From: Gaiellales bacterium
Lineage (GTDB): Bacteria; Actinomycetota; Thermoleophilia; Gaiellales; F1-60-MAGs149
NCBI GenBank assembly: GCA_964203045.1
Contig: CAXNKU010000002.1
Location: 131,855-195,854, forward strand
Direction of reading: 5' to 3'
Length of the DNA: 64,000 bases
Within the stretch, counting starts at the first letter, position 1. Every line of letters begins with the position of its first letter. Made by a program: the position numbers and the translations under genes. The notes under the pieces were generated by a model. It did not search any database, was not told the DNA's origin, and saw only the letters and a program-made list of their open reading frames with translations. Below are positions 1 to 64,000 of the stretch, one piece after another.

Positions 1-1
1 T

Positions 2-475
2 ATGAGCATTCCTTACCGCACGGTAGATCCGTATCGCGACACGCACGTGATCGATTCGCGGGGGCCTCGCACCAACCAAGCGATCGTCGGTGTCGGTGCA
101 TTGATCGCATTTCTCCTCCAACAAGAGTGGATCATCGTGCTGCTCGCACTGCAGTTGATTGTCGGCCTGACGCTCGGCCGCCGCTTCTGCCTCCCCTGCC
201 GACTCTGGTTCGATGTCCTGCAGCCGCGCCTCGGCGAGGGCACAATCGAAGATGCCCGCGTGCCGCGCTTCGCCAACATCATCGGCGCCGTCTTTCTGAC
301 TGTCTCGTCGATTTTGCTCTACGCCGGCAGTAGCAGCATTGGCTGGGGCCTCGCCTTGATCGTCGCCGCACTCGCCCTGCTCGCGGCCACGACGGGCGTC
401 TGTGTCGGCTGTGAGATGTACATGCTGATCGCGCGCGCCCGCGGCATCGTCGTCGATCGCCACCCCGCGGTCTAG
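2..475 (+). CDS. DUF4395-family integral membrane protein
   Basis: 157-aa ORF starting at ATG 2. It has several hydrophobic helices and two cysteine pairs (CLPC, CVGC), as in DUF4395 proteins. A thioredoxin-like gene follows 12 nt downstream. Confidence 0.6.
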   Translation: MSIPYRTVDPYRDTHVIDSRGPRTNQAIVGVGALIAFLLQQEWIIVLLALQLIVGLTLGRRFCLPCRLWFDVLQPRLGEGTIEDARVPRFANIIGAVFLTVSSILLYAGSSSIGWGLALIVAALALLAATTGVCVGCEMYMLIARARGIVVDRHPAV

Positions 476-487
476 TCGAGCCTTCTG

Positions 488-883
488 ATGGACCGTCTGC
501 AGCTCGTTGGGGCCTTCGTTGTCGTGCTGCTTGTTGTGGCGATTGTGATCCGCAAGCGAGCTGCCCGTCCGAAAACCGTCCCAACCCGTATCAACCCGCT
601 GCAACTCGGCCTCGATGCGCAGTACGGCGACACCGCCGTCGTCGCCTTCTCGGGCCCGCTCTGCCACGCCTGTCAGGAATGGGGCAAGGAATTGAAGGCA
701 GCCGGCATTCCCTATCGCAGCGTCGATGTGCTGCAAGAATCGCGCCTCGCGCAGACCTATGCGATCAAGAGCACCCCCGTGATTCTGGTCGTCGAGCGGA
801 AAAGCGGCAACGTGCTCGAGAGTTTCACGGACGAGCCCAGCGCAGCGAGCGTGGCGCGTGTCCGCAGTCTCGTGCTCGTCTGA
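488..883 (+). CDS. membrane-anchored thioredoxin/glutaredoxin-like protein
   Basis: 131 aa with an N-terminal hydrophobic helix and a CHAC (CxxC) motif in a thioredoxin-fold-like context (FSGPLCHACQEW). Confidence 0.65.
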   Translation: MDRLQLVGAFVVVLLVVAIVIRKRAARPKTVPTRINPLQLGLDAQYGDTAVVAFSGPLCHACQEWGKELKAAGIPYRSVDVLQESRLAQTYAIKSTPVILVVERKSGNVLESFTDEPSAASVARVRSLVLV

Positions 884-1102
884 TCTTCACCTGTCCGCAG
901 CAATCCCTATATTGCAGGCGTGTTCGGTCACCTGACTCACACGCCCGGTGAGCAGGAGCTTGCCCGCGCGTTCATGGACCTTCAGCGAGTGCTTGATCGC
1001 ATTCGCCGTGGTGAGCTCGAAGCGACCGACGATGCGCGCACACGCATTGCTGACGCACTCGACACGCTGCGCGATCTTCGTCCCGCCGCGTAGCTCGACA
1101 CG

Positions 1103-1963
1103 CTAGCCCGCAACGAGCAGGAGACCACCCGCGACGATGCCAACGGAGGCAATCAGCCGCCGCTTGCGATCCTCCTCGCCGAGCATGCTGCCGCCGAGCC
1201 AGACCGCCACGAGAATACCCGTCTCGCGCAGTGGCGCGACGAGCGAGAGTGGCGCCCCCTGCCACGAGTAGGCGATCAGGATGAAGGCATAGGCGGCGAA
1301 GCGCATCACGCCCGCGATCGTCGCTGACGGCCAGTGTCGAAGCGCACTCCGCAGACGCTGACGATCCGTCAGCATCGCGGGCGTCAGCCAGGCGGCCTCC
1401 GTCACCGCGGCCGCCCACGAGTAGAAGACGATTGGGATCGCCAAATCGACAACGGCGCGCCGATCCCACCACGAGTAGACCGCAATCGCCACGCCAGCGG
1501 CAAGCGCCAGCACGATCGCTGCTCGCTGCAGCGACTTCGGCCCGCGCTGTGGGTTCGTTAGGACCAGCACCGCGACGACGATCACGGCGGCACCTGCCAG
1601 CGAGACGAGGCCTGGCCGCTCGCCAAGGAGCACGATCCCGGCGATCGTCGCGAACAACGCCCCGGTTCCGCGCGAAATCGGATAGACCAGCGAGAGATCG
1701 CCACGCGCATAACCCGCACGCAGCAACATGAAGTAGATGGCCTGCAAGGCGCCTGCGAGCACGATCACCCAGACGAACGTCCAGGAGAAGTGCACGTGGC
1801 CGGCGACGATCAGAATGATCCCCAGTGGCGCAATGGCAATTGCTTCGGCAACCACGAGCACCCACGTGTAGGCCGGGCCAGCGGGGCCACGCTTGGCGAT
1901 GAAATTCCAGCCGGCATGCGCAAAGGCCGACGCGACAACAAGCGCGACCGCGATCGTAGTCAT
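1103..1963 (-). CDS. EamA/DMT-family transporter
   Basis: Start taken at the internal ATG (MTTIAVALVV...). The protein is polytopic, with about 10 hydrophobic helices and two EamA-like halves. Its ATG overlaps the stop of the upstream J-domain gene (ATGA). Confidence 0.75.
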   Translation of the reverse strand: MTTIAVALVVASAFAHAGWNFIAKRGPAGPAYTWVLVVAEAIAIAPLGIILIVAGHVHFSWTFVWVIVLAGALQAIYFMLLRAGYARGDLSLVYPISRGTGALFATIAGIVLLGERPGLVSLAGAAVIVVAVLVLTNPQRGPKSLQRAAIVLALAAGVAIAVYSWWDRRAVVDLAIPIVFYSWAAAVTEAAWLTPAMLTDRQRLRSALRHWPSATIAGVMRFAAYAFILIAYSWQGAPLSLVAPLRETGILVAVWLGGSMLGEEDRKRRLIASVGIVAGGLLLVAG

Positions 1964-2796
1964 GGGTGGCGCTCGCTCGAGGCGCCCTCTCCCCACCGCT
2001 CCCACGCGGTCCCGAAGGCACTCAGCAGCGCCGCATAGAGATCGTCTGGCTCGGCCGTGATGAGCCGCCGCGACCAGCGTCGACGCTCGCGCGCACGGTC
2101 GGCAAACCGCTCGTCACCGATCGTGTCTGCCATTGACGCTCCTGCCGTGGCGCGCGCCTCGATCGCACGACGAATCCGAGCGGCCTCCGCCGGCGCTCGC
2201 TCGAGGCGTCGCAGGTCGATCAGACAGTCTGGACACGGTCGAACCGAGGGGTTGTCAACCGCCGGCCCCGCACACGCCCCACAGGTAGGGCACGAGAACG
2301 CGGCGAGCCGCACCCGATCGGACTTGACCGTCTGGGGCTGGTGCAGCAGTTCGACCCACGTCGTCCGGTCCCGCTGATCAAACTCTGTGCCGACGACCGT
2401 CAGCACCTCACCGTCGAACGGCCAGACGCGCACATGATCGCCTCGCCGCAGCCCCGTCACCTGGCAGACCGCAGCGACCGCTGGTTCGGGGTCGCGCTCG
2501 GGCCACGGGTCTGGCGTATCGAAACGCACGTCGCCAGCCGCACCAACCGTCGGTGGCCAATCGCGCTCCTCGTCGATCCACCAGTCGAGCGTCTCGCGCG
2601 CCTCGTTGAGCGCGCGCGTCAACGTCGCTGCCGCCTGCTCTCGTGCGGCATCGCCGATGTGGCGATCGGGATGCGTCTGCGCGACGCGCTTGCGCCAAGC
2701 CTTCAGCACACCGGCATGATCGACGGGAGCCACCACACCAAGCAACCACAGAGCGCGTCGACATTCGGCCACACTGGGAGTTCGCCTACGCGCCAT
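1960..2796 (-). CDS. J-domain protein with C-terminal Cys-rich (zinc-ribbon-like) segment
   Basis: 278 aa. The HPD tripeptide sits in a J-domain context (WRKRVAQTHPDRH). Later there is CPTCGAC...CPDC. Confidence 0.65.
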   Translation of the reverse strand: MARRRTPSVAECRRALWLLGVVAPVDHAGVLKAWRKRVAQTHPDRHIGDAAREQAAATLTRALNEARETLDWWIDEERDWPPTVGAAGDVRFDTPDPWPERDPEPAVAAVCQVTGLRRGDHVRVWPFDGEVLTVVGTEFDQRDRTTWVELLHQPQTVKSDRVRLAAFSCPTCGACAGPAVDNPSVRPCPDCLIDLRRLERAPAEAARIRRAIEARATAGASMADTIGDERFADRARERRRWSRRLITAEPDDLYAALLSAFGTAWERWGEGASSERHP

Positions 2797-2823
2797 CGCC
2801 GCAGGGTATCGGAGCGCTGGGTG

Positions 2824-3351
2824 TTACTCGCCGGAGTAGAACGGACTCGTCAACTCGTCCCGACGCTCGACGAGGCGCTTGGCGGCCTCTGGATCGCGAC
2901 CCTTGACCGCCATCTCGATCGCCTTGCGGATCGACTGGCGATTGGCCTTACGGATTGCCGTCTCGTCGGTCGCCCCAGGATTGACCCAGACAGCAACGAA
3001 GACGATGTACTCGTCGGTCGCCTCGATGATGCCATCAGCGACAGCGTCGAGCGTGCCCTGGGCAAGCCCCAACTGAGCCGCGCCCCACGTCATCGTCTGA
3101 TGCGTGTCGGTGACTGCCGTCGACTTGTTCATCATCACCAGCGGCGGCCAGACGGGCTCGTACTTCGTCTCGTGCTCACCAACGCAGACCAGAATTGGCG
3201 TGTGCCCGGGCCGTGGCGTGGCAAACGCGGTCATCAGACCGGCTGCTGTCGCGCTGCCGCGACGAGCGATGATCACGTTGACATGACTCCCAACGATCTG
3301 GGCTTCGCCGCCCCAACCCTCACCAATTGCTCCGTCGAGATCACGCGCCAT
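2824..3351 (-). CDS. fae: formaldehyde-activating enzyme (Fae family)
   Basis: The 175-aa product from the internal ATG (MARDLDGAIGEGW...) aligns by eye along its whole length with Methylorubrum Fae. Matching blocks include IGE..G.......V.IIA.RGS, W/FG.AQ.G.A....DAVA.GII, and Y.V.V.V....A.D...I. Confidence 0.8.
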   Translation of the reverse strand: MARDLDGAIGEGWGGEAQIVGSHVNVIIARRGSATAAGLMTAFATPRPGHTPILVCVGEHETKYEPVWPPLVMMNKSTAVTDTHQTMTWGAAQLGLAQGTLDAVADGIIEATDEYIVFVAVWVNPGATDETAIRKANRQSIRKAIEMAVKGRDPEAAKRLVERRDELTSPFYSGE

Positions 3352-3480
3352 TATCGCCTCCTGTTGCCTACCCCGAGAGCCTAACGTGTGAGCATCCTGG
3401 TGCACCGACGCGCGGTCACAGTAATTTGGTCAGCCGGCACACGCACTGGCGACCACTAACCGCCCCCCTCAGCGGTAGGA

Positions 3481-4674
3481 TTGGAGGCCGTGGATGACGA
3501 GCGACCACCCCGGCCTCGGCCCGCGCGCAGCAGACGATCTGCGCCGCGCCCTCGAGCCGCGCCACGGCCGCGTGCAGACTATGCCGACGACACGAGCAAC
3601 CACCCATACCGCACGCACACGCGCCGGCCTCGACGCGAACGCTCGACCGTGCGCCCACTGCACGTGCTGCTCCTGACAATTCTTGTGATCGGACTGATCG
3701 GCTTTACGACGAAGGTGTTGACGGGTGGCGGAGAGGCCGGCGGCAGTTCGGCAACCACGGCCGTTGGAAGCAACACTGTTGTGGCGTCGACAGGCAAGCA
3801 AACGCCCACGACAACCACTGTCGCTGCGGCCTCGACAGAACCAAAGACCACACGCGACAACATCGAGTTGCCGCTCGCGCCGCTCGTCGTCCGCCGCCCA
3901 GCGCCAACCTACATGGCCGGAGCGGAAAGTCCCGCGAATCAGCCAGGGCTCGCCGCCGGATCGTACGTCGCGCTCGATGTCGAAAAGAATCAGATCGTGC
4001 TGGCCTACGACGACACACAGCGACGGCCAGTCGCCTCGCTGACAAAAATGATGACCGGACTGCTCGTCTCTGAGGCTGGAAATCTCGCCCACATGGTCAC
4101 GGTCTCGGAGACCGCTGCCGCTGTTGAGCCAAACAAAGATGGTCTGATCATCGGCAATCGATACCCTCGTGGTGTCTTGCTCTATTCGGCACTCCTCGGC
4201 TCGAACAACGACGCCGCAGCCGCCCTTGGCGAGGACCTCGGTGAGGGCAACTATGGGCGCTATTACAGGCAGATGAACCGGCGTGGCAAACAGCTCGGAT
4301 TAACAGGCACGCAGTACGCAAGCTCGTCGGGTCTCAACGATGCGACCAACTTGTCAACGGCTCGCGACCAGGCAATCTTGCTCGCTCGTGCCCTCGAGAA
4401 TCCAACCTTCGCACGCGCCGTTCGCACGTGGCGTCACACGGTGCGATGGAACGACACGGGCGGCAAGCGCACGTACGAGAACCACAACAAGATGCTCCAG
4501 ACCTTTCGCGGCACGATCGGTGGCAAGACGGGCTTTACGACCCTAGCCGGAGGGTGTCTTGCCGTCGCAGTTCGTCGCGGTGATCGAACGATCGTTGGCG
4601 TGGTGCTAGGTACCAATGACATCTGGGGCGATATGCCCGCGTTGATCAACGCAGCCTTCAAGCGCACCTCGTAG
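3481..4674 (+). CDS. D-alanyl-D-alanine carboxypeptidase (serine peptidase S11, PBP5-like)
   Basis: Contains SLTK (SxxK), SGLN (SxN) and KTG motifs in the canonical order. The N-terminal tail is Arg/Pro-rich and is followed by one TM helix. The exact start is uncertain (TTG 3481 or GTG 3490). Confidence 0.8.
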   Translation: MEAVDDERPPRPRPARSRRSAPRPRAAPRPRADYADDTSNHPYRTHTRRPRRERSTVRPLHVLLLTILVIGLIGFTTKVLTGGGEAGGSSATTAVGSNTVVASTGKQTPTTTTVAAASTEPKTTRDNIELPLAPLVVRRPAPTYMAGAESPANQPGLAAGSYVALDVEKNQIVLAYDDTQRRPVASLTKMMTGLLVSEAGNLAHMVTVSETAAAVEPNKDGLIIGNRYPRGVLLYSALLGSNNDAAAALGEDLGEGNYGRYYRQMNRRGKQLGLTGTQYASSSGLNDATNLSTARDQAILLARALENPTFARAVRTWRHTVRWNDTGGKRTYENHNKMLQTFRGTIGGKTGFTTLAGGCLAVAVRRGDRTIVGVVLGTNDIWGDMPALINAAFKRTS

Positions 4675-4732
4675 CTCCGCCCGACCCACGCACAACGCAA
4701 CCCACAGCGCACAAGCCCTCAGGGGTGAGGCC

Positions 4733-4921
4733 TCAGTGGTCGGGGCCGAAGCTGAGCCGCGTCATCGCGAGCGCCGCGACGGCGAGCACTGCTGCGATAC
4801 CAACGCCAAGCCACTGATGAGGAACAGCCGTGATGCCCTTCGCCAGCAACACGACACCCACGCACACGACGAGCGTGATCGCGAGGATGTACATGACGAT
4901 GTGGGAGACCTTCTGATCCAT
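4733..4921 (-). CDS. small hypothetical membrane protein
   Basis: 62-aa ORF with two hydrophobic helices, lying downstream of gcvP on the same strand. No family recognised. Confidence 0.35.
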   Translation of the reverse strand: MDQKVSHIVMYILAITLVVCVGVVLLAKGITAVPHQWLGVGIAAVLAVAALAMTRLSFGPDH

Positions 4922-4971
4922 GGCTAAAAATTAGCAGGAGCTACCGCTGAGCGGTACCCAGTAGGACCGAA

Positions 4972-7870
4972 CTAATCGCCCGCGACGAGGTCGCTGAGCG
5001 GCGGGCAGACACAGAAGAGGTTGCGGTCTCCATAGGCCTGGTCGATGCGCCGGACCGGCGGCCAGTACTTCTCGGAGCCGATCGTGGCCAAGGGATAGAC
5101 AGCCTCGTCTCGCGAGTACGGGTGCGGCCATTCGCCCGTCAGCATGTGTGCCGTGTGCGGCGCATTGACGAGCGGGTTGTCGTCGGCCGGCCAGACACCC
5201 GCCGCAACCTGATTGATCTCCTCGCGAATTGCTGCCATCGCGGTGCAGAAGCGATCGATCTCGCCGCGATCCTCCGACTCGGTCGGCTCGACCATCAGCG
5301 TGCCAGCCACGGGAAACGACATCGTCGGCGCGTGGAAGCCGTAGTCGATCAGCCGCTTGGCAACGTCTTCGACGGTCACGCCCGTGTCGTTCGTGATGCC
5401 GCGCAGGTCGAGAATGCACTCGTGCGCGACGAGCCCGTCGTGCCCGGTGTAGAGAATCGGATAGTGCGGTGCCGAGCCGCTTGGCGATGTAGTTCGCGTT
5501 GAGCACGGCCACCTGCGTTGCCTGCTTGAGACCATCGGGCCCCATCAGGCGGATGTACGCCCACGAGATCGGCAGAACGCTCGCCGAGCCCCATGGCGCT
5601 CCGGAGATCGGCCCAGGCCCAGTCTCGGGGCCAGCAGCCGGCTGGAGTGGATGGTTTGGCAGGAACGGTCGGAGGTGCGCACGCACCGCCACGGGACCGA
5701 CGCCCGGACCGCCACCACCATGCGGAATACAGAACGTCTTGTGCAGGTTGAGATGCGAGACATCGGCACCAAACTTGCCGGGCTGTGCGACGCCAACGAG
5801 CGCGTTCATGTTTGCGCCGTCGACGTAGACCTGACCGCCCGCGTCGTGCACGAGCTCGCAGATCTCACTGACGGCTTCTTCGTAGACGCCATGCGTCGAC
5901 GGGTACGTGATCATCAGGCCCGCGAGGTTGTCGCCATGCTCGACGATCTTGGCGCGCAGGTCGTCGAGGTCGACATCGCCACGATCGTCGCAGGCAATCA
6001 CGACGACGCGCATGCCCGCCATCACAGCGCTAGCGGCATTCGTGCCGTGGGCCGAGACGGGGATCAGGCAGATGTCGCGATGGTGATCGCCACGGCTCTG
6101 GTGATAGCCGCGGATTGCGAGGAGACCTGCGAACTCGCCTTGCGAGCCAGCATTTGGCTGCAGCGAGACGGCGTCGTAACCGGTGATCGCAACGAGCCAG
6201 CGCTGCAGTTCGTTGATCAGGAGCAGGTAGCCGTCGGCCTGATCGAGCGGCGCGAACGGATGAATCGTCGCGAACTCTGGCCAGGTGACAGCCTGCATCT
6301 CGGTCGTCGCGTTGAGCTTCATCGTGCACGAGCCGAGCGGGATCATCGAGCGGTTGAGCGCAATGTCCTTGCCCGAGAGGCGGCGCAGGTAGCGCAGCAT
6401 CTGCGTCTCGGAGCGATGCTCGTGGAAGACCGGGTGCGTCAGGATCTCCTCGGTGCGGAGCAGATCTGCTGGCAGCGCATCGGGCGTCTCAGCATCGAGC
6501 TCGTCGATATCGGCCGTCACGCGGAAGGTCTCCCAGAGCGCCTCGATGTGATGGCGCTCGGTCACCTCATCGCAGGAGATACCAACGGTGTCGCGGTCGA
6601 CGCGGCGCAGGTTGATCCCGAACTGGCGGGCCTGGGCAATCACGATGTCGGCGTGGTGCGGCACGCGTACCTGCACGGTGTCAAAGAACGTGTCGTGCAA
6701 GACATTGAGTCCGCCGCGACGCAACCCCTCCGCGAAAATCGCGGACAGGCGATGGATGCGTTGAGCGATCGAACGAAGGCCATCGGCACCGTGATAGACC
6801 GCGTACATGCTGGCGATCACGGCGAGCAGCACCTGGGCCGTGCAGATATTCGAAGTCGCCTTATCGCGACGAATGTGCTGCTCGCGCGTCTGCAAAGCCA
6901 GGCGCAATGCGGGGGCGCCATCGGCGTCAACCGAGACACCAACAAGTCGCCCGGGCATCATGCGTTGAAGCCCATCGCGGACTGCCATGTAGGCGGCGTG
7001 CGGGCCACCGAAGCCAATCGGCACGCCGTACCGCTGCATCGAGCCAACTGCGATATCCGCACCCATCGAGGCGGGCGAAGCAAGCAAGACGAGCGCCAAC
7101 GGATCGGCGGCCAGCACGGCGAGCGCTTCGCGCTCGTGCAGTGCAGCGATCGTCGGGCGCCAATCGCGAATTCGACCATCGGCACCCGGGTGCTGCAGGA
7201 GCGCACCGACGATTTCGCCGTCGGGCAGACCCTCTTCGAGGTTCGCCACTACGACGGTGATTCCCAGCGGCGTAGCGCGCGTCTGAATAACAGCGATGGT
7301 CTGGGGCAGTGCGTCCTCGTCAATGAGAAACAGGCCCGTGTCCTTCTTAGAGTGACGGAAACAAAGCGTCATCGCCTCGGCCGCTGCCGTCGCCTCATCG
7401 AGCAGCGATGCATTCGCCATCGGCAGCCCCGTCAGGTCGGCGATGACCGTCTGATAGTTGAGCAGCGCCTCGAGGCGACCCTGGGCAATCTCGGGCTGAT
7501 ACGGGGTGTAGGCCGTGTACCAGGCGGGGTTCTCGAACACCTTCCGCAAGACGACCTGCGGCGTATGCGTGTCGTAGTAGCCCAGCCCGATCATCTGCGT
7601 CATCACGCGATTGCGCTCACCGATCTCGCGCAACTCAGCGAGCACCTCAATCTCGGTCGCGGCGGGCGGCACATCAATCGCCTCGCGCATCCGGATCGCG
7701 CTCGGGACGGCTGCCTCCTCGAGGGCATCCAGCGAGGCGTAGCCCAGCTCGGCCAGCATCGCTGCCTGCTCGTCGGCGCCGGGTCCAATGTGGCGACGAC
7801 TAAACGGTACGGCGTGCTCGAGTTCAACGAGCGACGGGCGCGACCCCGGAGACTGCTTCTGCTTGCTCAT
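4972..7870 (-). pseudogene. gcvP: glycine dehydrogenase (decarboxylating) GcvP, interrupted by a single frameshift near 5466-5480
   Basis: The N-terminal part (about 800 aa, MSKQKQ...[12 protein letters not shown]) lies in the frame of ORF 4931..7909. The conserved C-terminus ([24 protein letters not shown]...VAGD*) continues in the frame of ORF 4972..5535. After the switch point, the first frame reads Arg-rich nonsense. Confidence 0.9.
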
Positions 7871-8040
7871 GCACTTCACCTTTCGCACACGCGACCGCAC
7901 TGGTCGCATACACCCTGAGTTGTCCCCGAACGTCCCGGCTGAACCCTACCGCGCATTCCGCCGGAATTGTGCGCGCCATCTCCAACCCGCGACGTTTGGC
8001 GTGTCCGTCACGAAGAATCGGCTATGCTGCGCCCTCGATT

Positions 8041-8114
<74 letters not shown>

Positions 8115-8534
8115 TCATTCGAAGGGACCCGCAAGGGTCCCTTCGTCATTTCTGGGGCCAGAGAACCCGGCGGCGGGCAACCAGCGCGGCAGCGACTCAG
8201 GGAAGCTGACACCCTCGGGTTGATGCGCGTCCAGATCGTCGAGACAGGCGAGGACGACGGAGGCGATGTCGGAGCCCTCGTCGAAGACGCAGAGCGCACT
8301 GCCGCAGCGAGCGCAGTGCCCGCGCCGTTGGCCGGGAGCGGGCTCGAACCACGCCGGTTTGCCGGCCGTGAAACGCAAATCCGACGTGCGCACATCGGCC
8401 CAGGCGACGGCAGGCGAGCCCGCCCACTTTTGACAGCGCCGGCACGCACACCAGTGCGCGTCCGTCAGCGGACCGTTGATCTCGAGGCGAACGTCGCCAC
8501 AGAGGCAACCGCCGGTAGCGACCTCGCTACTCAT
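8115..8534 (-). CDS. GFA-family (CENP-V/glutathione-dependent formaldehyde-activating fold) protein
   Basis: 139 aa with the Zn-binding cysteine pattern GGCLCG...C.C..C....G.......C..CGS typical of the GFA domain. Confidence 0.75.
   Translation of the reverse strand: MSSEVATGGCLCGDVRLEINGPLTDAHWCACRRCQKWAGSPAVAWADVRTSDLRFTAGKPAWFEPAPGQRRGHCARCGSALCVFDEGSDIASVVLACLDDLDAHQPEGVSFPESLPRWLPAAGFSGPRNDEGTLAGPFE
8120..8145. terminator. GC-rich hairpin immediately 3' of tRNA-Asp
   Basis: CGAAGGGACCC-GCAA-GGGTCCCTTCG, an 11-bp perfect stem with a GCAA loop, followed by TCATTTCT. It overlaps the last codons of the convergent GFA ORF. Confidence 0.5.
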
Positions 8535-9475
8535 GCGCGGCCCTCCGTAAGCTCGGCGACCATCGCGTTCACGTTCGCGCTGGCGCGCTGGTAGGAGACC
8601 TCTTCGAGCTCGATCACACGCGCCGGGTCGCGCTCGACCTCGGCCATCACGTCGGGCAGGAAGAAGGCCGGATCAGCTGGGTCCTCGTGTGGCGCAAAAA
8701 TCGGGCCGCCAGTCTCCTCCGGCAGGCCGTCCTCGCGCGGATGAAACGGGCAGGTGTAGCCCCAGACGTTCTCGAACGCGATACGAGTGACGCCCGCCTC
8801 GAGCAGGCGGCGCGTAATGTCGGCGATCGGCAGCACGCCTTCCCCCGTCGGCACGCCACAGACCATGCCGTGCATGACGACGTGGTCCTTCATATGCGCC
8901 TTGCGCGTCCACGGCAGCATCGCCTCGAGCGCCTCGAGCGGATCCTCGCGCAGCATCATCGAGTTGCCGTAGTCGTAGAGCGCGCCCACGAATGGATGGT
9001 CGACGCGTTCGAGAATGCGGCCGACCTCGACACCGGTGAACTCCTCATGGTTCTCGAGGAGAATTGGCACGCCACGATCCTCCGCGATCGGCGCCGCCTC
9101 GATCAGATCTCGCGTCGTTGCATCTAGCACCTGTGCGCGCGGGCCCTCGTGGCGCGTGTAGGTGCGCAGATGTTTCGCGCCGAGCGCGACGGCAAGATCG
9201 AGCAGCGTCGTCAGATGCTTGGGATCGGTCGAGCTGGTCTCGACATCGACGTCGAGGCCGCGCTCGCGGATCGCCTCCGCGACGAGCTTGACGTGCGCAG
9301 GACTGTCGCCGCCAAGAAAGCGATAGTGCGGACCATTGACGTTGAGTCCAATCCCGACGTTGCCATCCGCGACCGCGCGATCAAGCAGATCGATAATCCC
9401 GAAGTTCGGATCGTGCATCAGTCGGAAGCGAAACGAATAGGTGTGAATAAAGAGGTCGATCGCGGGAAGTGTCAT
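8531..9475 (-). CDS. sugar phosphate isomerase/epimerase (xylose-isomerase-like TIM barrel)
   Basis: Start at the internal ATG (MTLPAIDLFIHTYSF...). The sequence upstream in this ORF is Arg/Cys-rich nonsense. ENHE and other TIM-barrel-like blocks are present. The ATG overlaps the stop of the upstream kinase gene. Confidence 0.65.
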   Translation of the reverse strand: MTLPAIDLFIHTYSFRFRLMHDPNFGIIDLLDRAVADGNVGIGLNVNGPHYRFLGGDSPAHVKLVAEAIRERGLDVDVETSSTDPKHLTTLLDLAVALGAKHLRTYTRHEGPRAQVLDATTRDLIEAAPIAEDRGVPILLENHEEFTGVEVGRILERVDHPFVGALYDYGNSMMLREDPLEALEAMLPWTRKAHMKDHVVMHGMVCGVPTGEGVLPIADITRRLLEAGVTRIAFENVWGYTCPFHPREDGLPEETGGPIFAPHEDPADPAFFLPDVMAEVERDPARVIELEEVSYQRASANVNAMVAELTEGRA

Positions 9476-10380
9476 CAGGATCCTTCGGTCAGCTCGGCGA
9501 TGGAGAGCTCTAAAGCACGAGCGTAGCGCGCAGCCGCCGGCGGATCGGAGTCGGCGAGTTCGAGGCGTCGCATTGCGCAGTAGGCACCCATCCGGAAGGT
9601 GAGTGCAGGCGCAAGCGCAGCCAGCCGCGCAAGCACCGTCGGCTCCTCGTAGGCATCGAGAAACTCGGCGCGTTCGAGCACCGTCAACGGCTCGTGGTCG
9701 TAGAGCACCTGGAAGGCGGGCGAGAGAAACGTAAAGAGATCCTCGGCTGCGTCGCCAAGCGCCGGGCACTGCCAGTCGATCAGGCGAATGCCCTGCGGAC
9801 CGACGATAAAGTTGCCCGTCCCCGCGTCGGTGTGGATCAGCGCGCGGCGTGGTGTCGGCTGGACGCGCGCGGTCGGACAGACCTTACGCAGCATCGCGGC
9901 CTCGTGCGAATCGGCCGACTGCAGCAGACGCTCGCCCTGCTCGACGATGCCGATCGATCCCGTTGGCACCTCACGGAAACCATCCACAACCACCGCGTGC
10001 TGGCGACGAAACAGCCGCGCAACCTCTGCGGCACCCGTCGTCCACATCGTTCCCTCAACCCACTCGTAGACCAACACCGCGGGCAGCTCGCCGACGCGCG
10101 GATGGTATTCAACGTACTCCGGCGCGACGTCATGCCCCTTCAACAGCAGCAACGCACGCGCCTCGTCATCCGGCAAGATCGGAAACAGGCGCCAGCCATC
10201 CTGCGCCGCAAACACCTTGACCACCCAGTCGAGCCCATCGCCCTGCAAACGACAGACGGTGTTCCAATAGCCACCCTGCAGCAACGTCAATTTGACGGCT
10301 GTGGATTTGGCGACAATGCCGCGTTCGTGAAGGAGGGCGAGGACGTCGATGCCCACAGTGTGAAGGCAACCCACTGCCAT
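9475..10380 (-). CDS. aminoglycoside-phosphotransferase (APH)/choline-kinase-family kinase
   Basis: 301 aa with a Brenner-type catalytic block (LIHTDAGTGNFIV) and LIDWQ (the D of DFG-like motifs). Confidence 0.7.
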   Translation of the reverse strand: MAVGCLHTVGIDVLALLHERGIVAKSTAVKLTLLQGGYWNTVCRLQGDGLDWVVKVFAAQDGWRLFPILPDDEARALLLLKGHDVAPEYVEYHPRVGELPAVLVYEWVEGTMWTTGAAEVARLFRRQHAVVVDGFREVPTGSIGIVEQGERLLQSADSHEAAMLRKVCPTARVQPTPRRALIHTDAGTGNFIVGPQGIRLIDWQCPALGDAAEDLFTFLSPAFQVLYDHEPLTVLERAEFLDAYEEPTVLARLAALAPALTFRMGAYCAMRRLELADSDPPAAARYARALELSIAELTEGS

Positions 10381-10389
10381 AATCTAGTC

Positions 10390-11808
10390 ATGGCGATCGC
10401 GACCGAGCACCCCACCCGCTCTGCAGCCGACCAGCGCTACCGAAATGTCTCTGGCTGGCTCGACGGCATCCCCGAATCGCTCGATCCACGCGACGCACTT
10501 CCTGGCGACCAGCAGGTCGATGTTGCGATTGCTGGCGGCGGGTTGACGGGGCTCTGGACCGCATACTGCCTCGCCAAAGGCGACCCGCGTCTGCGCATCG
10601 TCATCTGCGAACGCGAGATCGTGGGCTATGGCGCCTCGGGGCGCAACGGCGGCTTCCAATCGGCTGGCATGGCCGGCGAGATGCGCGTCTACAAGCAGCA
10701 CGGCGGCATGGACATTGTTCGACGCGCCGAGCGCGCGTTTATCGACGGTATCGATTGGGTTGGCGACGTCGTCGCGCACGAGCAGATTGACTGCGGCTGG
10801 CACAAGGGTGGCGCGCTGCGGATCGCGACTTCGCCGACCCAGGCCGCCCGCGTCGAGGCCGGTGTGGCGGGCCGTCGCGCACGCGGCTTTACCGAGCAGG
10901 ACGTCTGGGAGATCTCGCTCGACGAGCTGCAGCAGCGCGTGCGTTTTAGTGGTGCCGTCTCTGCCACCTACACCCCACACTGCGCACGGATCGATCCGGC
11001 CCGCCTGACACGCGGCCTCGCCCATGCCTGCGAAAACCTCGGCGTGACGATCTACGAGCAGACACCGGTAACTGCGATCGAACGCGGACGACTCGTCTGC
11101 CAGCAAGGCTCGATCCAAGCCGACGTCGTGATCCGCGCGACCGAGGCCTTCACGCGCGACCTGCCCGGCGGCAAGCGTCGCTACCTGCGGATCTACTCAC
11201 ACATGCTCCAGACCGAGGTGCTGCCCGACCACGTCTGGGATGAGCTCGGCTGGGACAACTGCGAGCCAATCGCCGATCAGCGTTACCACTTCTTCTATGC
11301 GCAACGCACGATGGATAACCGCATCGCCCTCGGCGGACGCGGCACGTCGTACTACACCGGCGATCGCATCGCAGACACGAACGATCAGAACGAGGCGATT
11401 TTTGCGCGTATCGATGAGGCGCTGCGGCTCCACTTCCCTGCCGCACGCGAGGCCAAGATCGAGCACCGCTGGGGTGGCTCGTTCGCCGCACCGCGCGATT
11501 GGAGCATGCAGGTCGATTTCGACCCAACGACTGGGCTCGGTGCTGCGGGCGGTTTTGCCGGTCACGGACTGACGGGCACGAGCATCGCCGGCCGCACGCT
11601 CGCCGACCTGATTCTGAAACGCGAAACGGATTTGCTGAGCCTGCCTTGGGTGGGCCATACGTGCCGCAAGTGGGAGCCAGAGCCGCTGCGGGCGATCGCG
11701 GCCAAGTCGATCTCCGGCATTTTGCTGAGCGCCGATCAGGTTGAGGAACGCACGGGACGACCGGCGAAACGCGTGCGGATCGTCCAACGTTTCATGCCCG
11801 GCCGCTAG
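10390..11808 (+). CDS. FAD-dependent oxidoreductase (DAO family)
   Basis: Start at ATG 10390. The upstream part of the 704-aa ORF is antisense to the kinase gene. Dinucleotide-binding motif VAIAGGGLTGL plus GASGRNGG. Confidence 0.75.
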   Translation: MAIATEHPTRSAADQRYRNVSGWLDGIPESLDPRDALPGDQQVDVAIAGGGLTGLWTAYCLAKGDPRLRIVICEREIVGYGASGRNGGFQSAGMAGEMRVYKQHGGMDIVRRAERAFIDGIDWVGDVVAHEQIDCGWHKGGALRIATSPTQAARVEAGVAGRRARGFTEQDVWEISLDELQQRVRFSGAVSATYTPHCARIDPARLTRGLAHACENLGVTIYEQTPVTAIERGRLVCQQGSIQADVVIRATEAFTRDLPGGKRRYLRIYSHMLQTEVLPDHVWDELGWDNCEPIADQRYHFFYAQRTMDNRIALGGRGTSYYTGDRIADTNDQNEAIFARIDEALRLHFPAAREAKIEHRWGGSFAAPRDWSMQVDFDPTTGLGAAGGFAGHGLTGTSIAGRTLADLILKRETDLLSLPWVGHTCRKWEPEPLRAIAAKSISGILLSADQVEERTGRPAKRVRIVQRFMPGR

Positions 11809-11817
11809 GCTAGACGC

Positions 11818-12309
11818 ATGGCCTCCACTTTTCGCACAGTCTCGACTCCGCTCGGCGACATCGCCGTCGTGGCCAACGAGGACGGGTTGACCAATCTGAT
11901 CCTGCCCGGCGACGACGTGGCGATCCCCACTGATGCCAGCGAGGGCGGGCCCTTCGTTGACGCAGCGGCGACCCAACTGACGGAATGGTTTGCGGGCAAC
12001 CGGATGTCGTTTGACGTCCCACTCGCACCCGCAGGAACCGAGTTTCAACAGTCGGTCTGGACGGCGCTGCGCGACATCCCCTTCGGCGCCACGGCCTCGT
12101 ACGGCGACATCGCCAAGTCGATTGGACAGCCCATGGCAACGCGCGCCGTTGGCGCGGCTAACGGTCGCAACCCACTACCGATCATCGTTCCCTGCCACCG
12201 CGTCATCGGTGCCAGTGGCGCACTGACGGGCTACTCGGGTGGCGAGGGTCTCGACACGAAGCAGCGACTGCTCGACCACGAGAGCGGCGATCAGACCCTC
12301 AGCGTGTAG
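11818..12309 (+). CDS. ogt: methylated-DNA-[protein]-cysteine S-methyltransferase
   Basis: 163 aa with the active-site PCHRV motif and the preceding N...P...PCHRV architecture. Confidence 0.85.
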   Translation: MASTFRTVSTPLGDIAVVANEDGLTNLILPGDDVAIPTDASEGGPFVDAAATQLTEWFAGNRMSFDVPLAPAGTEFQQSVWTALRDIPFGATASYGDIAKSIGQPMATRAVGAANGRNPLPIIVPCHRVIGASGALTGYSGGEGLDTKQRLLDHESGDQTLSV

Positions 12310-13225
12310 CGACCATTTGGCGAGCGACGGCGGCGAGATGCGTCTCGTCCGTGCCGCAGCAGCCACCGAGGATTGAGAGGCCATGCCGCTGACCGACGTC
12401 AACCAGTGCGGCCGCGTACGGGTTCGGAGTCGACGCGATTAGGTCCTCGCGCCCATCAAGTTCCTCCGGCGAGAGTGCCGAGGTGTTGGCAAAGAGTCCG
12501 ATCGCACGCGAGCCGATCGGTTCGGCTGTCAGCGCCGCGTCCGCGATCGATGGGTGCACGCAGGTGAGCGCGTAGCCGAGTGGTGGCCGCGCCGTTCGCG
12601 TATCAACGGTCTCCACGAATTGACGTAGCGGCGTACCGTCGAGCAGCGTTCCGTCCGGGCGCACGACGACGCCAATGATGTACGGGAGCACGGAGGCCGA
12701 GAGCTCTCGAGCAATCCCCAGCGCCTCCTCGGCATTCGGCAAGGTGGCGGCGATCAGGAGATCGACGCCACCATCTTCGAGCGCCTCAGCCTGGGCCTGC
12801 ATCATCGTCTCGGCGACATCTGCGCTCGGTGCAACGCCGGCGCCATACCCGTCTCCTAAGGGCCCAACCAGACCACCGATGATGATCACGTCGCCGGGCT
12901 GAGCCTCGGCCTGGCGCAGATCGCGCAGCATCCTCGCGTTCTCTGTGTTGAGATCGCGGTGCGCGTAGTTCGAGCGCGCGATGCGCTCCGGATGCGCCCG
13001 CCACGTGTCGGTCTGGAGTAGGACGGGTAGCCCGGCGTCACGACCGATCGCGAGGTATTCGCGATGGATCTCCCAGAGCGCCGCGTGGCCTTGATTGTCG
13101 GTGACGAGCGCACCAATCACGACCTCGGCGTCGAACTCGATGCCCGGCGTGCGCCGCAGACGCTCAAAGATCGACGCCTCACTCAAGACAGGACCAGTCC
13201 GTAACAACTCGGCAACGTTGACCAC
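12299..13225 (-). CDS. homocysteine S-methyltransferase family protein
   Basis: 308 aa with a C-terminal GGCCGT zinc-ligand motif and an N-terminal pattern typical of PF02574. GTG start. Confidence 0.8.
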   Translation of the reverse strand: MVNVAELLRTGPVLSEASIFERLRRTPGIEFDAEVVIGALVTDNQGHAALWEIHREYLAIGRDAGLPVLLQTDTWRAHPERIARSNYAHRDLNTENARMLRDLRQAEAQPGDVIIIGGLVGPLGDGYGAGVAPSADVAETMMQAQAEALEDGGVDLLIAATLPNAEEALGIARELSASVLPYIIGVVVRPDGTLLDGTPLRQFVETVDTRTARPPLGYALTCVHPSIADAALTAEPIGSRAIGLFANTSALSPEELDGREDLIASTPNPYAAALVDVGQRHGLSILGGCCGTDETHLAAVARQMVATR

Positions 13226-13247
13226 GTGAGCATCGTAGGCGTTGCGT

Positions 13248-13344
13248 CAATGTCCAGAAGGGGTCAGGCACGATCTGGACATTGGATGACGAGCTAGCTC
13301 GTCTATCAAATGTCCAGATCGTGCCTGACCCCTTCTGGACATTG
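13248..13344. repeat. family-1 composite palindromic element (97 bp, MITE/REP-like)
   Basis: The arm CAATGTCCAGAAGGGGTCAGGCACGATCTGGACATTG and its reverse complement flank a palindromic core (GACGAGCTAGCTCGTC). Related copies lie at 13431-13487, 46702-46795 and 60941-60977. Confidence 0.9.
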
Positions 13345-13430
13345 GTTGTCTAGCAACCAGCGAACGCGTCGGCCAACGATTCTTCGAGGATCGCGATACC
13401 CTCGTCGAGATCCTCCTGGGTGGCAACACT

Positions 13431-13487
13431 CACGAGCTAGCTCATCCATCAAATGTCCAGATCGTGCCTGACCCCTTCTGGACATTG
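13431..13487. repeat. family-1 half element (core + one arm)
   Basis: CACGAGCTAGCTCATCCATCA + AATGTCCAGATCGTGCCTGACCCCTTCTGGACATTG. This is the exact reverse complement of the left arm plus core of the copy at 46702. Confidence 0.9.
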
Positions 13488-13510
13488 ACCCCAACCCCTA
13501 CGATGCCGGT

Positions 13511-13861
13511 ATGGCAGAGAACGTTCTTGGCAGCGAGTTACAGGCATGCTCGTACGATCCGATCACGGGCTTCTATCGCAACGGCTGCTGCGACACGGGT
13601 GGGCAAGACCAAGGCGTGCATGCCGTCTGTGTTGTGTTGACCGACGAGTTTCTCGCCTTTTCCAAAGCGAGTGGCAACGACCTCTCGACGCCGCTGCCGC
13701 TCTACGAGTTTCCGGGCCTCAAGGCCGGCGATCGCTGGTGCCTCTGCGCAGCGCGCTGGCGCGAGGCGTTTGACGCCGGCTGTGCCCCAGCGGTCCTGCT
13801 CGAGGCGACGCATGCGCGCATGCTCGAGTGGGCGACACTGGACGAGTTGCGCAGCGCCTAG
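13511..13861 (+). CDS. DUF2237-family protein
   Basis: 116 aa. The blocks TGFYR.G.C.TG..D.G.H.VC and DRWCLCA.RW are characteristic of DUF2237. Confidence 0.75.
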   Translation: MAENVLGSELQACSYDPITGFYRNGCCDTGGQDQGVHAVCVVLTDEFLAFSKASGNDLSTPLPLYEFPGLKAGDRWCLCAARWREAFDAGCAPAVLLEATHARMLEWATLDELRSA

Positions 13862-14514
13862 CGCTGAAACCGCTCGCCCCAGCGGGCGAGGTTGGTTGGC
13901 AGCGCAACGCCCTCAGCAAGATCGGGAGCCGGGATCGGAGCACCAACGGTCTGCGTGATCGGCAACACACCGGTCCACGTCGCTGCGTAGTCCTCGGCAT
14001 CCTCCAGGGCATTGCCAGGCGGGCCAGAGCGGATCTTGGCGGAGGCCTCATCGAGCGTCATTGCCAAAACCGAAGTGGCCTTGATTTCCTTGGCAGTCGG
14101 CGGTCGTGTATCTGCCCACCGACCCGGTACAAGCTGATTCGACAGCGCCTCTAAGGCAACCAGCTTCTCGGCCGGATCGTCGACGCGTGTGGCCATACCA
14201 AGCACGACGACCGAGCGATAGTTGACCGATTGATCGAAGACGGCGCGCGCCAACACCAGACCATCCACCAGCGTGACCGTCACACAGCACGGCGCACCAC
14301 CCGCGAGCGTTCGCAGCGTGCGGCTCGCACTCGACCCGTGCAAATAGAGCGTGTCCCCCACGCGGGCGTGCAGCGAGGGAATCACGTAGGGCTGGCCCTC
14401 GACCTCGATGCCGATGTGACAGACAATCGCCTCGTCAAGAATTGCGTCAATCGTCGAACGATCGTACTGGCCACGCTTTGGGAGGCGCTTGACGCGGGTG
14501 CGAGGAGTGGACAT
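13858..14514 (-). CDS. pyridoxamine 5'-phosphate oxidase-family (flavin-binding split-barrel) protein
   Basis: 218 aa with an N-terminal pattern (RGQYDRSTIDAILDEAIVCHIG...GQPYVIP...R.GD.LYLHGS) typical of PNPOx-like proteins. Confidence 0.7.
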   Translation of the reverse strand: MSTPRTRVKRLPKRGQYDRSTIDAILDEAIVCHIGIEVEGQPYVIPSLHARVGDTLYLHGSSASRTLRTLAGGAPCCVTVTLVDGLVLARAVFDQSVNYRSVVVLGMATRVDDPAEKLVALEALSNQLVPGRWADTRPPTAKEIKATSVLAMTLDEASAKIRSGPPGNALEDAEDYAATWTGVLPITQTVGAPIPAPDLAEGVALPTNLARWGERFQR

Positions 14515-14523
14515 GACGTCACT

Positions 14524-15690
14524 CTAAGCAAACAAGAGTGCGGTGACAACAGCCCCCGCGACGAAACCTTCGCCAGGTGGCACGGTCACATAACCATCTG
14601 CACCGGCCAACGAGCGCAACGCACCGGCCCGGCGGGCACACGGCGTCGCTGTTGGCATGTCCCCGTAGACGGAGTCGAGCTCGACTGCAACCATGCAGGT
14701 CGAGTCGTCGCGCCCACCAACAGCCTCAGCAAGCCGTACCTCGAGTGCTGGCCGGGGCGGCACAGCACCCAATAGTTCGCCCAGCAACGGGCGCGCAAAC
14801 AGCTCGTAGGTAAAGGCGGCCGAGACGGGATAGCCCGGTACCCCAATCACGGGTGTGGTGCCGACAACAGCCAGCAATACCGGATGGCCGGGCCGCACCG
14901 CGACTCCATCGACCGCGACCTCACCCAGCTCTTCGAGTACCTCGCGCGCATAGTCTCGGTGACCACGCGAAGAGCCCGCCACAAGCAGCACCAGATCGTT
15001 CGAGAGCACTGCGCGCATCACCTCTTCGCCCAGCAGCTTCGGATCGTCCGGCACGCGTGGATGCAGCGTGGCCCGCGCACCGTCCGCTCGCGCCTGCGCG
15101 ATCAGCATCGGCCCATTCGAGTCGATCACATGGTGTGCATCGAGCCGCTCGCCCGATGAGCGCAACTCGTCCCCGGTGGGAATCACCGCCACGCCAGGCT
15201 GACGCACCACGTCGACCACTGGCTGCCCTGCCGCCGCGACGAGCGCGACGTCGAAGGCGCCGAGTCGCTGGCCGGTCTGGATCAACACCTGATCGAGCGG
15301 AATGTCCTCGCCGGCTGGCCGCACGTGCCGACCGGGCACGACCGACTCCTGCACGAGCGCGCCCGTATCGTCGATCGTTACCTGCTCGCGCACGACAACG
15401 GCATCGAAGCCGTCGGGCACAGGCGCTCCGGTGTCGATTGGCGCGAACTCGGCAGGAGCAATGCGCGTGGGTGCACCCTCCGTGTCGAGCGCGCGCACTG
15501 CGATTCCATCCATCGCAGCAACCCGTAGTGGTGGCGATGGTCGGACTGCGCTGATTGGCTGCGTCGCGATACGCCCAACTGCGTCGCCGACTGGAACGCG
15601 CTCGGAGACCAGCGGCGCGATGAAGCCTGCCTCAGCCAGCGCAGCGTGCCAACGCTTCCAGGCCTCGCTTGGATCTGGATCGTGGCTCAC
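14524..15690 (-). CDS. moeA: molybdopterin molybdotransferase
   Basis: 388 aa with MoeA blocks (TGAPVPDGFDAVV, IPTGDEL, GSSRG..D). The start overlaps the fdhD stop by 4 nt. Confidence 0.85.
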   Translation of the reverse strand: MSHDPDPSEAWKRWHAALAEAGFIAPLVSERVPVGDAVGRIATQPISAVRPSPPLRVAAMDGIAVRALDTEGAPTRIAPAEFAPIDTGAPVPDGFDAVVVREQVTIDDTGALVQESVVPGRHVRPAGEDIPLDQVLIQTGQRLGAFDVALVAAAGQPVVDVVRQPGVAVIPTGDELRSSGERLDAHHVIDSNGPMLIAQARADGARATLHPRVPDDPKLLGEEVMRAVLSNDLVLLVAGSSRGHRDYAREVLEELGEVAVDGVAVRPGHPVLLAVVGTTPVIGVPGYPVSAAFTYELFARPLLGELLGAVPPRPALEVRLAEAVGGRDDSTCMVAVELDSVYGDMPTATPCARRAGALRSLAGADGYVTVPPGEGFVAGAVVTALLFA

Positions 15691-16577
15691 GGATCGACCA
15701 CGATGCGTTGCGTATGCGAGTAGACGTTGGCACGGTCGTCGCGCAAGAAGCCCACGAGCGTGACGCCGAGACGCTTGGCGGCCTGCACGGCGATGCTCGA
15801 CGGGGCACCAACTGCGGCCACGATCGGAATACCTGCCACGGCTGCCTTTTGGACGAGTTCGAAACCTGCACGACCCGAGACGAGTGCGACGGTGTCGTGC
15901 AGCGGCGACTGCCCCGCCATCAGTCGCGCACCAATCGCCTTGTCCATCGCGTTGTGCCGACCAATGTCCTCGCGCAGCTCGACCAAAGCACCCGCGGGCG
16001 TAAACAGCCCAGTCGCATGGATTCCACCCGTGCGGTCGAACTGGCGCTGCTTGGCACGCAGCAACTCGGGCAACTCAAGCAGCGTTTCGAACGCCACTAC
16101 AGGCCCCTCGGGCAGCGGTCGGCAGGCGACCTCGATCATGTCGATTGAGGCCTTGCCGCAGACTCCACAACTCGACGAGGCGAACATGTTGCGTTGCAGC
16201 GAGGTGGCATCAAACGGTTTCGTCAGGCGGACGGAGAGCACGTTGTACTGCTGTTCGGCGTTGTCCACATCGCCGCAGTAGCGAATATCGGCGATCTCGC
16301 TCCCGTCGACCACGAAGCCTTCGGTCAGCAGGAAGCCGGCGGCGAGTTCGAAGTCGGCGCCGGGGGTGCGCATCGTCACGGCCACCTGGGTCAGCTCTTG
16401 ACCGGGGCCGCCAACGCGAATCTCGAGTGGCTCCTCGCCGGCCACGCGATCGCGCTTCTCGACTGGACGCTCGCCGCGCGCAAGGCGCAGCACACCGACG
16501 TCGGCGGTAGGTCCTGCAAGCGGTGGGCGGTCGGAGATGTCGATAATTGAGTCTAGGGAAGCGTCCGGTTCAAGCAT
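15687..16577 (-). CDS. fdhD: formate dehydrogenase accessory sulfurtransferase
   Basis: Start at the internal ATG (MLEPDASL...). Blocks EEPLEIRV, SSCGVCGK and GG.HA are diagnostic of FdhD. Confidence 0.85.
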   Translation of the reverse strand: MLEPDASLDSIIDISDRPPLAGPTADVGVLRLARGERPVEKRDRVAGEEPLEIRVGGPGQELTQVAVTMRTPGADFELAAGFLLTEGFVVDGSEIADIRYCGDVDNAEQQYNVLSVRLTKPFDATSLQRNMFASSSCGVCGKASIDMIEVACRPLPEGPVVAFETLLELPELLRAKQRQFDRTGGIHATGLFTPAGALVELREDIGRHNAMDKAIGARLMAGQSPLHDTVALVSGRAGFELVQKAAVAGIPIVAAVGAPSSIAVQAAKRLGVTLVGFLRDDRANVYSHTQRIVVDP

Positions 16578-16611
16578 CCCCCCGCTAGAAGCCGCGGGCA
16601 AGGTGCATTCG

Positions 16612-16623
16612 TCAACCGGTTGA
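16612..16623. promoter_or_regulatory. perfect 12-bp palindrome TCAACCGGTTGA in the fdhD / LysR divergent region
   Basis: Seen directly, 24 nt upstream of the LysR-family start. A candidate operator by position only. Confidence 0.25.
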
Positions 16624-16646
16624 TAGGCAGGGGCTATCATTGTCGC

Positions 16647-17528
16647 ATGCAGATGCGTCAACTGGAGTACGTCACCGCGCTGGCCCGCGAGCGCCACTTT
16701 GGTCACGCCGCTGCCGCCTGCCATGTCTCGCAACCATCGCTGAGTGCTGGGATCCGCAGCCTTGAAGCCGAGTTGGGTGTCCCGATCGTGATTCGTGGGC
16801 GCCGCTATGCAGGTCTGACACCCGAGGGAGAACGGGTCGTAGCCTGGGCGCACCGCATCCTCGCAGACGCCGACGGCCTGCGCGAGGACCTCGCCTCGAT
16901 GCAGGGCGCGGTCACGGGCCGCCTACGCCTCGGCGCTATCCCCACTGCACTGCCGATTGCTAGTGCGCTCTCGGCCGCCGTCACCGCACAACACCCCGAC
17001 GTCTCCGTGACGGTGCTCTCGCTTGCCAGCCGCGAGATCGAGCGGCGCCTGCTCGAGTTCGAGATCGATGCGGGAATCACGTACCTCGATAACGAGCCTC
17101 TGCGCGGTGTCCGCGCAATTCCCGTCGCCCAGGAACGCTACGTGCTCTACGCCCACCAAGACGATGCGATTGCCGCTCGCGCCTCGTTGACCTGGCGCGA
17201 AGCCGCCGACCTTCCACTCTGCCTCTTAACCGTCAACATGCAGAATCGCCGCATCATCGACGCGGCCTTCACGACGGCTGGCACGGCGCCCTCGCCACGC
17301 GTCGAATCGGACGACATCGTGCCGCTCTGGGAGCACGTCGCCCACGGTCGCTGGTGCACAATCGGGCCGACCTCATGGATCGACGGAGGCGCGCTGCCCG
17401 ACTCGATCGTCGCGATCCCCCTGACCGACCCGACCGTCGAGCAACGGATTGGCGTCGTCGTTCCCGACCGCGACCCGCTGCCGACCCTCACGCGCGCGCT
17501 TCTCGACGCAGCACGCACCACGACCTAG
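16647..17528 (+). CDS. LysR-family transcriptional regulator
   Basis: N-terminal winged HTH (MQMRQLEYVTALARERHFGHAAAACHVSQPSLS) plus a LysR substrate-binding domain. Divergent from fdhD-moeA. Confidence 0.85.
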   Translation: MQMRQLEYVTALARERHFGHAAAACHVSQPSLSAGIRSLEAELGVPIVIRGRRYAGLTPEGERVVAWAHRILADADGLREDLASMQGAVTGRLRLGAIPTALPIASALSAAVTAQHPDVSVTVLSLASREIERRLLEFEIDAGITYLDNEPLRGVRAIPVAQERYVLYAHQDDAIAARASLTWREAADLPLCLLTVNMQNRRIIDAAFTTAGTAPSPRVESDDIVPLWEHVAHGRWCTIGPTSWIDGGALPDSIVAIPLTDPTVEQRIGVVVPDRDPLPTLTRALLDAARTTT

Positions 17529-19414
17529 AGGTCGATCCGTGCCCCAATCGTGATCGTCCGCGACGACGGCATGCCGAAGAAGTCTGTCGCCCCTTGCGAA
17601 TGCTGATGGAGCGTCGCGAAGACCCAGAGCGGAATCTTTGCCAACCCCTTCGACACAACATTGATGCTGTCGCGTCCAACGAAATAGGTGGTGGTCAACG
17701 GATCAATCTGACTCCCCAATGTGCTCTCGCTCAGCGCACGTGGGATATCAGCAGCCTCAGCGAAACCATGCCGAAAGATGACATGCCAGAGGCCAGGCGC
17801 AACCTCTTCGACCTGCGTCTGCTCGGCTACCAGCGGCGTGCTGGCTGTCTCGACCGTGACCATGATCGTCTGCTCAAAAACCGTCTCCAGTACGGCGCAG
17901 GTCGCAGCGAGCGTCCGCGGGACCCGATCGGCCTGAGCCGCAAGATGAACGCCAGTCCCAACCGTTCGGGCCGGTCGGGAGCGCTCCACGAGTTGCAGGT
18001 AGGCAGGGACATCAAGCGACATCTGCTCGATCGCGGCGAGCGCTTTGTCCCGGCTCCGAGTCCAGGCCTGAATGAGCAACAACAGAAGCACTGCGATCAA
18101 CAACGTGAACCAGGCGCCGTGCAAGATTTTGACAAGGTTGGCGCTAAGAAAGGCAACGTCGATGATTGCAATCGGCACGAAAACCGCACCGAGTCGCCAG
18201 ACAGACCACTTCCACTGGTGTCGTGCCACGATCACAGCGAGGAGCGTCGTGCACAACAGCGTTCCGGTGACGGTCAAGCCGTAGGCATTGGCGAGGCGTG
18301 CAGAGGTTTCAAAGTTGAGCACCGTGCCGGCAACTCCAACAAACATCACCAACGTGACAATCGGCACCGTAATCTGGCCCCTGACGGTCTTTGAGGTGTG
18401 CAGCACGCGCATGCGCGGTATCCATCCAAGCCTCATCGCCTGTTGGGCGACCGTAAACATGCCCGAGATCACGGCCTGCGAGGCAATGATGGTCGCCAGT
18501 GTCGCGAGCACAATCATCGGGACGAGGAGTTGTGATGGCACGAGGAGGTAAAACGAATTCGTTGCTGCCGACGGATTCTCTAGGACGAGTGCGCCCTGGC
18601 CGAGGTAGCAGAGCGTCAGCGCAGGGAGTACCACGACGAGCCACGAGGCAGCGATTGGACGCCGCCCGAAGTGACCCATATCGGCGTAGAGCGCTTCGAC
18701 TCCCGTGATCGCCAAGGTGACCGCGCCAAGCAGCACGAACGTCAGCAGCGGATGGCGCACCACGAGCTCCGCCGCATAGAGCGGGTTGATCGCCTCAAGC
18801 ACCTCCGGCTTGCCGATGATTGCACGCACACCAAGGGCCGCAATCGCAGCAAACCAGAGCAACATGATGGGGCCAAAGACATGCCCGATCTTGCCCGTGC
18901 CAAACCGCTGGGCCAGAAATAACACCGCCAGAATCGCGAGTGCGATGTCGTCCTCGAAGCTCGAGACACCAGGCACCACCATCGAGAGCCCTTCGATCGC
19001 AGACAGCACCGAAATACTGGGCGTCAAAATCCCGTCAGCCGCAAACAACGAGATCGCGAGCATGCTGATCGCAATCACAACGACGCGATGCCGTTGTTGC
19101 ACGTACCGCAATGCAAGTACGCCCAACGCAAGCGTGCCGCCCTCCCCCTCATTGTCCGCACGCATGATCACCAGGATGTACTTGACCGTGACCACCAACA
19201 CCAGCGTCCAGATGAACAACGAGAGGAGACCGAGCACCTCCTCCCGATTTGTACTGAGGCCAAAGACATCGCTAAAGGCGGCCTGAAATGCGTACAACGG
19301 ACTCGTGCCAATATCGCCGTAGATGATGCCGATGGCGCCGAACGCCAGCAGCACGATGCTCGACTTTGCGGCGGGCCCGCTCGACGTAGACGAATGTTGA
19401 TTAGACGATCTCAT
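17525..19414 (-). CDS. kup: KUP/HAK/KT potassium transporter
   Basis: 629 aa with the signature GDIGTSPLYA near the N-terminus, 12 helices and a cytoplasmic C-terminal domain. Confidence 0.9.
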   Translation of the reverse strand: MRSSNQHSSTSSGPAAKSSIVLLAFGAIGIIYGDIGTSPLYAFQAAFSDVFGLSTNREEVLGLLSLFIWTLVLVVTVKYILVIMRADNEGEGGTLALGVLALRYVQQRHRVVVIAISMLAISLFAADGILTPSISVLSAIEGLSMVVPGVSSFEDDIALAILAVLFLAQRFGTGKIGHVFGPIMLLWFAAIAALGVRAIIGKPEVLEAINPLYAAELVVRHPLLTFVLLGAVTLAITGVEALYADMGHFGRRPIAASWLVVVLPALTLCYLGQGALVLENPSAATNSFYLLVPSQLLVPMIVLATLATIIASQAVISGMFTVAQQAMRLGWIPRMRVLHTSKTVRGQITVPIVTLVMFVGVAGTVLNFETSARLANAYGLTVTGTLLCTTLLAVIVARHQWKWSVWRLGAVFVPIAIIDVAFLSANLVKILHGAWFTLLIAVLLLLLIQAWTRSRDKALAAIEQMSLDVPAYLQLVERSRPARTVGTGVHLAAQADRVPRTLAATCAVLETVFEQTIMVTVETASTPLVAEQTQVEEVAPGLWHVIFRHGFAEAADIPRALSESTLGSQIDPLTTTYFVGRDSINVVSKGLAKIPLWVFATLHQHSQGATDFFGMPSSRTITIGARIDL

Positions 19415-19683
19415 ATTAGATAGAGCAGCCAGTCAACGTCCTGAAGTCTAGCAACCCCTCGAGACCCTGTATATGGCTTAGCGACACCGCAGCCGGAAGC
19501 TGCGCCACGAGCGCACACTAAATCTCGACGCGAGGCGCCCATCGTGACGACGCCATATCGACATGATGGATCGCGCCGAGAGCTGCTGAACCAGCAGGTG
19601 TCTCTCTGCCTCGCTTAGGTCGGGTGCGAAGCGCGCGCAAGCCCGCCGCCTGCCATATTTACGGGACTAGGGAAGGACCTCAC

Positions 19684-21129
19684 GTGTTCGTCAATCGCAC
19701 TCCACGCTTTGAACCACTTTCGGAAGACGCGCTCGACACCATCGACCGCGGCTGGAAGCGCCTTGTCTCCGAGCTTGGCATCACGTTTATGCACGAGCCA
19801 TCGCTCGAGCTGTTCAAGCGCGAGGGGCAACGGGTTGAGGGCGAAGTCGTCTTCTTCGATCCGGATTGGCTGCTGGAGCGCATCAAGACGACGCCAACCG
19901 AGTTCACCCTGCTGTCGCGCAACCCCGAGAAGAACGTCCAGTTCGGCAAGGACAACATGGTCTTCTGTACCGGCCAGTCGATGCCGTTCGTTGACGACGG
20001 CGTAACGCCACGTCGCGATGGCACGCTCGCCGACGCCGTCAAGTTGCTGCGCGCTGCCCAGATGACGCCCGAGATCGATACCCCGGGCTACCCGATCATC
20101 GAGTGCAATGACAAGCCGCTCGACTCGCGCCACCTCGACCTGCAGCTCGCCATGTACGAGAACACCGACCTCGCGGTTGGCGCCGCACAGATCCACGTCA
20201 ACGGCGTGATCGACTCGATCGCGATGGCCCAGCTCGCGCTTGGCGGCTTCGACGTGCTCGAAGAGAACCCCGGCGTCTTCGGCACGATCAACGCCAACTC
20301 GCCACTCGTCTTCGATACGCGCATGCTCGAGTCGCTCTGGTTGTTGGCCGAGCGCAATCAGATCGTCAACATCACGCCTTTCATCCTGATGGGTGCAATG
20401 GGTCCCGTCTCGCTGCCGGCCGCCCTCGCTCAGCAGACCGCCGAGTCGCTGGCGGGCATCGCGCTCGTGCAGGCGATCCGCCCTGGCTGCCCCGCGATTA
20501 TGGGTTCCTTCGTTTCGAACACGGATATGAAGTCCGGCTCGCCTGGCTTCGGTGGTCCCGAGGCCGCCTTGGGCATCCTCGCCACGGGCCAGATCGCACG
20601 CCGACACAACGTCCTCTGGCGCGCAGGCGGTGGCGGCCTCAACGCGAGCCCCGCCGTCGATGGCCAGTCGGCCTTCGAATCGCTCAACACGATGCTGCCG
20701 TCGTTCCTCGCTGGTGCCAACCTCCAGTTGCATTGCACCGGCTGGCTTGAGGGTGGGCTCGTCCACTCCTTCGCGAAGGTCGCGATGGACACGGAGATGC
20801 TGCGCCAGATGATCGCGCAGTTTACCCCCGTCGAATTTAGCGACGACACGCTCGCCTTTGGTGCCCACGAGGAAGTCGGTCACGGCGGCCACTTCTTCGG
20901 TGCCGCTCATACCCTCGAGCGGTTCCGCGACTGCTTCTATCGCCCCGAAGTCTGGACGACCGACAACTACTCGGCCTGGACGAAAAAGGAGCGACCCGAC
21001 GCAACGAAGCGCGCGCTCGCCAAGTGGGACGAGCTGCAGGAATCGTGGGAGGCGCCGGCCCTCGACCCCGATCTGCATGCCGAGTTGAAGGCCTACACCG
21101 ATCGTCGTCGCATCGAACTGGGTGACTAG
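19684..21129 (+). CDS. MttB-superfamily (trimethylamine methyltransferase-like, non-pyrrolysine) methyltransferase
   Basis: About 480 aa with length and sequence blocks typical of MttB/MtgB-type proteins, and no in-frame TAG. Start proposed at GTG 19684, 7 nt after GGAAGGA. The ORF is open from 19624. Confidence 0.75.
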   Translation: MFVNRTPRFEPLSEDALDTIDRGWKRLVSELGITFMHEPSLELFKREGQRVEGEVVFFDPDWLLERIKTTPTEFTLLSRNPEKNVQFGKDNMVFCTGQSMPFVDDGVTPRRDGTLADAVKLLRAAQMTPEIDTPGYPIIECNDKPLDSRHLDLQLAMYENTDLAVGAAQIHVNGVIDSIAMAQLALGGFDVLEENPGVFGTINANSPLVFDTRMLESLWLLAERNQIVNITPFILMGAMGPVSLPAALAQQTAESLAGIALVQAIRPGCPAIMGSFVSNTDMKSGSPGFGGPEAALGILATGQIARRHNVLWRAGGGGLNASPAVDGQSAFESLNTMLPSFLAGANLQLHCTGWLEGGLVHSFAKVAMDTEMLRQMIAQFTPVEFSDDTLAFGAHEEVGHGGHFFGAAHTLERFRDCFYRPEVWTTDNYSAWTKKERPDATKRALAKWDELQESWEAPALDPDLHAELKAYTDRRRIELGD

Positions 21130-21138
21130 GTTGACCCA

Positions 21139-21963
21139 GTGACAGTCCTATTCGGACTGTCGGCAGCGTTCTCGTGGGCGTTCGCGAGCGTCTTCGTCCA
21201 AAAGTCGTCCCGACTCGTGGATCTCCGCTTGATGCTCGTCGTGATCGTGCTTCGGATCAGTTCGTGCGAGGTCGTCCCGGTTGCGTTGATCGTCGATGGA
21301 TTACAGGGTCCGTTCAACATTCAGGCGTTGGCTATCCCCGCCCTGGCCGGCATCGCAGGCAACGTTGGCTTCCTACTGATGGTGAAGGCGATGAAGGTCG
21401 GCAGCATCAGCGTCGTGGCGCCGATCATCGCAATCGAGGGTGGACTCGCGGCAGCCGTCGCGGTCGTGCTTGGAGAGCGCCCCTCGCCCGCGACAATCGC
21501 ATTACTCGCGCTTGCCGCCGTTGGTGCCGTGCTCGTCTCAATCGAACCAGGGCGACGGACCGCGAAGGGTGCCGGTTGGGCAGTGCTCGCAGCCTTCGTC
21601 TACGCAGTCATGCTCGTGGCCATGGGGCACACGGAGCAACCGGCAATGACCTCGGCCGGGATCGCGCGCGTCGCGAGCCTCCTGACGGCGATTCCCTTGA
21701 TTCTGTTGGTGCGTCAACTGCCGCCACGCCCGGCCATCAAACCGCTGCTCGCCGCTGGCACGCTCGACGCGGTTGGCTTCGGAGCCTTCGCCATCGCCGC
21801 CTCGCTTGGGCCGTTGACTGTGGCCTCCGTCACGTCGGCCCAATGGGCCTCGGCAGCAGCACTGATCGGCATCTTCTTTCTACGCGAGCGATTGCACATC
21901 AACCAATACGTTGGGATCGCCGTCACGATGCTCGCGGTCACGGGTCTTGGATTGCTGATCTAG
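21139..21963 (+). CDS. EamA/DMT-family transporter
   Basis: 274 aa, polytopic, with two EamA halves. GTG start 9 nt after the MttB-family stop. Confidence 0.75.
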   Translation: MTVLFGLSAAFSWAFASVFVQKSSRLVDLRLMLVVIVLRISSCEVVPVALIVDGLQGPFNIQALAIPALAGIAGNVGFLLMVKAMKVGSISVVAPIIAIEGGLAAAVAVVLGERPSPATIALLALAAVGAVLVSIEPGRRTAKGAGWAVLAAFVYAVMLVAMGHTEQPAMTSAGIARVASLLTAIPLILLVRQLPPRPAIKPLLAAGTLDAVGFGAFAIAASLGPLTVASVTSAQWASAAALIGIFFLRERLHINQYVGIAVTMLAVTGLGLLI

Positions 21964-21964
21964 C

Positions 21965-22790
21965 GTGACCGTCCTCTTCGGACTTGTAACTGCGTTCGCC
22001 TGGGCGTTTGCAAACGTCTTCACCCAGCAGGTCACCCGCACCAAGACCAAGCCGGCGGTGATCATGTTCTGGGTGCTGATCGTCGACGACGGCTGCGGTG
22101 TTACCGCTCGCCCTGATCGTCGACCACCTCGAGGGGCCCTGGACGATCGAGGGGCTCGCGTGGCCTGTCGCCGCCGGTGTGCTCGCTGATGTTGGGTTCT
22201 TTCTGCTCCTGCGCGCCTTACGCAAGGGCAGCCTGAGCGTGATCGCCCCCATCATCGCGTTAGAAGGCGGCGTCGCGACGATCTTCTCGATCGCACTCGG
22301 CGAGCGCCCATCCATGCTGATGTACGCGTTGATTGTCGTGGCGGTGATCGGTGCTGTGCTCGTCGCGTTGGAGCCGGGGCGCCGCACTGCAGCCGGTGCC
22401 CCTGAAGCGATCCTGGCGGCTGTTGCCTATGCCGGCGTCCTGATCGCTCTCGGCCAATCCGAGTTGCCCGACCTGACGACGGTTGGCATCACCCGAGCAA
22501 CGAGCGTGCTCATCATTTTGCCGGCCTTCCTGCTCGTTCGCCAGTTACCGAACCGTGCCAATTTCTATCCGATTCTCTGGTGCGGATTGCTCGACGCTGT
22601 TGGCTTCGTCTGCTTCGCCTTCGCCGCCTCGATTGGTCCGCTATCGGTCGCGTCGGTCACCGCTACCCAATGGGGTACCGCCGCCGCGCTGATTGGGATT
22701 ATCGGCATGCGCGAACGACTCTTCGTCAACCAGTACATCGGTATTGCGGTGACGCTGATTGCGGTGACGGGGTTAGGACTCGCCAGCTAG
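21965..22790 (+). pseudogene. EamA/DMT-family transporter, tandem paralog of 21139..21963, frameshifted near 22094-22098
   Basis: The first 45 aa (MTVLFGLVTAFAWAFANVF...) parallel the upstream paralog in frame 21965. The remainder (VLPLALIVDHLEGPW...) continues in the frame of ORF 22098..22790. Confidence 0.7.
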
Positions 22791-23539
22791 GTACGGCGTT
22801 GCAACGCCGCGACCGATGCGGTCGAGAGCGGCTCACGCGTGATGCCGGTCGTGCCGCCACGTGTGGCGTAGGCCGTAATCCGACCAGTGCGTTCGCCATG
22901 GTGGGCGAGCAGTTGGTGCCGTCGAATGTCGTGGATCAAGAAGTCGGCGGCCGCCTCGAGAGCGTCGATCACAACGACCGTGCCAGCCTCTGCGCGCACG
23001 GCCTCGGTATCGGCGTAGGCACTAGGCGTCAACAGTAAGAGCACTGCCACCTCTGGTGCATGGCCGCGCAGGCGAGTCAGCAGTTCGGCGACGGTATCCT
23101 CACCGCGCTCGATCAGCGTGACGCTGCCACCTCCCCGCAGGGTGCGGATCGTCTTGGCAAGCACCATCGGCTTGACCTCGGCCGACGAAAAGACTGCGAC
23201 GACGGGACGCCCCTGGGCTTCGGCGAGCGCGGCGCGCAGGCCACACTCGAGGCCGCGCAGAACAATGCCCTCCGTCTCGGGACGTGCCTCGAACGAGGCA
23301 AAGCCACTCGCGAGGAGCAACGCCTTGGCGCCCTCATCGAGCAGCCCCACTGCGAGGTCCTGGACGCGTTGCACGATCTGATCGGGCCGCCGCTTGGCGT
23401 AGGGTGCGAAGGCCTGATCGGCGACAACCACCAGATCCTCTTTCGGCAACTGAGCACGCAGGAGCTCGGCTCCACGCACCCCTTCCCAGCCCTCTGCGAC
23501 GACTCCGATTGGACCAGCCGGGTCGGCGCTCCAGGTCAC
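22787..23539 (-). CDS. glutamate-racemase (MurI)-like protein lacking both catalytic cysteines
   Basis: 250 aa that aligns by eye with MurI over the N-terminal half (PIGVVAEG...LPKEDLVVVAD...PY......I......L...GAKALLLA). The ACN(S/T)AS motif is ASGFAS, and LGCTHYP is LLTPSAY. Confidence 0.6.
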   Translation of the reverse strand: MTWSADPAGPIGVVAEGWEGVRGAELLRAQLPKEDLVVVADQAFAPYAKRRPDQIVQRVQDLAVGLLDEGAKALLLASGFASFEARPETEGIVLRGLECGLRAALAEAQGRPVVAVFSSAEVKPMVLAKTIRTLRGGGSVTLIERGEDTVAELLTRLRGHAPEVAVLLLLTPSAYADTEAVRAEAGTVVVIDALEAAADFLIHDIRRHQLLAHHGERTGRITAYATRGGTTGITREPLSTASVAALQRRT

Positions 23540-24702
23540 GACCGTGGTCGCTTTTTCTCCGAGTCGTAGATCGGGTATGCGTCGGTCGTAGCCTCAGCGA
23601 GACTCCCGTCGGGGAGCGCCACCTGCACACGAGTACCTGCCGCGACGAGGTCTGCCTCGATACACGCCATGCCAATCAAGAGATCGACACTCGGCGAACT
23701 CCCCGCGGACGGCGACAGCAGCGTGCCGACGTTACGCCCATCCACGAAAACCTCAGCACCGTAGTCCGGAGCATCTTCGCCCGCAACGACCAGCGTAGTG
23801 AGGCGATGCGTAACGCCACCAGCCAACTCGTTGACGAGCGCCTGCTTACCAACAAAGTCGCCCGTGTCCAGACTGATCGTCCGATCCAAATTCATATGGA
23901 ACGGCGAGGTCTCGCCCACGAAATAGTCGTAGCCAATGAAGATCAAACCCGACTCGATGCGCAGCGACTCGACAGCAGCAAGACCGTACGGGAGGACGCC
24001 ATGCGATGCGCCCTCTGCCAGCAATGCCTCCCACAACACCTCAGCACTGGCCTTCGGGACATAGATCTCATAGCCGAGCTCGCCCGAATAGCCGGTGCGC
24101 GCCAGGTAGCAGCCATCGATGCCAGCAACCGTGATCGACTCGGTCGTGAAGCGGAAGTACTTCAGCGAGTCGACATCAAAGTCGGTCAGCGCATTGACGA
24201 GATCGCGCGACTTCGGCCCCTGCACCTGCACATGCGGCCACTGCTCCGTCCGGTCGAGCACCTCAACATCAAAACCCTGCTGCTTCGAGACGCGGCGAAA
24301 ATGATCGACATCGCTAGGCAGCGCGGTGACAACGAGGATGCCGGCACCAGCGTCATCGCCGGTGTTAAAGACAACGCCATCGCCGAGCATCCGACCATTC
24401 TCGTCAAGGAAGCACGAATAGCGCGCCTGACCAACCGCCAACGCGGACATGTCATTGGCAAAGCAGTAATCGACAGCCTTGGTCGCATCGTTACCGCGAA
24501 AAATCCACTTCTGAAGCGGCGACTCGTCCCAGATGGCAACCGCAGTACGAACCGCGTGATGCTCGGCAAGCGGATCACCGAAGTCCGAGATCCAGTCCCA
24601 GCCCTCCCATTCTGCAAAATTGCCACCCTGGCGACGCTGAATCGCGTCAAATGCCGTCAAGCGAAGGCCCTCAGAGCCTGCTGCGTCTGTCTGCTCGGTC
24701 AT
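23536..24702 (-). CDS. GcvT-like aminomethyltransferase-family (folate-binding) protein
   Basis: 388 aa from the internal ATG (MTEQTD...). It contains ARTGYSGELGYEIY, the hallmark GcvT block. ATGA overlap with the upstream gene. Confidence 0.8.
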   Translation of the reverse strand: MTEQTDAAGSEGLRLTAFDAIQRRQGGNFAEWEGWDWISDFGDPLAEHHAVRTAVAIWDESPLQKWIFRGNDATKAVDYCFANDMSALAVGQARYSCFLDENGRMLGDGVVFNTGDDAGAGILVVTALPSDVDHFRRVSKQQGFDVEVLDRTEQWPHVQVQGPKSRDLVNALTDFDVDSLKYFRFTTESITVAGIDGCYLARTGYSGELGYEIYVPKASAEVLWEALLAEGASHGVLPYGLAAVESLRIESGLIFIGYDYFVGETSPFHMNLDRTISLDTGDFVGKQALVNELAGGVTHRLTTLVVAGEDAPDYGAEVFVDGRNVGTLLSPSAGSSPSVDLLIGMACIEADLVAAGTRVQVALPDGSLAEATTDAYPIYDSEKKRPRS

Positions 24703-26696
24703 GATCGCGGCCTCTTCTTCTCGGGGTCGTAAATTGGGAACGTGTCGGTGTAGGCCGGCACGAGACGACCGTCCGGCAACGCCACCTCGACGCGGTTGCC
24801 CGGCTCGGCCAAATCCGCTTCGAGGCATGCGATGCCGATCAGACGATCAATGCTTGGCGAGCGACCATCCGACGGCGACAGCAGCTTGCCCACACCACGA
24901 CCATTGACGAATACATCAGCGCCATAATCCGGCGCCTCGTTGCCCGCCACCACGAGGGTCGTCAGGCGATGTGTGATGCCACCAGCCAACTCGTTGACGA
25001 GCGCCTGCTTGCCTTCGAAGTCGCCCGTCTCCAAATTGATCGTGCGCTCTAAGTTCATGTGGAACGGCGACGTCAGACCTGGGAAGTAGTCGTAGCCGAT
25101 GAAGATCAGGCCCGACTCGATGCGCAACGACTCGACAGCCGCGAGGCCGTACTGGCGAATACCAAGCGAAGCGCCATGGTCGAGCAGCGCCTGCCAGAGC
25201 GCCTCGGCGGCACCCTTCGGCACGTAGATCTCGTAACCGAGCTCGCCCGAGTAGCCCGTGCGGGCCAGATAGCAGCCATCGATGCCGGCGATCGTGATCG
25301 GCTCGGCGGTAAAGCGGAAGTACTTGAGGCTCGACACATCGAAGTCGGTCATCGAATCGACCAGATCGCGCGCCTTGGGACCCTGCACCTGAATGTGCGG
25401 CCACTCCTCGGTGCGATCAAGCACTTCAACGTCAAAGCCCTGCTGCTTCGAGACGCGGCGGAACTGGTCGACATCGCTCGGCAGTGCCGTTACGACGAGA
25501 ATGCCCGCCTTTTCGGGATCGCCCGTATTGAAAGCGACACCGTCACCGAGCATCCGGCCGTGCTCGTCGAGGAAGCAGGAGTAGCGTGCCTGACCAACCT
25601 GCATCGAAGCCATGTCATTGGCAAAGCAGTAGTCGACAGCCTTGACTGCGTCGGGGCCACGGAAGATCCACTTTTGCAGCGGCGACTCGTCCCAGATACC
25701 AACGGTCTCGCGAACAGCGTGATGCTCGTTGAGTGGATCGCCGAAGTCGGAAATCCACGACCAGCCCTCCCACTCCGCGAAGTTGCCTCCGTAGCGACGC
25801 AAGATGCCGTCGAACGCCGTCTTACGAAGGCCCTCAGTCGATGGCAGAGGTGCGGGAGGCTCAACGACGGTGATGCCAGCGGCGTCAACGGGAGGCGAAC
25901 TCTCCTGGTCGGCTGCGGCAATCGGGCTGTCAACGGGGATGATCACGATCGGTGCCTGTCGCAGGTCGGCAGGCTGGTGGCCAGGCGGCAATACCTCAGA
26001 GACACCAAGTAGCGCACGCGCCGCAGCGGCGTTCGGAAGCGTGCGGTATTCCTCGAGGCAGCGCATCGGCTCTTGATCGAGGTTGCGGCGGATGCGGCGA
26101 TAGCGCGCCTGCGCACCGGCGCCGATACCCGGCGTCGAGAAGATCGCCTGCTCGACGTACGACTCGATCACCTTGTTGCCAAGCAATGCGACGTCGGCCT
26201 CGCGCGCCTTGCCCGTCAACGGGTTGTAGAGCACGATGCACTTGACGGTGTCGAGAAACGAGTTCCACGTCGACAACACGACCGGTCCACGCACGCGAAT
26301 GCCCGTCTCGGGAATCGCCAGATGCGTGATACGACGATCGTTGATCGTGTGGATCAGCGACTCGGCCGTGGGCGACATGATGCTGACGAACTTGTGCATC
26401 GGCCAGACGTCGAGCTGGTTCCAATCGCCGGGCTCGCAATCGACACCAATCATGTAGGTGTCGGCGTAGCGGAAGAAGTTCGACGTGCCGCGCGTCTCGC
26501 GCAGATGGTCGTAGAACAGCGTGTTCGTGCCACCAATCAGATTCGAGCACCCAACCGCATCCATCGGAGTTCCCATCAGCACACAGAAGCGATCACCGTT
26601 CTTGTAACCACCGGGCCAGAGGCTCGCAAGTGGAGCGGACGCGCCATCACGAACGACAGCGAAATCCTCGGAGTTGAGGGCGTAGGAGGAATGCAT
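24699..26696 (-). CDS. fusion protein: unassigned N-terminal domain (about 285 aa) + Pro-rich linker + GcvT-like aminomethyltransferase domain
   Basis: Single 665-aa ORF. The C-terminal 375 aa or so are highly similar to the downstream paralog (same ARTGYSGELGYEIY block, same ...PIYD.EKKRPRS end). I could not assign the N-terminal part to any family. Confidence 0.7.
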   Translation of the reverse strand: MHSSYALNSEDFAVVRDGASAPLASLWPGGYKNGDRFCVLMGTPMDAVGCSNLIGGTNTLFYDHLRETRGTSNFFRYADTYMIGVDCEPGDWNQLDVWPMHKFVSIMSPTAESLIHTINDRRITHLAIPETGIRVRGPVVLSTWNSFLDTVKCIVLYNPLTGKAREADVALLGNKVIESYVEQAIFSTPGIGAGAQARYRRIRRNLDQEPMRCLEEYRTLPNAAAARALLGVSEVLPPGHQPADLRQAPIVIIPVDSPIAAADQESSPPVDAAGITVVEPPAPLPSTEGLRKTAFDGILRRYGGNFAEWEGWSWISDFGDPLNEHHAVRETVGIWDESPLQKWIFRGPDAVKAVDYCFANDMASMQVGQARYSCFLDEHGRMLGDGVAFNTGDPEKAGILVVTALPSDVDQFRRVSKQQGFDVEVLDRTEEWPHIQVQGPKARDLVDSMTDFDVSSLKYFRFTAEPITIAGIDGCYLARTGYSGELGYEIYVPKGAAEALWQALLDHGASLGIRQYGLAAVESLRIESGLIFIGYDYFPGLTSPFHMNLERTINLETGDFEGKQALVNELAGGITHRLTTLVVAGNEAPDYGADVFVNGRGVGKLLSPSDGRSPSIDRLIGIACLEADLAEPGNRVEVALPDGRLVPAYTDTFPIYDPEKKRPRS

Positions 26697-26739
26697 GGAG
26701 AGATCCTAATCGTTCGCGGCGGGTCGGGGGAATGTCCGA

Positions 26740-27390
26740 CTAGTTCATACGCGCAGAGACGCGCTTGTGATCAAACTCCATGACCCGGCGATCGCGCTCG
26801 TCTAACGGCAGATCAAGGCGCATTCTGGCAGCAATCAGCGTCCGCCCAACATCGCCCCGACGCTCATACGAGCCAACGAGGTTCGAGAGGATGCGGAGGG
26901 CGGTCTGGTGCGTCGAGGTCGATTCGACAGTCACGCCAGTGGGAATATCGGGCATGCGCACGCCACTCTTGAACGGGTCAATCAGGATCGGATCGCCTTC
27001 GCCAAAGTACGCAGCCACGAAATGACCCGGCAGGCCAACTCCACGCAGGGGTAGGCCGAGCCGTCGCCCCACCTCAATCCAGACGACGCTGAGCAGGATC
27101 GGCAGCCCCCGGTGTCGCTGCAGGACGAGGTCCAGCATCGAGTTGTTGGGATGGTCGTACTCCTCGACGTCACCTGCAAAGCCCTCGTGTCGCCCGAGCA
27201 CGGCCGCCAGCGCGTCGAGCTGTTCGTAGGGCGTCTCTCCCAAGCCATGACGCACGACCTCGCCGGCCAACCGGTCGAGCTCGGCGAGCGCGGCCTCGCT
27301 GTCGACCTCGCGTAGCTCACTGGCAATCGCAAGCGCCAGCACGTCGAGGGTTGGCGCGTCAGTGCGCGCGAGTTGAGCGAATTGATCCAT
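26740..27390 (-). CDS. SirB1/transglutaminase-like (UPF0162) family protein
   Basis: 216 aa from the internal ATG (MDQFAQL...). The block GLPILLSVVWIEVGRRLGLPLRGVGLPGHFV is typical of the family. It lies 43 nt upstream of the fusion gene on the same strand. Confidence 0.7.
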   Translation of the reverse strand: MDQFAQLARTDAPTLDVLALAIASELREVDSEAALAELDRLAGEVVRHGLGETPYEQLDALAAVLGRHEGFAGDVEEYDHPNNSMLDLVLQRHRGLPILLSVVWIEVGRRLGLPLRGVGLPGHFVAAYFGEGDPILIDPFKSGVRMPDIPTGVTVESTSTHQTALRILSNLVGSYERRGDVGRTLIAARMRLDLPLDERDRRVMEFDHKRVSARMN

Positions 27391-27478
27391 CACGGGTATC
27401 TTTGCGTGTTTCTCGTACGCAGGATTGGTGCAAAGCCATATTGGGGATTTGCGCCAGCTTGGCAATCCACTTCGATTT

Positions 27479-27508
27479 GGACATGATGGGCCCGGGCCCA
27501 TCATGTCC
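27479..27508. repeat. family-2 perfect palindrome (30 bp)
   Basis: GGACATGATGGGCCCGGGCCCATCATGTCC, repeated at 27669-27704. A related copy lies at 30209-30254. Confidence 0.95.
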
Positions 27509-27668
27509 GGCCTGCTCTGTGACGGCATTGCGCGCGCTGTGTGCACCTTCGTGCGCTCCACGCGCAGACTCCACCTCCATCACGCGCGTTACGCAGCACA
27601 GTCGGCCCGTTTGCTGCGCGAGTGTCCGAGCTGTGAGCCGCAGTGCAGTGCGCAAGGTGTCACAGGTG

Positions 27669-27704
27669 GCCGGACATGATGGGCCCGGGCCCATCATGTC
27701 CGGC
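27669..27704. repeat. family-2 perfect palindrome (36 bp)
   Basis: GCCGGACATGATGGGCCCGGGCCCATCATGTCCGGC. Confidence 0.95.
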
Positions 27705-27774
27705 GTGCCTGAGAGTCGATGTCGAATTGTGGTGCGAGATGCGTGCGACCTTCATCCAGCACTCACGATTACCG

Positions 27775-28921
27775 CTAGAGCGAGATGCGCGAACCCATCG
27801 GCGTGTCGTAGCGCGTGAACGGCATCTCGGCGGGGATCCGCTCGAGCGCGAAGGCCTTGGCGTCCGGCCACAACTCTCGACCTTCCGTCAGGTCGGCAAG
27901 GATCTCGCCCAATACGGGCGTGAACTTCATGGCATGCCCACAGCAACCCGCTGCGACCACGATCGCCCCACGGCGGCCATACGTGTACTCCGCATCCGGA
28001 GTCATCGTCCACGGGCAGGCCTCTGTCATGTACGGGCCATCCGTGACGAGTCCGGGCGCATGCGTTGCAACCCACTCGCGATTGCACTCCTCCTCGAATT
28101 CGCGACGCTCCCACTCGGTGGCATCAGAAAACCAGGCCGCCTCGTCGCCATAATCGAGACCAATCTTGTAGCCCTTGCCTGGCGTCGGCAGACCGTAGAC
28201 GCCCATCTTGCCGTCGGCCTGAAAATCGACAAGCGACGGACGGCGCCCAGGTGCCCCCTCCACGCCAGTACGAGACCTGCCCAATCGCTGGGACGAGCGG
28301 GAGGCTAAAGCCGAGCGGTGGCAGCAACTCCTCCGCCCACGGCCCGGCGGCGATGACTGCCGCATCGGCCTCGATCACGCGCAGGTCCGTCGTGACGCGC
28401 ACACCCGCGGGCGTCTCGGTGATCTCCAGCATTCGTTCGGGCATCGCCAATTCGGCGCCGGCTGCCCGTGCCGCAGCAGCAATCGCGGCCAGACCTCGTC
28501 GAGCAAAGACGACACCATCGGCAGGGACCAAGACTGCGGGCTCGTCTGGGCGAAACGCCAACTCGGGGAAGACGCGCTCAACGCCGGCCGCATCGAGCTC
28601 CTCAACCACGAGCCCCTCATCGCGCATCGCGGTCACCCACGCCGGTACGGGTTCTCCGCGGAGGATCAGGCCGACTTGATCGATCAGCTGCTCGCCACTC
28701 AGCTGCTCTAGCTCGCGCCACAATTCGAGCGCGCGGCGTGCGAGGCGGATATCTTCGGGACGATCGTGGGCGAGACGAAAGATGCGGGTCTCGCCCGCCG
28801 ACGAGCCAGCGGGTGCCGAGATGCCGTGCCGATCGATGCCGATCACGTCGTGGCCACGCTCGGCCAGCACTCGCGCGGTCGGCAAGCCCATCGCACCAAG
28901 GCCGACGACGACAACTTTCAT
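27775..28921 (-). pseudogene. monomeric sarcosine oxidase/SolA-like FAD oxidoreductase, frameshifted at a C5 run (28264-28268)
   Basis: The N-terminal part (MKVVVVGLGAMG...AIGQVSYWRGG) is in the frame of ORF 28124..29104. The C-terminal part (APGRRPSLVDF...GCCGHAMKF...) is in the frame of ORF 27775..28365. Removing one G from GGGGG (minus strand) restores a single ORF. Confidence 0.8.
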
Positions 28922-30168
28922 CGCGACATCGCCGACTGTCGCGCGACCACACCAGCGAGCACGAGATCCGCGGACCGACGCCCTGCGCGCAGCGCGCCAT
29001 CGATCGAAGCATTCTCGGTACCGTCTCCCGACACCACGACGGAGTCCCTCAACCAATGCGCACCGGTGCTCAGCGAACCGGGCGGCTGGGCGTGCTGAGC
29101 CCACTCAATGCGATCCGTCCGCAACAGGCGCCACGTATCAACACGACCACCAAACCAGCTTGTGAGTTGGGCGTACGCAGCCGACGCGAGCGCCGCATCA
29201 TCCCCTCTAAAGGGCATGCCAACACACGACGCCGCGACCAGCGAGCGGCCGGATGGAGCGTACGACGGTGCAACAGCGCTCATCACCGCGACATTGTTGA
29301 CTGGGCCGACGCCATCACCATCGAGCACGATGCGACGCCCGGCAGGCGCCTCGGGCGCGTCGAACCAGAGGCACGTCGAGCCTCGGGGGGCAGGTGCTTC
29401 GACACCCGCCAGCGTGCAGGTGTCGTCGGTGCCAGCGGCGATCACAACCGCAATCTCCGCGCGCAGCTTTTCACCAGACTCGAGCGTCACGCTGCGCTTG
29501 CCGACTTTTGCCACCCGCTCGTTGAGACGAATTGCACCCGCAGGCAGTCGTGCCGCCAGCTGCTCGGAGATAGCCCCCATGCCGCGAGCCGGTACAACCG
29601 TGCGGCCCGCCGCCATCTGCAAGAAGACTTGATCCAGGAGGCGGCTCGAGACTCCGAGCTCTCGATCGAGAAACACGCCGGCGTAAAGCGGACGCAAGAG
29701 ATGCTCGCGCATGTCGTCAGAGAAGCCCAGCGAGCGTAATCGCTCGTCGGCCGTCACCTCGGGCGCGGTCGCAGTGGCCAGCGGACGGGCGTCGCGCAAC
29801 CACTTGGCGGCCGCCCGAATGTCGCGTGGCTTGCCGAGGCCAGCACGCAATGCGTCTGGCAGTGAGCGCGGGTCGCGCAGCGGATGACCAATCGTGCGCA
29901 TGCGCCCGTCCCACCAGATGTCCGCACCCGGCAGAAAGGCACGCAGATCGAGCGCCTCGAGATCGAGCGCTCGCTGTGCCTCCGGGTAGCCATCGAATAG
30001 CACCTGAAAGCCGCGGTCGAGCAAGAAGCCATCAACCGCATCCGTACGCACACGTCCCCCAACACCATCAGACGCCTCGACGACTACGACTTCGAGGCCG
30101 CGCTCGATCAAGAGGCCAGCGCAACGCAGACCCGAAAGTCCCGCTCCAATCACAATCACGTCAGCCAT
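28918..30168 (-). CDS. flavin-containing amine-oxidase/desaturase-family oxidoreductase
   Basis: Start at the internal ATG (MADVIVIGAGLSGL...). GxGxxG plus EA...GGR typical of PF01593 proteins. Its stop overlaps the downstream start (ATGA). Confidence 0.7.
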   Translation of the reverse strand: MADVIVIGAGLSGLRCAGLLIERGLEVVVVEASDGVGGRVRTDAVDGFLLDRGFQVLFDGYPEAQRALDLEALDLRAFLPGADIWWDGRMRTIGHPLRDPRSLPDALRAGLGKPRDIRAAAKWLRDARPLATATAPEVTADERLRSLGFSDDMREHLLRPLYAGVFLDRELGVSSRLLDQVFLQMAAGRTVVPARGMGAISEQLAARLPAGAIRLNERVAKVGKRSVTLESGEKLRAEIAVVIAAGTDDTCTLAGVEAPAPRGSTCLWFDAPEAPAGRRIVLDGDGVGPVNNVAVMSAVAPSYAPSGRSLVAASCVGMPFRGDDAALASAAYAQLTSWFGGRVDTWRLLRTDRIEWAQHAQPPGSLSTGAHWLRDSVVVSGDGTENASIDGALRAGRRSADLVLAGVVARQSAMSR

Positions 30169-30208
30169 AGGCACGAGTTTGCCATGGGTTTGCGTTTGAT
30201 GCGATATG

Positions 30209-30254
30209 AGGACAGGCGACATTTTGGGCCCGGGCCCAGAATGTCGCCTGTCCT
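30209..30254. repeat. family-2-related 46-bp near-perfect palindrome in a divergent promoter region
   Basis: AGGACAGGCGACATTTTGGGCCCGGGCCCAGAATGTCGCCTGTCCT. It shares the TGGGCCCGGGCCCA centre with the copies near 27.5 kb. Confidence 0.9.
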
Positions 30255-30309
30255 TCCGAAACGCTGCTAAAGCTCGCGCCGCGGCAAGACGCGGCGCGAA
30301 GGGTCGTAT

Positions 30310-31074
30310 ATGCCCGAGTTACCCGAAGCCGAAAAGGCACGCCGGACGCTAGAACGCCTCTGCGTCGGTCTGCGCATTGTTCACGTCGAGGATGACGACG
30401 AATGGGTGTGCCGCCCACACGAGCCGGGCGAGATCAATAGCGCGCTGCGCGAATCAATCGTGACCGCGGCGGGACGCCACGGCAAGTTTCTCTGGCTCGA
30501 AACCAACAGTGGACACGAGCTGGGACTGCATCTCGGCATGGGCGGATCAATTCGCAGCGCACCGAAGCCGTCACCACGCAACTGGGACCGCATCACCCTC
30601 ATCTTTGACGACGGGTCGCGCGTCGCCCTCCGCGACAAGCGGCGGTTGTCGCGCGCGCACCTCGGCGCCGGCATCGACAAGCTTGGACCCGACGCCTTGA
30701 CGATTACTCCCGCAGCCTTCCGCAAGCGGGTCGGTGCGGGCCGTGCACCGATCAAAGCGCGCCTGCTCGATCAGGCGGTACTCGCGGGTGTAGGCAACCT
30801 GCTCGCCGACGAGGCGTTGTTCGACGCGATGATCAATCCCCGACAGCCCGCGGGGACGCTGTCGACAGACGCGCTCAATCAGCTGCGCTCGTCTCTGAGG
30901 CTCGCCCTGAACGAAGCTCTGACGCCGAAGGGTGGCTCGGGTCGGGGCCGCTTCGCGCGGGCTCGCCGTGGCGGCCAGTGCCCACGTTGCAGCTGCGAAC
31001 TCGAGCGCGCCACCGTCGGCGGGCGCACGACGTACTGGTGCCCCAACGAGCAGGTCATGACGGAGACGTCATAA
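30310..31074 (+). CDS. Fpg/Nei-family DNA glycosylase/AP lyase
   Basis: N-terminal MPELPE catalytic motif, an H2TH region, and a C-terminal zinc finger (CPRCSCELERATVGGRTTYWCPNEQ). Confidence 0.85.
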   Translation: MPELPEAEKARRTLERLCVGLRIVHVEDDDEWVCRPHEPGEINSALRESIVTAAGRHGKFLWLETNSGHELGLHLGMGGSIRSAPKPSPRNWDRITLIFDDGSRVALRDKRRLSRAHLGAGIDKLGPDALTITPAAFRKRVGAGRAPIKARLLDQAVLAGVGNLLADEALFDAMINPRQPAGTLSTDALNQLRSSLRLALNEALTPKGGSGRGRFARARRGGQCPRCSCELERATVGGRTTYWCPNEQVMTETS

Positions 31075-32621
31075 CCCGTCTGGTTTGGATCCAAGGCACG
31101 CAGCTATCGCTGCGTAACAGCGCCCTCGCCGCCGCCGATCGTGAGCACGACCGCGTCGTGCTGATCGAATCGCTGCCGCAGGTCCTTCGGGGACGTCTGC
31201 ATCGCCATAAGGTCACGCTGGTTCTGGCTGCCATGCGACGCTTCGCCGAGGAGCTACGCGCCGACGGCTGGCAGGTCGACGAGTTTCGTCTCGAGCTCGA
31301 GCTCGGATTCGCCGAGGCCCTCAAGCGCGCGGTGACCAGCCACGCTGCCTCCGAGGTGCTCGTGATGGAGCTACCCGGGTGGCAGGCACAGGCCAACCTT
31401 CCTCGGATAGCGGAGGCGATCGGCTGCCCGATCCAGACCACTCTCGACTCGCACTTTCTCTGTGGGCGCAAGCAGTTCGCCGACTGGGCAGGGACGCGAC
31501 GCCGGCTGCGGATGCAGGACTTTTATGCGTGGATGCGCCGAGAGCACGACGTGCTGCTGGACGACGGTGAGCCGTGTGGTGGCAAGTGGTCTTTTGATCA
31601 CGACAACCGCGAGACCTTCGCCGCCTGGCGTCGCAGCGACGAGCGCGCGCAACCGACCCCGCCACCACCAATCGATCGGGACGACGCGGTGCTGGCAGCC
31701 GTCCAGGCCGACATCGATCGACACGCTCCGGGCCTGCCTGGTCGAGCCGAGGACTTCTGGCTCCCCACCACGCGAGCAGAGAGCCTCAGGTGGCTGACAG
31801 ATTTTGTCGAGCAACGTCTAGCGGGCTTCGGTCCGTTCGAAGATGTCAGTGACCCTGACGACCCATGGCTGCGGCACTCGACGCTTTCGCCCCTCCTCAA
31901 CATCGGTCTGCTCGAGCCACGCGAATGCATTGCCGCGGCCGAAGCTGCCTACCGCGCCGGTGCTGCACCGCTGGCCTCCGTCGAGGGCTTCATTCGGCAG
32001 GTCCTCGGCTGGCGCGAGTACGTCAACGGCGTCTACTGGCGCGAGATGCCGGGCTACGCAGCCCTCAACGAGCTCGATGCACACGCCCCCGTCCCCCCGG
32101 CTCTCACGGGCGCAGCGACCACTGACCTCAGGTGCGTCCAACACGTCGCCGACACTGTCGAGCGCTACGCGTGGGCGCATCACATCGATCGTCTGATGAT
32201 CGCCGGCAACCTGATGCTCCTGCTCGGTACCGAGCCGCAGGCCGCCAACGCGTGGTTTCGGGAGCGCTTTGCGGACGGCTACGACTGGGTGATGCAAGCG
32301 AATGTCACCGGTATGAGCCTGCACGCAGATGGTGGTCTGATGGCGACGAAACCCTATGCGGCCGGTGGCGCGTACCTCAAGCGCATGACCGGCCACTGCA
32401 GCGGCTGCCGTTTCGATCCGCGTCAACGCACCGGCGACGACGCCTGTCCCTTCACCACGCTCTACTGGGATTTCACCGCCCGCCACCATGCCCGCTTAGC
32501 CGCCAACCCACGCACGTCGCAGGCTGCCCGAGGCTGGGAGCGATTCGCAGCCGAGGAACAGGCACTGATTCGCGCTCGAGCAGCAACGGTCGCAGAGGCA
32601 ATCAGCACCGGCACGCTCTGA
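31038..32621 (+). CDS. cryptochrome/photolyase-family protein of the Fe-S (FeS-BCP / PhrB-CryB-like) type
   Basis: LVWIQGTQLS N-terminus and four C-terminal Cys (CSGCRFDP....DDACPFTTLYWDF), as in COG3046 proteins. The start is uncertain: the only canonical in-frame start near the conserved N-terminus is GTG 31038, which overlaps fpg by 37 nt. Confidence 0.75.
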   Translation: MPQRAGHDGDVITRLVWIQGTQLSLRNSALAAADREHDRVVLIESLPQVLRGRLHRHKVTLVLAAMRRFAEELRADGWQVDEFRLELELGFAEALKRAVTSHAASEVLVMELPGWQAQANLPRIAEAIGCPIQTTLDSHFLCGRKQFADWAGTRRRLRMQDFYAWMRREHDVLLDDGEPCGGKWSFDHDNRETFAAWRRSDERAQPTPPPPIDRDDAVLAAVQADIDRHAPGLPGRAEDFWLPTTRAESLRWLTDFVEQRLAGFGPFEDVSDPDDPWLRHSTLSPLLNIGLLEPRECIAAAEAAYRAGAAPLASVEGFIRQVLGWREYVNGVYWREMPGYAALNELDAHAPVPPALTGAATTDLRCVQHVADTVERYAWAHHIDRLMIAGNLMLLLGTEPQAANAWFRERFADGYDWVMQANVTGMSLHADGGLMATKPYAAGGAYLKRMTGHCSGCRFDPRQRTGDDACPFTTLYWDFTARHHARLAANPRTSQAARGWERFAAEEQALIRARAATVAEAISTGTL

Positions 32622-32642
32622 GAGGAGGCGTATGCTGCCTGC

Positions 32643-33191
32643 GTGTACCGCTCGCTCCAAGGCCAGTTATTGATCGCAATGCCAACGCTCGGCGACCCGA
32701 ATTTTGCCGGCACGGTCGTGTTGATTACCGAGCACTCCGACGAGGGTGCGATGGGCCTCATACTCAATCGCCCGCTCGGAGTAACAGTCGCCAGCGCCGT
32801 ACCAATCCTCAGCGAATTCGTCACTGAGGACGCCAGCGTGCACTCGGGAGGGCCCGTCCAACCCGAAGCAGTGATGGCGCTTGGCGACTTTGTTGATGGC
32901 GAGCGCTCGGCCGCGATCGCCTTTGGCAGCGTCGGCTTTCTGCCCGCCGATGCCGACGAAACCCTCGACCCGACGACGCTCGTTCGTGCCCGCGTCTTCG
33001 CTGGCTACTCCGGTTGGAGTGCGGGCCAGCTTGAAGACGAACTCGAAGACGAGGCATGGGTGTTGGTCGAGGCCGAGATCGACGATTGCTTTACGGAGGA
33101 CCCAGAGACGCTCTGGCGCAACGTCCTTCGCCGCCATGGTGGTGCGATCGCGGTGTTTGCACTCCAGCCCGATGATCCGTCGCTCAACTGA
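32643..33191 (+). CDS. YqgE/AlgH-family protein (UPF0301)
   Basis: 182 aa. LLIAMPTLGDPNFAGTVVLITEHSDEGAMGLILNRP is the family signature. Confidence 0.8.
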   Translation: MYRSLQGQLLIAMPTLGDPNFAGTVVLITEHSDEGAMGLILNRPLGVTVASAVPILSEFVTEDASVHSGGPVQPEAVMALGDFVDGERSAAIAFGSVGFLPADADETLDPTTLVRARVFAGYSGWSAGQLEDELEDEAWVLVEAEIDDCFTEDPETLWRNVLRRHGGAIAVFALQPDDPSLN

Positions 33192-34435
33192 TGGCGACTG
33201 TCCAGACGCCACGTCGGATTTCGCAGTGGACGCTACGCCTCGCCGCCGGCCAGGCCGCGACCAGCGCCGCGATTCCCCTCAACGCCAGCGTCGGCGCCGT
33301 CGCGACTGCACACCTCTCGGGGCACGAGGGCATGTCGGGTACCAGCGTTGGCCTCGCGCTCCTATCGAGCGTGGCCGCGCTGTGGGTGGCTGGTCGCGTC
33401 AGTGACCGCCACGGCCGCCTCCCCGTCCTGACGGCAGGACTCGCACTGCTGACGGTCGGTGCGGTCATCTGCGCACTGGCAATCGTGACGAAGTCGTACC
33501 CCTTGCTGGTGCTCGGCACGATCGTCTTCGGCTGTGGCCAGGGGCCGGCAATGATGCACCGCGCGGCTGCCGCCGACCTCTACCCGCTCGCACAGCGAGC
33601 CCACGGCGTCGGCCTCGTCGTCTCGGCCGGCGCGATCGGCAGCATTATCGGCCCACTGCTCGGCTCGGGGCTCGTGCTGGTTGCCGGCGTGTTGAGTCTC
33701 AACGAAAGCGCCGCCCCGTGGTTCCTCGTGCCGATCACAGCGATCGCAGCCCTCATGCTCGTGCGCGGCATCGCAGTCGATCCGCGCGACGTGGCACGCC
33801 ACCTCAGCGACTACTTTCCTGGTGCGGAGGATGAGCCCGAACACGGCGAACCACGCACCCGCCGTGAGCTCCTCCAGTTGAAGCCCGCCCGTGCCGCGAT
33901 CACTGCCTCCGCGCTGATCCAAGCCGCCATGGTTGGCGTGATGGGCGTCACGGCTGTGGTGCTGAATAAGCAGGGCATGGGTCCAGCGGTGATTGGCATC
34001 TTTATCTCCGCCCACTTCCTCGGCATGTTTGGGTTGGCCGCACCGCTTGGTCGGCTCGCCGACCGGGCCGGGCGACGCCGCACGCTGATCGCCGGCATCC
34101 TCGTCACCGTTGTCGGGTCCGTCGGCACGTCGCTGCTCGGCCACTCGATCGCGATCCTCCCCTTCTTCTTCCTACTCGGCCTCGGCTGGTGTGCAAGCTG
34201 GGTAGCAGGCACGACGGTCTTGGCGGATGTGACGACGCCACAGGAGCGTGGGCGCCTGACGGCAACGAACGATCAGATCGTCGCGCTCTTTGGTGCCGCA
34301 GCGGTCATTTCTGCTGGCTTCGTGCTCGACCGCTTTGGTTTTCCAGCCGTCGGCATCAGCTTGGCGGCGCTGCTGCTGATTGCTCTAATCCCCGTGCTTC
34401 GCCTTCGCGAGCCGACACCGGGCGTCTACAGCTAG
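33191..34435 (+). CDS. MFS transporter
   Basis: 414 aa with 12 predicted helices and a GRxSDRxGRR-type loop (GRVSDRHGRLP; LADRAGRRRT). Its ATG overlaps the upstream TGA. Confidence 0.8.
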   Translation: MATVQTPRRISQWTLRLAAGQAATSAAIPLNASVGAVATAHLSGHEGMSGTSVGLALLSSVAALWVAGRVSDRHGRLPVLTAGLALLTVGAVICALAIVTKSYPLLVLGTIVFGCGQGPAMMHRAAAADLYPLAQRAHGVGLVVSAGAIGSIIGPLLGSGLVLVAGVLSLNESAAPWFLVPITAIAALMLVRGIAVDPRDVARHLSDYFPGAEDEPEHGEPRTRRELLQLKPARAAITASALIQAAMVGVMGVTAVVLNKQGMGPAVIGIFISAHFLGMFGLAAPLGRLADRAGRRRTLIAGILVTVVGSVGTSLLGHSIAILPFFFLLGLGWCASWVAGTTVLADVTTPQERGRLTATNDQIVALFGAAAVISAGFVLDRFGFPAVGISLAALLLIALIPVLRLREPTPGVYS

Positions 34436-34469
34436 CGTCTCCCCGCTACACCCGTCGTACACTCCCTGC

Positions 34470-34540
34470 GGGCCGGTAGCTCGAAGGTCGAGCAGGAGAC
34501 TTTTAATCTCTCGGTCAGGGTTCGATTCCCTGTCGGCCCA
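34470..34540 (+). tRNA. tRNA-Lys (anticodon TTT)
   Basis: Manual cloverleaf: acceptor GGGCCGG/TCGGCCC, D-arm GCTC-GAAGGTC-GAGC, anticodon stem GGAGA/TCTCT with loop CTTTTAA, 4-nt variable loop, T-arm CAGGG-TTCGATT-CCCTG, discriminator A. Confidence 0.8.
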
Positions 34541-34552
34541 TGCGGTCCGGGA

Positions 34553-36445
34553 TCAGGCAAGCACGAGGATCTGGTCGTCCTCGCTAAACGTGACCGGCTT
34601 GCTTTTCGGCGGATTGAGGACAACACCACCACCGAGCGTCACATCGCCATGATCATCGCCAACGCGGCGATAGCCAACACAGACGTGGCCACGCCGGCGG
34701 GCCGCTGCCACGACGTCGGCGAAGGATTGCTCTTCGCCCGTGGTGACATAGCGCGACGCAGGAACGAGCACGAGCTCGACTCCCTGGGCATCAAAGAGGT
34801 CGGCGAAGACGCCACGGAGATCCGCGTTCTCCGACAACTGCGCGAGCATCAGACTCGTCAGGCGCTCGCTGACGACGAAGTCGTCGGGGTTTGCAATGCG
34901 CGCCAACTCGACATCGCGAACGTCGAGCAGTTCGGTGACGAGACGCACACCGTGGTTTGGGCTGCCCTCGACTTCTGTCGCCTGACGCACCTGCAGGAGC
35001 GTCAGCAGCGTGCGGGCATCGCTGTCTGCGACATCGCCCGTGCGGTAGCAGAGGATGATCACCTGGTCGTAGGCGCTTCGACCGATCTCGGCGGCCAATA
35101 ACTGGCCATCGATCGTGTCCATCTCGACGAGGTCAATCACCATGTTTTCCACCGCAGCAGCGCGCGGTGCCATGCCCGTCCGTGCCGGGTCGAATAGCAC
35201 GCGCACCTCCGAACCGGGCGCAACGTAGCGATCCAATTCGCGCAGCACGAGCGGCGCCATCGCGTTCCAACCGATCACGAGGGTTCGCTCGACCTTCAAT
35301 TCGAGCGGTGGCTCAGAGGCTGTCGCCGCGGCCTGCCCCGGGACGATTTCGCCGTCGAGCATCACGGTGTCGTCGTCTGCCGAAATCGCGATAACTTGGT
35401 CGCCATCGGCAAAGACACGCTGCATCGGAGGGCTCAGAGTGACCGTGCCATCAGCCGCTCGCACACCAATCACGGCCGACGATTCGTACAGCGTCAGGCA
35501 GTCGCCAAACGTATGGCCCGTCAGCTTGGGCTCGGCTTGGAAGTAGATCTCAATACCGTCGAAATCGAGCAAGTCTTGGAACACGAAACTGAGCCCGGCC
35601 TGGCGGCAGACCTGAGCGGTGATCCGTGAGATCACATCGCTGGTGACCACGACGCCGAGCCGGCCCCCGGTGGCTCGCTCGAGTGCCTGAGCCGAATCGG
35701 CCTCTAAGAATTCGGCCGTGACACGAAGGTGTTCAAAGCCCGCATCAAAGCCCATCAAGGCCAGAATCGTCTTGACCGTTTGTGGGTCGCCAGCCTCGTC
35801 GTCGGCGAGTACCAAGACAGACTTCGCCTCCATCGGACGCACGAGTGCCAGATCCGAAGGATCCGACGGGTCGCCCGATCGGCAAATCACACGAGTGCGG
35901 CGCGGTCCACTGGCACGGGCCCGAACCTCGTCTTCCATCTCGACCTTGTCGCGCGGAGCAAGGACAACCACGCTCGGGTTGCGCTGGTTCTTGTTGGCAA
36001 CCTCGATCTCGGTGAGGACTTGATGCAGCTTTGGCGACCAGCCAAGAATCAGCGTGTGCCCCTCTTCCACGACCAGCGAACGTCCCTTGCGCAGCTCATC
36101 GAGCTTGCGATTAATGCCGGCGCCGATCAGTCCGATCAGGGTCGACAACACAAAGATGCCAGCAACCGTCACCAACAATGCGACGATTCGCCACGACCAA
36201 TCCTGATCTGCACCAAGCGCGCCTTTGGCGAGCGCGAGCATCAGACTCGTCCAGACGCCCTCAAAAAAGCTGGTCTGGCTTTCGTCGGCAGTGCGGAGGC
36301 CGAGCAGTGAGATGATCAGCCCGGCGATAAGCACCACCACCAGCGTCACGGCGGCCAGCCACCCCATCACGCCGATCGTGCCCCGAGACAACGTCGCCTC
36401 GAAGCGATAGCGCAGGCGATCTCGTGTGGTGATTGGACGGCTCAT
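34553..36445 (-). CDS. CASTOR/POLLUX-related putative ion channel with RCK/TrkA-like domains
   Basis: 630 aa. The N-terminal RLRYRFEATLSRG motif and 3-4 TM helices are followed by two Rossmann-like RCK regions. Confidence 0.65.
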   Translation of the reverse strand: MSRPITTRDRLRYRFEATLSRGTIGVMGWLAAVTLVVVLIAGLIISLLGLRTADESQTSFFEGVWTSLMLALAKGALGADQDWSWRIVALLVTVAGIFVLSTLIGLIGAGINRKLDELRKGRSLVVEEGHTLILGWSPKLHQVLTEIEVANKNQRNPSVVVLAPRDKVEMEDEVRARASGPRRTRVICRSGDPSDPSDLALVRPMEAKSVLVLADDEAGDPQTVKTILALMGFDAGFEHLRVTAEFLEADSAQALERATGGRLGVVVTSDVISRITAQVCRQAGLSFVFQDLLDFDGIEIYFQAEPKLTGHTFGDCLTLYESSAVIGVRAADGTVTLSPPMQRVFADGDQVIAISADDDTVMLDGEIVPGQAAATASEPPLELKVERTLVIGWNAMAPLVLRELDRYVAPGSEVRVLFDPARTGMAPRAAAVENMVIDLVEMDTIDGQLLAAEIGRSAYDQVIILCYRTGDVADSDARTLLTLLQVRQATEVEGSPNHGVRLVTELLDVRDVELARIANPDDFVVSERLTSLMLAQLSENADLRGVFADLFDAQGVELVLVPASRYVTTGEEQSFADVVAAARRRGHVCVGYRRVGDDHGDVTLGGGVVLNPPKSKPVTFSEDDQILVLA

Positions 36446-36500
36446 GAACGCGTAGGACTATACCAACGTCAGGGTCGATTCGACTAGAGCGCGAGAAGAG

Positions 36501-36640
36501 TCAGGCGCCGGTTGACGAACCAGCGCCAACGGCAACCTGCTGGTCGACAGCGAGCGAACGCTGCGCGCTATAGGCGAACACAACAAGCAGGAGCCGGTTG
36601 AGCGCGAGCGCCAACAGACCGAGACCGATCGCCAACGAAA
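36501..36640 (-). pseudogene. relic 3' fragment of a paralog of the membrane-protein gene 39782..41092
   Basis: About 140 nt align with 39782-39926. The minus-strand translation ...LGLLALALNRLLLVVFAYSAQRSLAVDQQVAVGAGSSTGA* matches ...LGLLALALNRILLVIFSHRAQRALAAEQQTTVGAGSSTDA*. No upstream remainder of the gene is present. Confidence 0.6.
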
Positions 36641-36674
36641 GGTGACCTCACTGTCATACCTGCTAACGTAAAAT

Positions 36675-37253
36675 ATGAACCAAAAAGCAACCGACACCGC
36701 TCCAGAAGTCATAATGTTTGTGCGCCATGGTGAGAAACCAGGTGAAGACACTGAGCCCCATGGTGTTAACGCAGAAGGTAAACACGACAGTCACTCACTT
36801 TCGGTATTGGGTTGGACGCGAGCCGGAGCGCTAGCTGGCTTTTTTGCCCATGCACCCTCGGAGGCTCATCCGCACGTCGTCAAGCCTGAACGGATTTTGG
36901 CAACGAGGCCAACACCCGATGCAAAAAGTAAGCGCGAGATCGACACCGCAACACCCACCGCCCGACGACTAAACCTCGAGATTGAAGACGATCACACCCA
37001 CGGCAATGAGTCAAACCTGGTTTCTGAAGTACTTGGCCGCCCCGAATCCACCCTGATCGTCTGGCACCACGGCACTATGGCGAAAATTGTGCGGCACTTC
37101 CCGGTTGTAAATAAGGAAGACATCCCGCACCGCTGGCCGGATGAGCGATTTGACCTAATTTGGGTTCTCGTGCGGCAACCTGGTGACGAACTGGCATATC
37201 GATTTGTTGTGGTGCCGCAATTGTTGCTGGCTGACGACGTAGAAACTGAATAG
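36675..37253 (+). CDS. histidine phosphatase-superfamily protein
   Basis: 192 aa with an N-terminal RHGE catalytic motif (FVRHGEKPG) and a later conserved His (VWHHG). Confidence 0.6.
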   Translation: MNQKATDTAPEVIMFVRHGEKPGEDTEPHGVNAEGKHDSHSLSVLGWTRAGALAGFFAHAPSEAHPHVVKPERILATRPTPDAKSKREIDTATPTARRLNLEIEDDHTHGNESNLVSEVLGRPESTLIVWHHGTMAKIVRHFPVVNKEDIPHRWPDERFDLIWVLVRQPGDELAYRFVVVPQLLLADDVETE

Positions 37254-37263
37254 GACTCCCCAG

Positions 37264-38808
37264 ATGAGCGACGTTCAGGGCGAGCTTGAAGTACCTAAGA
37301 CTCCGCGCACTCCCGCGGAAGAAGCAGTGCACCAGGCTGATAAAGCCAAAAAAAAGAAAGCCAAGGCGCTAGCACTTTCAGCAATCACGTTATCGGTTTT
37401 TTTGTGTTGGCTCGGTAGCACGGTTTTCATTGCGTCACATAAGGTGATGGCGGCGCAACTAGGTATCAGCACTCTGGAAGTGACTCTGGCACTCGCGAGT
37501 TACTCGGTTGCGCTGATCATGATCGCGATTGCAGGCGGTCGGCTGTGTGACATCATCGGCCGCAAACGGATGTTTGTTATTGCTGCCGTCGTATTTTCCG
37601 TGACAGCAGTTTCTGGCGTGCTTATTGAAAACTTTTGGTCTCTCCTGCTGGTACGAGTGGTGTTGGGCCTATGCGCAGGACTAATCCTGACGTCTACGGG
37701 GGGAATTTTAGTCACGACTATGCACGGTGATACCCGCCATAATGGGTGGCTGCTTTGGCGTGGCGCGGGTATGAGCGGCATGGTCCTGGGCCCGGTTTTT
37801 GGACCAGTCATATCGAGCGGCGTCGAGTGGCATGTGCCGTTTCTGGCAAGTGCCCTGCTGATGCTGGTAGCACTTGTCCTTGGTGTCTTTGGGATGACGG
37901 AGAGCCGTGATGAAGACAGTGTCTTCAGTTTTGGGCTCTTAGCTCCTACGGTTTTGCTGGGTCTTGGATTACTGAGCCCGTACTTAGTCCTGCTCGTGTT
38001 CAAGGAGCAGGTCGAGAGTTGGCCTTTGGCGGGCGCTATCGTCGTCGGCGGGATCATCTGTTTCATTGGATACTTCGTACTCAATAGAAGGTTTTCAAAT
38101 AAACTGTTTGACACCAACATTCTTACCCATAACCGTCGGTTGTGGCTGACCGATATTTTTGGCGGAATTCACGTAGGCGCCCTTTTTGTAGTGGTCGCAG
38201 CCTTCACGGTGATTCTGGATGCTGATACCAAATTGACTTCCACCTGGATTGGTATCGGCATGCTGCCGCTCGTTTTACCCCTAATTACGTTGCATTTGTT
38301 GGCACACAGATTTAGAGAAAAGTATGGGCTTACGAGGCAAAAAGAAACAATTATTGGATGCGTACTGCTAACACTCAGCATGATTTGGTGGTTCGCTGTG
38401 TCGGTGGGAAATCCAAATTACTGGACGATACTGCCAGCCTTGATTCTGATAGGAGCTGGCTTTGGCCTGATCCGGCTCTATGGGCACATGGGCGTCATTA
38501 AGGACACCGGCCAAAGGTGGTCGTCCACACTTTTCGGGACTCGAACTTTCAGTAATCACATCGGTGCGGCCATAGGCGCGGTAATCATCGGCTACATACT
38601 CGTGGCGGCCTCAATTGGCAACGAAACATTAGATCCGGAGGCGGCTAAGCAAGCCGGCCTGATCGCCAGCTTCTCGATATTGGTCGTAATTGTTTCGTCG
38701 ATCGTGTTCGCTGGCCTTAAGGCCAAACTACTCGGGCTTGAAGATCCACACTGGCATGCGCCAAGGTCTGCGGGCGCAGGTGAGAGCTCCGAAGAGCGTG
38801 TGCTTTGA
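37264..38808 (+). CDS. MFS transporter, 14-TM DHA2 (EmrB/QacA)-like
   Basis: 514 aa with about 14 hydrophobic helices and the motif GGRLCDIIGRKRM. Low-GC codon usage. Confidence 0.75.
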   Translation: MSDVQGELEVPKTPRTPAEEAVHQADKAKKKKAKALALSAITLSVFLCWLGSTVFIASHKVMAAQLGISTLEVTLALASYSVALIMIAIAGGRLCDIIGRKRMFVIAAVVFSVTAVSGVLIENFWSLLLVRVVLGLCAGLILTSTGGILVTTMHGDTRHNGWLLWRGAGMSGMVLGPVFGPVISSGVEWHVPFLASALLMLVALVLGVFGMTESRDEDSVFSFGLLAPTVLLGLGLLSPYLVLLVFKEQVESWPLAGAIVVGGIICFIGYFVLNRRFSNKLFDTNILTHNRRLWLTDIFGGIHVGALFVVVAAFTVILDADTKLTSTWIGIGMLPLVLPLITLHLLAHRFREKYGLTRQKETIIGCVLLTLSMIWWFAVSVGNPNYWTILPALILIGAGFGLIRLYGHMGVIKDTGQRWSSTLFGTRTFSNHIGAAIGAVIIGYILVAASIGNETLDPEAAKQAGLIASFSILVVIVSSIVFAGLKAKLLGLEDPHWHAPRSAGAGESSEERVL

Positions 38809-38919
38809 GCTCAGCATGAAGTGCCCCAGGTTAGTTTTCTTATCTTGGGACGCGGATGCGGTTAGTTCTTGGATGCCTTCAAAGGCGATCGCGTGTCGTG
38901 ATCTGCCGCGCCACGGCGC

Positions 38920-39618
38920 TTAGAAGAGCAGGCTCAGAGTGACGCCAGCCGGATTGCCGAGCTGGATCAATCGGACAATTGAGAACACCAGGATGACGGC
39001 ACCGACCGCGCCAAGGCCGATCTTGATCCGCTCCTGTCGGACGAGACTGGCGACGCCAAAGAGGAAAAGAGCGAGAGCAATAATGATCGACAGGATGTCG
39101 AAGTCACTGCCGATTCCATCCTTCGTCTGCGCTTCATCGAACTGCGCCTGCGCCTCCGCGTCGAGCGCCTCGGCGTCGTCGAACATCTGCGTCGACCAAT
39201 TCGGATTGTCTTCGGTAAATGGCGTGTCGTACTGCGCCGCATCAGGCTGTGTATCCCACCAATCGATCGCGGCCTGGAGTTCCTCGGTCATCAGCGAGTC
39301 GTGGATATACGTGGCCGCGTCGACGTCGCCCGAGAACTCGGCCTTCGCATACTCGAGGAACAGCGCCTGGTCAGCAACGTCGGTAGCCGCAGCGTCGTTA
39401 TACGCCTGCGATGCCGCATCCGACGAGCGGATGCCTTCACTGTAGGCCGCCGATACGCCCGAGCCGAGTTGAGCACTCTGAAACGTCGACCATGCGGTCA
39501 GGATCGCTGCGATTCCGAGCAGGATCGCAATCGAAACCTCGAGGCGATCGAGTCGCCCTTGGCGCGGTTCGGACTCCCCGCTACCCGAGTCCCCAGCAGC
39601 TGTATCTTGCGATGCCAT
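38920..39618 (-). CDS. hypothetical two-TM membrane protein (DUF4337-like topology)
   Basis: 232 aa from the internal ATG (MASQDTAAG...). One TM helix lies near each end, flanking an acidic helical region. The family assignment is tentative. Confidence 0.45.
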   Translation of the reverse strand: MASQDTAAGDSGSGESEPRQGRLDRLEVSIAILLGIAAILTAWSTFQSAQLGSGVSAAYSEGIRSSDAASQAYNDAAATDVADQALFLEYAKAEFSGDVDAATYIHDSLMTEELQAAIDWWDTQPDAAQYDTPFTEDNPNWSTQMFDDAEALDAEAQAQFDEAQTKDGIGSDFDILSIIIALALFLFGVASLVRQERIKIGLGAVGAVILVFSIVRLIQLGNPAGVTLSLLF

Positions 39619-39781
39619 GTTCGTTCTCCTGGTCTGAGCCGACAAGGCCGGCGACAATCATGCCCGGCAATCTATCAGCACCTGCGGCGCATCGGTAGTC
39701 CGGGCGTTTGCGGGCGCAGCTGCCTCGCTGGCCGGTCAAACACGAGACGGTTCGGACGCCCAGCGGAAGCGACGAGACGCG

Positions 39782-41092
39782 CTAAGCGTCGGTCGACGAA
39801 CCAGCGCCAACAGTGGTCTGCTGTTCGGCGGCGAGCGCGCGCTGCGCTCGGTGCGAGAAGATCACGAGCAGGATCCGGTTGAGCGCGAGCGCCAGCAGAC
39901 CAAGACCGAGCGCGAAGACGATCACGTCGATCACGATCGACCAGGCGAAGAGGATCAGTAGGCCGATGACGAGCGCGATTGCACCCTGGATCAGCCGACC
40001 CGGATTGGTCGCAGCCGGTACGAATAGACGCTGCAAGCCACTGCGGACGGCGACCATCAAATCCTGCGCCTCGACGCTGCGGTGTCCGGCTGCCTCAACG
40101 GCAGAACCTGTCGTCGAGGCCACAGCGGCGGAGCCAGCGGTCAATGCACCAGTTGCCGAGTCGGACGCCGAGGTGAGTGCTCCACCCACCTTGTCCGACG
40201 CAGCGCCGAACGCACCAGAAGCCGAATCGCGCGCCCGGGCTGCAGCCGACGACGCGACCGGCAGTGCGAAGCGCAGCGACCAGACGATCACGGCGGCAAC
40301 CATGCCAAGAGCGCCAATCCAGTAGGCGACGCGGCGAAGATCGCCAAAGAGACCTTCGAAGGCGCCGCCGAGTGCCTCAGAGAGCACGGGCTGGCTGGCC
40401 GTCGCGGACACGAGGCCGAGCTGAGCGAGCGCCAAGATCAGGACGAGCCCAAGCCCAGCCGCTGCGAACACGACGAGCGAGGTAATCAGACCGCGGCGCC
40501 GATCGGGCGAGATCAAACTCGAGATGCCGCCGAGGATTAGACCGAGCAGGATTACCCCCCAGGCGATCGGGCCAACCTTCGCGCCGAGCTGAATCAAGCG
40601 GAAGGCAGGTCCGGGGTTGGGGATGTTCGCGAGCTCGGTTGCGGCCAGACCACTGACCGTCGCAGCGAGTTGCGGGTTGATCCCGGTGAGCGCCGTTTGG
40701 ATCATCTCCGGTGCCCCCTCGACCTTGAAGACAAGCGCAGCGGTATCAGGATCGACGAGTACCTTCTGGAAGCGCACGAGTGACTGCGTGAGGATGTTCT
40801 TGAAGGCGGGCTCAGAAACAATCGTCATCGCAGCGGACTGGATCAGCGGTCGAGCAATCGCAGCCTTCGGCGCCTTCTCCACGATCGCCGTTGTCAACTG
40901 CGTGGCAACAGCGGTTTGCACACCCGGCTCGCTGATGACAGCCGAGACGCGGCTCGCAAAGGCCTCAGAGTTGTAGAGCGAGCGCTGCAGGTACACGCCC
41001 ACGACGCCGAGCGTGACCAGCAACCAACCGACGAAGAGCAGGGCAACAATGCCTGTCTTACGCCATCTGCTCGCCTTCGCTCGCTCCGTCAT
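39782..41092 (-). CDS. hypothetical polytopic membrane protein with Ala/Ser/Gly-rich segment
   Basis: 436 aa from the internal ATG (MTERAKASRW...). The upstream part of the ORF overlaps the neighbouring gene. It has several TM helices and a low-complexity stretch (SASGAFGAASDKVGGALTSASDSATGALTAGSAAVAS). Confidence 0.5.
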   Translation of the reverse strand: MTERAKASRWRKTGIVALLFVGWLLVTLGVVGVYLQRSLYNSEAFASRVSAVISEPGVQTAVATQLTTAIVEKAPKAAIARPLIQSAAMTIVSEPAFKNILTQSLVRFQKVLVDPDTAALVFKVEGAPEMIQTALTGINPQLAATVSGLAATELANIPNPGPAFRLIQLGAKVGPIAWGVILLGLILGGISSLISPDRRRGLITSLVVFAAAGLGLVLILALAQLGLVSATASQPVLSEALGGAFEGLFGDLRRVAYWIGALGMVAAVIVWSLRFALPVASSAAARARDSASGAFGAASDKVGGALTSASDSATGALTAGSAAVASTTGSAVEAAGHRSVEAQDLMVAVRSGLQRLFVPAATNPGRLIQGAIALVIGLLILFAWSIVIDVIVFALGLGLLALALNRILLVIFSHRAQRALAAEQQTTVGAGSSTDA

Positions 41093-41132
41093 AGGCGGGA
41101 CGGTAGCACGCGCTGCCTGCACAGATGTATCC

Positions 41133-42281
41133 TCAGTTCGGTTTGAAGGCCGTGAACTTCTGCTTGACGACCTCTTGCACCGTGACCGGCGAAATGCCGT
41201 TGCGAGCAGCGTCAAACGTAAACTTGCCAAGCAGCGTCGAAACGGTCTTCGTGCCAGTGATCGCAGTCAGTTGCGCGGTAATCGCGTCCTGCGTTGCCGA
41301 CTTGCCGTTTTTCGCAGCCGCCGCCAGCACGTAGGTATAGGCATAGGCCGTCGCGGCAAACTGGTCGGGCGAGCGCTTATACGCCTTCTTGAAGTTCTTG
41401 ATGAATGCCGTGTTGGCATTCGAGACCGTCGAGGCGCTCCACGAGGTGCCAACAATCAGACCGTTTGCGGCCGTTCCCGCACCTGCCACAACGGCCTGCG
41501 AAGCGAAGGCATTGGAGCCGATGATCTTCTTCTTGTAGCCCGCAGCGCGCAGCGCGACGAGCAACGGCACACCCTCGGCCGGCAAGGCGGTGATCGCAAC
41601 GATGTCCGGATCGGACGCCTTAACAGAAGCGGCGATTGCAGCAAAATCGATCGTCCCGACTGGCACGAGCTCGGTCTTCAAAACAGTCATACCGTTAGCG
41701 GTAATGGCGGCACCGAGGATCGGGCCCGACGTGGCAGCGAATCCATCGCTGCCCTGAATGACCACGGCCGTCTTGGGCAACAGCGACGAGGTCGCAACAG
41801 CCTTGACCACTGCGGGCAGCACCACAGCCTCGGTCAGTGCCGGTCGGAAGATAAACGTGCCGATCTCCGTAATGCCCGGCTGGGTGTTCGAAATTCCCAG
41901 CACGGGAATGCGTGCGGCCTGAGCAAAGTTGTCGACCGTCAAGGCGACATCCGACAGGGTCGGCCCCATCAGGACCGAGACGTTATCGCGAAAGAAGACG
42001 CCGTAGGCAGCAGCCGCACCAGCGGCAGTTCCTAGATCGTCGATCGTCTTGACGTTCATCTTGACGCCGGACACGGCGCCCGCATTGATCTCCTTGGCAG
42101 CGAGGTCGATACCGCGGCGCGAGCTGAGTCCGTAGGCCTGGTTCGGGCCGGTCAGTGTGAGTGCGGCACCGACGTTGACCGTGACGGGCGCGGCGACAGC
42201 CGAGGGGACGAGCATGGCGAGAGCGGCCACGGCGGTCGTGGCGACAAGGGCTAAGCGCGAGCGCAGACGTGGAGAAGACAT
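41133..42281 (-). CDS. ABC-transporter periplasmic substrate-binding protein (LivJ/branched-chain amino acid type)
   Basis: 382 aa with a signal peptide (ALAMLVPSAVAAP), then the VGAALTLTGPNQAYG...G..LA..EINA.GG pattern of Peripla_BP_6 proteins. Confidence 0.8.
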   Translation of the reverse strand: MSSPRLRSRLALVATTAVAALAMLVPSAVAAPVTVNVGAALTLTGPNQAYGLSSRRGIDLAAKEINAGAVSGVKMNVKTIDDLGTAAGAAAAYGVFFRDNVSVLMGPTLSDVALTVDNFAQAARIPVLGISNTQPGITEIGTFIFRPALTEAVVLPAVVKAVATSSLLPKTAVVIQGSDGFAATSGPILGAAITANGMTVLKTELVPVGTIDFAAIAASVKASDPDIVAITALPAEGVPLLVALRAAGYKKKIIGSNAFASQAVVAGAGTAANGLIVGTSWSASTVSNANTAFIKNFKKAYKRSPDQFAATAYAYTYVLAAAAKNGKSATQDAITAQLTAITGTKTVSTLLGKFTFDAARNGISPVTVQEVVKQKFTAFKPN

Positions 42282-42355
42282 ACGGCTTAGGGTACGCCAC
42301 TTTCGCTGCGGATGTGGAACTCCGTGTGCTGGCTTAGTCCCGGTTTAGTCTTGGC

Positions 42356-43321
42356 TTAATGGTGCCGGCCGACGAGCAGGCTGGCCCCAATCGCGCCGCC
42401 AAGGTCGCCGAGTGCCGCCACCAGGACCGGCGGAGCCTTGTCGGGCTGGAACAACGTTGGCTGCATGGCATCGGCAATGCGGTCTGCCATTGGCTGACCA
42501 AAGCGCGAACCAAGCCCACCACCGAGGATCACTGCGTCGAGATCGAGAATGTTGATCACATTCGCAGCCGCCGTCGCGATCGCATCAACGGCTTCGCCAA
42601 TCAGCTCGCTGGCCAGCGGATCACCCGCTTCGAGTGCCTCCTGCCAGACCCGGGAGGAAAGGCGCTCTTTCCCGTCCTGCTCCATCAGCGTGAAGAGATT
42701 CGTCTCGCGACCAGCTGCCACCGCAGTCCGGGCGCGCGTCTCCATGTTGCGGCGCCCAGCGTAGGCCTCCATCGTGCCGACCATGCCGCTCGGCTCGGCG
42801 AGCCCGCCCCGTTGGATCACGGTGTGGCCGAGTTCTCCCGCCGCGCCACGGCCATGCCATAGCTCGCGGTTGAGCACGATGCCGCTCCCGACGCCCGTGC
42901 CCCACCAGATGCCGACAAAGTTGTGGAGCTTGGCGCCCGCGCCGAGATCGCGCTCGCCAAGCACCGCGACTGAGACGTCGTTGCCGAGAAACACGGGGGC
43001 GCCACAGCCCTTCTTGATCGCTGCTGCAAGCGGATAGGGCTTGTCGAAGCCGGGAATGTTCGGAGCGCGCACGAGCATGCCGGCGCTCGCGTCCACTGCG
43101 CCCGGCGCCCCGATGCCAATCCCGACCAACTCGTTGGTCTTGCAGCCCGCATCGTCGGCCGCGGCTTTGATCGCCTCGATGATCGCATTGATGACGCTAT
43201 TCGGGCCGTCCGTCGTGGGGGTGGCGAGGCGGGCTTTGCCGCGCACCTTGTGGTCCCCGTTGAGGATCACCGCCTCGATCTTGGTTCCACCAACGTCGAC
43301 GCCACAGATTCGCTTACTCAT
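42356..43321 (-). CDS. ROK-family sugar kinase (glucokinase-like)
   Basis: 321 aa with N-terminal GVDVGGTK, ROK blocks (LGNDVSVA, GAAGELGH) and C-terminal GGGL. Confidence 0.85.
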   Translation of the reverse strand: MSKRICGVDVGGTKIEAVILNGDHKVRGKARLATPTTDGPNSVINAIIEAIKAAADDAGCKTNELVGIGIGAPGAVDASAGMLVRAPNIPGFDKPYPLAAAIKKGCGAPVFLGNDVSVAVLGERDLGAGAKLHNFVGIWWGTGVGSGIVLNRELWHGRGAAGELGHTVIQRGGLAEPSGMVGTMEAYAGRRNMETRARTAVAAGRETNLFTLMEQDGKERLSSRVWQEALEAGDPLASELIGEAVDAIATAAANVINILDLDAVILGGGLGSRFGQPMADRIADAMQPTLFQPDKAPPVLVAALGDLGGAIGASLLVGRHH

Positions 43322-43386
43322 AGCGGTGACGCTACCAGTTTTCAGAATACCGACGGACGACGACCCTCTGGCGTAGACTCGCTCCT

Positions 43387-44529
43387 ATGAGCACTCCACA
43401 GTGGCACGAGGATTGGTTCCCTGAACTGCGCGACGCACGCCCGTGGCTGATGGAGGAGATGATCGACTCCGAACCAGCTGCGGCGAAGGCGATTGTTGGA
43501 ATTGCTGGACTCAAGAAAATTGCTGCGGCCGTGAAGAAGGCCCATGCGGCTGGCGAACCAATCGTCGTCGCTGGCTGCGGGACGAGCGAGCACGGTGCGC
43601 GTGCCGTGGCGGCTCAACTCGACGATGCTCTTGGCCATCGCGGCAGCCGCCCAGTTGGGCGCCAGGCGCTCGAGGCCTCGATCGACCCAGCGGTTGGTGG
43701 CATCACGATCGGGATCTCCCACGACGGCGGCACGCACGCCACGAAGCTTGCGCTCGAAGCCGCCCGCGAGGGCGGTGCCACGACCGCGCTGATTACGGCC
43801 AACCCCGACGGCCCACTGCTTGAGGCCGCCGACCTTGTTGCCATGACGCCCGCCAAGGACACGAGTTGGTGCCACACGATTGGGTACGTGTCGCCGATGG
43901 TGGCGGGCGCCGTGATCGCTGGTGTCATCGCCAACAAGCCTGTCGATGGCAACGCACTGCGCGGCCATCTCGAGGAGTGCCTCACCCTCCGCCCCCATGC
44001 GGCCGAGATTGCAGCGAACCTGAAGGGCGTGGAGCGGCTGATCGTGGTCGGTGGTGGCTACGATCGAATTAGTGCAGACGAGTTGGTCTTGAAGGTCGAA
44101 GAGGGGCTGCACCTGCCATCCGCAGCGCGCGATCTCGAGACGTTTTTGCACGGACACCTGCCCGCGTGTGACGAGCGCACCGGGCTCGTGATCATCGCGA
44201 CGGAGCACCGTGGGCGTCCGCGTCGCACCGACCGCGGCCGCATGTTGCTGCGTGCAGCACGTCGTGTGGGCATGCCCTGCGCGGCGATCATGGTGCCGGC
44301 TGTCGAGAGCGTCTGGGGTCGCGAGCTGACCAACGCTGGTCGCATCCTGCTTCCCCACGCGCCGCGCCTACTGCCGAGCACGAGCGCACTGACTGCCACG
44401 GCGATCGCCCTGCAGCTCGTGACGCTCGAAATGGTGCACAGTGCAGGCACCTATCCCGATCTGATTCGTCGCGAATTCGAACCGTGGCGCGAGGCCGCCG
44501 CGATCATCGAGACCGATACCACGTGGTAA
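43387..44529 (+). CDS. SIS-domain sugar isomerase/deaminase (GlmS C-terminal / AgaS / FrlB-like)
   Basis: 380 aa with two SIS repeats (VAGCGTSEH...; VVGGGYD...). Confidence 0.7.
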   Translation: MSTPQWHEDWFPELRDARPWLMEEMIDSEPAAAKAIVGIAGLKKIAAAVKKAHAAGEPIVVAGCGTSEHGARAVAAQLDDALGHRGSRPVGRQALEASIDPAVGGITIGISHDGGTHATKLALEAAREGGATTALITANPDGPLLEAADLVAMTPAKDTSWCHTIGYVSPMVAGAVIAGVIANKPVDGNALRGHLEECLTLRPHAAEIAANLKGVERLIVVGGGYDRISADELVLKVEEGLHLPSAARDLETFLHGHLPACDERTGLVIIATEHRGRPRRTDRGRMLLRAARRVGMPCAAIMVPAVESVWGRELTNAGRILLPHAPRLLPSTSALTATAIALQLVTLEMVHSAGTYPDLIRREFEPWREAAAIIETDTTW

Positions 44530-44544
44530 AGAGGAGCACAACGC

Positions 44545-44727
44545 ATGTCTGCTGAAATGACACCCGCCGCCAAGGAGCTCGTCACAGCGCTCCAGCACTT
44601 GCACGGCGCGGACCATGCGCTGCGCCAGTGCCTGACACTGCTGCGCCAGAGCGAGGAAGAGGTCCCCGAGACGGTCGAGGATGCGATGTCGCTCGTCGCT
44701 GACGCACTGCAGACGCTCGAGTCGTGA
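44545..44727 (+). CDS. small hypothetical protein
   Basis: 60-aa helical, acidic ORF. Its TGA overlaps the GTG of the downstream kinase (GTGA). No family recognised. Confidence 0.35.
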   Translation: MSAEMTPAAKELVTALQHLHGADHALRQCLTLLRQSEEEVPETVEDAMSLVADALQTLES

Positions 44728-45581
44728 CCCCCGAGCAGGCGCTGGCGCTCGCCTGCGACGCGCTCGGTACCGATCCGGCGCAGGCTGAGGTACTACGCGC
44801 AGCCGATGCGATTACCGTGCGCGTAGATGCGGGCCGCGTCGCGCGCGTAATCCCTGGCGATGCCGATTCGATCGTCGCTACCCAGCGCGTTCTGGCAGCA
44901 ATCGCGCAGTTGCCCGAGCACATCTTGCAGCCACTTGGCGAGGCGGTTGTGCTGGGTGACACCCTCGTCGTCCCCTACCCCCTCGTCGTCCCGGGCGCTC
45001 CTGCGGATGCCGACCTCGGCATCGCCGGTGCCTGCCTCGCGGCGCTCCATACGGCGGGGCATCACCTGCTTGGTGATGATGCGCTCGACTTGCCATTGTT
45101 TGACCCATTGGCGATCGCGACACGTTGGCTCGATCGTTCGATCGCGGTCTTTACCGAGTCCGAGCGTGCCGACCTACTTGCTGCGATTGACGAGCACTGG
45201 CCGAACGTCACGGGAGAACAGACCGTGATTCATGGCGATGCTCACCGCGCCAACTGGTGGCCCGAGCGCGCCGACTGGTGGGTCCTGATCGACCCCGAGT
45301 TCCTGTCGCTCGGTCCGGCCGTCTACGACCTGGCGCCGCTCGAAGTGACCGAACGACGACTCGGCCTCGGTCCCTCCCGCTTTCCGAGCTTTCAAGTGGG
45401 ATACGAGTCGCTGGCGGGCCGCATCGACCCGGCCGCACTGGCTGCTGCAATCCGCGTGCGCGAGTTGCTCTCCGTGGCTTGGCTCGCCTCGCGCGTGGGC
45501 GAGGATTCGCAGGTCGCCGTGCGCGCTCGGCATCGACTCAGCGATGCGCTCAGCGGACGCGATGGCTCATGGCTCGCGTAA
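44724..45581 (+). CDS. APH/fructosamine-kinase-like phosphotransferase
   Basis: 285 aa with the catalytic block VIHGDAHRANWW and LIDPE. It ends inside copy 1 of the 86-bp tandem repeat. Confidence 0.7.
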   Translation: MTPEQALALACDALGTDPAQAEVLRAADAITVRVDAGRVARVIPGDADSIVATQRVLAAIAQLPEHILQPLGEAVVLGDTLVVPYPLVVPGAPADADLGIAGACLAALHTAGHHLLGDDALDLPLFDPLAIATRWLDRSIAVFTESERADLLAAIDEHWPNVTGEQTVIHGDAHRANWWPERADWWVLIDPEFLSLGPAVYDLAPLEVTERRLGLGPSRFPSFQVGYESLAGRIDPAALAAAIRVRELLSVAWLASRVGEDSQVAVRARHRLSDALSGRDGSWLA

Positions 45582-45818
45582 GCACCGTCGAGCGCGGTCG
45601 GGACCCGATCGATCTTGCTGGCACGCTCCCGAGGCTCGGCGATCGCGATGGCTCATGGCTCGCGTAAGCACCGTCGAGCGCGGTCGGGACCCGATCGATG
45701 TTGCTGGCACGCTCGCGTGGCTCGGCGATCGCGATGGCTCATGGCTCGCGTAAGCACCGTCGAGCGCGGTCGGGACCCGATCGATGTTGCTGGCACGCTC
45801 GCGTGGCTCGGCGATCGC
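45561..45818 (+). repeat. 86-bp tandem repeat, three complete copies, spanning a gene junction
   Basis: Copies start at 45561, 45647 and 45733. Copies 2 and 3 are identical, and copy 1 differs at 3 positions. Each copy carries ...GATGGCTCATGGCTCGCGTAA..., the stop of the kinase gene overlapping the ATG of the glycosylase gene. Confidence 0.95.
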
Positions 45819-46586
45819 ACCGTGCGCGACATCGACACGTGGGATGGCACGACCTACACACGAACAGCTCGACTCGGTCGGACTGTCGGGCGGATCTCGC
45901 TGTCGGCGAATGGGAAGACCGGCGTGGAGATCGGCGCATGGAACGCCACGGCGCTCAAGCTGGCAACTCCCCGGGTGCGCCACCTGCTCGGGCTCGACGA
46001 CGACCCGCGCCCATGGCTCGAGTTACTTGGCAAGGATCCGGTGCTCGGCCCGCGCGTCACGAGCCGGCCTGGCCTACGGATGCCTGGCTCGTGGGACGCG
46101 TGGGAGATGTGTGCTCGTGCTGTGCTCGGCCAGCTCGTCAGCGTCGCTGCAGCCCGCACCTTGACGGCTCGCCTCGTCGAGCGGCACGGTGAGCAGCTAC
46201 CCGATGGTGGGCTCGTCTTTCCCGACGCGGCGACCGTGGCCGAGGGCGATCTCGATGGCCTCGGTCTGCCAAACGCGCGCCGCGATGCCCTGCGCTCGAT
46301 TGCCGAACTCGTCGCCACCGGTGGTGTCGACCTCTCTCCGGGTGCCGACCCCGAGGCGGCGCAGGCTGCGCTCGTGGCGCTCAAGGGCATTGGGCCGTGG
46401 ACTGCGATGTACGTCCGCATGCGCGCGATCCGCGACCTCGATGCCTTTCCAGCCTCCGATCTCGGCGTGCTGGTTGCACTCTCGGACGCCGACGGGCGAC
46501 GCCCCACCGAGCGCGAGTCGCGCCTGCGCGGCGAGGCGTGGGCGCCGTACCGAGGCGTTGCCACGATGCATCTCTGGTCGCCGTAG
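45741..46586 (+). CDS. alkA: DNA-3-methyladenine glycosylase II (AlkA-like, HhH-GPD)
   Basis: 281 aa from the ATG in repeat copy 3 (MARVSTVERG...). HhH-GPD region with LKGIGPWTAMYV..R and the catalytic Asp context (DAFPASDLGV). Confidence 0.8.
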   Translation: MARVSTVERGRDPIDVAGTLAWLGDRTVRDIDTWDGTTYTRTARLGRTVGRISLSANGKTGVEIGAWNATALKLATPRVRHLLGLDDDPRPWLELLGKDPVLGPRVTSRPGLRMPGSWDAWEMCARAVLGQLVSVAAARTLTARLVERHGEQLPDGGLVFPDAATVAEGDLDGLGLPNARRDALRSIAELVATGGVDLSPGADPEAAQAALVALKGIGPWTAMYVRMRAIRDLDAFPASDLGVLVALSDADGRRPTERESRLRGEAWAPYRGVATMHLWSP

Positions 46587-46701
46587 TACCGCTGGTCGCG
46601 CTAAAAATGACCAAGATGGCCTCGCAATGACCAAGGCGGCCCGTCTTTCATGCTGCACGACGGCTTATTGGCGGCGAGGGATCTCGTGTCCAGAATCCCG
46701 C

Positions 46702-46795
46702 CAATGTCCAGAAGGGGTCAGGCACGATCTGGACATTTGATGGATGAGCTAGCTCGTGCAGTGTCCAGATCGTGCCTGACCCCTTCTGGACATTG
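46702..46795. repeat. family-1 composite palindromic element (94 bp)
   Basis: CAATGTCCAGAAGGGGTCAGGCACGATCTGGACATT - TGATGGATGAGCTAGCTCGTGCA - GTGTCCAGATCGTGCCTGACCCCTTCTGGACATTG. Confidence 0.9.
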
Positions 46796-46880
46796 GCGCC
46801 GCGTCGCCACCCGTAAACCGCCACGCCGCTTGATCGACAGGCCACCTAGATCGTTGGCAGACCGCCTAAACTGAACCGCT

Positions 46881-48302
46881 GTGACACCGCCTCTGCTTCC
46901 CGGACTGTCGCGTGCCTCGCTCGAGATTGCGGGCGAACGCCTCGACGGTGACGACCTGGCCGGTGCAGTGGGTGCGGTTGCCGCGTCGCTTGCCGGTAAG
47001 ACTCGCGTTGCGCTTTGGTGCACGTCCGAGCTTGCAATCGGGCTCGGCATCGCTGGTGCACTCGTAGCCGGCGTGACGGTCGTGCCACTCAACCCTGCGT
47101 CGGGCGAGACCGAGGTTGCGCACGAGACGGGTGACAGCGCACCTGAGGCCGTCCTCGTCTCGGCGACAGCCGAGCTGCCTGCCGCGCTCGACTGGCTGCC
47201 GAGGATCGTGGTCGACCCAACGGCCCGAGCGCCACTCCCCACCGGTGAACCCGACGCGGATCTGCCAGCACTGATCGTCTACACCTCGGGCACGACGGGC
47301 CTCCCAAAAGGCGTCGTGCTGTCGCGCCGTGCGATCGCCGCGAACCTGTCCGCTCTTGCCGATGCGTGGGCCTGGACGGAGGCGGACATCGTCGCGCAGG
47401 CGCTGCCGCTGTTCCACGTCCACGGACTCGTACTCGGTCTGCTCGGACCGCTGCGTTTAGGTGGCGGGGTGCGCCACGTGGGGCGCTTTACGCCTGAGGC
47501 CATCGCGGCCGCACTCGCAGACGACGCGACGATGCTGTTTGCCGTGCCGACGATGCATGGCCGTCTGCTCGCAGCCGCCGAGGCCGACTCGGCGATTGCC
47601 GATGCACTGCGCGGGGCACGTCTGATCGTCTCGGGCTCGGCGGCACTACCCGCCCGCGTCCACGAGGCCTATACCGCCGCAACGGGCCAAAAGATCGTCG
47701 AGCGTTACGGCATGAGCGAGGCGCTGATGATCGCCAGCGCACGCCACGATGGCCCGCGCATTCCGGGTGCCGTCGGTACCGCGCTACCGGGTGTCGAATT
47801 GCGCATCACCGACGACGCCGGCGACATACTCCCCGTCGGCGACCCAGAAGTGATCGGCAATGTCGAATTGCGCAGTGCCGCGTTGTTTGACGCGTACCTC
47901 GGCAATCCGACGGCAACTGCAGAGTCCTTCCGCGACGGCTGGTTTCGTACCGGCGACGTTGGCTCGCTGGACCACGACGGCGTGCTTCGGTTGGCGGGTC
48001 GAAGCTCGACCGACCTGATCAAGACGGGTGGCTATCGCGTTGGCGCCGGAGAGATCGAGGCCGCCTTGCTCGAACACCCGGATGTGGTCGAGGCCGCCGT
48101 CCTCGGCATTCCTGACGACGACCTCGGCGAACGCATTGCCGCGTGGGTCGTTGTTGCACCGGGCAGCGATCTGACAGACGATGTACTTGTGGATCACGTC
48201 GCCAGCCAGCTCGCCCCGCACAAGCGCCCTCGCGTGATTACGTGGATTGACGAGCTGCCGCGCAACGCGCTCGGCAAGGTACAGAAGAAGCGTCTCGTGT
48301 GA
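46881..48302 (+). CDS. AMP-dependent acyl-CoA synthetase/ligase
   Basis: 473 aa with the AMP-binding signature LIVYTSGTTGLPKGVVL, a later GYRVGAGEIE motif and a C-terminal LGKVQKK. Confidence 0.85.
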   Translation: MTPPLLPGLSRASLEIAGERLDGDDLAGAVGAVAASLAGKTRVALWCTSELAIGLGIAGALVAGVTVVPLNPASGETEVAHETGDSAPEAVLVSATAELPAALDWLPRIVVDPTARAPLPTGEPDADLPALIVYTSGTTGLPKGVVLSRRAIAANLSALADAWAWTEADIVAQALPLFHVHGLVLGLLGPLRLGGGVRHVGRFTPEAIAAALADDATMLFAVPTMHGRLLAAAEADSAIADALRGARLIVSGSAALPARVHEAYTAATGQKIVERYGMSEALMIASARHDGPRIPGAVGTALPGVELRITDDAGDILPVGDPEVIGNVELRSAALFDAYLGNPTATAESFRDGWFRTGDVGSLDHDGVLRLAGRSSTDLIKTGGYRVGAGEIEAALLEHPDVVEAAVLGIPDDDLGERIAAWVVVAPGSDLTDDVLVDHVASQLAPHKRPRVITWIDELPRNALGKVQKKRLV

Positions 48303-50396
48303 TGAGCAGCAGGCGCCGACGCGATACACCCCTGCTCCATCTCCACACGTACATCCGCGCGCTGATTAGCATCGTGATCTCGACCGCCACGCTCTATTTC
48401 GCGTCCGCGATCTTGCCTGGCCTCGACATCGAAGACCCATTCCGAGCGGTCGTTGCGGCAATCGCGATCTCGGTGGCGAACGCCCTGCTCTGGCCCCTGC
48501 TGATTCGCTTCGCCTTGCCCGTCGCCGTTTTGACCCTCGGCCTGGCCGGCTTCATCATCAATGCTGCTTTGGTCTGGGCCATCGTCAACCTGATTGAGGG
48601 CATCGATGTCACTAGCTTCTGGACGGCCATGATCGTGGCTTTCATGTTGACCCTGACCAACACGATCGTGACCAGCCTGTTCGGGATCGATGACGACGAT
48701 TTCTACTACCGCAATGTGATCCGACGCCAGGCGCGCAAGCACGCGGATGCATCGCTGAGCGAGGCGGTACCCGGCATCTTGTTCCTCGAAATTGACGGCC
48801 TCGCCGAGCCTGTCATGCGCCGTGCCATCCGCGACGGCAATGTGCCCGAACTTGCGCGCTGGCTCCGCTCCGGAAGCCATCGGCTTGAGGGCTGGGAGTG
48901 CGACTGGTCGTCGCAGACAAGCGCCAGCCAGTCGGGCATCCTGCACGGCTCGAACGAGGACATCCCGGCCTTCCGCTGGTTCGAGAAGGAGACCGGCACC
49001 TTCGTCGTCTCCAACCATCCGGGCGGTGCTGCCGAGATCGAGCGGCGACATTCCGATGGTCGTGGTCTGTTGGCAGGCGGTGGTGCCAGTCGCGGCAACC
49101 TCGTGACGGGCGATGCCGAGCACACGAGTTTTACGATCTCCGCACTCCACGCACGACCAACGCGTGGCAAGGATTACTACGCCTACTTTGCCAACCCGTA
49201 CACCGTCTTCCGCACCTTTATTCTGAGCATGCTCGACATTGGGCGCGAGCTGTATGCGGCGGCTCAGCAGATCCGTCGCGACGTCGTTCCACGCGTGCAC
49301 CGCGGCTTTCGCTATTCGCTGCTGCGGGCCGTAACCGTCGTGATCCTCCGCGACATCGCTGTACAGACCGTGATTGCCGATGCCTACGCTGGCCGGCCGG
49401 TCGTCTATTCCACCTTCGTCGGCTACGACGAGGTTGCCCACCACTCTGGTATCGAGCGCTACGACGCGTTAGACGTGCTGCGCGGGATTGACCAGGCGTT
49501 CGGTCGGATCACGCATGCGGCCGAGACAGCAGACCGCCCGTATCACGTCGTCGTCCTCTCCGACCATGGCCAGAGCCAGGGCGCGACCTTCCTCTCGAAG
49601 TACGACATCACACTCGAAGGCCTCGTCCATGGCGCCTGTGAGGCCGCCGTGATGGAGAACCCCTTCGGCTCGGACGAGGCTTGGGGCCAACTGAGCGCAG
49701 CAGTCTCGGAGCTCGTTATCCGCAAGGGCTCTGTGCTGGAGCGCATCACACACGGCCATGACAGTGGCGACGCAATCGTGTTGGGGCCTGGCCACGAGTT
49801 GGCGAGTAGCAATGGCGCCGAGGGGATTCGCGAGCTGATCAAGGTGCTCGCCTCCGGCAGCCTTGGCCTGATCTACCTCGACGCCGAGCCTGGCCGGCGC
49901 ACGCTCGAGCAGATCAACGCGACCTTCCCACACCTGATTTCTCGGCTCGTCAAGCACAAGGGCATCGGCTTTGTCCTCGTGCTCTCCGAGCAGGATGGTC
50001 GCGCTCGCAATCGGCGCGCACGGCGTCCACCACCTCGAGAGCGGACGCATCGAAGGTATCGATCCATTGCTGCCGTTCGGACCGAACGCCGCCCGACATG
50101 TGCTGCGCACCAGCGGCTTTGCGCATGTCGCAGACATCATGGTCAACGCCTCGTTCGATGAGCAGACCTGCGAGATCGGCGCCTTTGAGGAACTCGTCGG
50201 CTCGCACGGCGGGCTCGGTGGCGAGCAGATGCACCCGTTCGTCCTCTTCCCCTCCGAGTTTCCCTGGCCCGAGGAGCCGGTCGTCAGCGCCGAGCACCTC
50301 CACCGCGTTCTCGTCGGCTGGCTGCACGATCTCGGCCACGACGTTGCGCGCGTCAAGCATCTCGAGCGGCTGCAGGAGGAAGCGGCCACTTCGTGA
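48299..50396 (+). pseudogene. phage-holin-4-like 4-TM domain fused to alkaline-phosphatase/nucleotide-pyrophosphatase-family domain, frameshifted near 49990-49998
   Basis: The first 565 aa or so run in frame 48299 up to ...GIGFVLVLSEQDG, then turn into Arg-rich nonsense. A sensible continuation (VALAIGAHGVHHLESGRIEG...GSHGGLGGEQMHPFVLFP...) lies in the frame of ORF 49971..50396. Confidence 0.7.
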
Positions 50397-51148
50397 GTAC
50401 GGGTGCGCATGTAGGGCGTGACCACCTGACGTGGATCGGCCATGGCACGGTGCTGATTGCGATGGGTGGTACGCGCGTGCTCGTCGATCCAATCCTGCGG
50501 CCGCGCGTGATGCACCTCAAACGCTTTCATCCGATCCCGAAACACGCGCTGCGCTCGCTCGACGCGATCATGATCACGCACCTGCACCACGACCATCTCG
50601 ACCCACCATCGCTCGAGAGCCTCGGCAAGGACCTGCCGATCATCATGCCTGCGGGCTCCGCGCAGCTGTTGCGCCGTAAGCGCTTTACGCGCGTGATCGA
50701 AATTGCTGAGGGCGAGCGCATCCAGATCGGAGCCCTCAAGGCGACGGCGACCCACGCCGATCATCCCTCGAAGCGCGATCACCCGCTGAGTGGGTCGGCC
50801 GATCCACTGGGCTTTCTCTTTGAGGGCTCAAAGCGCATCTACGTCGCGGGCGATACCGACCTGTTTGAGGAGATGGAGCTGCTCGGACCCGTCGACTACG
50901 CCTGTCTGCCCATCACTGGCTGGGGGCCGGGCCTCGGGCCGGGCCACCTGGACCCCGAGCGCGCCGCCGAGGCGGCCCGCCGCTTGCAGGCAAAGGTCGC
51001 GATTCCAATCCACTGGGGCACGCTCTGGCCGATCGGACTCGGCAAGCCGCCCCGCGAGCCGGCCGACGAGTTCGTCGAACAGTGCGCGCGCGTTGCGCCC
51101 GACAGTGAGGCGCGACTGCTCGAGCCTGGCTCGACGGTCGAGTTCTAA
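50393..51148 (+). CDS. MBL-fold metallo-hydrolase
   Basis: 251 aa with the HxHxDH motif (THLHHDHLD). Its GTG overlaps the upstream TGA. Confidence 0.8.
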   Translation: MSTGAHVGRDHLTWIGHGTVLIAMGGTRVLVDPILRPRVMHLKRFHPIPKHALRSLDAIMITHLHHDHLDPPSLESLGKDLPIIMPAGSAQLLRRKRFTRVIEIAEGERIQIGALKATATHADHPSKRDHPLSGSADPLGFLFEGSKRIYVAGDTDLFEEMELLGPVDYACLPITGWGPGLGPGHLDPERAAEAARRLQAKVAIPIHWGTLWPIGLGKPPREPADEFVEQCARVAPDSEARLLEPGSTVEF

Positions 51149-51161
51149 GCCCCGACCACGC

Positions 51162-53570
51162 TCAGACGAGTCGTTGCAATTCGATCTCGGTCAGACCCGG
51201 ATTGGCACTGCGTAGCGCCTGCACCTGCTCGGGATGGCAGGTGAAGTACAGGACCTGATGCCGCGTGGCGAGATCGGCGATAACCGCGGCTGCGCCCACA
51301 CGGCGCTCGGGGTCGAGGTGCGTGAGGACGTCGTCCATCAGGACCGGTAGCTCGGCACCACCATCGTCGTGTAGCTCGTCGACGAGGCCCGCGCGCAGGC
51401 AGAGATAGACGAGACCAACCGTGCCCTCCGAGAGTTCGGTAAAGGGCGTTGCAGTCCCGTCGGCGGCGATGATCTCGGAGCGTGCGCCCGCCTTCTCGCC
51501 ATCGGGCATCCGGACGGAGACCCACGAACCATTCGTTGCCGTCTCAATCTGCCGTGCTGCGCGTGCGAAGACGCCGGGCTGGTGCTCGGCGACGAAGCGA
51601 TCGCGAGCGCTTTCGACCAGATCGTGAGCAAGCTGAAGCGTCAGCCACTGATCTGCCACCGTTCGCAGATCGGCCTCAGCATCGGCAGCGGCCTGGGCGA
51701 GCGAGGCGAGGTCGGAGGAATCCTCGGCATTGGCGAGGAGGGCGCGGGTGCCGCCGCGCGCCTCGAGTGCCGCCGCGTGCTCCTCGCTCGCAGCAGCGAC
51801 CTCCTGCTCCAGCACCGTGCGTTGTGCGTCGGTGAGTTCTAGGTCGAGCGCCTGTGCAGCAGCCACTAGTGCCTCGTCGTCCAGTGACAACTCGTCGACT
51901 CGTCGCTGCGCAAGTGCCTGCCGATCCTGCCACGCCTGCAGCTCGTTGCGGCCGGCCGCGGCCTGCGTGCGCCGCTCCTCTAGTTGGTGCAGCGTTCGAT
52001 CGATCGTGTCGCGCAACTGGCCGAGTTCGGTCGGGGGTTCAACACCGCTGGCCGTCAGTGCAGCCGCCGCCCGCGCAGCGATTTCGACTGCAGACGCAGT
52101 CTCCGTCTCGGCGAGTGCCCCAGCGCGAGCCGCTGCCTGCTCGGCGGTCCGAATCGTCGCGAGCGTCGTCAGAATGTCGTCGAGTTGATCGATGCGAAGC
52201 TCGCCCGAGAGACCGAGCCCGCCGAGGGCCCCGCACCAGGCAGCGCGAGCCTGCTCGGCCAGCGCCTCGGCCTGCTCAGCGGCTGGTCGCTGCTGATCAC
52301 TTGCCGTTGCCATATCCGTCGAGCGTCCCGTGCGCGAACTGCCAATCAAGCCGCCAAGCAGGGCCGCACCAACGGCGACGCCAAGGATGCCACCGAGGAT
52401 CATGGCGGTGATACTGATCGCCCAACCGGCACCGATCGCGAGCAGGCTGATGACGATCAGGGCCGCACCAAGCCCGCGCCGTGGCGTCGTCGAGGTCTGC
52501 TCGGCGACAACAGGTACGTGGACAGCGATTGTGCGAGCGGCATCGCCAAGTCGGGTGGCCTCACGCTCTGCCTCGCGGACGGTCTCGGCTGCCGTTCTCA
52601 GCGCCGCCTCGTCACCAAGTGCAGGCACTGCAGCTGCAGCCAAGCCGAGATGGCTACGCCCGGCCTGCGCCCGTGCGCCCTCGTCGGCACCATCGCTGAG
52701 CAGTTGCTCGGCGCGGCGCCTAGCCTCGACTGCCGTTGGCACATCGCCCAGCAGCGCCCGGAAGGTGCTCAACGTATCGGCGGTCGGCTCTTCCACGCCT
52801 CCGTCCACAGGTGCCTCAAGCGCGCTGAGTGCACGCAGTGCTTCGCGCAGTTCGAGCAACCGTTCGAGCCGTTGCAACTCGCGTGTGGCGACAACCAACT
52901 GTTCGTGTGCAGCGTCGACGCGCTGTTCGGCTTCGGCAATCGCATCGCTCGAACGCTCGACCGTGCCGGCCTCCCGTTCGGCATCGCGCAATGCTCGCCG
53001 TGCGGCCGTCGCCTGCTTTAGTGCATGCGCGTACGGCTGCTTCTCGCCCTGCCGTAGGTAGAGCGCATCGGCCCGCTTTTGCAACCCCTCGAGCACCGGG
53101 CCAGCCCCCGCGCCGCCGCCGAGCACCGCCGAGGCGAGCACGCCAGCCCGCACCGAGGGGTCGTCAAGCAACCCCATCCAGGCAAGATCCTTGGCATCGA
53201 AGGTCTGCACGCGATCGAACAGTTCCGCGCTGGCAATGCCAAGGGCATGCGCAAACGCGGCATCGCCCACCGGCACGCCTTCATGGTCTGTCACCGTCAG
53301 CGACGAGCCCGCACGCTCGATCCGCAATCGGCGACCATCGTCCGTGACGATGTCGATGCGCCCCGCACGCTGGCCGCCGCCCTTCGGCTCGCGCCGCGGG
53401 CCCTCGCCCTGCAGGCGCGGAAAGCCAAACAGCACCCCGCGGATCAATTGCATGGTCGAGCTTTTGCCCGACTCGTTCGGTCCATGGATGACGGTCAGGC
53501 CCGGCTCGGGCTCGACCACGCGTCCGGCAATGGCGCCGTAGGCGATCGCCTCGATGCGCGCGATCCTCAT
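51162..53570 (-). CDS. AAA/SMC-like ATPase (YhaN / SbcC-like)
   Basis: 802 aa with an N-terminal Walker A (HGPNESGKSS), a long Ala/Glu/Arg-rich coiled-coil with central TM-like helices, and C-terminal signature/Walker B blocks (LSEGT...LVYLCLR; PVLMDDV). Confidence 0.75.
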   Translation of the reverse strand: MRIARIEAIAYGAIAGRVVEPEPGLTVIHGPNESGKSSTMQLIRGVLFGFPRLQGEGPRREPKGGGQRAGRIDIVTDDGRRLRIERAGSSLTVTDHEGVPVGDAAFAHALGIASAELFDRVQTFDAKDLAWMGLLDDPSVRAGVLASAVLGGGAGAGPVLEGLQKRADALYLRQGEKQPYAHALKQATAARRALRDAEREAGTVERSSDAIAEAEQRVDAAHEQLVVATRELQRLERLLELREALRALSALEAPVDGGVEEPTADTLSTFRALLGDVPTAVEARRRAEQLLSDGADEGARAQAGRSHLGLAAAAVPALGDEAALRTAAETVREAEREATRLGDAARTIAVHVPVVAEQTSTTPRRGLGAALIVISLLAIGAGWAISITAMILGGILGVAVGAALLGGLIGSSRTGRSTDMATASDQQRPAAEQAEALAEQARAAWCGALGGLGLSGELRIDQLDDILTTLATIRTAEQAAARAGALAETETASAVEIAARAAAALTASGVEPPTELGQLRDTIDRTLHQLEERRTQAAAGRNELQAWQDRQALAQRRVDELSLDDEALVAAAQALDLELTDAQRTVLEQEVAAASEEHAAALEARGGTRALLANAEDSSDLASLAQAAADAEADLRTVADQWLTLQLAHDLVESARDRFVAEHQPGVFARAARQIETATNGSWVSVRMPDGEKAGARSEIIAADGTATPFTELSEGTVGLVYLCLRAGLVDELHDDGGAELPVLMDDVLTHLDPERRVGAAAVIADLATRHQVLYFTCHPEQVQALRSANPGLTEIELQRLV

Positions 53571-54812
53571 GCTGCGCCGCCCTGCTCGAGCAATAGACCA
53601 AGCGCGAGATCACGCGCGACAGCGAGTCGCGTTTCGGGGTCCTCTGTGGCCAGCCCGACGAGCGCACTGTCGGTAAACGATGCAGTGAGTCCCTCGAGCA
53701 GCTGCTCCGCTGCCGCGGGATCTGCCGCAAGCTCGTCAAATACGGCCAGTACCTCGGCCGCGAAGGCATTTGACTGCCGCAAGTCGTCGAGCTCGACAGC
53801 GGGGCCAGCCGTTGAGGCAATCCGCTCCCAGACGAGCTCGGCGTCCTCCTGATCGTCGAGAGCGCTGCGCAGCCCGGCGAGATAGTCGTCGCGTACGAGC
53901 ACCTCATGGAGTGGCCCCCTGCCCGTCAACGTGACGCGCAGGAGCACGAGTCGACCTTCGGCTGCTGCCACGATAGTCGCGGCCCGCTGGCGCAATTCGC
54001 GCTCAAGCGCGGCCTCATCGTCTAGCTCGTCAATCGCAACGTCGATCGCCTCAAAGCGCACGCGGTCCAACTCGACGCGGCGATGGTTCAGTACGCGATC
54101 GCCGTCAAATTCGACGACAACGGCTCCGTGCGGGCCGCGCTCGCCCAGACTTCGGCGATCGACCTTGCAGCGTGCCGGCGTAGACGATCGGCGGCTCGGC
54201 ATTCTCTTCGGAGTAGGCATGGATGTGGCCAAGCGCCCAGTAGTCCATCCGCGCGGCGACGAGATCGCCCACGCTGCAGGGCGCGTAGTGGCCATGACCT
54301 TCGCGCTCGCCCAGTGAGCAGTGCAAGACACCAATGTGCAGACCTGGCGCGTCGCCACGCTCGAAGGCCAAAGCCAGGTTGTCCGTCACCTCACGCTTGC
54401 CGAACGACACGCCATGGACCGTCACGGGACCCGTGGGGCCCTCGAACGTCTCGCTGGTCGGCACGTCCTTGCGAAAGACGGTCACACCCTCCAACCCCTG
54501 CAGCGGCGAGCGGCCACTGAGCGGGTCGTGATTGCCATGGATCGCAAAGACACGGATGCCGGCCGCGTGCAGGCGTTCGATGCCCCGCCGGACACGCGAA
54601 CGCCCACGGGGCGTCCCGTCGGCACGATCAAAGAGGTCACCGGCCAAGACCAGAAACGCTGCGTCCTCGTCGAGACAGCAGTCGATCAGCGCATCCCAAG
54701 CGTCGAGCGACGCGTCGCGCATGACGTCGTCCAAACCCTCACGCAGCGTCCCGATGCCCACGAAGGGACTATCGAGATGGAGGTCGGCGGCGTGGATGAA
54801 GCGGTTGCTCAT
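53567..54812 (-). pseudogene. calcineurin-like metallophosphoesterase, DNA-repair exonuclease (YhaO / SbcD-like), frameshifted at a C3 run (54144-54146)
   Basis: The N-terminal part (MSNRFIHAADLHLD...GNHD...GHIH...PPIVYAGTLQGRSPKSG) is in the frame of ORF 54105..54812. The continuation (ERGPHGAVVVEFDGD...) is in the frame of ORF 53567..54358. Removing one G from TCTGGGCGA restores one ORF of about 415 aa. Confidence 0.8.
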
Positions 54813-54825
54813 GCGAAGGGATCGG

Positions 54826-54863
54826 GCGGGAGGCCGATGCGACTGTTGTCGCGGGCCTCCCGC
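54826..54863 (-). terminator. hairpin downstream of the hdeD-like gene
   Basis: GCGGGAGGCC ... GGCCTCCCGC, a 10-bp GC stem with an 18-nt loop and no U-tract. Confidence 0.3.
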
Positions 54864-54901
54864 CGAACCTTACGCACACACCCGGCTTGCGCCGCGGAAA
54901 C

Positions 54902-55486
54902 CTACGAGTTAGAGCCGGACTCGGCGAGCTGCTTGCCCGCCATTGCCGTTGCAATCAAAGCAATTCCGTCGAACAGGAGCTGGATGCCGACGAGCAGGCC
55001 AATCGCCCATGCGGCCGACGATGGAAGATCGCCAATCACGAGCACGGCGATCAGGATCGAGAGCACACCGTTGATAATCGTCCACCCAGCATTCGGGACC
55101 TTGCCACGCGACGCGATACCAGCGATCAGGCGTAGCACGCCGATCAGGAGGAAGAAGATCGCGAGGATCCACGTCAACGTGATCGTGCCCGAGACGGGAT
55201 TGATGATCAGCCAGACGCCAGCAAAGACGTACAACACGGCGAGCAAAGCACTCCAAATGCGATGCCCTGTCGAGCCACGCGAGATTGCTTCAGCAACGAA
55301 CGCTACGGCACCAATCAACAGCAGAATGCCGACGAGGTACGTGATCGTCACGGAGGCCAGCGGCGGCACGATGATCGCGATCGCGCCAAGCACAACCGAG
55401 ATGATGCCCGCCGTCAGCAGCAGCTTCCAGCTCTTTCCGAGCGCGGTCTTGATTTCGGGGGGGAGCCCCGGCATGGCAGCGGACAT
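54902..55486 (-). CDS. HdeD/DUF308-family membrane protein
   Basis: 194 aa with six helices in the repeating DUF308 pattern (GIISVVLGAIAI..., GILLLIGAVAFV...). Confidence 0.75.
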   Translation of the reverse strand: MSAAMPGLPPEIKTALGKSWKLLLTAGIISVVLGAIAIIVPPLASVTITYLVGILLLIGAVAFVAEAISRGSTGHRIWSALLAVLYVFAGVWLIINPVSGTITLTWILAIFFLLIGVLRLIAGIASRGKVPNAGWTIINGVLSILIAVLVIGDLPSSAAWAIGLLVGIQLLFDGIALIATAMAGKQLAESGSNS

Positions 55487-55562
55487 GGTGCCTCCAATAA
55501 ATGACTACCGCCGCGATGTACGCTCAGGGGCGCGTAAATCCTGCCGACGCTACGGTTCCACC

Positions 55563-56141
55563 ATGCGTCACGTACCCGACAGCCTCGCCCAAAACCGCGC
55601 CCTCCTGCTCGTCGTCGATGTGCAAGAGAAGTTTCGACCGCACATCGCTGGCTGGGACGCGATGGTCGCTCACGTCGATGCATTGATCAGAGGTTGTGTC
55701 GCACTCGACGTGCCGATCATCGTCACCGAGCAGTACCCGAAGGGCCTCGGCAATACGATCGAAGAACTCGCTGAGGGGCTGACCGGTGTGGAGCCGATCG
55801 AGAAGCGCGCGTTCTCGTCGCTCGGCGCGCCCGAAGTCGTCGCGCAGCTCGACCAGTTTGGCCGCGACCAAATCATTGTCTGTGGCATCGAGGCGCACGT
55901 CTGCGTGCAGCAATCCGTTGCCGACATTCTCCGCGGTGGTCGCCAGGCACACGTCGCACTCGACGCGATCGCGAGCCGCACAGTGTCGAGTCGCGAGGTT
56001 GGCGTCCGGCGCATGCGCGCGGCTGGCATGGTGCCGAGTGGTGTCGAGCTCGCATTGTTCGAGATGATGGTCAGCGCCGACCACCCGCAGTTCAAGACCA
56101 TCTCCGGCCTCGTCCGCGACCTCCCCCAATCTTTCTCCTGA
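55563..56141 (+). CDS. isochorismatase-family cysteine hydrolase
   Basis: 192 aa from ATG 55563. Blocks LLVVDVQEKF ... IIVTEQYPKGLG ... IIVCGIEAHVCV. The rest of the 606-aa ORF upstream is antisense to other genes. Confidence 0.8.
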   Translation: MRHVPDSLAQNRALLLVVDVQEKFRPHIAGWDAMVAHVDALIRGCVALDVPIIVTEQYPKGLGNTIEELAEGLTGVEPIEKRAFSSLGAPEVVAQLDQFGRDQIIVCGIEAHVCVQQSVADILRGGRQAHVALDAIASRTVSSREVGVRRMRAAGMVPSGVELALFEMMVSADHPQFKTISGLVRDLPQSFS

Positions 56142-56151
56142 GGAGCCCGCC

Positions 56152-56802
56152 TTGAGCCTGACCCTTCATACCCACCGCTTCTCGTCGAATGGTCAGAAGG
56201 CGCAGCTGATGCTCGACACCGTGGGCCTCGACTACGCCGTGCGTGAGGTGCCATTCGAGGCCGAGCGCGCCGACTGGCACGTTGCCGTCAATCCGATGGG
56301 CGGCATCCCCGCCCTCGTCGACGGCGACTTTCACCTCGCCGAGTCGAACACGATCTTGCGCTACCTCGCCGACCGTGAAGGCCGCGAGGACCTCTACCCG
56401 CGCGATCCCAAGGAGCGCGCCACGATCGATTGGATCCTCGACCTGTGGGCACTGGTCGTCCGCCCCGCACTCTTCTCATACGAGTCCGCACAGTACGGGA
56501 TCGTGATTGGCGTCGGCATGTTCGCCAAAGATGCGGCGCCCGAGGCAGAGGTGCAGGAGAAGTTCGACCGGGCCGTGCCGAAGCTCAACCAGGCTATGCA
56601 GATCCTGGACCCCGTCGGCCCTTGGGCGTGCCTCGGGCACCGCACGATCGCCGATATTGCAGCGACGCCCGTGCTGCATCGCATCGTCCACGCCCCCGTC
56701 GACCTGAGCCAGGTCCCGCGGATGCAGACGTGGGCCGAGGCGTGCCTCGCCACGCCGGAATGGCAGGCGCTGATCCCAACCTGCGGTGTGCCGAACCGCT
56801 AG
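56152..56802 (+). CDS. glutathione S-transferase-family protein
   Basis: 216 aa with a TTG start 6 nt after GAGGAG, a thioredoxin-like N-domain (GGIPALVDGDFHLAESNTILRYL) and a helical C-domain. Confidence 0.75.
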   Translation: MSLTLHTHRFSSNGQKAQLMLDTVGLDYAVREVPFEAERADWHVAVNPMGGIPALVDGDFHLAESNTILRYLADREGREDLYPRDPKERATIDWILDLWALVVRPALFSYESAQYGIVIGVGMFAKDAAPEAEVQEKFDRAVPKLNQAMQILDPVGPWACLGHRTIADIAATPVLHRIVHAPVDLSQVPRMQTWAEACLATPEWQALIPTCGVPNR

Positions 56803-56803
56803 C

Positions 56804-58450
56804 TCAGCAGGCGCCGCCGGCCGGAGCAGCGAAGATCCGCTCGACCAAAAGATCGGCCCGCTCCGTGGCTTTCAAGGCAAAGCCGCCCTGCCCCGTGGTA
56901 CGCACAATCGTCTGACCCTGCGGTCCAGGCGCCACGCAGTCGGCAACCCCCTCAAGGTTCCAATACGGCATCCAGCGCACACGCAACAGATACCGACCGG
57001 GGGCAGTCACCTCGCCCGTCAACTGATCATGCCCCTGATTCGTGATGGTCGCCGTGCCAGGCCCAGTCATCAGCGGCGTCGGGTCTGGCAACTCGAAAAC
57101 TTGCCACGCCCCCGTCGTCTCGACAAGTGTCAATCCTGATTGACCAGACCGCAGCAGTGCTGCCTCCGACTTCGCGCCCTCCGTATCGAGCGGAGTGTCA
57201 GGGAGCAAGACGTAACGGACGGCACGGGCCCTCAACCAGGCCTGATACTCAGCGGCCGTGATGCGCTTCTTGTAGAGCAGTGGATTCTCGGCGAGATCAA
57301 CCTGGCGATACCAGCCACGCACGAGTGGGAAGCCCGCCTGTGGAATCCAGTATGCCTCCCACCGACCCGACGTCTGCACAACTTCGACGCGATAGTCAGG
57401 CGTCTGATGCTGCTTCAAGAACGCCACGGCTGGCTGCCAAAACTGCGGTTGTGTCGGGCGCGAGTCGGTGCGCGTGGCTGCGTCGTAGAGGTCGGGCAGC
57501 GCGCCATATCCAAACGAGGCGATCAGCGCGACAACGATCAGGAACCGTGGTCGCCACGACGAAAGACCCGCGACGATGACGATCATCGGAAATGCGAAGT
57601 AGCGAAGCCGCGCCAAGTTGTCACCCACGGGAGTCGGAATCGCAAACAAGAGCAGCGACCCAACCGCCCAGACGATCAACAGCCACATGATCAGATGCGC
57701 TTCGGGGCGCCGCCGTGCGATCGCCACACCAAGGATCGAAACCGCGAGCACGGCGATCAGATGGCCAATGAGAAACGGATAGACGCCCTCGGAAGGAAAC
57801 AACCACCCGATCACCAGTTGCAGCACGACCAGCCCACTCAGCCAGGCAGCAACCACGATCGTGCGAGGGTCGAGCCGACGGTGTTCGAGCCAAACCGCGA
57901 CGAGAATCAGACCGAGGAACACAAACGCGAGCGGGCTCAGCCCAAGCGTGACCGCTCCAAGCAACGCTCCCAGAACGTGACGATGGTTCTGCAACGCGAC
58001 CAGACAGACGAGCATCGCTGCAGCACCGACGGCATAGGCATACCCGCCCGTAAAGAGCGGTCCGAGCGCAAGCAACGCAAAGACCCGAGAGCCCCAGACC
58101 GCCGCGACTCCCCAACGCTGCACGACCAGCACCGCAAAGCTGGCGGCCGAGGCCACCACGGCGAACAACCCAAGCGTGACCGGCCCAACCACCTGCTGCG
58201 GGAGGTACGCGAGCGCCGAGTAGGAGATCAGGGGATAGTCGCCGGCGTACCAAAAGTTGTCCCACAGCACCGCGTCGCGCTGCACGAGCAACGCGCGATA
58301 GAGATGAGCCGAAGCGTCGTCCGGTAATGGCGTCAGCGTCTTCAGCAAGACCGCGCCAATCAGGCACAGCAGCGCTGCGATCACCGCCTCCCGCAGGATC
58401 AGCGGGACGCGCGCGAACAGGACGGAGGGGGACTCGGAGCGGGCGCTCAT
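56804..58450 (-). CDS. large polytopic membrane protein of unknown function (GT-C-like topology)
   Basis: 548 aa with about 11 N-terminal helices and then a soluble C-terminal domain of about 200 aa. The function is not recognised, and the glycosyltransferase-C resemblance is topological only. Confidence 0.5.
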   Translation of the reverse strand: MSARSESPSVLFARVPLILREAVIAALLCLIGAVLLKTLTPLPDDASAHLYRALLVQRDAVLWDNFWYAGDYPLISYSALAYLPQQVVGPVTLGLFAVVASAASFAVLVVQRWGVAAVWGSRVFALLALGPLFTGGYAYAVGAAAMLVCLVALQNHRHVLGALLGAVTLGLSPLAFVFLGLILVAVWLEHRRLDPRTIVVAAWLSGLVVLQLVIGWLFPSEGVYPFLIGHLIAVLAVSILGVAIARRRPEAHLIMWLLIVWAVGSLLLFAIPTPVGDNLARLRYFAFPMIVIVAGLSSWRPRFLIVVALIASFGYGALPDLYDAATRTDSRPTQPQFWQPAVAFLKQHQTPDYRVEVVQTSGRWEAYWIPQAGFPLVRGWYRQVDLAENPLLYKKRITAAEYQAWLRARAVRYVLLPDTPLDTEGAKSEAALLRSGQSGLTLVETTGAWQVFELPDPTPLMTGPGTATITNQGHDQLTGEVTAPGRYLLRVRWMPYWNLEGVADCVAPGPQGQTIVRTTGQGGFALKATERADLLVERIFAAPAGGAC

Positions 58451-58502
58451 CAGTTAGAAGGTAGTCGGCAAACGGCGCCGTACGGACGCCGTCACCGGAT
58501 CA

Positions 58503-59153
58503 TCACCCCTGAGTACTGACTGAGCCGCCCTCTTCCTCTACGGCACGTCGGGCACCGGGACGGGCGAGGACGGCGTCGTAATGGGCCGCAACCGTCGTAT
58601 CGGCCCACCAGCTCGCAGCGCCTGGCAGTTCCGTCCCCCACGACGACAGCATCGCGAGGTAGATGTCGGCAATCGAAAACGCATTGCCCTGCAGAAACGG
58701 ACCGGAACCAAGCTTGCCGCTGATGTGAGAGCGCAGAGCCGTCAACTCGTCGACGGCATTGGCCTGGACGAGGTCTGCCCCGTTCGGGTCGTTCGTATAG
58801 CGCGCGGGGTAAAAGAAGCGCAGAAACGCAGGCTGGACCGTGTTGGTCAGGAACATCAGCCACCGCATCGTCTCGGCGCGCTCGGCCGTGCCGACCGCCG
58901 GGATTAGACCCTTGTCCGCATGCAGGTCGGCGAGGTGCAAGCAGCAGGCAGCCGACTCGGTCAACACAAGATCGTCGACCTTCAGCGTCGGGACCTTGCC
59001 GAACGGGCTCAGCTTGATGTAGTCCGCAGGAGCCGTCGGGACACCATCGTCGGTGCGCTCAACGAGCACGAATTCGTAGTCGACGCCAAGCTCCTCCAGC
59101 ACCATGTGCGGAGCGGTCGTGGCTGTACCAGGGATGCCGTAGAGAGTGATCAT
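58503..59153 (-). CDS. glutathione S-transferase-family protein
   Basis: 216 aa from the internal ATG (MITLYGIPGT...). FGKVPTLKVDDLVLTESAA is the GST N-domain core. Confidence 0.8.
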   Translation of the reverse strand: MITLYGIPGTATTAPHMVLEELGVDYEFVLVERTDDGVPTAPADYIKLSPFGKVPTLKVDDLVLTESAACCLHLADLHADKGLIPAVGTAERAETMRWLMFLTNTVQPAFLRFFYPARYTNDPNGADLVQANAVDELTALRSHISGKLGSGPFLQGNAFSIADIYLAMLSSWGTELPGAASWWADTTVAAHYDAVLARPGARRAVEEEGGSVSTQG

Positions 59154-59226
59154 GCACCACAGACTAGCGGCGTAGGGCAGCCTGCACACGCAGAGCGCAC
59201 GCAGGTGCCACCCGTAGAATCGGTGC

Positions 59227-60213
59227 ATGCGCCGCCGCCCCGACGCCGACAAGCGGCAACGAGTGCGCAGCGTTTTCTCGCTACCTCTCGTCCTGCTCCT
59301 CGTGGCAGTAATTGTTGTCGTCGGCTCGCGTATCAGCGGCTGGTCGGCCTCGACCGGCATCTCCGCCTTTGCGACGGTATTCCTGTCGATCATCGTCCAG
59401 GCAACACCGTTTCTCGTGCTCGGAGTGCTCCTGTCGGCCGCGATCGTTGCCTTCGTCCCCGCCGATCTCGCCCAGCGCGCACTGCCACGTAACCGCGCAC
59501 TTGCCGTGCCGGTAGCAGGCGCCGCCGGAATGCTCCTGCCCGGCTGCGAGTGCGCGTCGGTGCCTGTCGCCAACGGACTCATGCGCAAAGGCGTGCCTCC
59601 CGCTGCCGCGTTGACATTTTTGCTCGCCGCTCCTGCCGTTAACCCCATCGTGCTCGCCTCCACGTGGGTCGCGTTTCCCAACGACCATCGCATGGCATTG
59701 GCGCGCCTCGTCGCCTCGCTGGGTGCCGCCATGGTCGTCGGCTGGCTCTGGGTACTCTTCGGCCGCACCGCCTGGATCCGCCTGCCGGCAAAGACCGAGC
59801 CCACAGAGGGACCGCGCTGGCTGACGTTTCGCCATGGCGTTGTGCACGACTTCCTTCACGCCGGTGGCTACCTGATCGTCGGCGGCCTAATCTCGGCGGT
59901 GATCAATGTCGTCTTGCCGGCCAGTTGGGTCGACTCGCTCGCCGAGCAGGTCATCATCGGCGTGCTGGCACTTGCCCTGTTGGCAGTTGTGATGTGCATC
60001 TGCAGCGAGGCTGACGCCTTCGTCGCCGCCAGCTTTACGCAGTTCAGCCCAACTGCACAGCTCGCCTTCATGGTCGTCGGACCGATGGTCGATCTCAAAC
60101 TCGTAGCCATGCAGGCCGGTATCTTCGGGCGCGACTTCGCCGTGCGCTTCGCACCAACGACGCTCGTCTGCGCGATCATCGCGAGCGTCATCGTGGGCTC
60201 GGTGCTGCTCTGA
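59227..60213 (+). CDS. permease (COG0701-type; first subunit of a predicted two-component membrane permease)
   Basis: 328 aa, polytopic, with the LLPGCECASVP motif typical of this family. A TIGR03943-type partner follows. Confidence 0.65.
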   Translation: MRRRPDADKRQRVRSVFSLPLVLLLVAVIVVVGSRISGWSASTGISAFATVFLSIIVQATPFLVLGVLLSAAIVAFVPADLAQRALPRNRALAVPVAGAAGMLLPGCECASVPVANGLMRKGVPPAAALTFLLAAPAVNPIVLASTWVAFPNDHRMALARLVASLGAAMVVGWLWVLFGRTAWIRLPAKTEPTEGPRWLTFRHGVVHDFLHAGGYLIVGGLISAVINVVLPASWVDSLAEQVIIGVLALALLAVVMCICSEADAFVAASFTQFSPTAQLAFMVVGPMVDLKLVAMQAGIFGRDFAVRFAPTTLVCAIIASVIVGSVLL

Positions 60214-60230
60214 CCCGTGCCATCCACATC

Positions 60231-60923
60231 ATGCTGCTGGCAGCGATGCTCGGGCTCCTGCTGCGCCTGCTTGTGCGCGGAGAGTACGTCTTCTATGTCA
60301 AGCCGAGCTTCTTGCCTGCCCTAATCGCGGCGGCGGTAGTGCTGGTGCTGATGACTCTATTTGTCGCCAAGGATGCCTGGGTCGCGATCGACGAGGGCGA
60401 GGGGCATGACCACGGCGATCACGATGGACACGGGCATAACCATGGTGAGCCGCGGGCAGCCTTGCTGCTGGCGCTGCCTCTGATCATCGTCCTGACTGTC
60501 GCCCCCGCACCACTCGGAGCCTTCTCGGCGGCACGCAGTACCGGCAGCCCGGCTCCAACCGCGCGTGCGTTCGCGCCACTACCCGCTGGTGACCCCGTCG
60601 AGGTCGGCGTGCCCGACTTCGTTGCCCGCGCGGGTTCGGAGCAGGGCAAGACGCTCGTCGGGCGCAAGGTACGCCTCGTCGGATTCGTGACCCCAAATCC
60701 GGCTGGTGCCTGGTGGCTCACGCGCTTCGTCGTCTCCTGCTGCGCCGCAGATGCCATCTCCTACCGCGTCTTAACACGCGATGGTCCAAAACTCGAGGCC
60801 GATACGTGGGTTGCGCTCACCGGCCAATGGGTCGCGGCGGCGGGTACCCCCGACGGGATCCCGACCTTGCAGGTCGAACGCCACACCCTGACCCAGCCGC
60901 CGAGCAATCCCTACGCCCAGTAG
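60231..60923 (+). CDS. TIGR03943/DUF1980-like protein with His-rich loop (second subunit of the predicted permease pair)
   Basis: 230 aa with two N-terminal helices, a DEGEGHDHGDHDGHGHNHGE stretch, and a C-terminal domain containing FVVSCCAADA. Confidence 0.6.
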   Translation: MLLAAMLGLLLRLLVRGEYVFYVKPSFLPALIAAAVVLVLMTLFVAKDAWVAIDEGEGHDHGDHDGHGHNHGEPRAALLLALPLIIVLTVAPAPLGAFSAARSTGSPAPTARAFAPLPAGDPVEVGVPDFVARAGSEQGKTLVGRKVRLVGFVTPNPAGAWWLTRFVVSCCAADAISYRVLTRDGPKLEADTWVALTGQWVAAAGTPDGIPTLQVERHTLTQPPSNPYAQ

Positions 60924-60940
60924 CGACGCCGCGTCGTTGG

Positions 60941-60977
60941 CAATGTCCAGAAGGTGCCTGGCCCCTTCTGGACATTG
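60941..60977. repeat. family-1-related 37-bp hairpin between convergent genes
   Basis: CAATGTCCAGAAGGTGCCTGGCCCCTTCTGGACATTG. It has the same termini as the family-1 arms and a 14-bp stem. Confidence 0.9.
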
Positions 60978-60997
60978 CTAACCATGCGAGCTGAGGA

Positions 60998-62356
60998 CTA
61001 GAAGCCGTCTTTCGAGCGGCCAGGAATCCAGTCCGTGCCGGCCAGCGGCACGCGAGCCATCGCGGCGGCCTCGATCGTCAACGCCACGAGGTCCTCCGGC
61101 TCGAGGTTATGCACGTCGCTCTTGCCCGCAGCACGCGCCAACGTCTGCGTCTCGAGCGTCATCGTCCTGAGGTAGTTGTTGAGGCGCCGCCCACCAAGTT
61201 CGGGGTCGAGTCGCTTCGACAACTCCGGATCCTGTGTCGAGATGCCGGCGGGGTCTTTGCCCTCGTGCCAGTCGTCGTAGAAGCCAGCTGCCGAGCCGAT
61301 CTTCGCGTAATCATCGGCGTAGGCCGGATCGTTATCGCCGAGCGCAATCATCGCTGCCACACCAATCGAAACGGCGTCGGCACCAAGCGCCAAGGCCTTC
61401 GCGACGTCGGCACCATTGCGAATGCCACCCGACACGATCAGCTGCACCTCACGATGCATGCCCATCTCCTGCAACGCCTCGACGGCCTCGCGGATACAGG
61501 CCAAGGTCGGCAGGCCAACGTGCTCGATAAAGACGTCCTGCGTGGCGGCCGTGCCACCCTGCATGCCGTCGAGCACGATCACATCGGCACCGGCCTTGAC
61601 GGCCAACTGCGTGTCGTAGTACGGACGGCTGGCACCGATCTTGATGTAGATCGGCTTCTCCCAGTCGGTAATCTCGCGGATCTCCTCGATCTTGATCTCG
61701 AGATCGTCCGGCCCCGTCCAGTCGGGGTGACGACAGGCGCTGCGCTGATCGATGCCCTTCGGCAGGTTGCGCATCTCCGCAACGCGATCCGAGATCTTCT
61801 GGCCCAGCAGCATGCCGCCGCCGCCCGGCTTGGCGCCCTGGCCAACGACGACCTCGATCGCGTCGGCACGACGCAGATCGTCGGGGTTCATGCCGTAACG
61901 CGATGGCAGCACCTGGTAAACGAGGATCTCGGAATGCCCGCGCTCCTCCTCCGTCATGCCACCGTCACCGGTCGTCGTCGACGTGCCTGCCATCGTGGCG
62001 CCACGTCCGAGCGCCTCCTTGGCTTGCCCCGAAAGCGCACCGAAACTCATGCCGGCAATCGTGATCGGGATCTTCAGCTCGATCGGCTTCTTGGCAAAGC
62101 GCGTGCCGAGCGTGACGCTCGTATCGCAGCGCTCGCGATAGCCCTCAAGGGGATAGCGCGACATGCTTGCACCGAGGAACAAGAGGTCATCAAAGTGCGG
62201 CAACTTGCGCTTGGCACCGAAGCCGCGGATGTCGTAAATGCCCTGGCTGGCTGCTCGTCGGATCTCCTCGATCGTGTTGCGATCGAAGATGTACGACTCG
62301 CGCAGACCAGGCTGCCAATTCATGCCGTCGCCGGCTTGTCCGTTGTAATCGCTCAT
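60998..62356 (-). CDS. mgsC: FMN-binding glutamate-synthase-family protein (N-methylglutamate synthase subunit C-like)
   Basis: 452 aa homologous to the GltB FMN domain (GAKPGGGG, SGGIRNG blocks). It is the third gene of a GATase / GXGXG / FMN triplet. Confidence 0.75.
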   Translation of the reverse strand: MSDYNGQAGDGMNWQPGLRESYIFDRNTIEEIRRAASQGIYDIRGFGAKRKLPHFDDLLFLGASMSRYPLEGYRERCDTSVTLGTRFAKKPIELKIPITIAGMSFGALSGQAKEALGRGATMAGTSTTTGDGGMTEEERGHSEILVYQVLPSRYGMNPDDLRRADAIEVVVGQGAKPGGGGMLLGQKISDRVAEMRNLPKGIDQRSACRHPDWTGPDDLEIKIEEIREITDWEKPIYIKIGASRPYYDTQLAVKAGADVIVLDGMQGGTAATQDVFIEHVGLPTLACIREAVEALQEMGMHREVQLIVSGGIRNGADVAKALALGADAVSIGVAAMIALGDNDPAYADDYAKIGSAAGFYDDWHEGKDPAGISTQDPELSKRLDPELGGRRLNNYLRTMTLETQTLARAAGKSDVHNLEPEDLVALTIEAAAMARVPLAGTDWIPGRSKDGF

Positions 62357-62371
62357 GTCAGTCCCTCCGGC

Positions 62372-63070
62372 CTAGTACTCGCCGGCATGGTCGATGTTGA
62401 AGTTGTAGAGACGGCGTGCGGAGCCGTAGCGCTTGAACTCATCGACCTTGGCGTCGGCACCGGCTGCAGTCAGCAGCCGCCCGAGCTCCTCGCGATGAAA
62501 CTCCTTGAGCTCCTTCTCGATGCAGTCCGCGCCGAGCCCTTCGACCGAGCCACGCACGTAGATGTGCGTCTCGTAGATTGAGTCGCCGAGCGAATCACCA
62601 GCATCGCCGCAGACAACGAGCGCACCGGACTGAGCCATAAACGCGCTCATGTGGCCGATGCTGCCCTTGACGACGATCTCGACACCCTTCATCGAGATGC
62701 CGCAGCGTGCCGCAGCATCGCCATCGACGATCACGAGACCGCCACGACCCGTCGCCGCGCAGGCCTGCGAGGCGTTGCCGGTGATGTGGATCGAGCCGCT
62801 CATGATGTTCTCGCCGCAGCCAACACCCACGTTGCCGTTGACGCGCACATGCGCGTGCTTGTTCATGCCCGCCGTGTAGTAGCCGGTGTGTCCCTCGATC
62901 TCGATCTCGAAGGGCGCGTCGACACCAACCGCGACAGCGTGTGCGCCATTTGGGTTGATGATGCGCCAGCGCAGCGGACCCCCAGCGGCACCGTCGTGCA
63001 GCCGCTGGTTGAGTTCACGGAGCGGCGTCGTTGCGAGGTCGACAACCTCAACGTCTGTCGCAGTTGTCAT
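62372..63070 (-). CDS. mgsB: GXGXG-motif (glutamate synthase domain-3-like) protein (N-methylglutamate synthase subunit B-like)
   Basis: 232 aa from the internal ATG (MTTATDVEV...), with a repeated beta-helix G-x-G pattern (VNGNVGVGCGENIMSGSIHITGNAS...). ATGA overlap with the upstream gene. Confidence 0.75.
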   Translation of the reverse strand: MTTATDVEVVDLATTPLRELNQRLHDGAAGGPLRWRIINPNGAHAVAVGVDAPFEIEIEGHTGYYTAGMNKHAHVRVNGNVGVGCGENIMSGSIHITGNASQACAATGRGGLVIVDGDAAARCGISMKGVEIVVKGSIGHMSAFMAQSGALVVCGDAGDSLGDSIYETHIYVRGSVEGLGADCIEKELKEFHREELGRLLTAAGADAKVDEFKRYGSARRLYNFNIDHAGEY

Positions 63071-63975
63071 CGCACCGCCTCCTTCTCCCACGAGTAGACC
63101 GTGGCCGGTGCCGGCTCCCAGGTCTTGGCATTTTCGGCTCCCGGAAGCGTCGCGATCGAGCGATACTCCGACGACATTGCGACCCACTCATCCGTCTCGG
63201 CGAGCACGGCCGGCTTGCACGCGATCGGATCGCGCACGACAGAAAAGCCATCGCGCGTGCCGATCAAGAACGTGTAGAAGCCGTCGAGATCTTCGAACGC
63301 GTTGTCCATCATCTCGGTCAAGGTGTCACCCTCGCGCTGGCGCCACATCATGTAACCGGCTGCGACCTCGGTGTCGTTGAGGGTCTGGAAGCGAATGCCC
63401 TCGCGACGCAACATCCGGCGCAGCCCGTTGTGGTTCGACAGCGACCCGTTGTGCACGAGGCAGAGGTCGAGGCCCGTCGAAAATGGGTGCGAGCCGGCGG
63501 TCGTCACCTTCGACTCGGTAGCCATCCGCGTGTGGCCGAGTGCGTGCGTGCCGTTGAGCGACTTGATGTCGAACGTCTCGATGAAGGCCTCGGGGCGACC
63601 GACCTCCTTGTAGATCTCGATCGCCTCACCCGCGCTCATGATCTTGACGTCGGGGTAGCGCTCCTCGATCCACGCCTCGACCGGCGCGGCCTCGGCATGC
63701 GCAACGATCACGGCATGGTTGGCGCGGCGCTCGATGCCCTTGTTCGCACCAAACTTCTCCTTGATGCCCTTGCGGAGCGCGCTCCAATCGAAGTTGAGGT
63801 CGTCGTGCTGCAGCGTCAACTTCGTGTGGCCAGCGGCAACGGGTTCGCGATAGAACGCGACCCCCGCACTGTCCGGACCTCGATCGCTCATCTCAAAGAG
63901 CATCGGCGCGAGCAGCGCACCAAGGTTTGCCTCTACCTCGGGGTTCTTGGCAAAGAGTCCAACAATTCCGCACAT
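63067..63975 (-). CDS. mgsA: class-II glutamine-amidotransferase-like protein (N-methylglutamate synthase subunit A-like)
   Basis: 302 aa with the N-terminal MCGIVG nucleophile motif of Ntn-type GATases. Confidence 0.75.
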   Translation of the reverse strand: MCGIVGLFAKNPEVEANLGALLAPMLFEMSDRGPDSAGVAFYREPVAAGHTKLTLQHDDLNFDWSALRKGIKEKFGANKGIERRANHAVIVAHAEAAPVEAWIEERYPDVKIMSAGEAIEIYKEVGRPEAFIETFDIKSLNGTHALGHTRMATESKVTTAGSHPFSTGLDLCLVHNGSLSNHNGLRRMLRREGIRFQTLNDTEVAAGYMMWRQREGDTLTEMMDNAFEDLDGFYTFLIGTRDGFSVVRDPIACKPAVLAETDEWVAMSSEYRSIATLPGAENAKTWEPAPATVYSWEKEAVR

Positions 63976-64000
63976 ACGAGCCTCCAGACGTCAGGGCCAC

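Follow-up and report, generated by a model that had tools for sequence, protein, structure and literature searches.

An unannotated protein family is fused to a GcvT-type folate-binding module in Gaiellales and is linked by gene context to methylated-amine and betaine demethylation

Introduction

Major pools of carbon, nitrogen and osmolytes exist as methylated amines and glycine betaine, which are also precursors of climate-active gases; the steps by which they are demethylated are known mainly from Proteobacteria. Among the closest described systems, Tdm starts with the non-flavin domain DUF1989, a few hundred residues long, and continues with a GcvT module, and in DMGDH, the sarcosine dehydrogenases (SARDH) and SoxA the part that generates the C1 unit is joined to a folate module in which methylene-THF is made. 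We know of no described partner protein of DmdA, and our literature search found no described partner of the DmdA, Dgc or Dmm enzymes. DmmD, which is of GcvT type, is thought to conjugate formaldehyde from a separate demethylase to H4F, and it is a non-essential formaldehyde sink (PMC5520151). In the LigM/DesA-MetF logic, with which we group DmdA, a methyl group is passed to THF and MTHFR follows (PMC7487153). DgcAB enzymes acting with an ETF belong to the context of betaine catabolism, in which purU is a typical member of the catabolic clusters (PMC12093977).

Here we analyze an ORF from a 64,000-nt stretch of a Gaiellales bacterium contig (CAXNKU010000002.1; hereafter the window) that resembles Tdm in layout, in its C-terminal tail and in its methylated-amine context. 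It differs from Tdm in that DUF1989 is unrelated to its N-terminal domain, and from DMGDH, SARDH and SoxA in having no DAO or FAO_M match, no FAD domain and no dinucleotide-binding motif. The family to which the N-terminal domain belongs, named FAM here, is mostly stand-alone; in dmm-like clusters of Bacillus it holds the slot of the fourth gene, whereas DmmD has been described as a GcvT-domain protein.

Results

Architecture and continuity of the fusion ORF

The initial annotation of this DNA, made from the sequence alone, had described a 665-aa ORF with an aminomethyltransferase-like C-terminal module containing the block ARTGYSGELGYEIY, a Pro/Ala-rich stretch, and an N-terminal domain of about 285 aa outside any named family. 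The ORF listing confirmed the ORF and its start, an ATG at 26696 that lies 43 nt past the upstream stop and has AGGA ~10 nt on its 5′ side. The C-terminal module (residues 299–657) with this block and the Pro/Ala-rich stretch were both present (Table 1). As the module passed both Pfam gathering thresholds (GCV_T, 204 bits against a cutoff of 25.6; GCV_T_C, 30.5 bits against 25.9), the protein belongs to the GcvT/aminomethyltransferase superfamily. Searches with residues 1–285 returned no Pfam match at E≤1, no meaningful NCBIfam match and no match among PDB sequences, which agrees with the earlier description. Pfam and NF053776 likewise bore out that the N-terminal domain has no DUF1989-like or flavin-binding motif. 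It is indeed a separate domain, but a shorter one than had been proposed, of about 230–245 aa. The connector that follows was kept throughout the alignment of fused proteins, was missing from stand-alone family members in a second alignment, and forms a strand at residues 232–236 of the structural model (pLDDT ~92).

Table 1. Features of the fusion ORF and its neighborhood in the window.
Feature	Position	Strand	Basis or remark
MttB-family methyltransferase	19624-21129	+	Pfam; 222 bits vs 525-bit TMA equivalog cutoff
Two EamA transporter ORFs	21139-21963, 22098-22790	+	Pfam
Glutamate-racemase-like gene, 250 aa	22787..23539	-	PDB MurI matches, E 6e-8
Stand-alone GcvT paralog, 388 aa	23536..24702	-	81% identity to fusion residues 290-665
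Fusion ORF (FAM N-domain, connector, GcvT module), 665 aa	24699..26696	-	ORF listing
GCV_T_C barrel, residues 577-657	24726..24968	-	Pfam PF08669
GCV_T folate-binding domain, residues 299-551	25044..25802	-	Pfam PF01571, E 3e-60
Variable Pro/Ala-rich linker, residues 266-290	25827..25901	-	Poorly conserved alignment columns; pLDDT <50 (first model)
Connector, residues 231-265, LLGVSEVLPPGHQ...IIPV	25902..26006	-	Conserved only in fused proteins
N-domain core, residues 1-230	26007..26696	-	Family named FAM here, without annotation
Transglutaminase-like (SirB1-like) gene	26740-27561	-	Pfam
Flavin amine oxidase	28918-30222	-	Pfam

Many database entries resemble stand-alone proteins of ~270 aa or odd proteins of 380–480 aa, as though an assembly error or frameshift had merged two separate genes in the window. 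These short entries, however, bear out-of-frame Arg-rich tails or stop where the contig does, and their alignment stays in register across the linker into GcvT. The orthologous ORF was intact, at 658–680 aa, in 63 of 80 Gaiellales/Thermoleophilia loci drawn from independent assemblies that include short-read MAGs; the loci where it was not intact were contig ends or frameshift-prone long-read MAGs. More than 60 full-length fusion proteins (658–689 aa) are present in the protein database, and the fusion is known from at least 95 Gaiellales/Thermoleophilia species. Because independent assemblies carry intact ORFs, its continuity across the linker is settled without read mapping, and the comparative data rule out an artefact, to which we give a negligible probability. 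The ORF encodes a genuine two-module protein that is conserved across an order of Actinobacteria.

The GcvT module and its tandem copy

Among solved structures, the fused module is closest to B. subtilis GcvT (1yx2) at 155 bits and, about equally, to Tdm (9q5a) at 152 bits across the entire module, against 69 bits for DmdA (3tfh); by sequence, the module classes as T-protein/Tdm type and not as DmdA-like. After the GCV_T_C barrel the protein ends in YDPEKKRPRS, which aligns with the Tdm C-terminus YDPKKERPRS (common pattern YDPxKxRPRS). The fusion fell below the cutoffs of the GcvT/T-protein models TIGR00528 (167.4 vs 235.85), PRK00389 (222.8 vs 300) and PRK13579 (140.4 vs 459), and the NCBIfam model of Tdm, NF053776, aligned over model positions 386–762 only, where it scored 223 bits (cutoff 1100).

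Directly downstream, the start of the stand-alone GcvT paralog overlaps the stop of the fusion in an ATGA junction. The paralog was seen in only the window, L002 and L007 among the 80 loci. The paralog is, judging from its identity to the fused module, a recent tandem copy.

Gene neighborhood of the fusion in Gaiellales

Neighbors of the fusion vary among Gaiellales, with the exception of the racemase-like gene, which lies directly downstream in at least 50 of the 63 intact loci, often with a 4-nt overlap (GTGA in the window), and is predicted to be translationally coupled to the fusion. Its product has degenerate catalytic residues and does not class as a glutamate racemase: it scored 37.6 bits with the NCBIfam model NF002035 (cutoff 328), and in place of the catalytic Cys motifs ACNTA and GCTH the window protein has ASGFAS and LTPSAY. 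Many orthologs of the soil clade retain the second Cys, as CPH.

The MttB-family and EamA genes are conserved beside the fusion only in a freshwater clade (L001–L017), and conservation upstream, of the SirB1-like and flavin amine oxidase genes, is confined to L001–L016 of that clade. Near the fusion in the window, and near that of some other Gaiellales, there are a DAO-type gene and one for a flavin amine oxidase. The window further holds an MgsABC-like trio and GcvP and, together with the MttB-family gene, these uphold the earlier description of the locus as one concerned with methylated amines. The gcvP gene is 17 kb from the fusion and has no gcvT beside it, and neither gcvH nor gcvP was among the recurrent neighbors at the 80 loci. 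A tblastn search with DmmA, DmmB and DmmC of Bacillus gave no match in the window or in L001–L080, which sets the Gaiellales fusions apart from DmmD systems. We also tested whether dmm, dgc, ACAD and cupin genes stand beside the Gaiellales fusion as they do beside FAM of Bacillus, and this was not so. No riboswitch was found upstream of the Bacillus FAM genes or across the window.

Extent, conservation and predicted fold of FAM

An exhaustive profile search recovered 411 cluster representatives of FAM from bacteria and haloarchaea, mostly stand-alone proteins of 220–280 aa, with E values down to 1e-162 for fused members and from 1e-46 to 1e-17 for stand-alone ones. Its range takes in Actinobacteria from soil and freshwater, Alphaproteobacteria, haloarchaea and methylotrophic Bacilli. 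Ten distant members likewise drew no match in Pfam, NCBIfam or PDB sequences, and the alignment profile matched PDB sequences through its GcvT columns only, with no match at N-domain positions. FAM is thus a widespread α/β family that databases leave unannotated.

Conserved residues of the family are H2, D35, R36, Y62, Y77, D96, W98, P99, K102, N119-D120-R121, E215 and R218. They make up a signature of an N-terminal MH, a DR before strand 1, Y77, D96-x-W-P-x-(H)-K102, N-D-R at 119–121 and E215/R218, every residue of which is carried by the window protein. The polar residues among them (all but W98 and P99) form a compact set that is strongly kept between Bacteria and haloarchaea, which suggests a catalytic or ligand-binding site rather than a mere scaffold. 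At positions otherwise conserved in FAM, the fused clade has lost H84, H89 and H92 and gained C50, C55, C87 and D46; because it is remodelled at these positions, its function may differ from that of stand-alone FAM.

A structure prediction and Foldseek search, which had been suggested as a check, gave an N-domain model with a pLDDT of 94.8 and no significant fold match in the PDB. The nearest fold was LmbE/PIG-L-like, that of the zinc N-deacetylases MshB, TT1542 and diacetylchitobiose deacetylase, and the likeness was weak (TM ~0.4). These enzymes were the sole coherent fold group (Foldseek probability 0.82–0.98, TM 0.38–0.42, E above 1e-3), with alignments of ~236–304 columns that cover roughly all of the 250-residue model; the top matches, 4xm2, 1uan, 3wl3, 4ewl and 1q74, had probabilities of 0.51–0.98, TM of 0.33–0.42 and E≥2.8e-3. 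Tdm structures were not among the fold matches. FAM nevertheless differs from the LmbE/PIG-L enzymes: no sequence-profile relation was seen, the [AP]H[AP]DD zinc motif was found in 0 of 102 members (H.DD in one), and the combination of the zinc motif with a later HxxH in none of the 102. Most of the conserved residues sit immediately ahead of the β-strands of the model and not behind them. Pfam searches and a motif scan of the 102 members recognized no cofactor or metal motif, and neither domain searches nor the structural model revealed a DNA-binding domain. An earlier N-domain model from a shallow alignment (pLDDT 65.5) had matched Rossmann dehydrogenases (E ~0.02, TM ~0.2) and was discarded.

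Neighborhoods of stand-alone FAM genes

Demethylation-type partners were found in 12 of 15 well-flanked stand-alone loci. In Bacillus methanolicus PB1 and Bacillus sp. 1NLA3E, FAM lies in DmmABC/HODM-like clusters. In Type A loci it adjoins a DgcAB-like enzyme and ETF, divergent from the DgcA-like operon, and in Type B loci a DMGDH/SARDH-type enzyme and ETF (DMGDH-type example, L136:3393-5900). The loci of each type come from related organisms, so that the independent associations are fewer than the locus count. On plasmids, the neighbors are flavin or Rieske oxidoreductases and amine/betaine transporters, and some stand-alone genes have unrelated neighbors (RNase J and a two-component system, oligopeptide ABC transporters, housekeeping genes). 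Because a complete oxidative demethylase adjoins most stand-alone FAM genes, FAM is not the primary demethylase there.

A link of stand-alone FAM to GcvT genes surfaced only in a larger metagenome sample. Soil contigs of Solirubrobacterales type carry FAM-(MTHFR)-GcvT operons whose GcvT is DmdA-like (best solved relative 3tfh, 247 bits) and only 28–31% identical to the fused module; these split operons pair FAM with an MTHFR-family gene and a DmdA-like GcvT, whereas the module in the window is T-protein/Tdm-like. At L179, a convergent T-like GcvT gene lies beside FAM. The Gaiellales fusion, the DmdA-like operons and L179 suggest that FAM became linked to GcvT-fold proteins separately. An origin of the fusion by joining of a Type B FAM-GcvT pair was rejected, the Type B GcvTs being DmdA-like at the same 28–31% identity. 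GcvT was not adjacent to the closest stand-alone relatives of the fusion, found at three contig places of Solirubrobacterales type. Stand-alone FAM also occurs with no GcvT in RuMP-type Bacilli, which assimilate free formaldehyde directly. Overall, genomic context ties FAM to methylated-amine/betaine demethylation and to folate C1 enzymes.

Discussion

These data introduce a protein family that is unnamed in databases, wired by fusion and operons to folate C1 enzymes, and with ties to amine demethylases of three classes. FAM is a good candidate for a component still missing from the pathways that strip one-carbon units from methylated nitrogen compounds, and its role could be catalytic or accessory. 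Our leading, tentative reading is that the fusion is a THF-dependent C1-removal enzyme of methylated-amine/betaine catabolism in which FAM handles the substrate. The protein most likely removes a C1 unit from an N-methylated amine or from a compound derived from a betaine, and we infer that FAM acts on this donor. FAM would bind and process either the substrate itself or a species that a separate flavoenzyme has activated, such as an N-oxygenated or iminium form, in both cases without a recognizable redox cofactor. The C1 unit would then pass to tetrahydrofolate on the GcvT module and exit as 5,10-methylene-THF, and the racemase-like partner may be a subunit that binds an amino-acid-like ligand. 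This reading draws on the conserved polar set of FAM, its apparently separate links to GcvT-fold proteins, the demethylase neighborhoods of stand-alone genes, the occurrence of FAM without GcvT in RuMP-type Bacilli, the tail shared with Tdm and the precedent of DmmD; it is weakened by the failure to recognize a cofactor or metal motif, the poor fold match, the stand-alone genes with unrelated neighbors, the varied neighbors of the Gaiellales fusion and the remodelled positions of the fused clade. The initial annotation had proposed a C1-releasing N-terminal domain; the demethylase and folate context of the family favors this, but the role of catalyst is called into question by the complete demethylases beside stand-alone relatives and the lack of a cofactor motif.

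Those same two observations, together with the DmmD precedent, the regulator-like divergence of FAM in Type A loci and the oxidase genes near the fusion in the window and in some other Gaiellales, would fit an N-domain that is a non-catalytic ligand-sensing or docking accessory, coupling a THF-dependent formaldehyde trap to separate flavoprotein amine oxidases or dehydrogenases; the GcvT module would play a DmmD-like role and FAM would leave the C1 donor alone. We consider this somewhat unlikely, as many stand-alone FAM proteins have no GcvT nearby to dock, a DNA-binding domain was not detected, the invariant polar residues look like a small-molecule site, and an order-wide fusion of a regulator to an enzyme module would be unusual. 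A little less likely again is that FAM is a new enzyme class which, with no recognizable cofactor or with a novel metal site, releases or transfers C1 units from quaternary amines, amine N-oxides and related N-methyl compounds. If so, FAM would be a non-homologous counterpart of DUF1989 in Tdm, and the Gaiellales fusion and the FAM-MTHFR-DmdA-like operons would be unrecognized THF-dependent demethylases, supplying, for example, the first step, so far missing, by which Thermoleophilia, Bacilli and haloarchaea break down glycine betaine or TMAO.

Two further readings stay closer to known folate enzymes. The tightest co-directional partners of FAM are MTHFR-family and GcvT-fold genes, and it pairs with both methyl-transferring and methylene-transferring GcvT types, which have only folate in common; the N-domain might then handle folate and not the substrate, for example as a hydrolase or an interconverting enzyme by which folates loaded with C1 are recycled in place of PurU- or FolD-type steps, keeping THF available under heavy demethylation flux. 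Its nearest fold being that of N-deacylases, whose amide hydrolysis is akin to deformylation, would suit such a role, as would purU in betaine clusters. We nevertheless hold it improbable: the LmbE zinc motif is missing from all 102 members, sequence and fold searches show no likeness to a known folate enzyme, and the Bacillus loci are of RuMP type with no folate genes nearby. That the fusion is simply the glycine-cleavage T-protein of this lineage with a lineage-specific N-terminal extension draws on the small margin by which B. subtilis GcvT is its best solved relative and on the isolated gcvP in the window. It seems more improbable still, given the scores below T-protein cutoffs, the Tdm-like tail, the absence of gcvH and gcvP from the recurrent neighbors, and a FAM distribution that has its own link to demethylases.

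Solving the activity of FAM, whether as the substrate-handling part of a C1-removal enzyme or otherwise, would fill a pathway gap, add a new fold-and-function pair, and allow hundreds of "hypothetical proteins", as well as entries labelled only "aminomethyltransferase", to be better annotated. FAM occurs in cultured, tractable hosts, namely Bacillus methanolicus, Paracoccus, Rhodococcus opacus 1CP and Haloterrigena.

Architecture of the fusion ORF

The fusion ORF has a well-defined start: its ATG lies 43 nt past the stop codon of the upstream gene, an AGGA motif occurs ~10 nt before it, and an alignment of fused proteins showed that the N-terminus MHSSY is kept family-wide. The initial annotation had described an N-terminal domain of ~285 aa that matched no named family and in which it saw neither a DUF1989-like nor a flavin-binding motif. 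Residues 1-285 indeed matched no Pfam model even at E ≤ 1, gave no meaningful NCBIfam match and hit no PDB chain by sequence, and the domain is unrelated to the N-domains of the TMAO demethylase Tdm (DUF1989 + GcvT) and of DMGDH/SARDH (DAO + GcvT), which parallel the fusion in architecture. The domain is present as proposed, but the core of the family that it represents (FAM, our name for these mostly stand-alone proteins) is shorter than 285 residues.

Features of the window and of the fusion protein
Feature	Position	Strand	Source
Fusion ORF, 665 codons, continuous	24699-26696	-	ORF listing
FAM core	fusion residues ~1-230		
Connector (LLGVSEVLPPGHQ...IIPV), conserved among fused proteins only	fusion residues 231-265		
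Pro/Ala-rich linker, truly variable	fusion residues ~266-290		
GCV_T	fusion residues 299-551		Pfam, E 3e-60
GCV_T_C	fusion residues 577-657		Pfam
Stand-alone GcvT gene, sharing 81% identity with the fused module	23536-24702	-	sequence comparison
Racemase-like ORF, 250 aa, beyond the stand-alone GcvT gene	22787-23539	-	PDB and NCBIfam
MttB-family gene, then two separate EamA ORFs	19624-22790	+	
Glycine-cleavage P-protein (GcvP), 992 aa	4931-7909	-	
tRNA gene	8041-8114		
704-aa protein, DAO FAD-oxidoreductase domain at its residues 276-639	9694-11808	+	
Three adjacent ORFs	60998-63975	-	

The fusion is genuine and conserved

A first homology search returned many seemingly stand-alone proteins of ~270 aa, along with unusual ones of 380-480 aa; these entries either stop at a contig end or carry an Arg-rich tail read out of frame, and all matches that run past the N-domain stay in register through the linker into GcvT. 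When relatives were sought in one genome per GTDB species, 95 were found and 80 loci returned, all 80 from Thermoleophilia, Gaiellales or Actinomycetota MAGs, with freshwater MAGs (e.g., ELA505 and a Lake Superior bloom bin) ~98% identical to the window. The orthologous ORF was intact (658-680 aa) in 63 of the 80 loci, the non-intact ones being contig ends or frameshifted long-read MAGs, and the protein database held >60 full-length proteins of 658-689 aa, named merely "aminomethyltransferase". The intact ORFs and full-length proteins exclude an assembly or frameshift artefact, and the in-register alignments and intact orthologs bear out the proposed continuity of the ORF across the linker. 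We regard it as established that a domain of an unannotated family is fused to a folate module of the T-protein/Tdm type, and that this fusion is real and conserved.

Frameshifted translations with Arg-rich, out-of-frame stretches were seen in database entries P0003, P0005, P0016, P0029, P0050, P0065, P0081, P0085, P0100 and others. Error-prone long-read metagenome assemblies are probably the source of such FAM-family entries, which look like stand-alone or truncated proteins and could lead surveys of domain architecture astray.

Distribution, conserved residues and predicted structure of FAM

An exhaustive profile search across 1.84 billion cluster representatives (E ≤ 1e-3) found 411 FAM representatives, the majority stand-alone, 220-280 aa in length and starting MH(T/S); ten distant members had no Pfam match. 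The fused form occurs in Gaiellales, and FAM is also present in Solirubrobacterales, Chloroflexia, Bacillaceae and Paenibacillaceae, as well as on plasmids or chromids of Paracoccus, Mesorhizobium, Terrarubrum, Rhodococcus opacus 1CP and Arthrobacter and of the haloarchaea Natrinema, Halococcus, Haloterrigena and Halomarina. H2 and R36 do not vary among the 102 diverse members compared, and M1, F12, P28, D35, Y62, Y77, D96, W98, P99, K102, N119-D120-R121, E215 and R218 are ≥87% conserved. The fused clade lacks H84 (87% conserved among stand-alone members), H89 and H92 and has near-invariant residues of its own (D46, C50, N52, C55, C87, S142-T143-W144-N145, N174, E182, Q183), C55 being Gly in the window's own lineage; it is a remodelled FAM subfamily.

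The structure prediction and Foldseek check suggested by the initial annotation was carried out. A model of the N-domain from a shallow alignment was poor (pLDDT 65.5); that from the 102-sequence alignment reached pLDDT 94.8 and pTM 0.92, with a three-layer alpha/beta architecture, and found nothing in the PDB at E ≤ 1e-3. The one coherent group of fold matches, and the sole fold that FAM resembles, was that of the LmbE/PIG-L deacetylases (4xm2, 1uan, 3wl3, 4ewl, 1q74), with Foldseek probabilities up to 0.98 yet TM scores of 0.33-0.42. Since TM scores are low and the family-defining zinc motif was found in none of the 102 members, any descent of FAM from the LmbE fold would be very remote and its catalysis unrelated.

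The GcvT module and its tandem copy

By alignment score, the fused module is about equally near B. subtilis GcvT (1yx2, 155 bits) and the GcvT module of Tdm (9q5a, 152 bits), and far from DmdA (3tfh, 69 bits only). It scores under the curated cutoffs for GcvT proper and shares the C-terminal tail YDPxKxRPRS with Tdm. Co-occurrence of the fusion with a stand-alone paralog, raised in the initial annotation, held in the window and two related loci (L002, L007) and not in the remainder of the 80. The paralog, which lies between the fusion and its racemase-like partner, is confined to these loci and is therefore a recent partial tandem duplicate, copied from the C-terminal half of the fusion gene. 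Start/stop overlaps of 4 nt chain the three genes, ATGA joining the fusion to the stand-alone GcvT gene and GTGA joining the latter to the 250-aa ORF.

Neighbors of the fused form

The racemase-like ORF is the sole widely conserved neighbor; it comes directly after the fusion in at least 50 of the 63 intact loci and often overlaps it by 4 nt. Its coupling to the fusion is established and is translational across the order. With E 6e-8 to MurI structures and 37.6 bits against a glutamate racemase cutoff of 328, the protein is, on sequence similarity, a distant glutamate-racemase relative. Ser, Ala, Gly or Thr takes the place of the first catalytic cysteine, whereas the second survives as CPH in many orthologs of the soil clade but reads TPS in the window's clade. 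One possibility is that the protein serves as a subunit for binding an amino-acid-like ligand. Its C-terminal region is basic (RRRRAGR-type).

Other neighbors vary, comprising MFS and polyamine-type SBP transporters, a DAO oxidoreductase, a luciferase-like monooxygenase and a xanthine-dehydrogenase-type enzyme. In the freshwater clade, a transglutaminase-like gene and a flavin amine oxidase lie upstream of the module, and EamA transporters and a non-Pyl-type MttB-family methyltransferase lie downstream. The window's MttB-family gene looks to be of the non-pyrrolysine type because its score (222 bits) is far under the TMA-specific cutoff of 525; no corrinoid protein gene was seen near it, and the two EamA ORFs may be a split or duplicated transporter. 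The Gaiellales neighborhoods are uninformative on the substrate of the fusion.

Neighborhoods of stand-alone FAM genes

In Bacillus methanolicus PB1, FAM follows genes for a cupin, an HODM-alpha-like protein (DmmB), a DmmA-like protein and a DmmA-like protein with a Fer2 domain (DmmC), in the vicinity of ammonium transporters and FAD_syn-like and ACAD-fold genes; the locus of Bacillus sp. 1NLA3E resembles this arrangement. The dmmABC genes encode dimethylamine monooxygenase, and dmmD, the fourth gene of the proteobacterial operon, encodes a GcvT-domain protein with a proposed role in formaldehyde conjugation to H4F (PMC5520151). None of the Bacillus partner genes occurred in the window or near any Gaiellales fusion examined. 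In Niallia, FAM follows ETF, a CCG/Fe-S protein and an Oxidored_FMN + Pyr_redox_2 enzyme, and elsewhere among the Bacilli its companions are ACAD-fold enzymes, FMN reductases, EutQ-like cupins, permeases and RuMP-type genes. Five Bacillaceae loci (L081, L083, L087, L088, L089), which hold FAD_syn-like, ACAD-fold plus FMN reductase, and EutQ-like cupin genes, have 140-460 nt of non-coding DNA ahead of FAM; no Rfam family was found in these gaps. Plasmid-borne FAM is flanked by APC, BCCT or ABC transporters and by FAD, LLM or Rieske oxidoreductases.

A scan of soil metagenomes returned 80 loci with Solirubrobacterales-type stand-alone FAM, which were sorted into three types. In Type A, genes for DgcA-like, ETF-beta, ETF-alpha and CCG/Fe-S proteins run divergently from FAM, an arrangement that matches the dimethylglycine demethylase cluster dgcAB_fixAB of PMC12093977. 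Type B carries, on a single strand, FAM, an optional MTHFR-family gene and GcvT, with a divergent upstream operon that encodes ETF, an Fe-S protein and a dehydrogenase of the DMGDH/SARDH type (DAO+FAO_M+GCV_T+GCV_T_C). Type C represents one lineage with housekeeping neighbors. Demethylase- or folate-type partners were present in 12 of the 15 non-Type-C loci with ≥2.5 kb on both sides, Type A loci, and likewise Type B loci, stemming from related organisms. The association of FAM with N-methyl demethylases, ETF-linked dehydrogenases and folate C1 enzymes is established family-wide.

The GcvT beside Type B FAM is DmdA-like, scoring 247 bits against 3tfh, the DmdA of Pelagibacter, versus 178 against T-protein, and it shares no more than 28-31% identity with the module fused in the window. 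DmdA-type enzymes produce 5-methyl-THF, which would explain the adjoining MTHFR gene. The code 3TFH is paired with DmdA in PMC7487153. Because the fused module is of the T-protein/Tdm type, FAM is tied to two functional subfamilies of GcvT-fold proteins. The FAM/optional MTHFR-family/DmdA-like GcvT operon is conserved in nine soil contigs (L120, L122, L135, L136, L153, L155, L164, L173, L174), divergent from the DMGDH/SARDH-type dehydrogenase with ETF-beta, ETF-alpha and a CCG/Fe-S oxidoreductase, and is a candidate THF-dependent methyl-transfer demethylase system of Solirubrobacterales-type bacteria.

Possible role of FAM

We tentatively favor a reading in which FAM acts on a C1 donor, either catalytically or by presenting the substrate, and the GcvT module would then load the C1 unit onto THF. 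Three observations point this way: the cluster of conserved polar residues resembles a small-molecule site; FAM stands alone in most lineages, including RuMP methylotrophs, in which free formaldehyde is useful; and the GcvT-fold enzymes to which it has become attached belong to two different subfamilies, a pattern that also speaks against a single gene-pair fusion event. The main rival, that FAM is a DmmD-like accessory or adaptor beside separate flavoprotein demethylases, we consider rather unlikely. That FAM is a folate-recycling enzyme is less likely still and in our view improbable, and that the fusion is simply a lineage-specific T-protein is the least probable of these readings. Compared with Tdm and DMGDH/SARDH, what is new is best filed as the protein family supplying the N-domain, the "partner domain + GcvT" arrangement being already known.

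Other genes in the window

Further coding regions of the window are those for GcvP, a BHMT/HMT-like protein and a DAO protein whose N-terminal extension is unassigned, together with an ORF trio of MgsABC pattern. Neither gcvT nor gcvH adjoins the GcvP gene, at which no Rfam glycine riboswitch was detected. The 704-aa DAO protein has as its best NCBIfam match a putative aminophosphonate oxidoreductase (184 bits, under cutoff); its ~275 N-terminal residues are unassigned, making it a second unannotated fusion in the window. The trio consists of class-II amidotransferase-like (302 aa), GXGXG/FwdC-like (271 aa) and glutamate-synthase FMN-domain (452 aa) proteins, a subunit pattern matching that of the N-methylglutamate synthase MgsABC of the methylamine pathway, and gave no equivalog-level match. 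ORFs 38920-39657 and 39782-41230 had no Pfam matches. The GC content at 36000-40000 is 0.56-0.57, versus ~0.65 elsewhere, and this segment may be acquired DNA.
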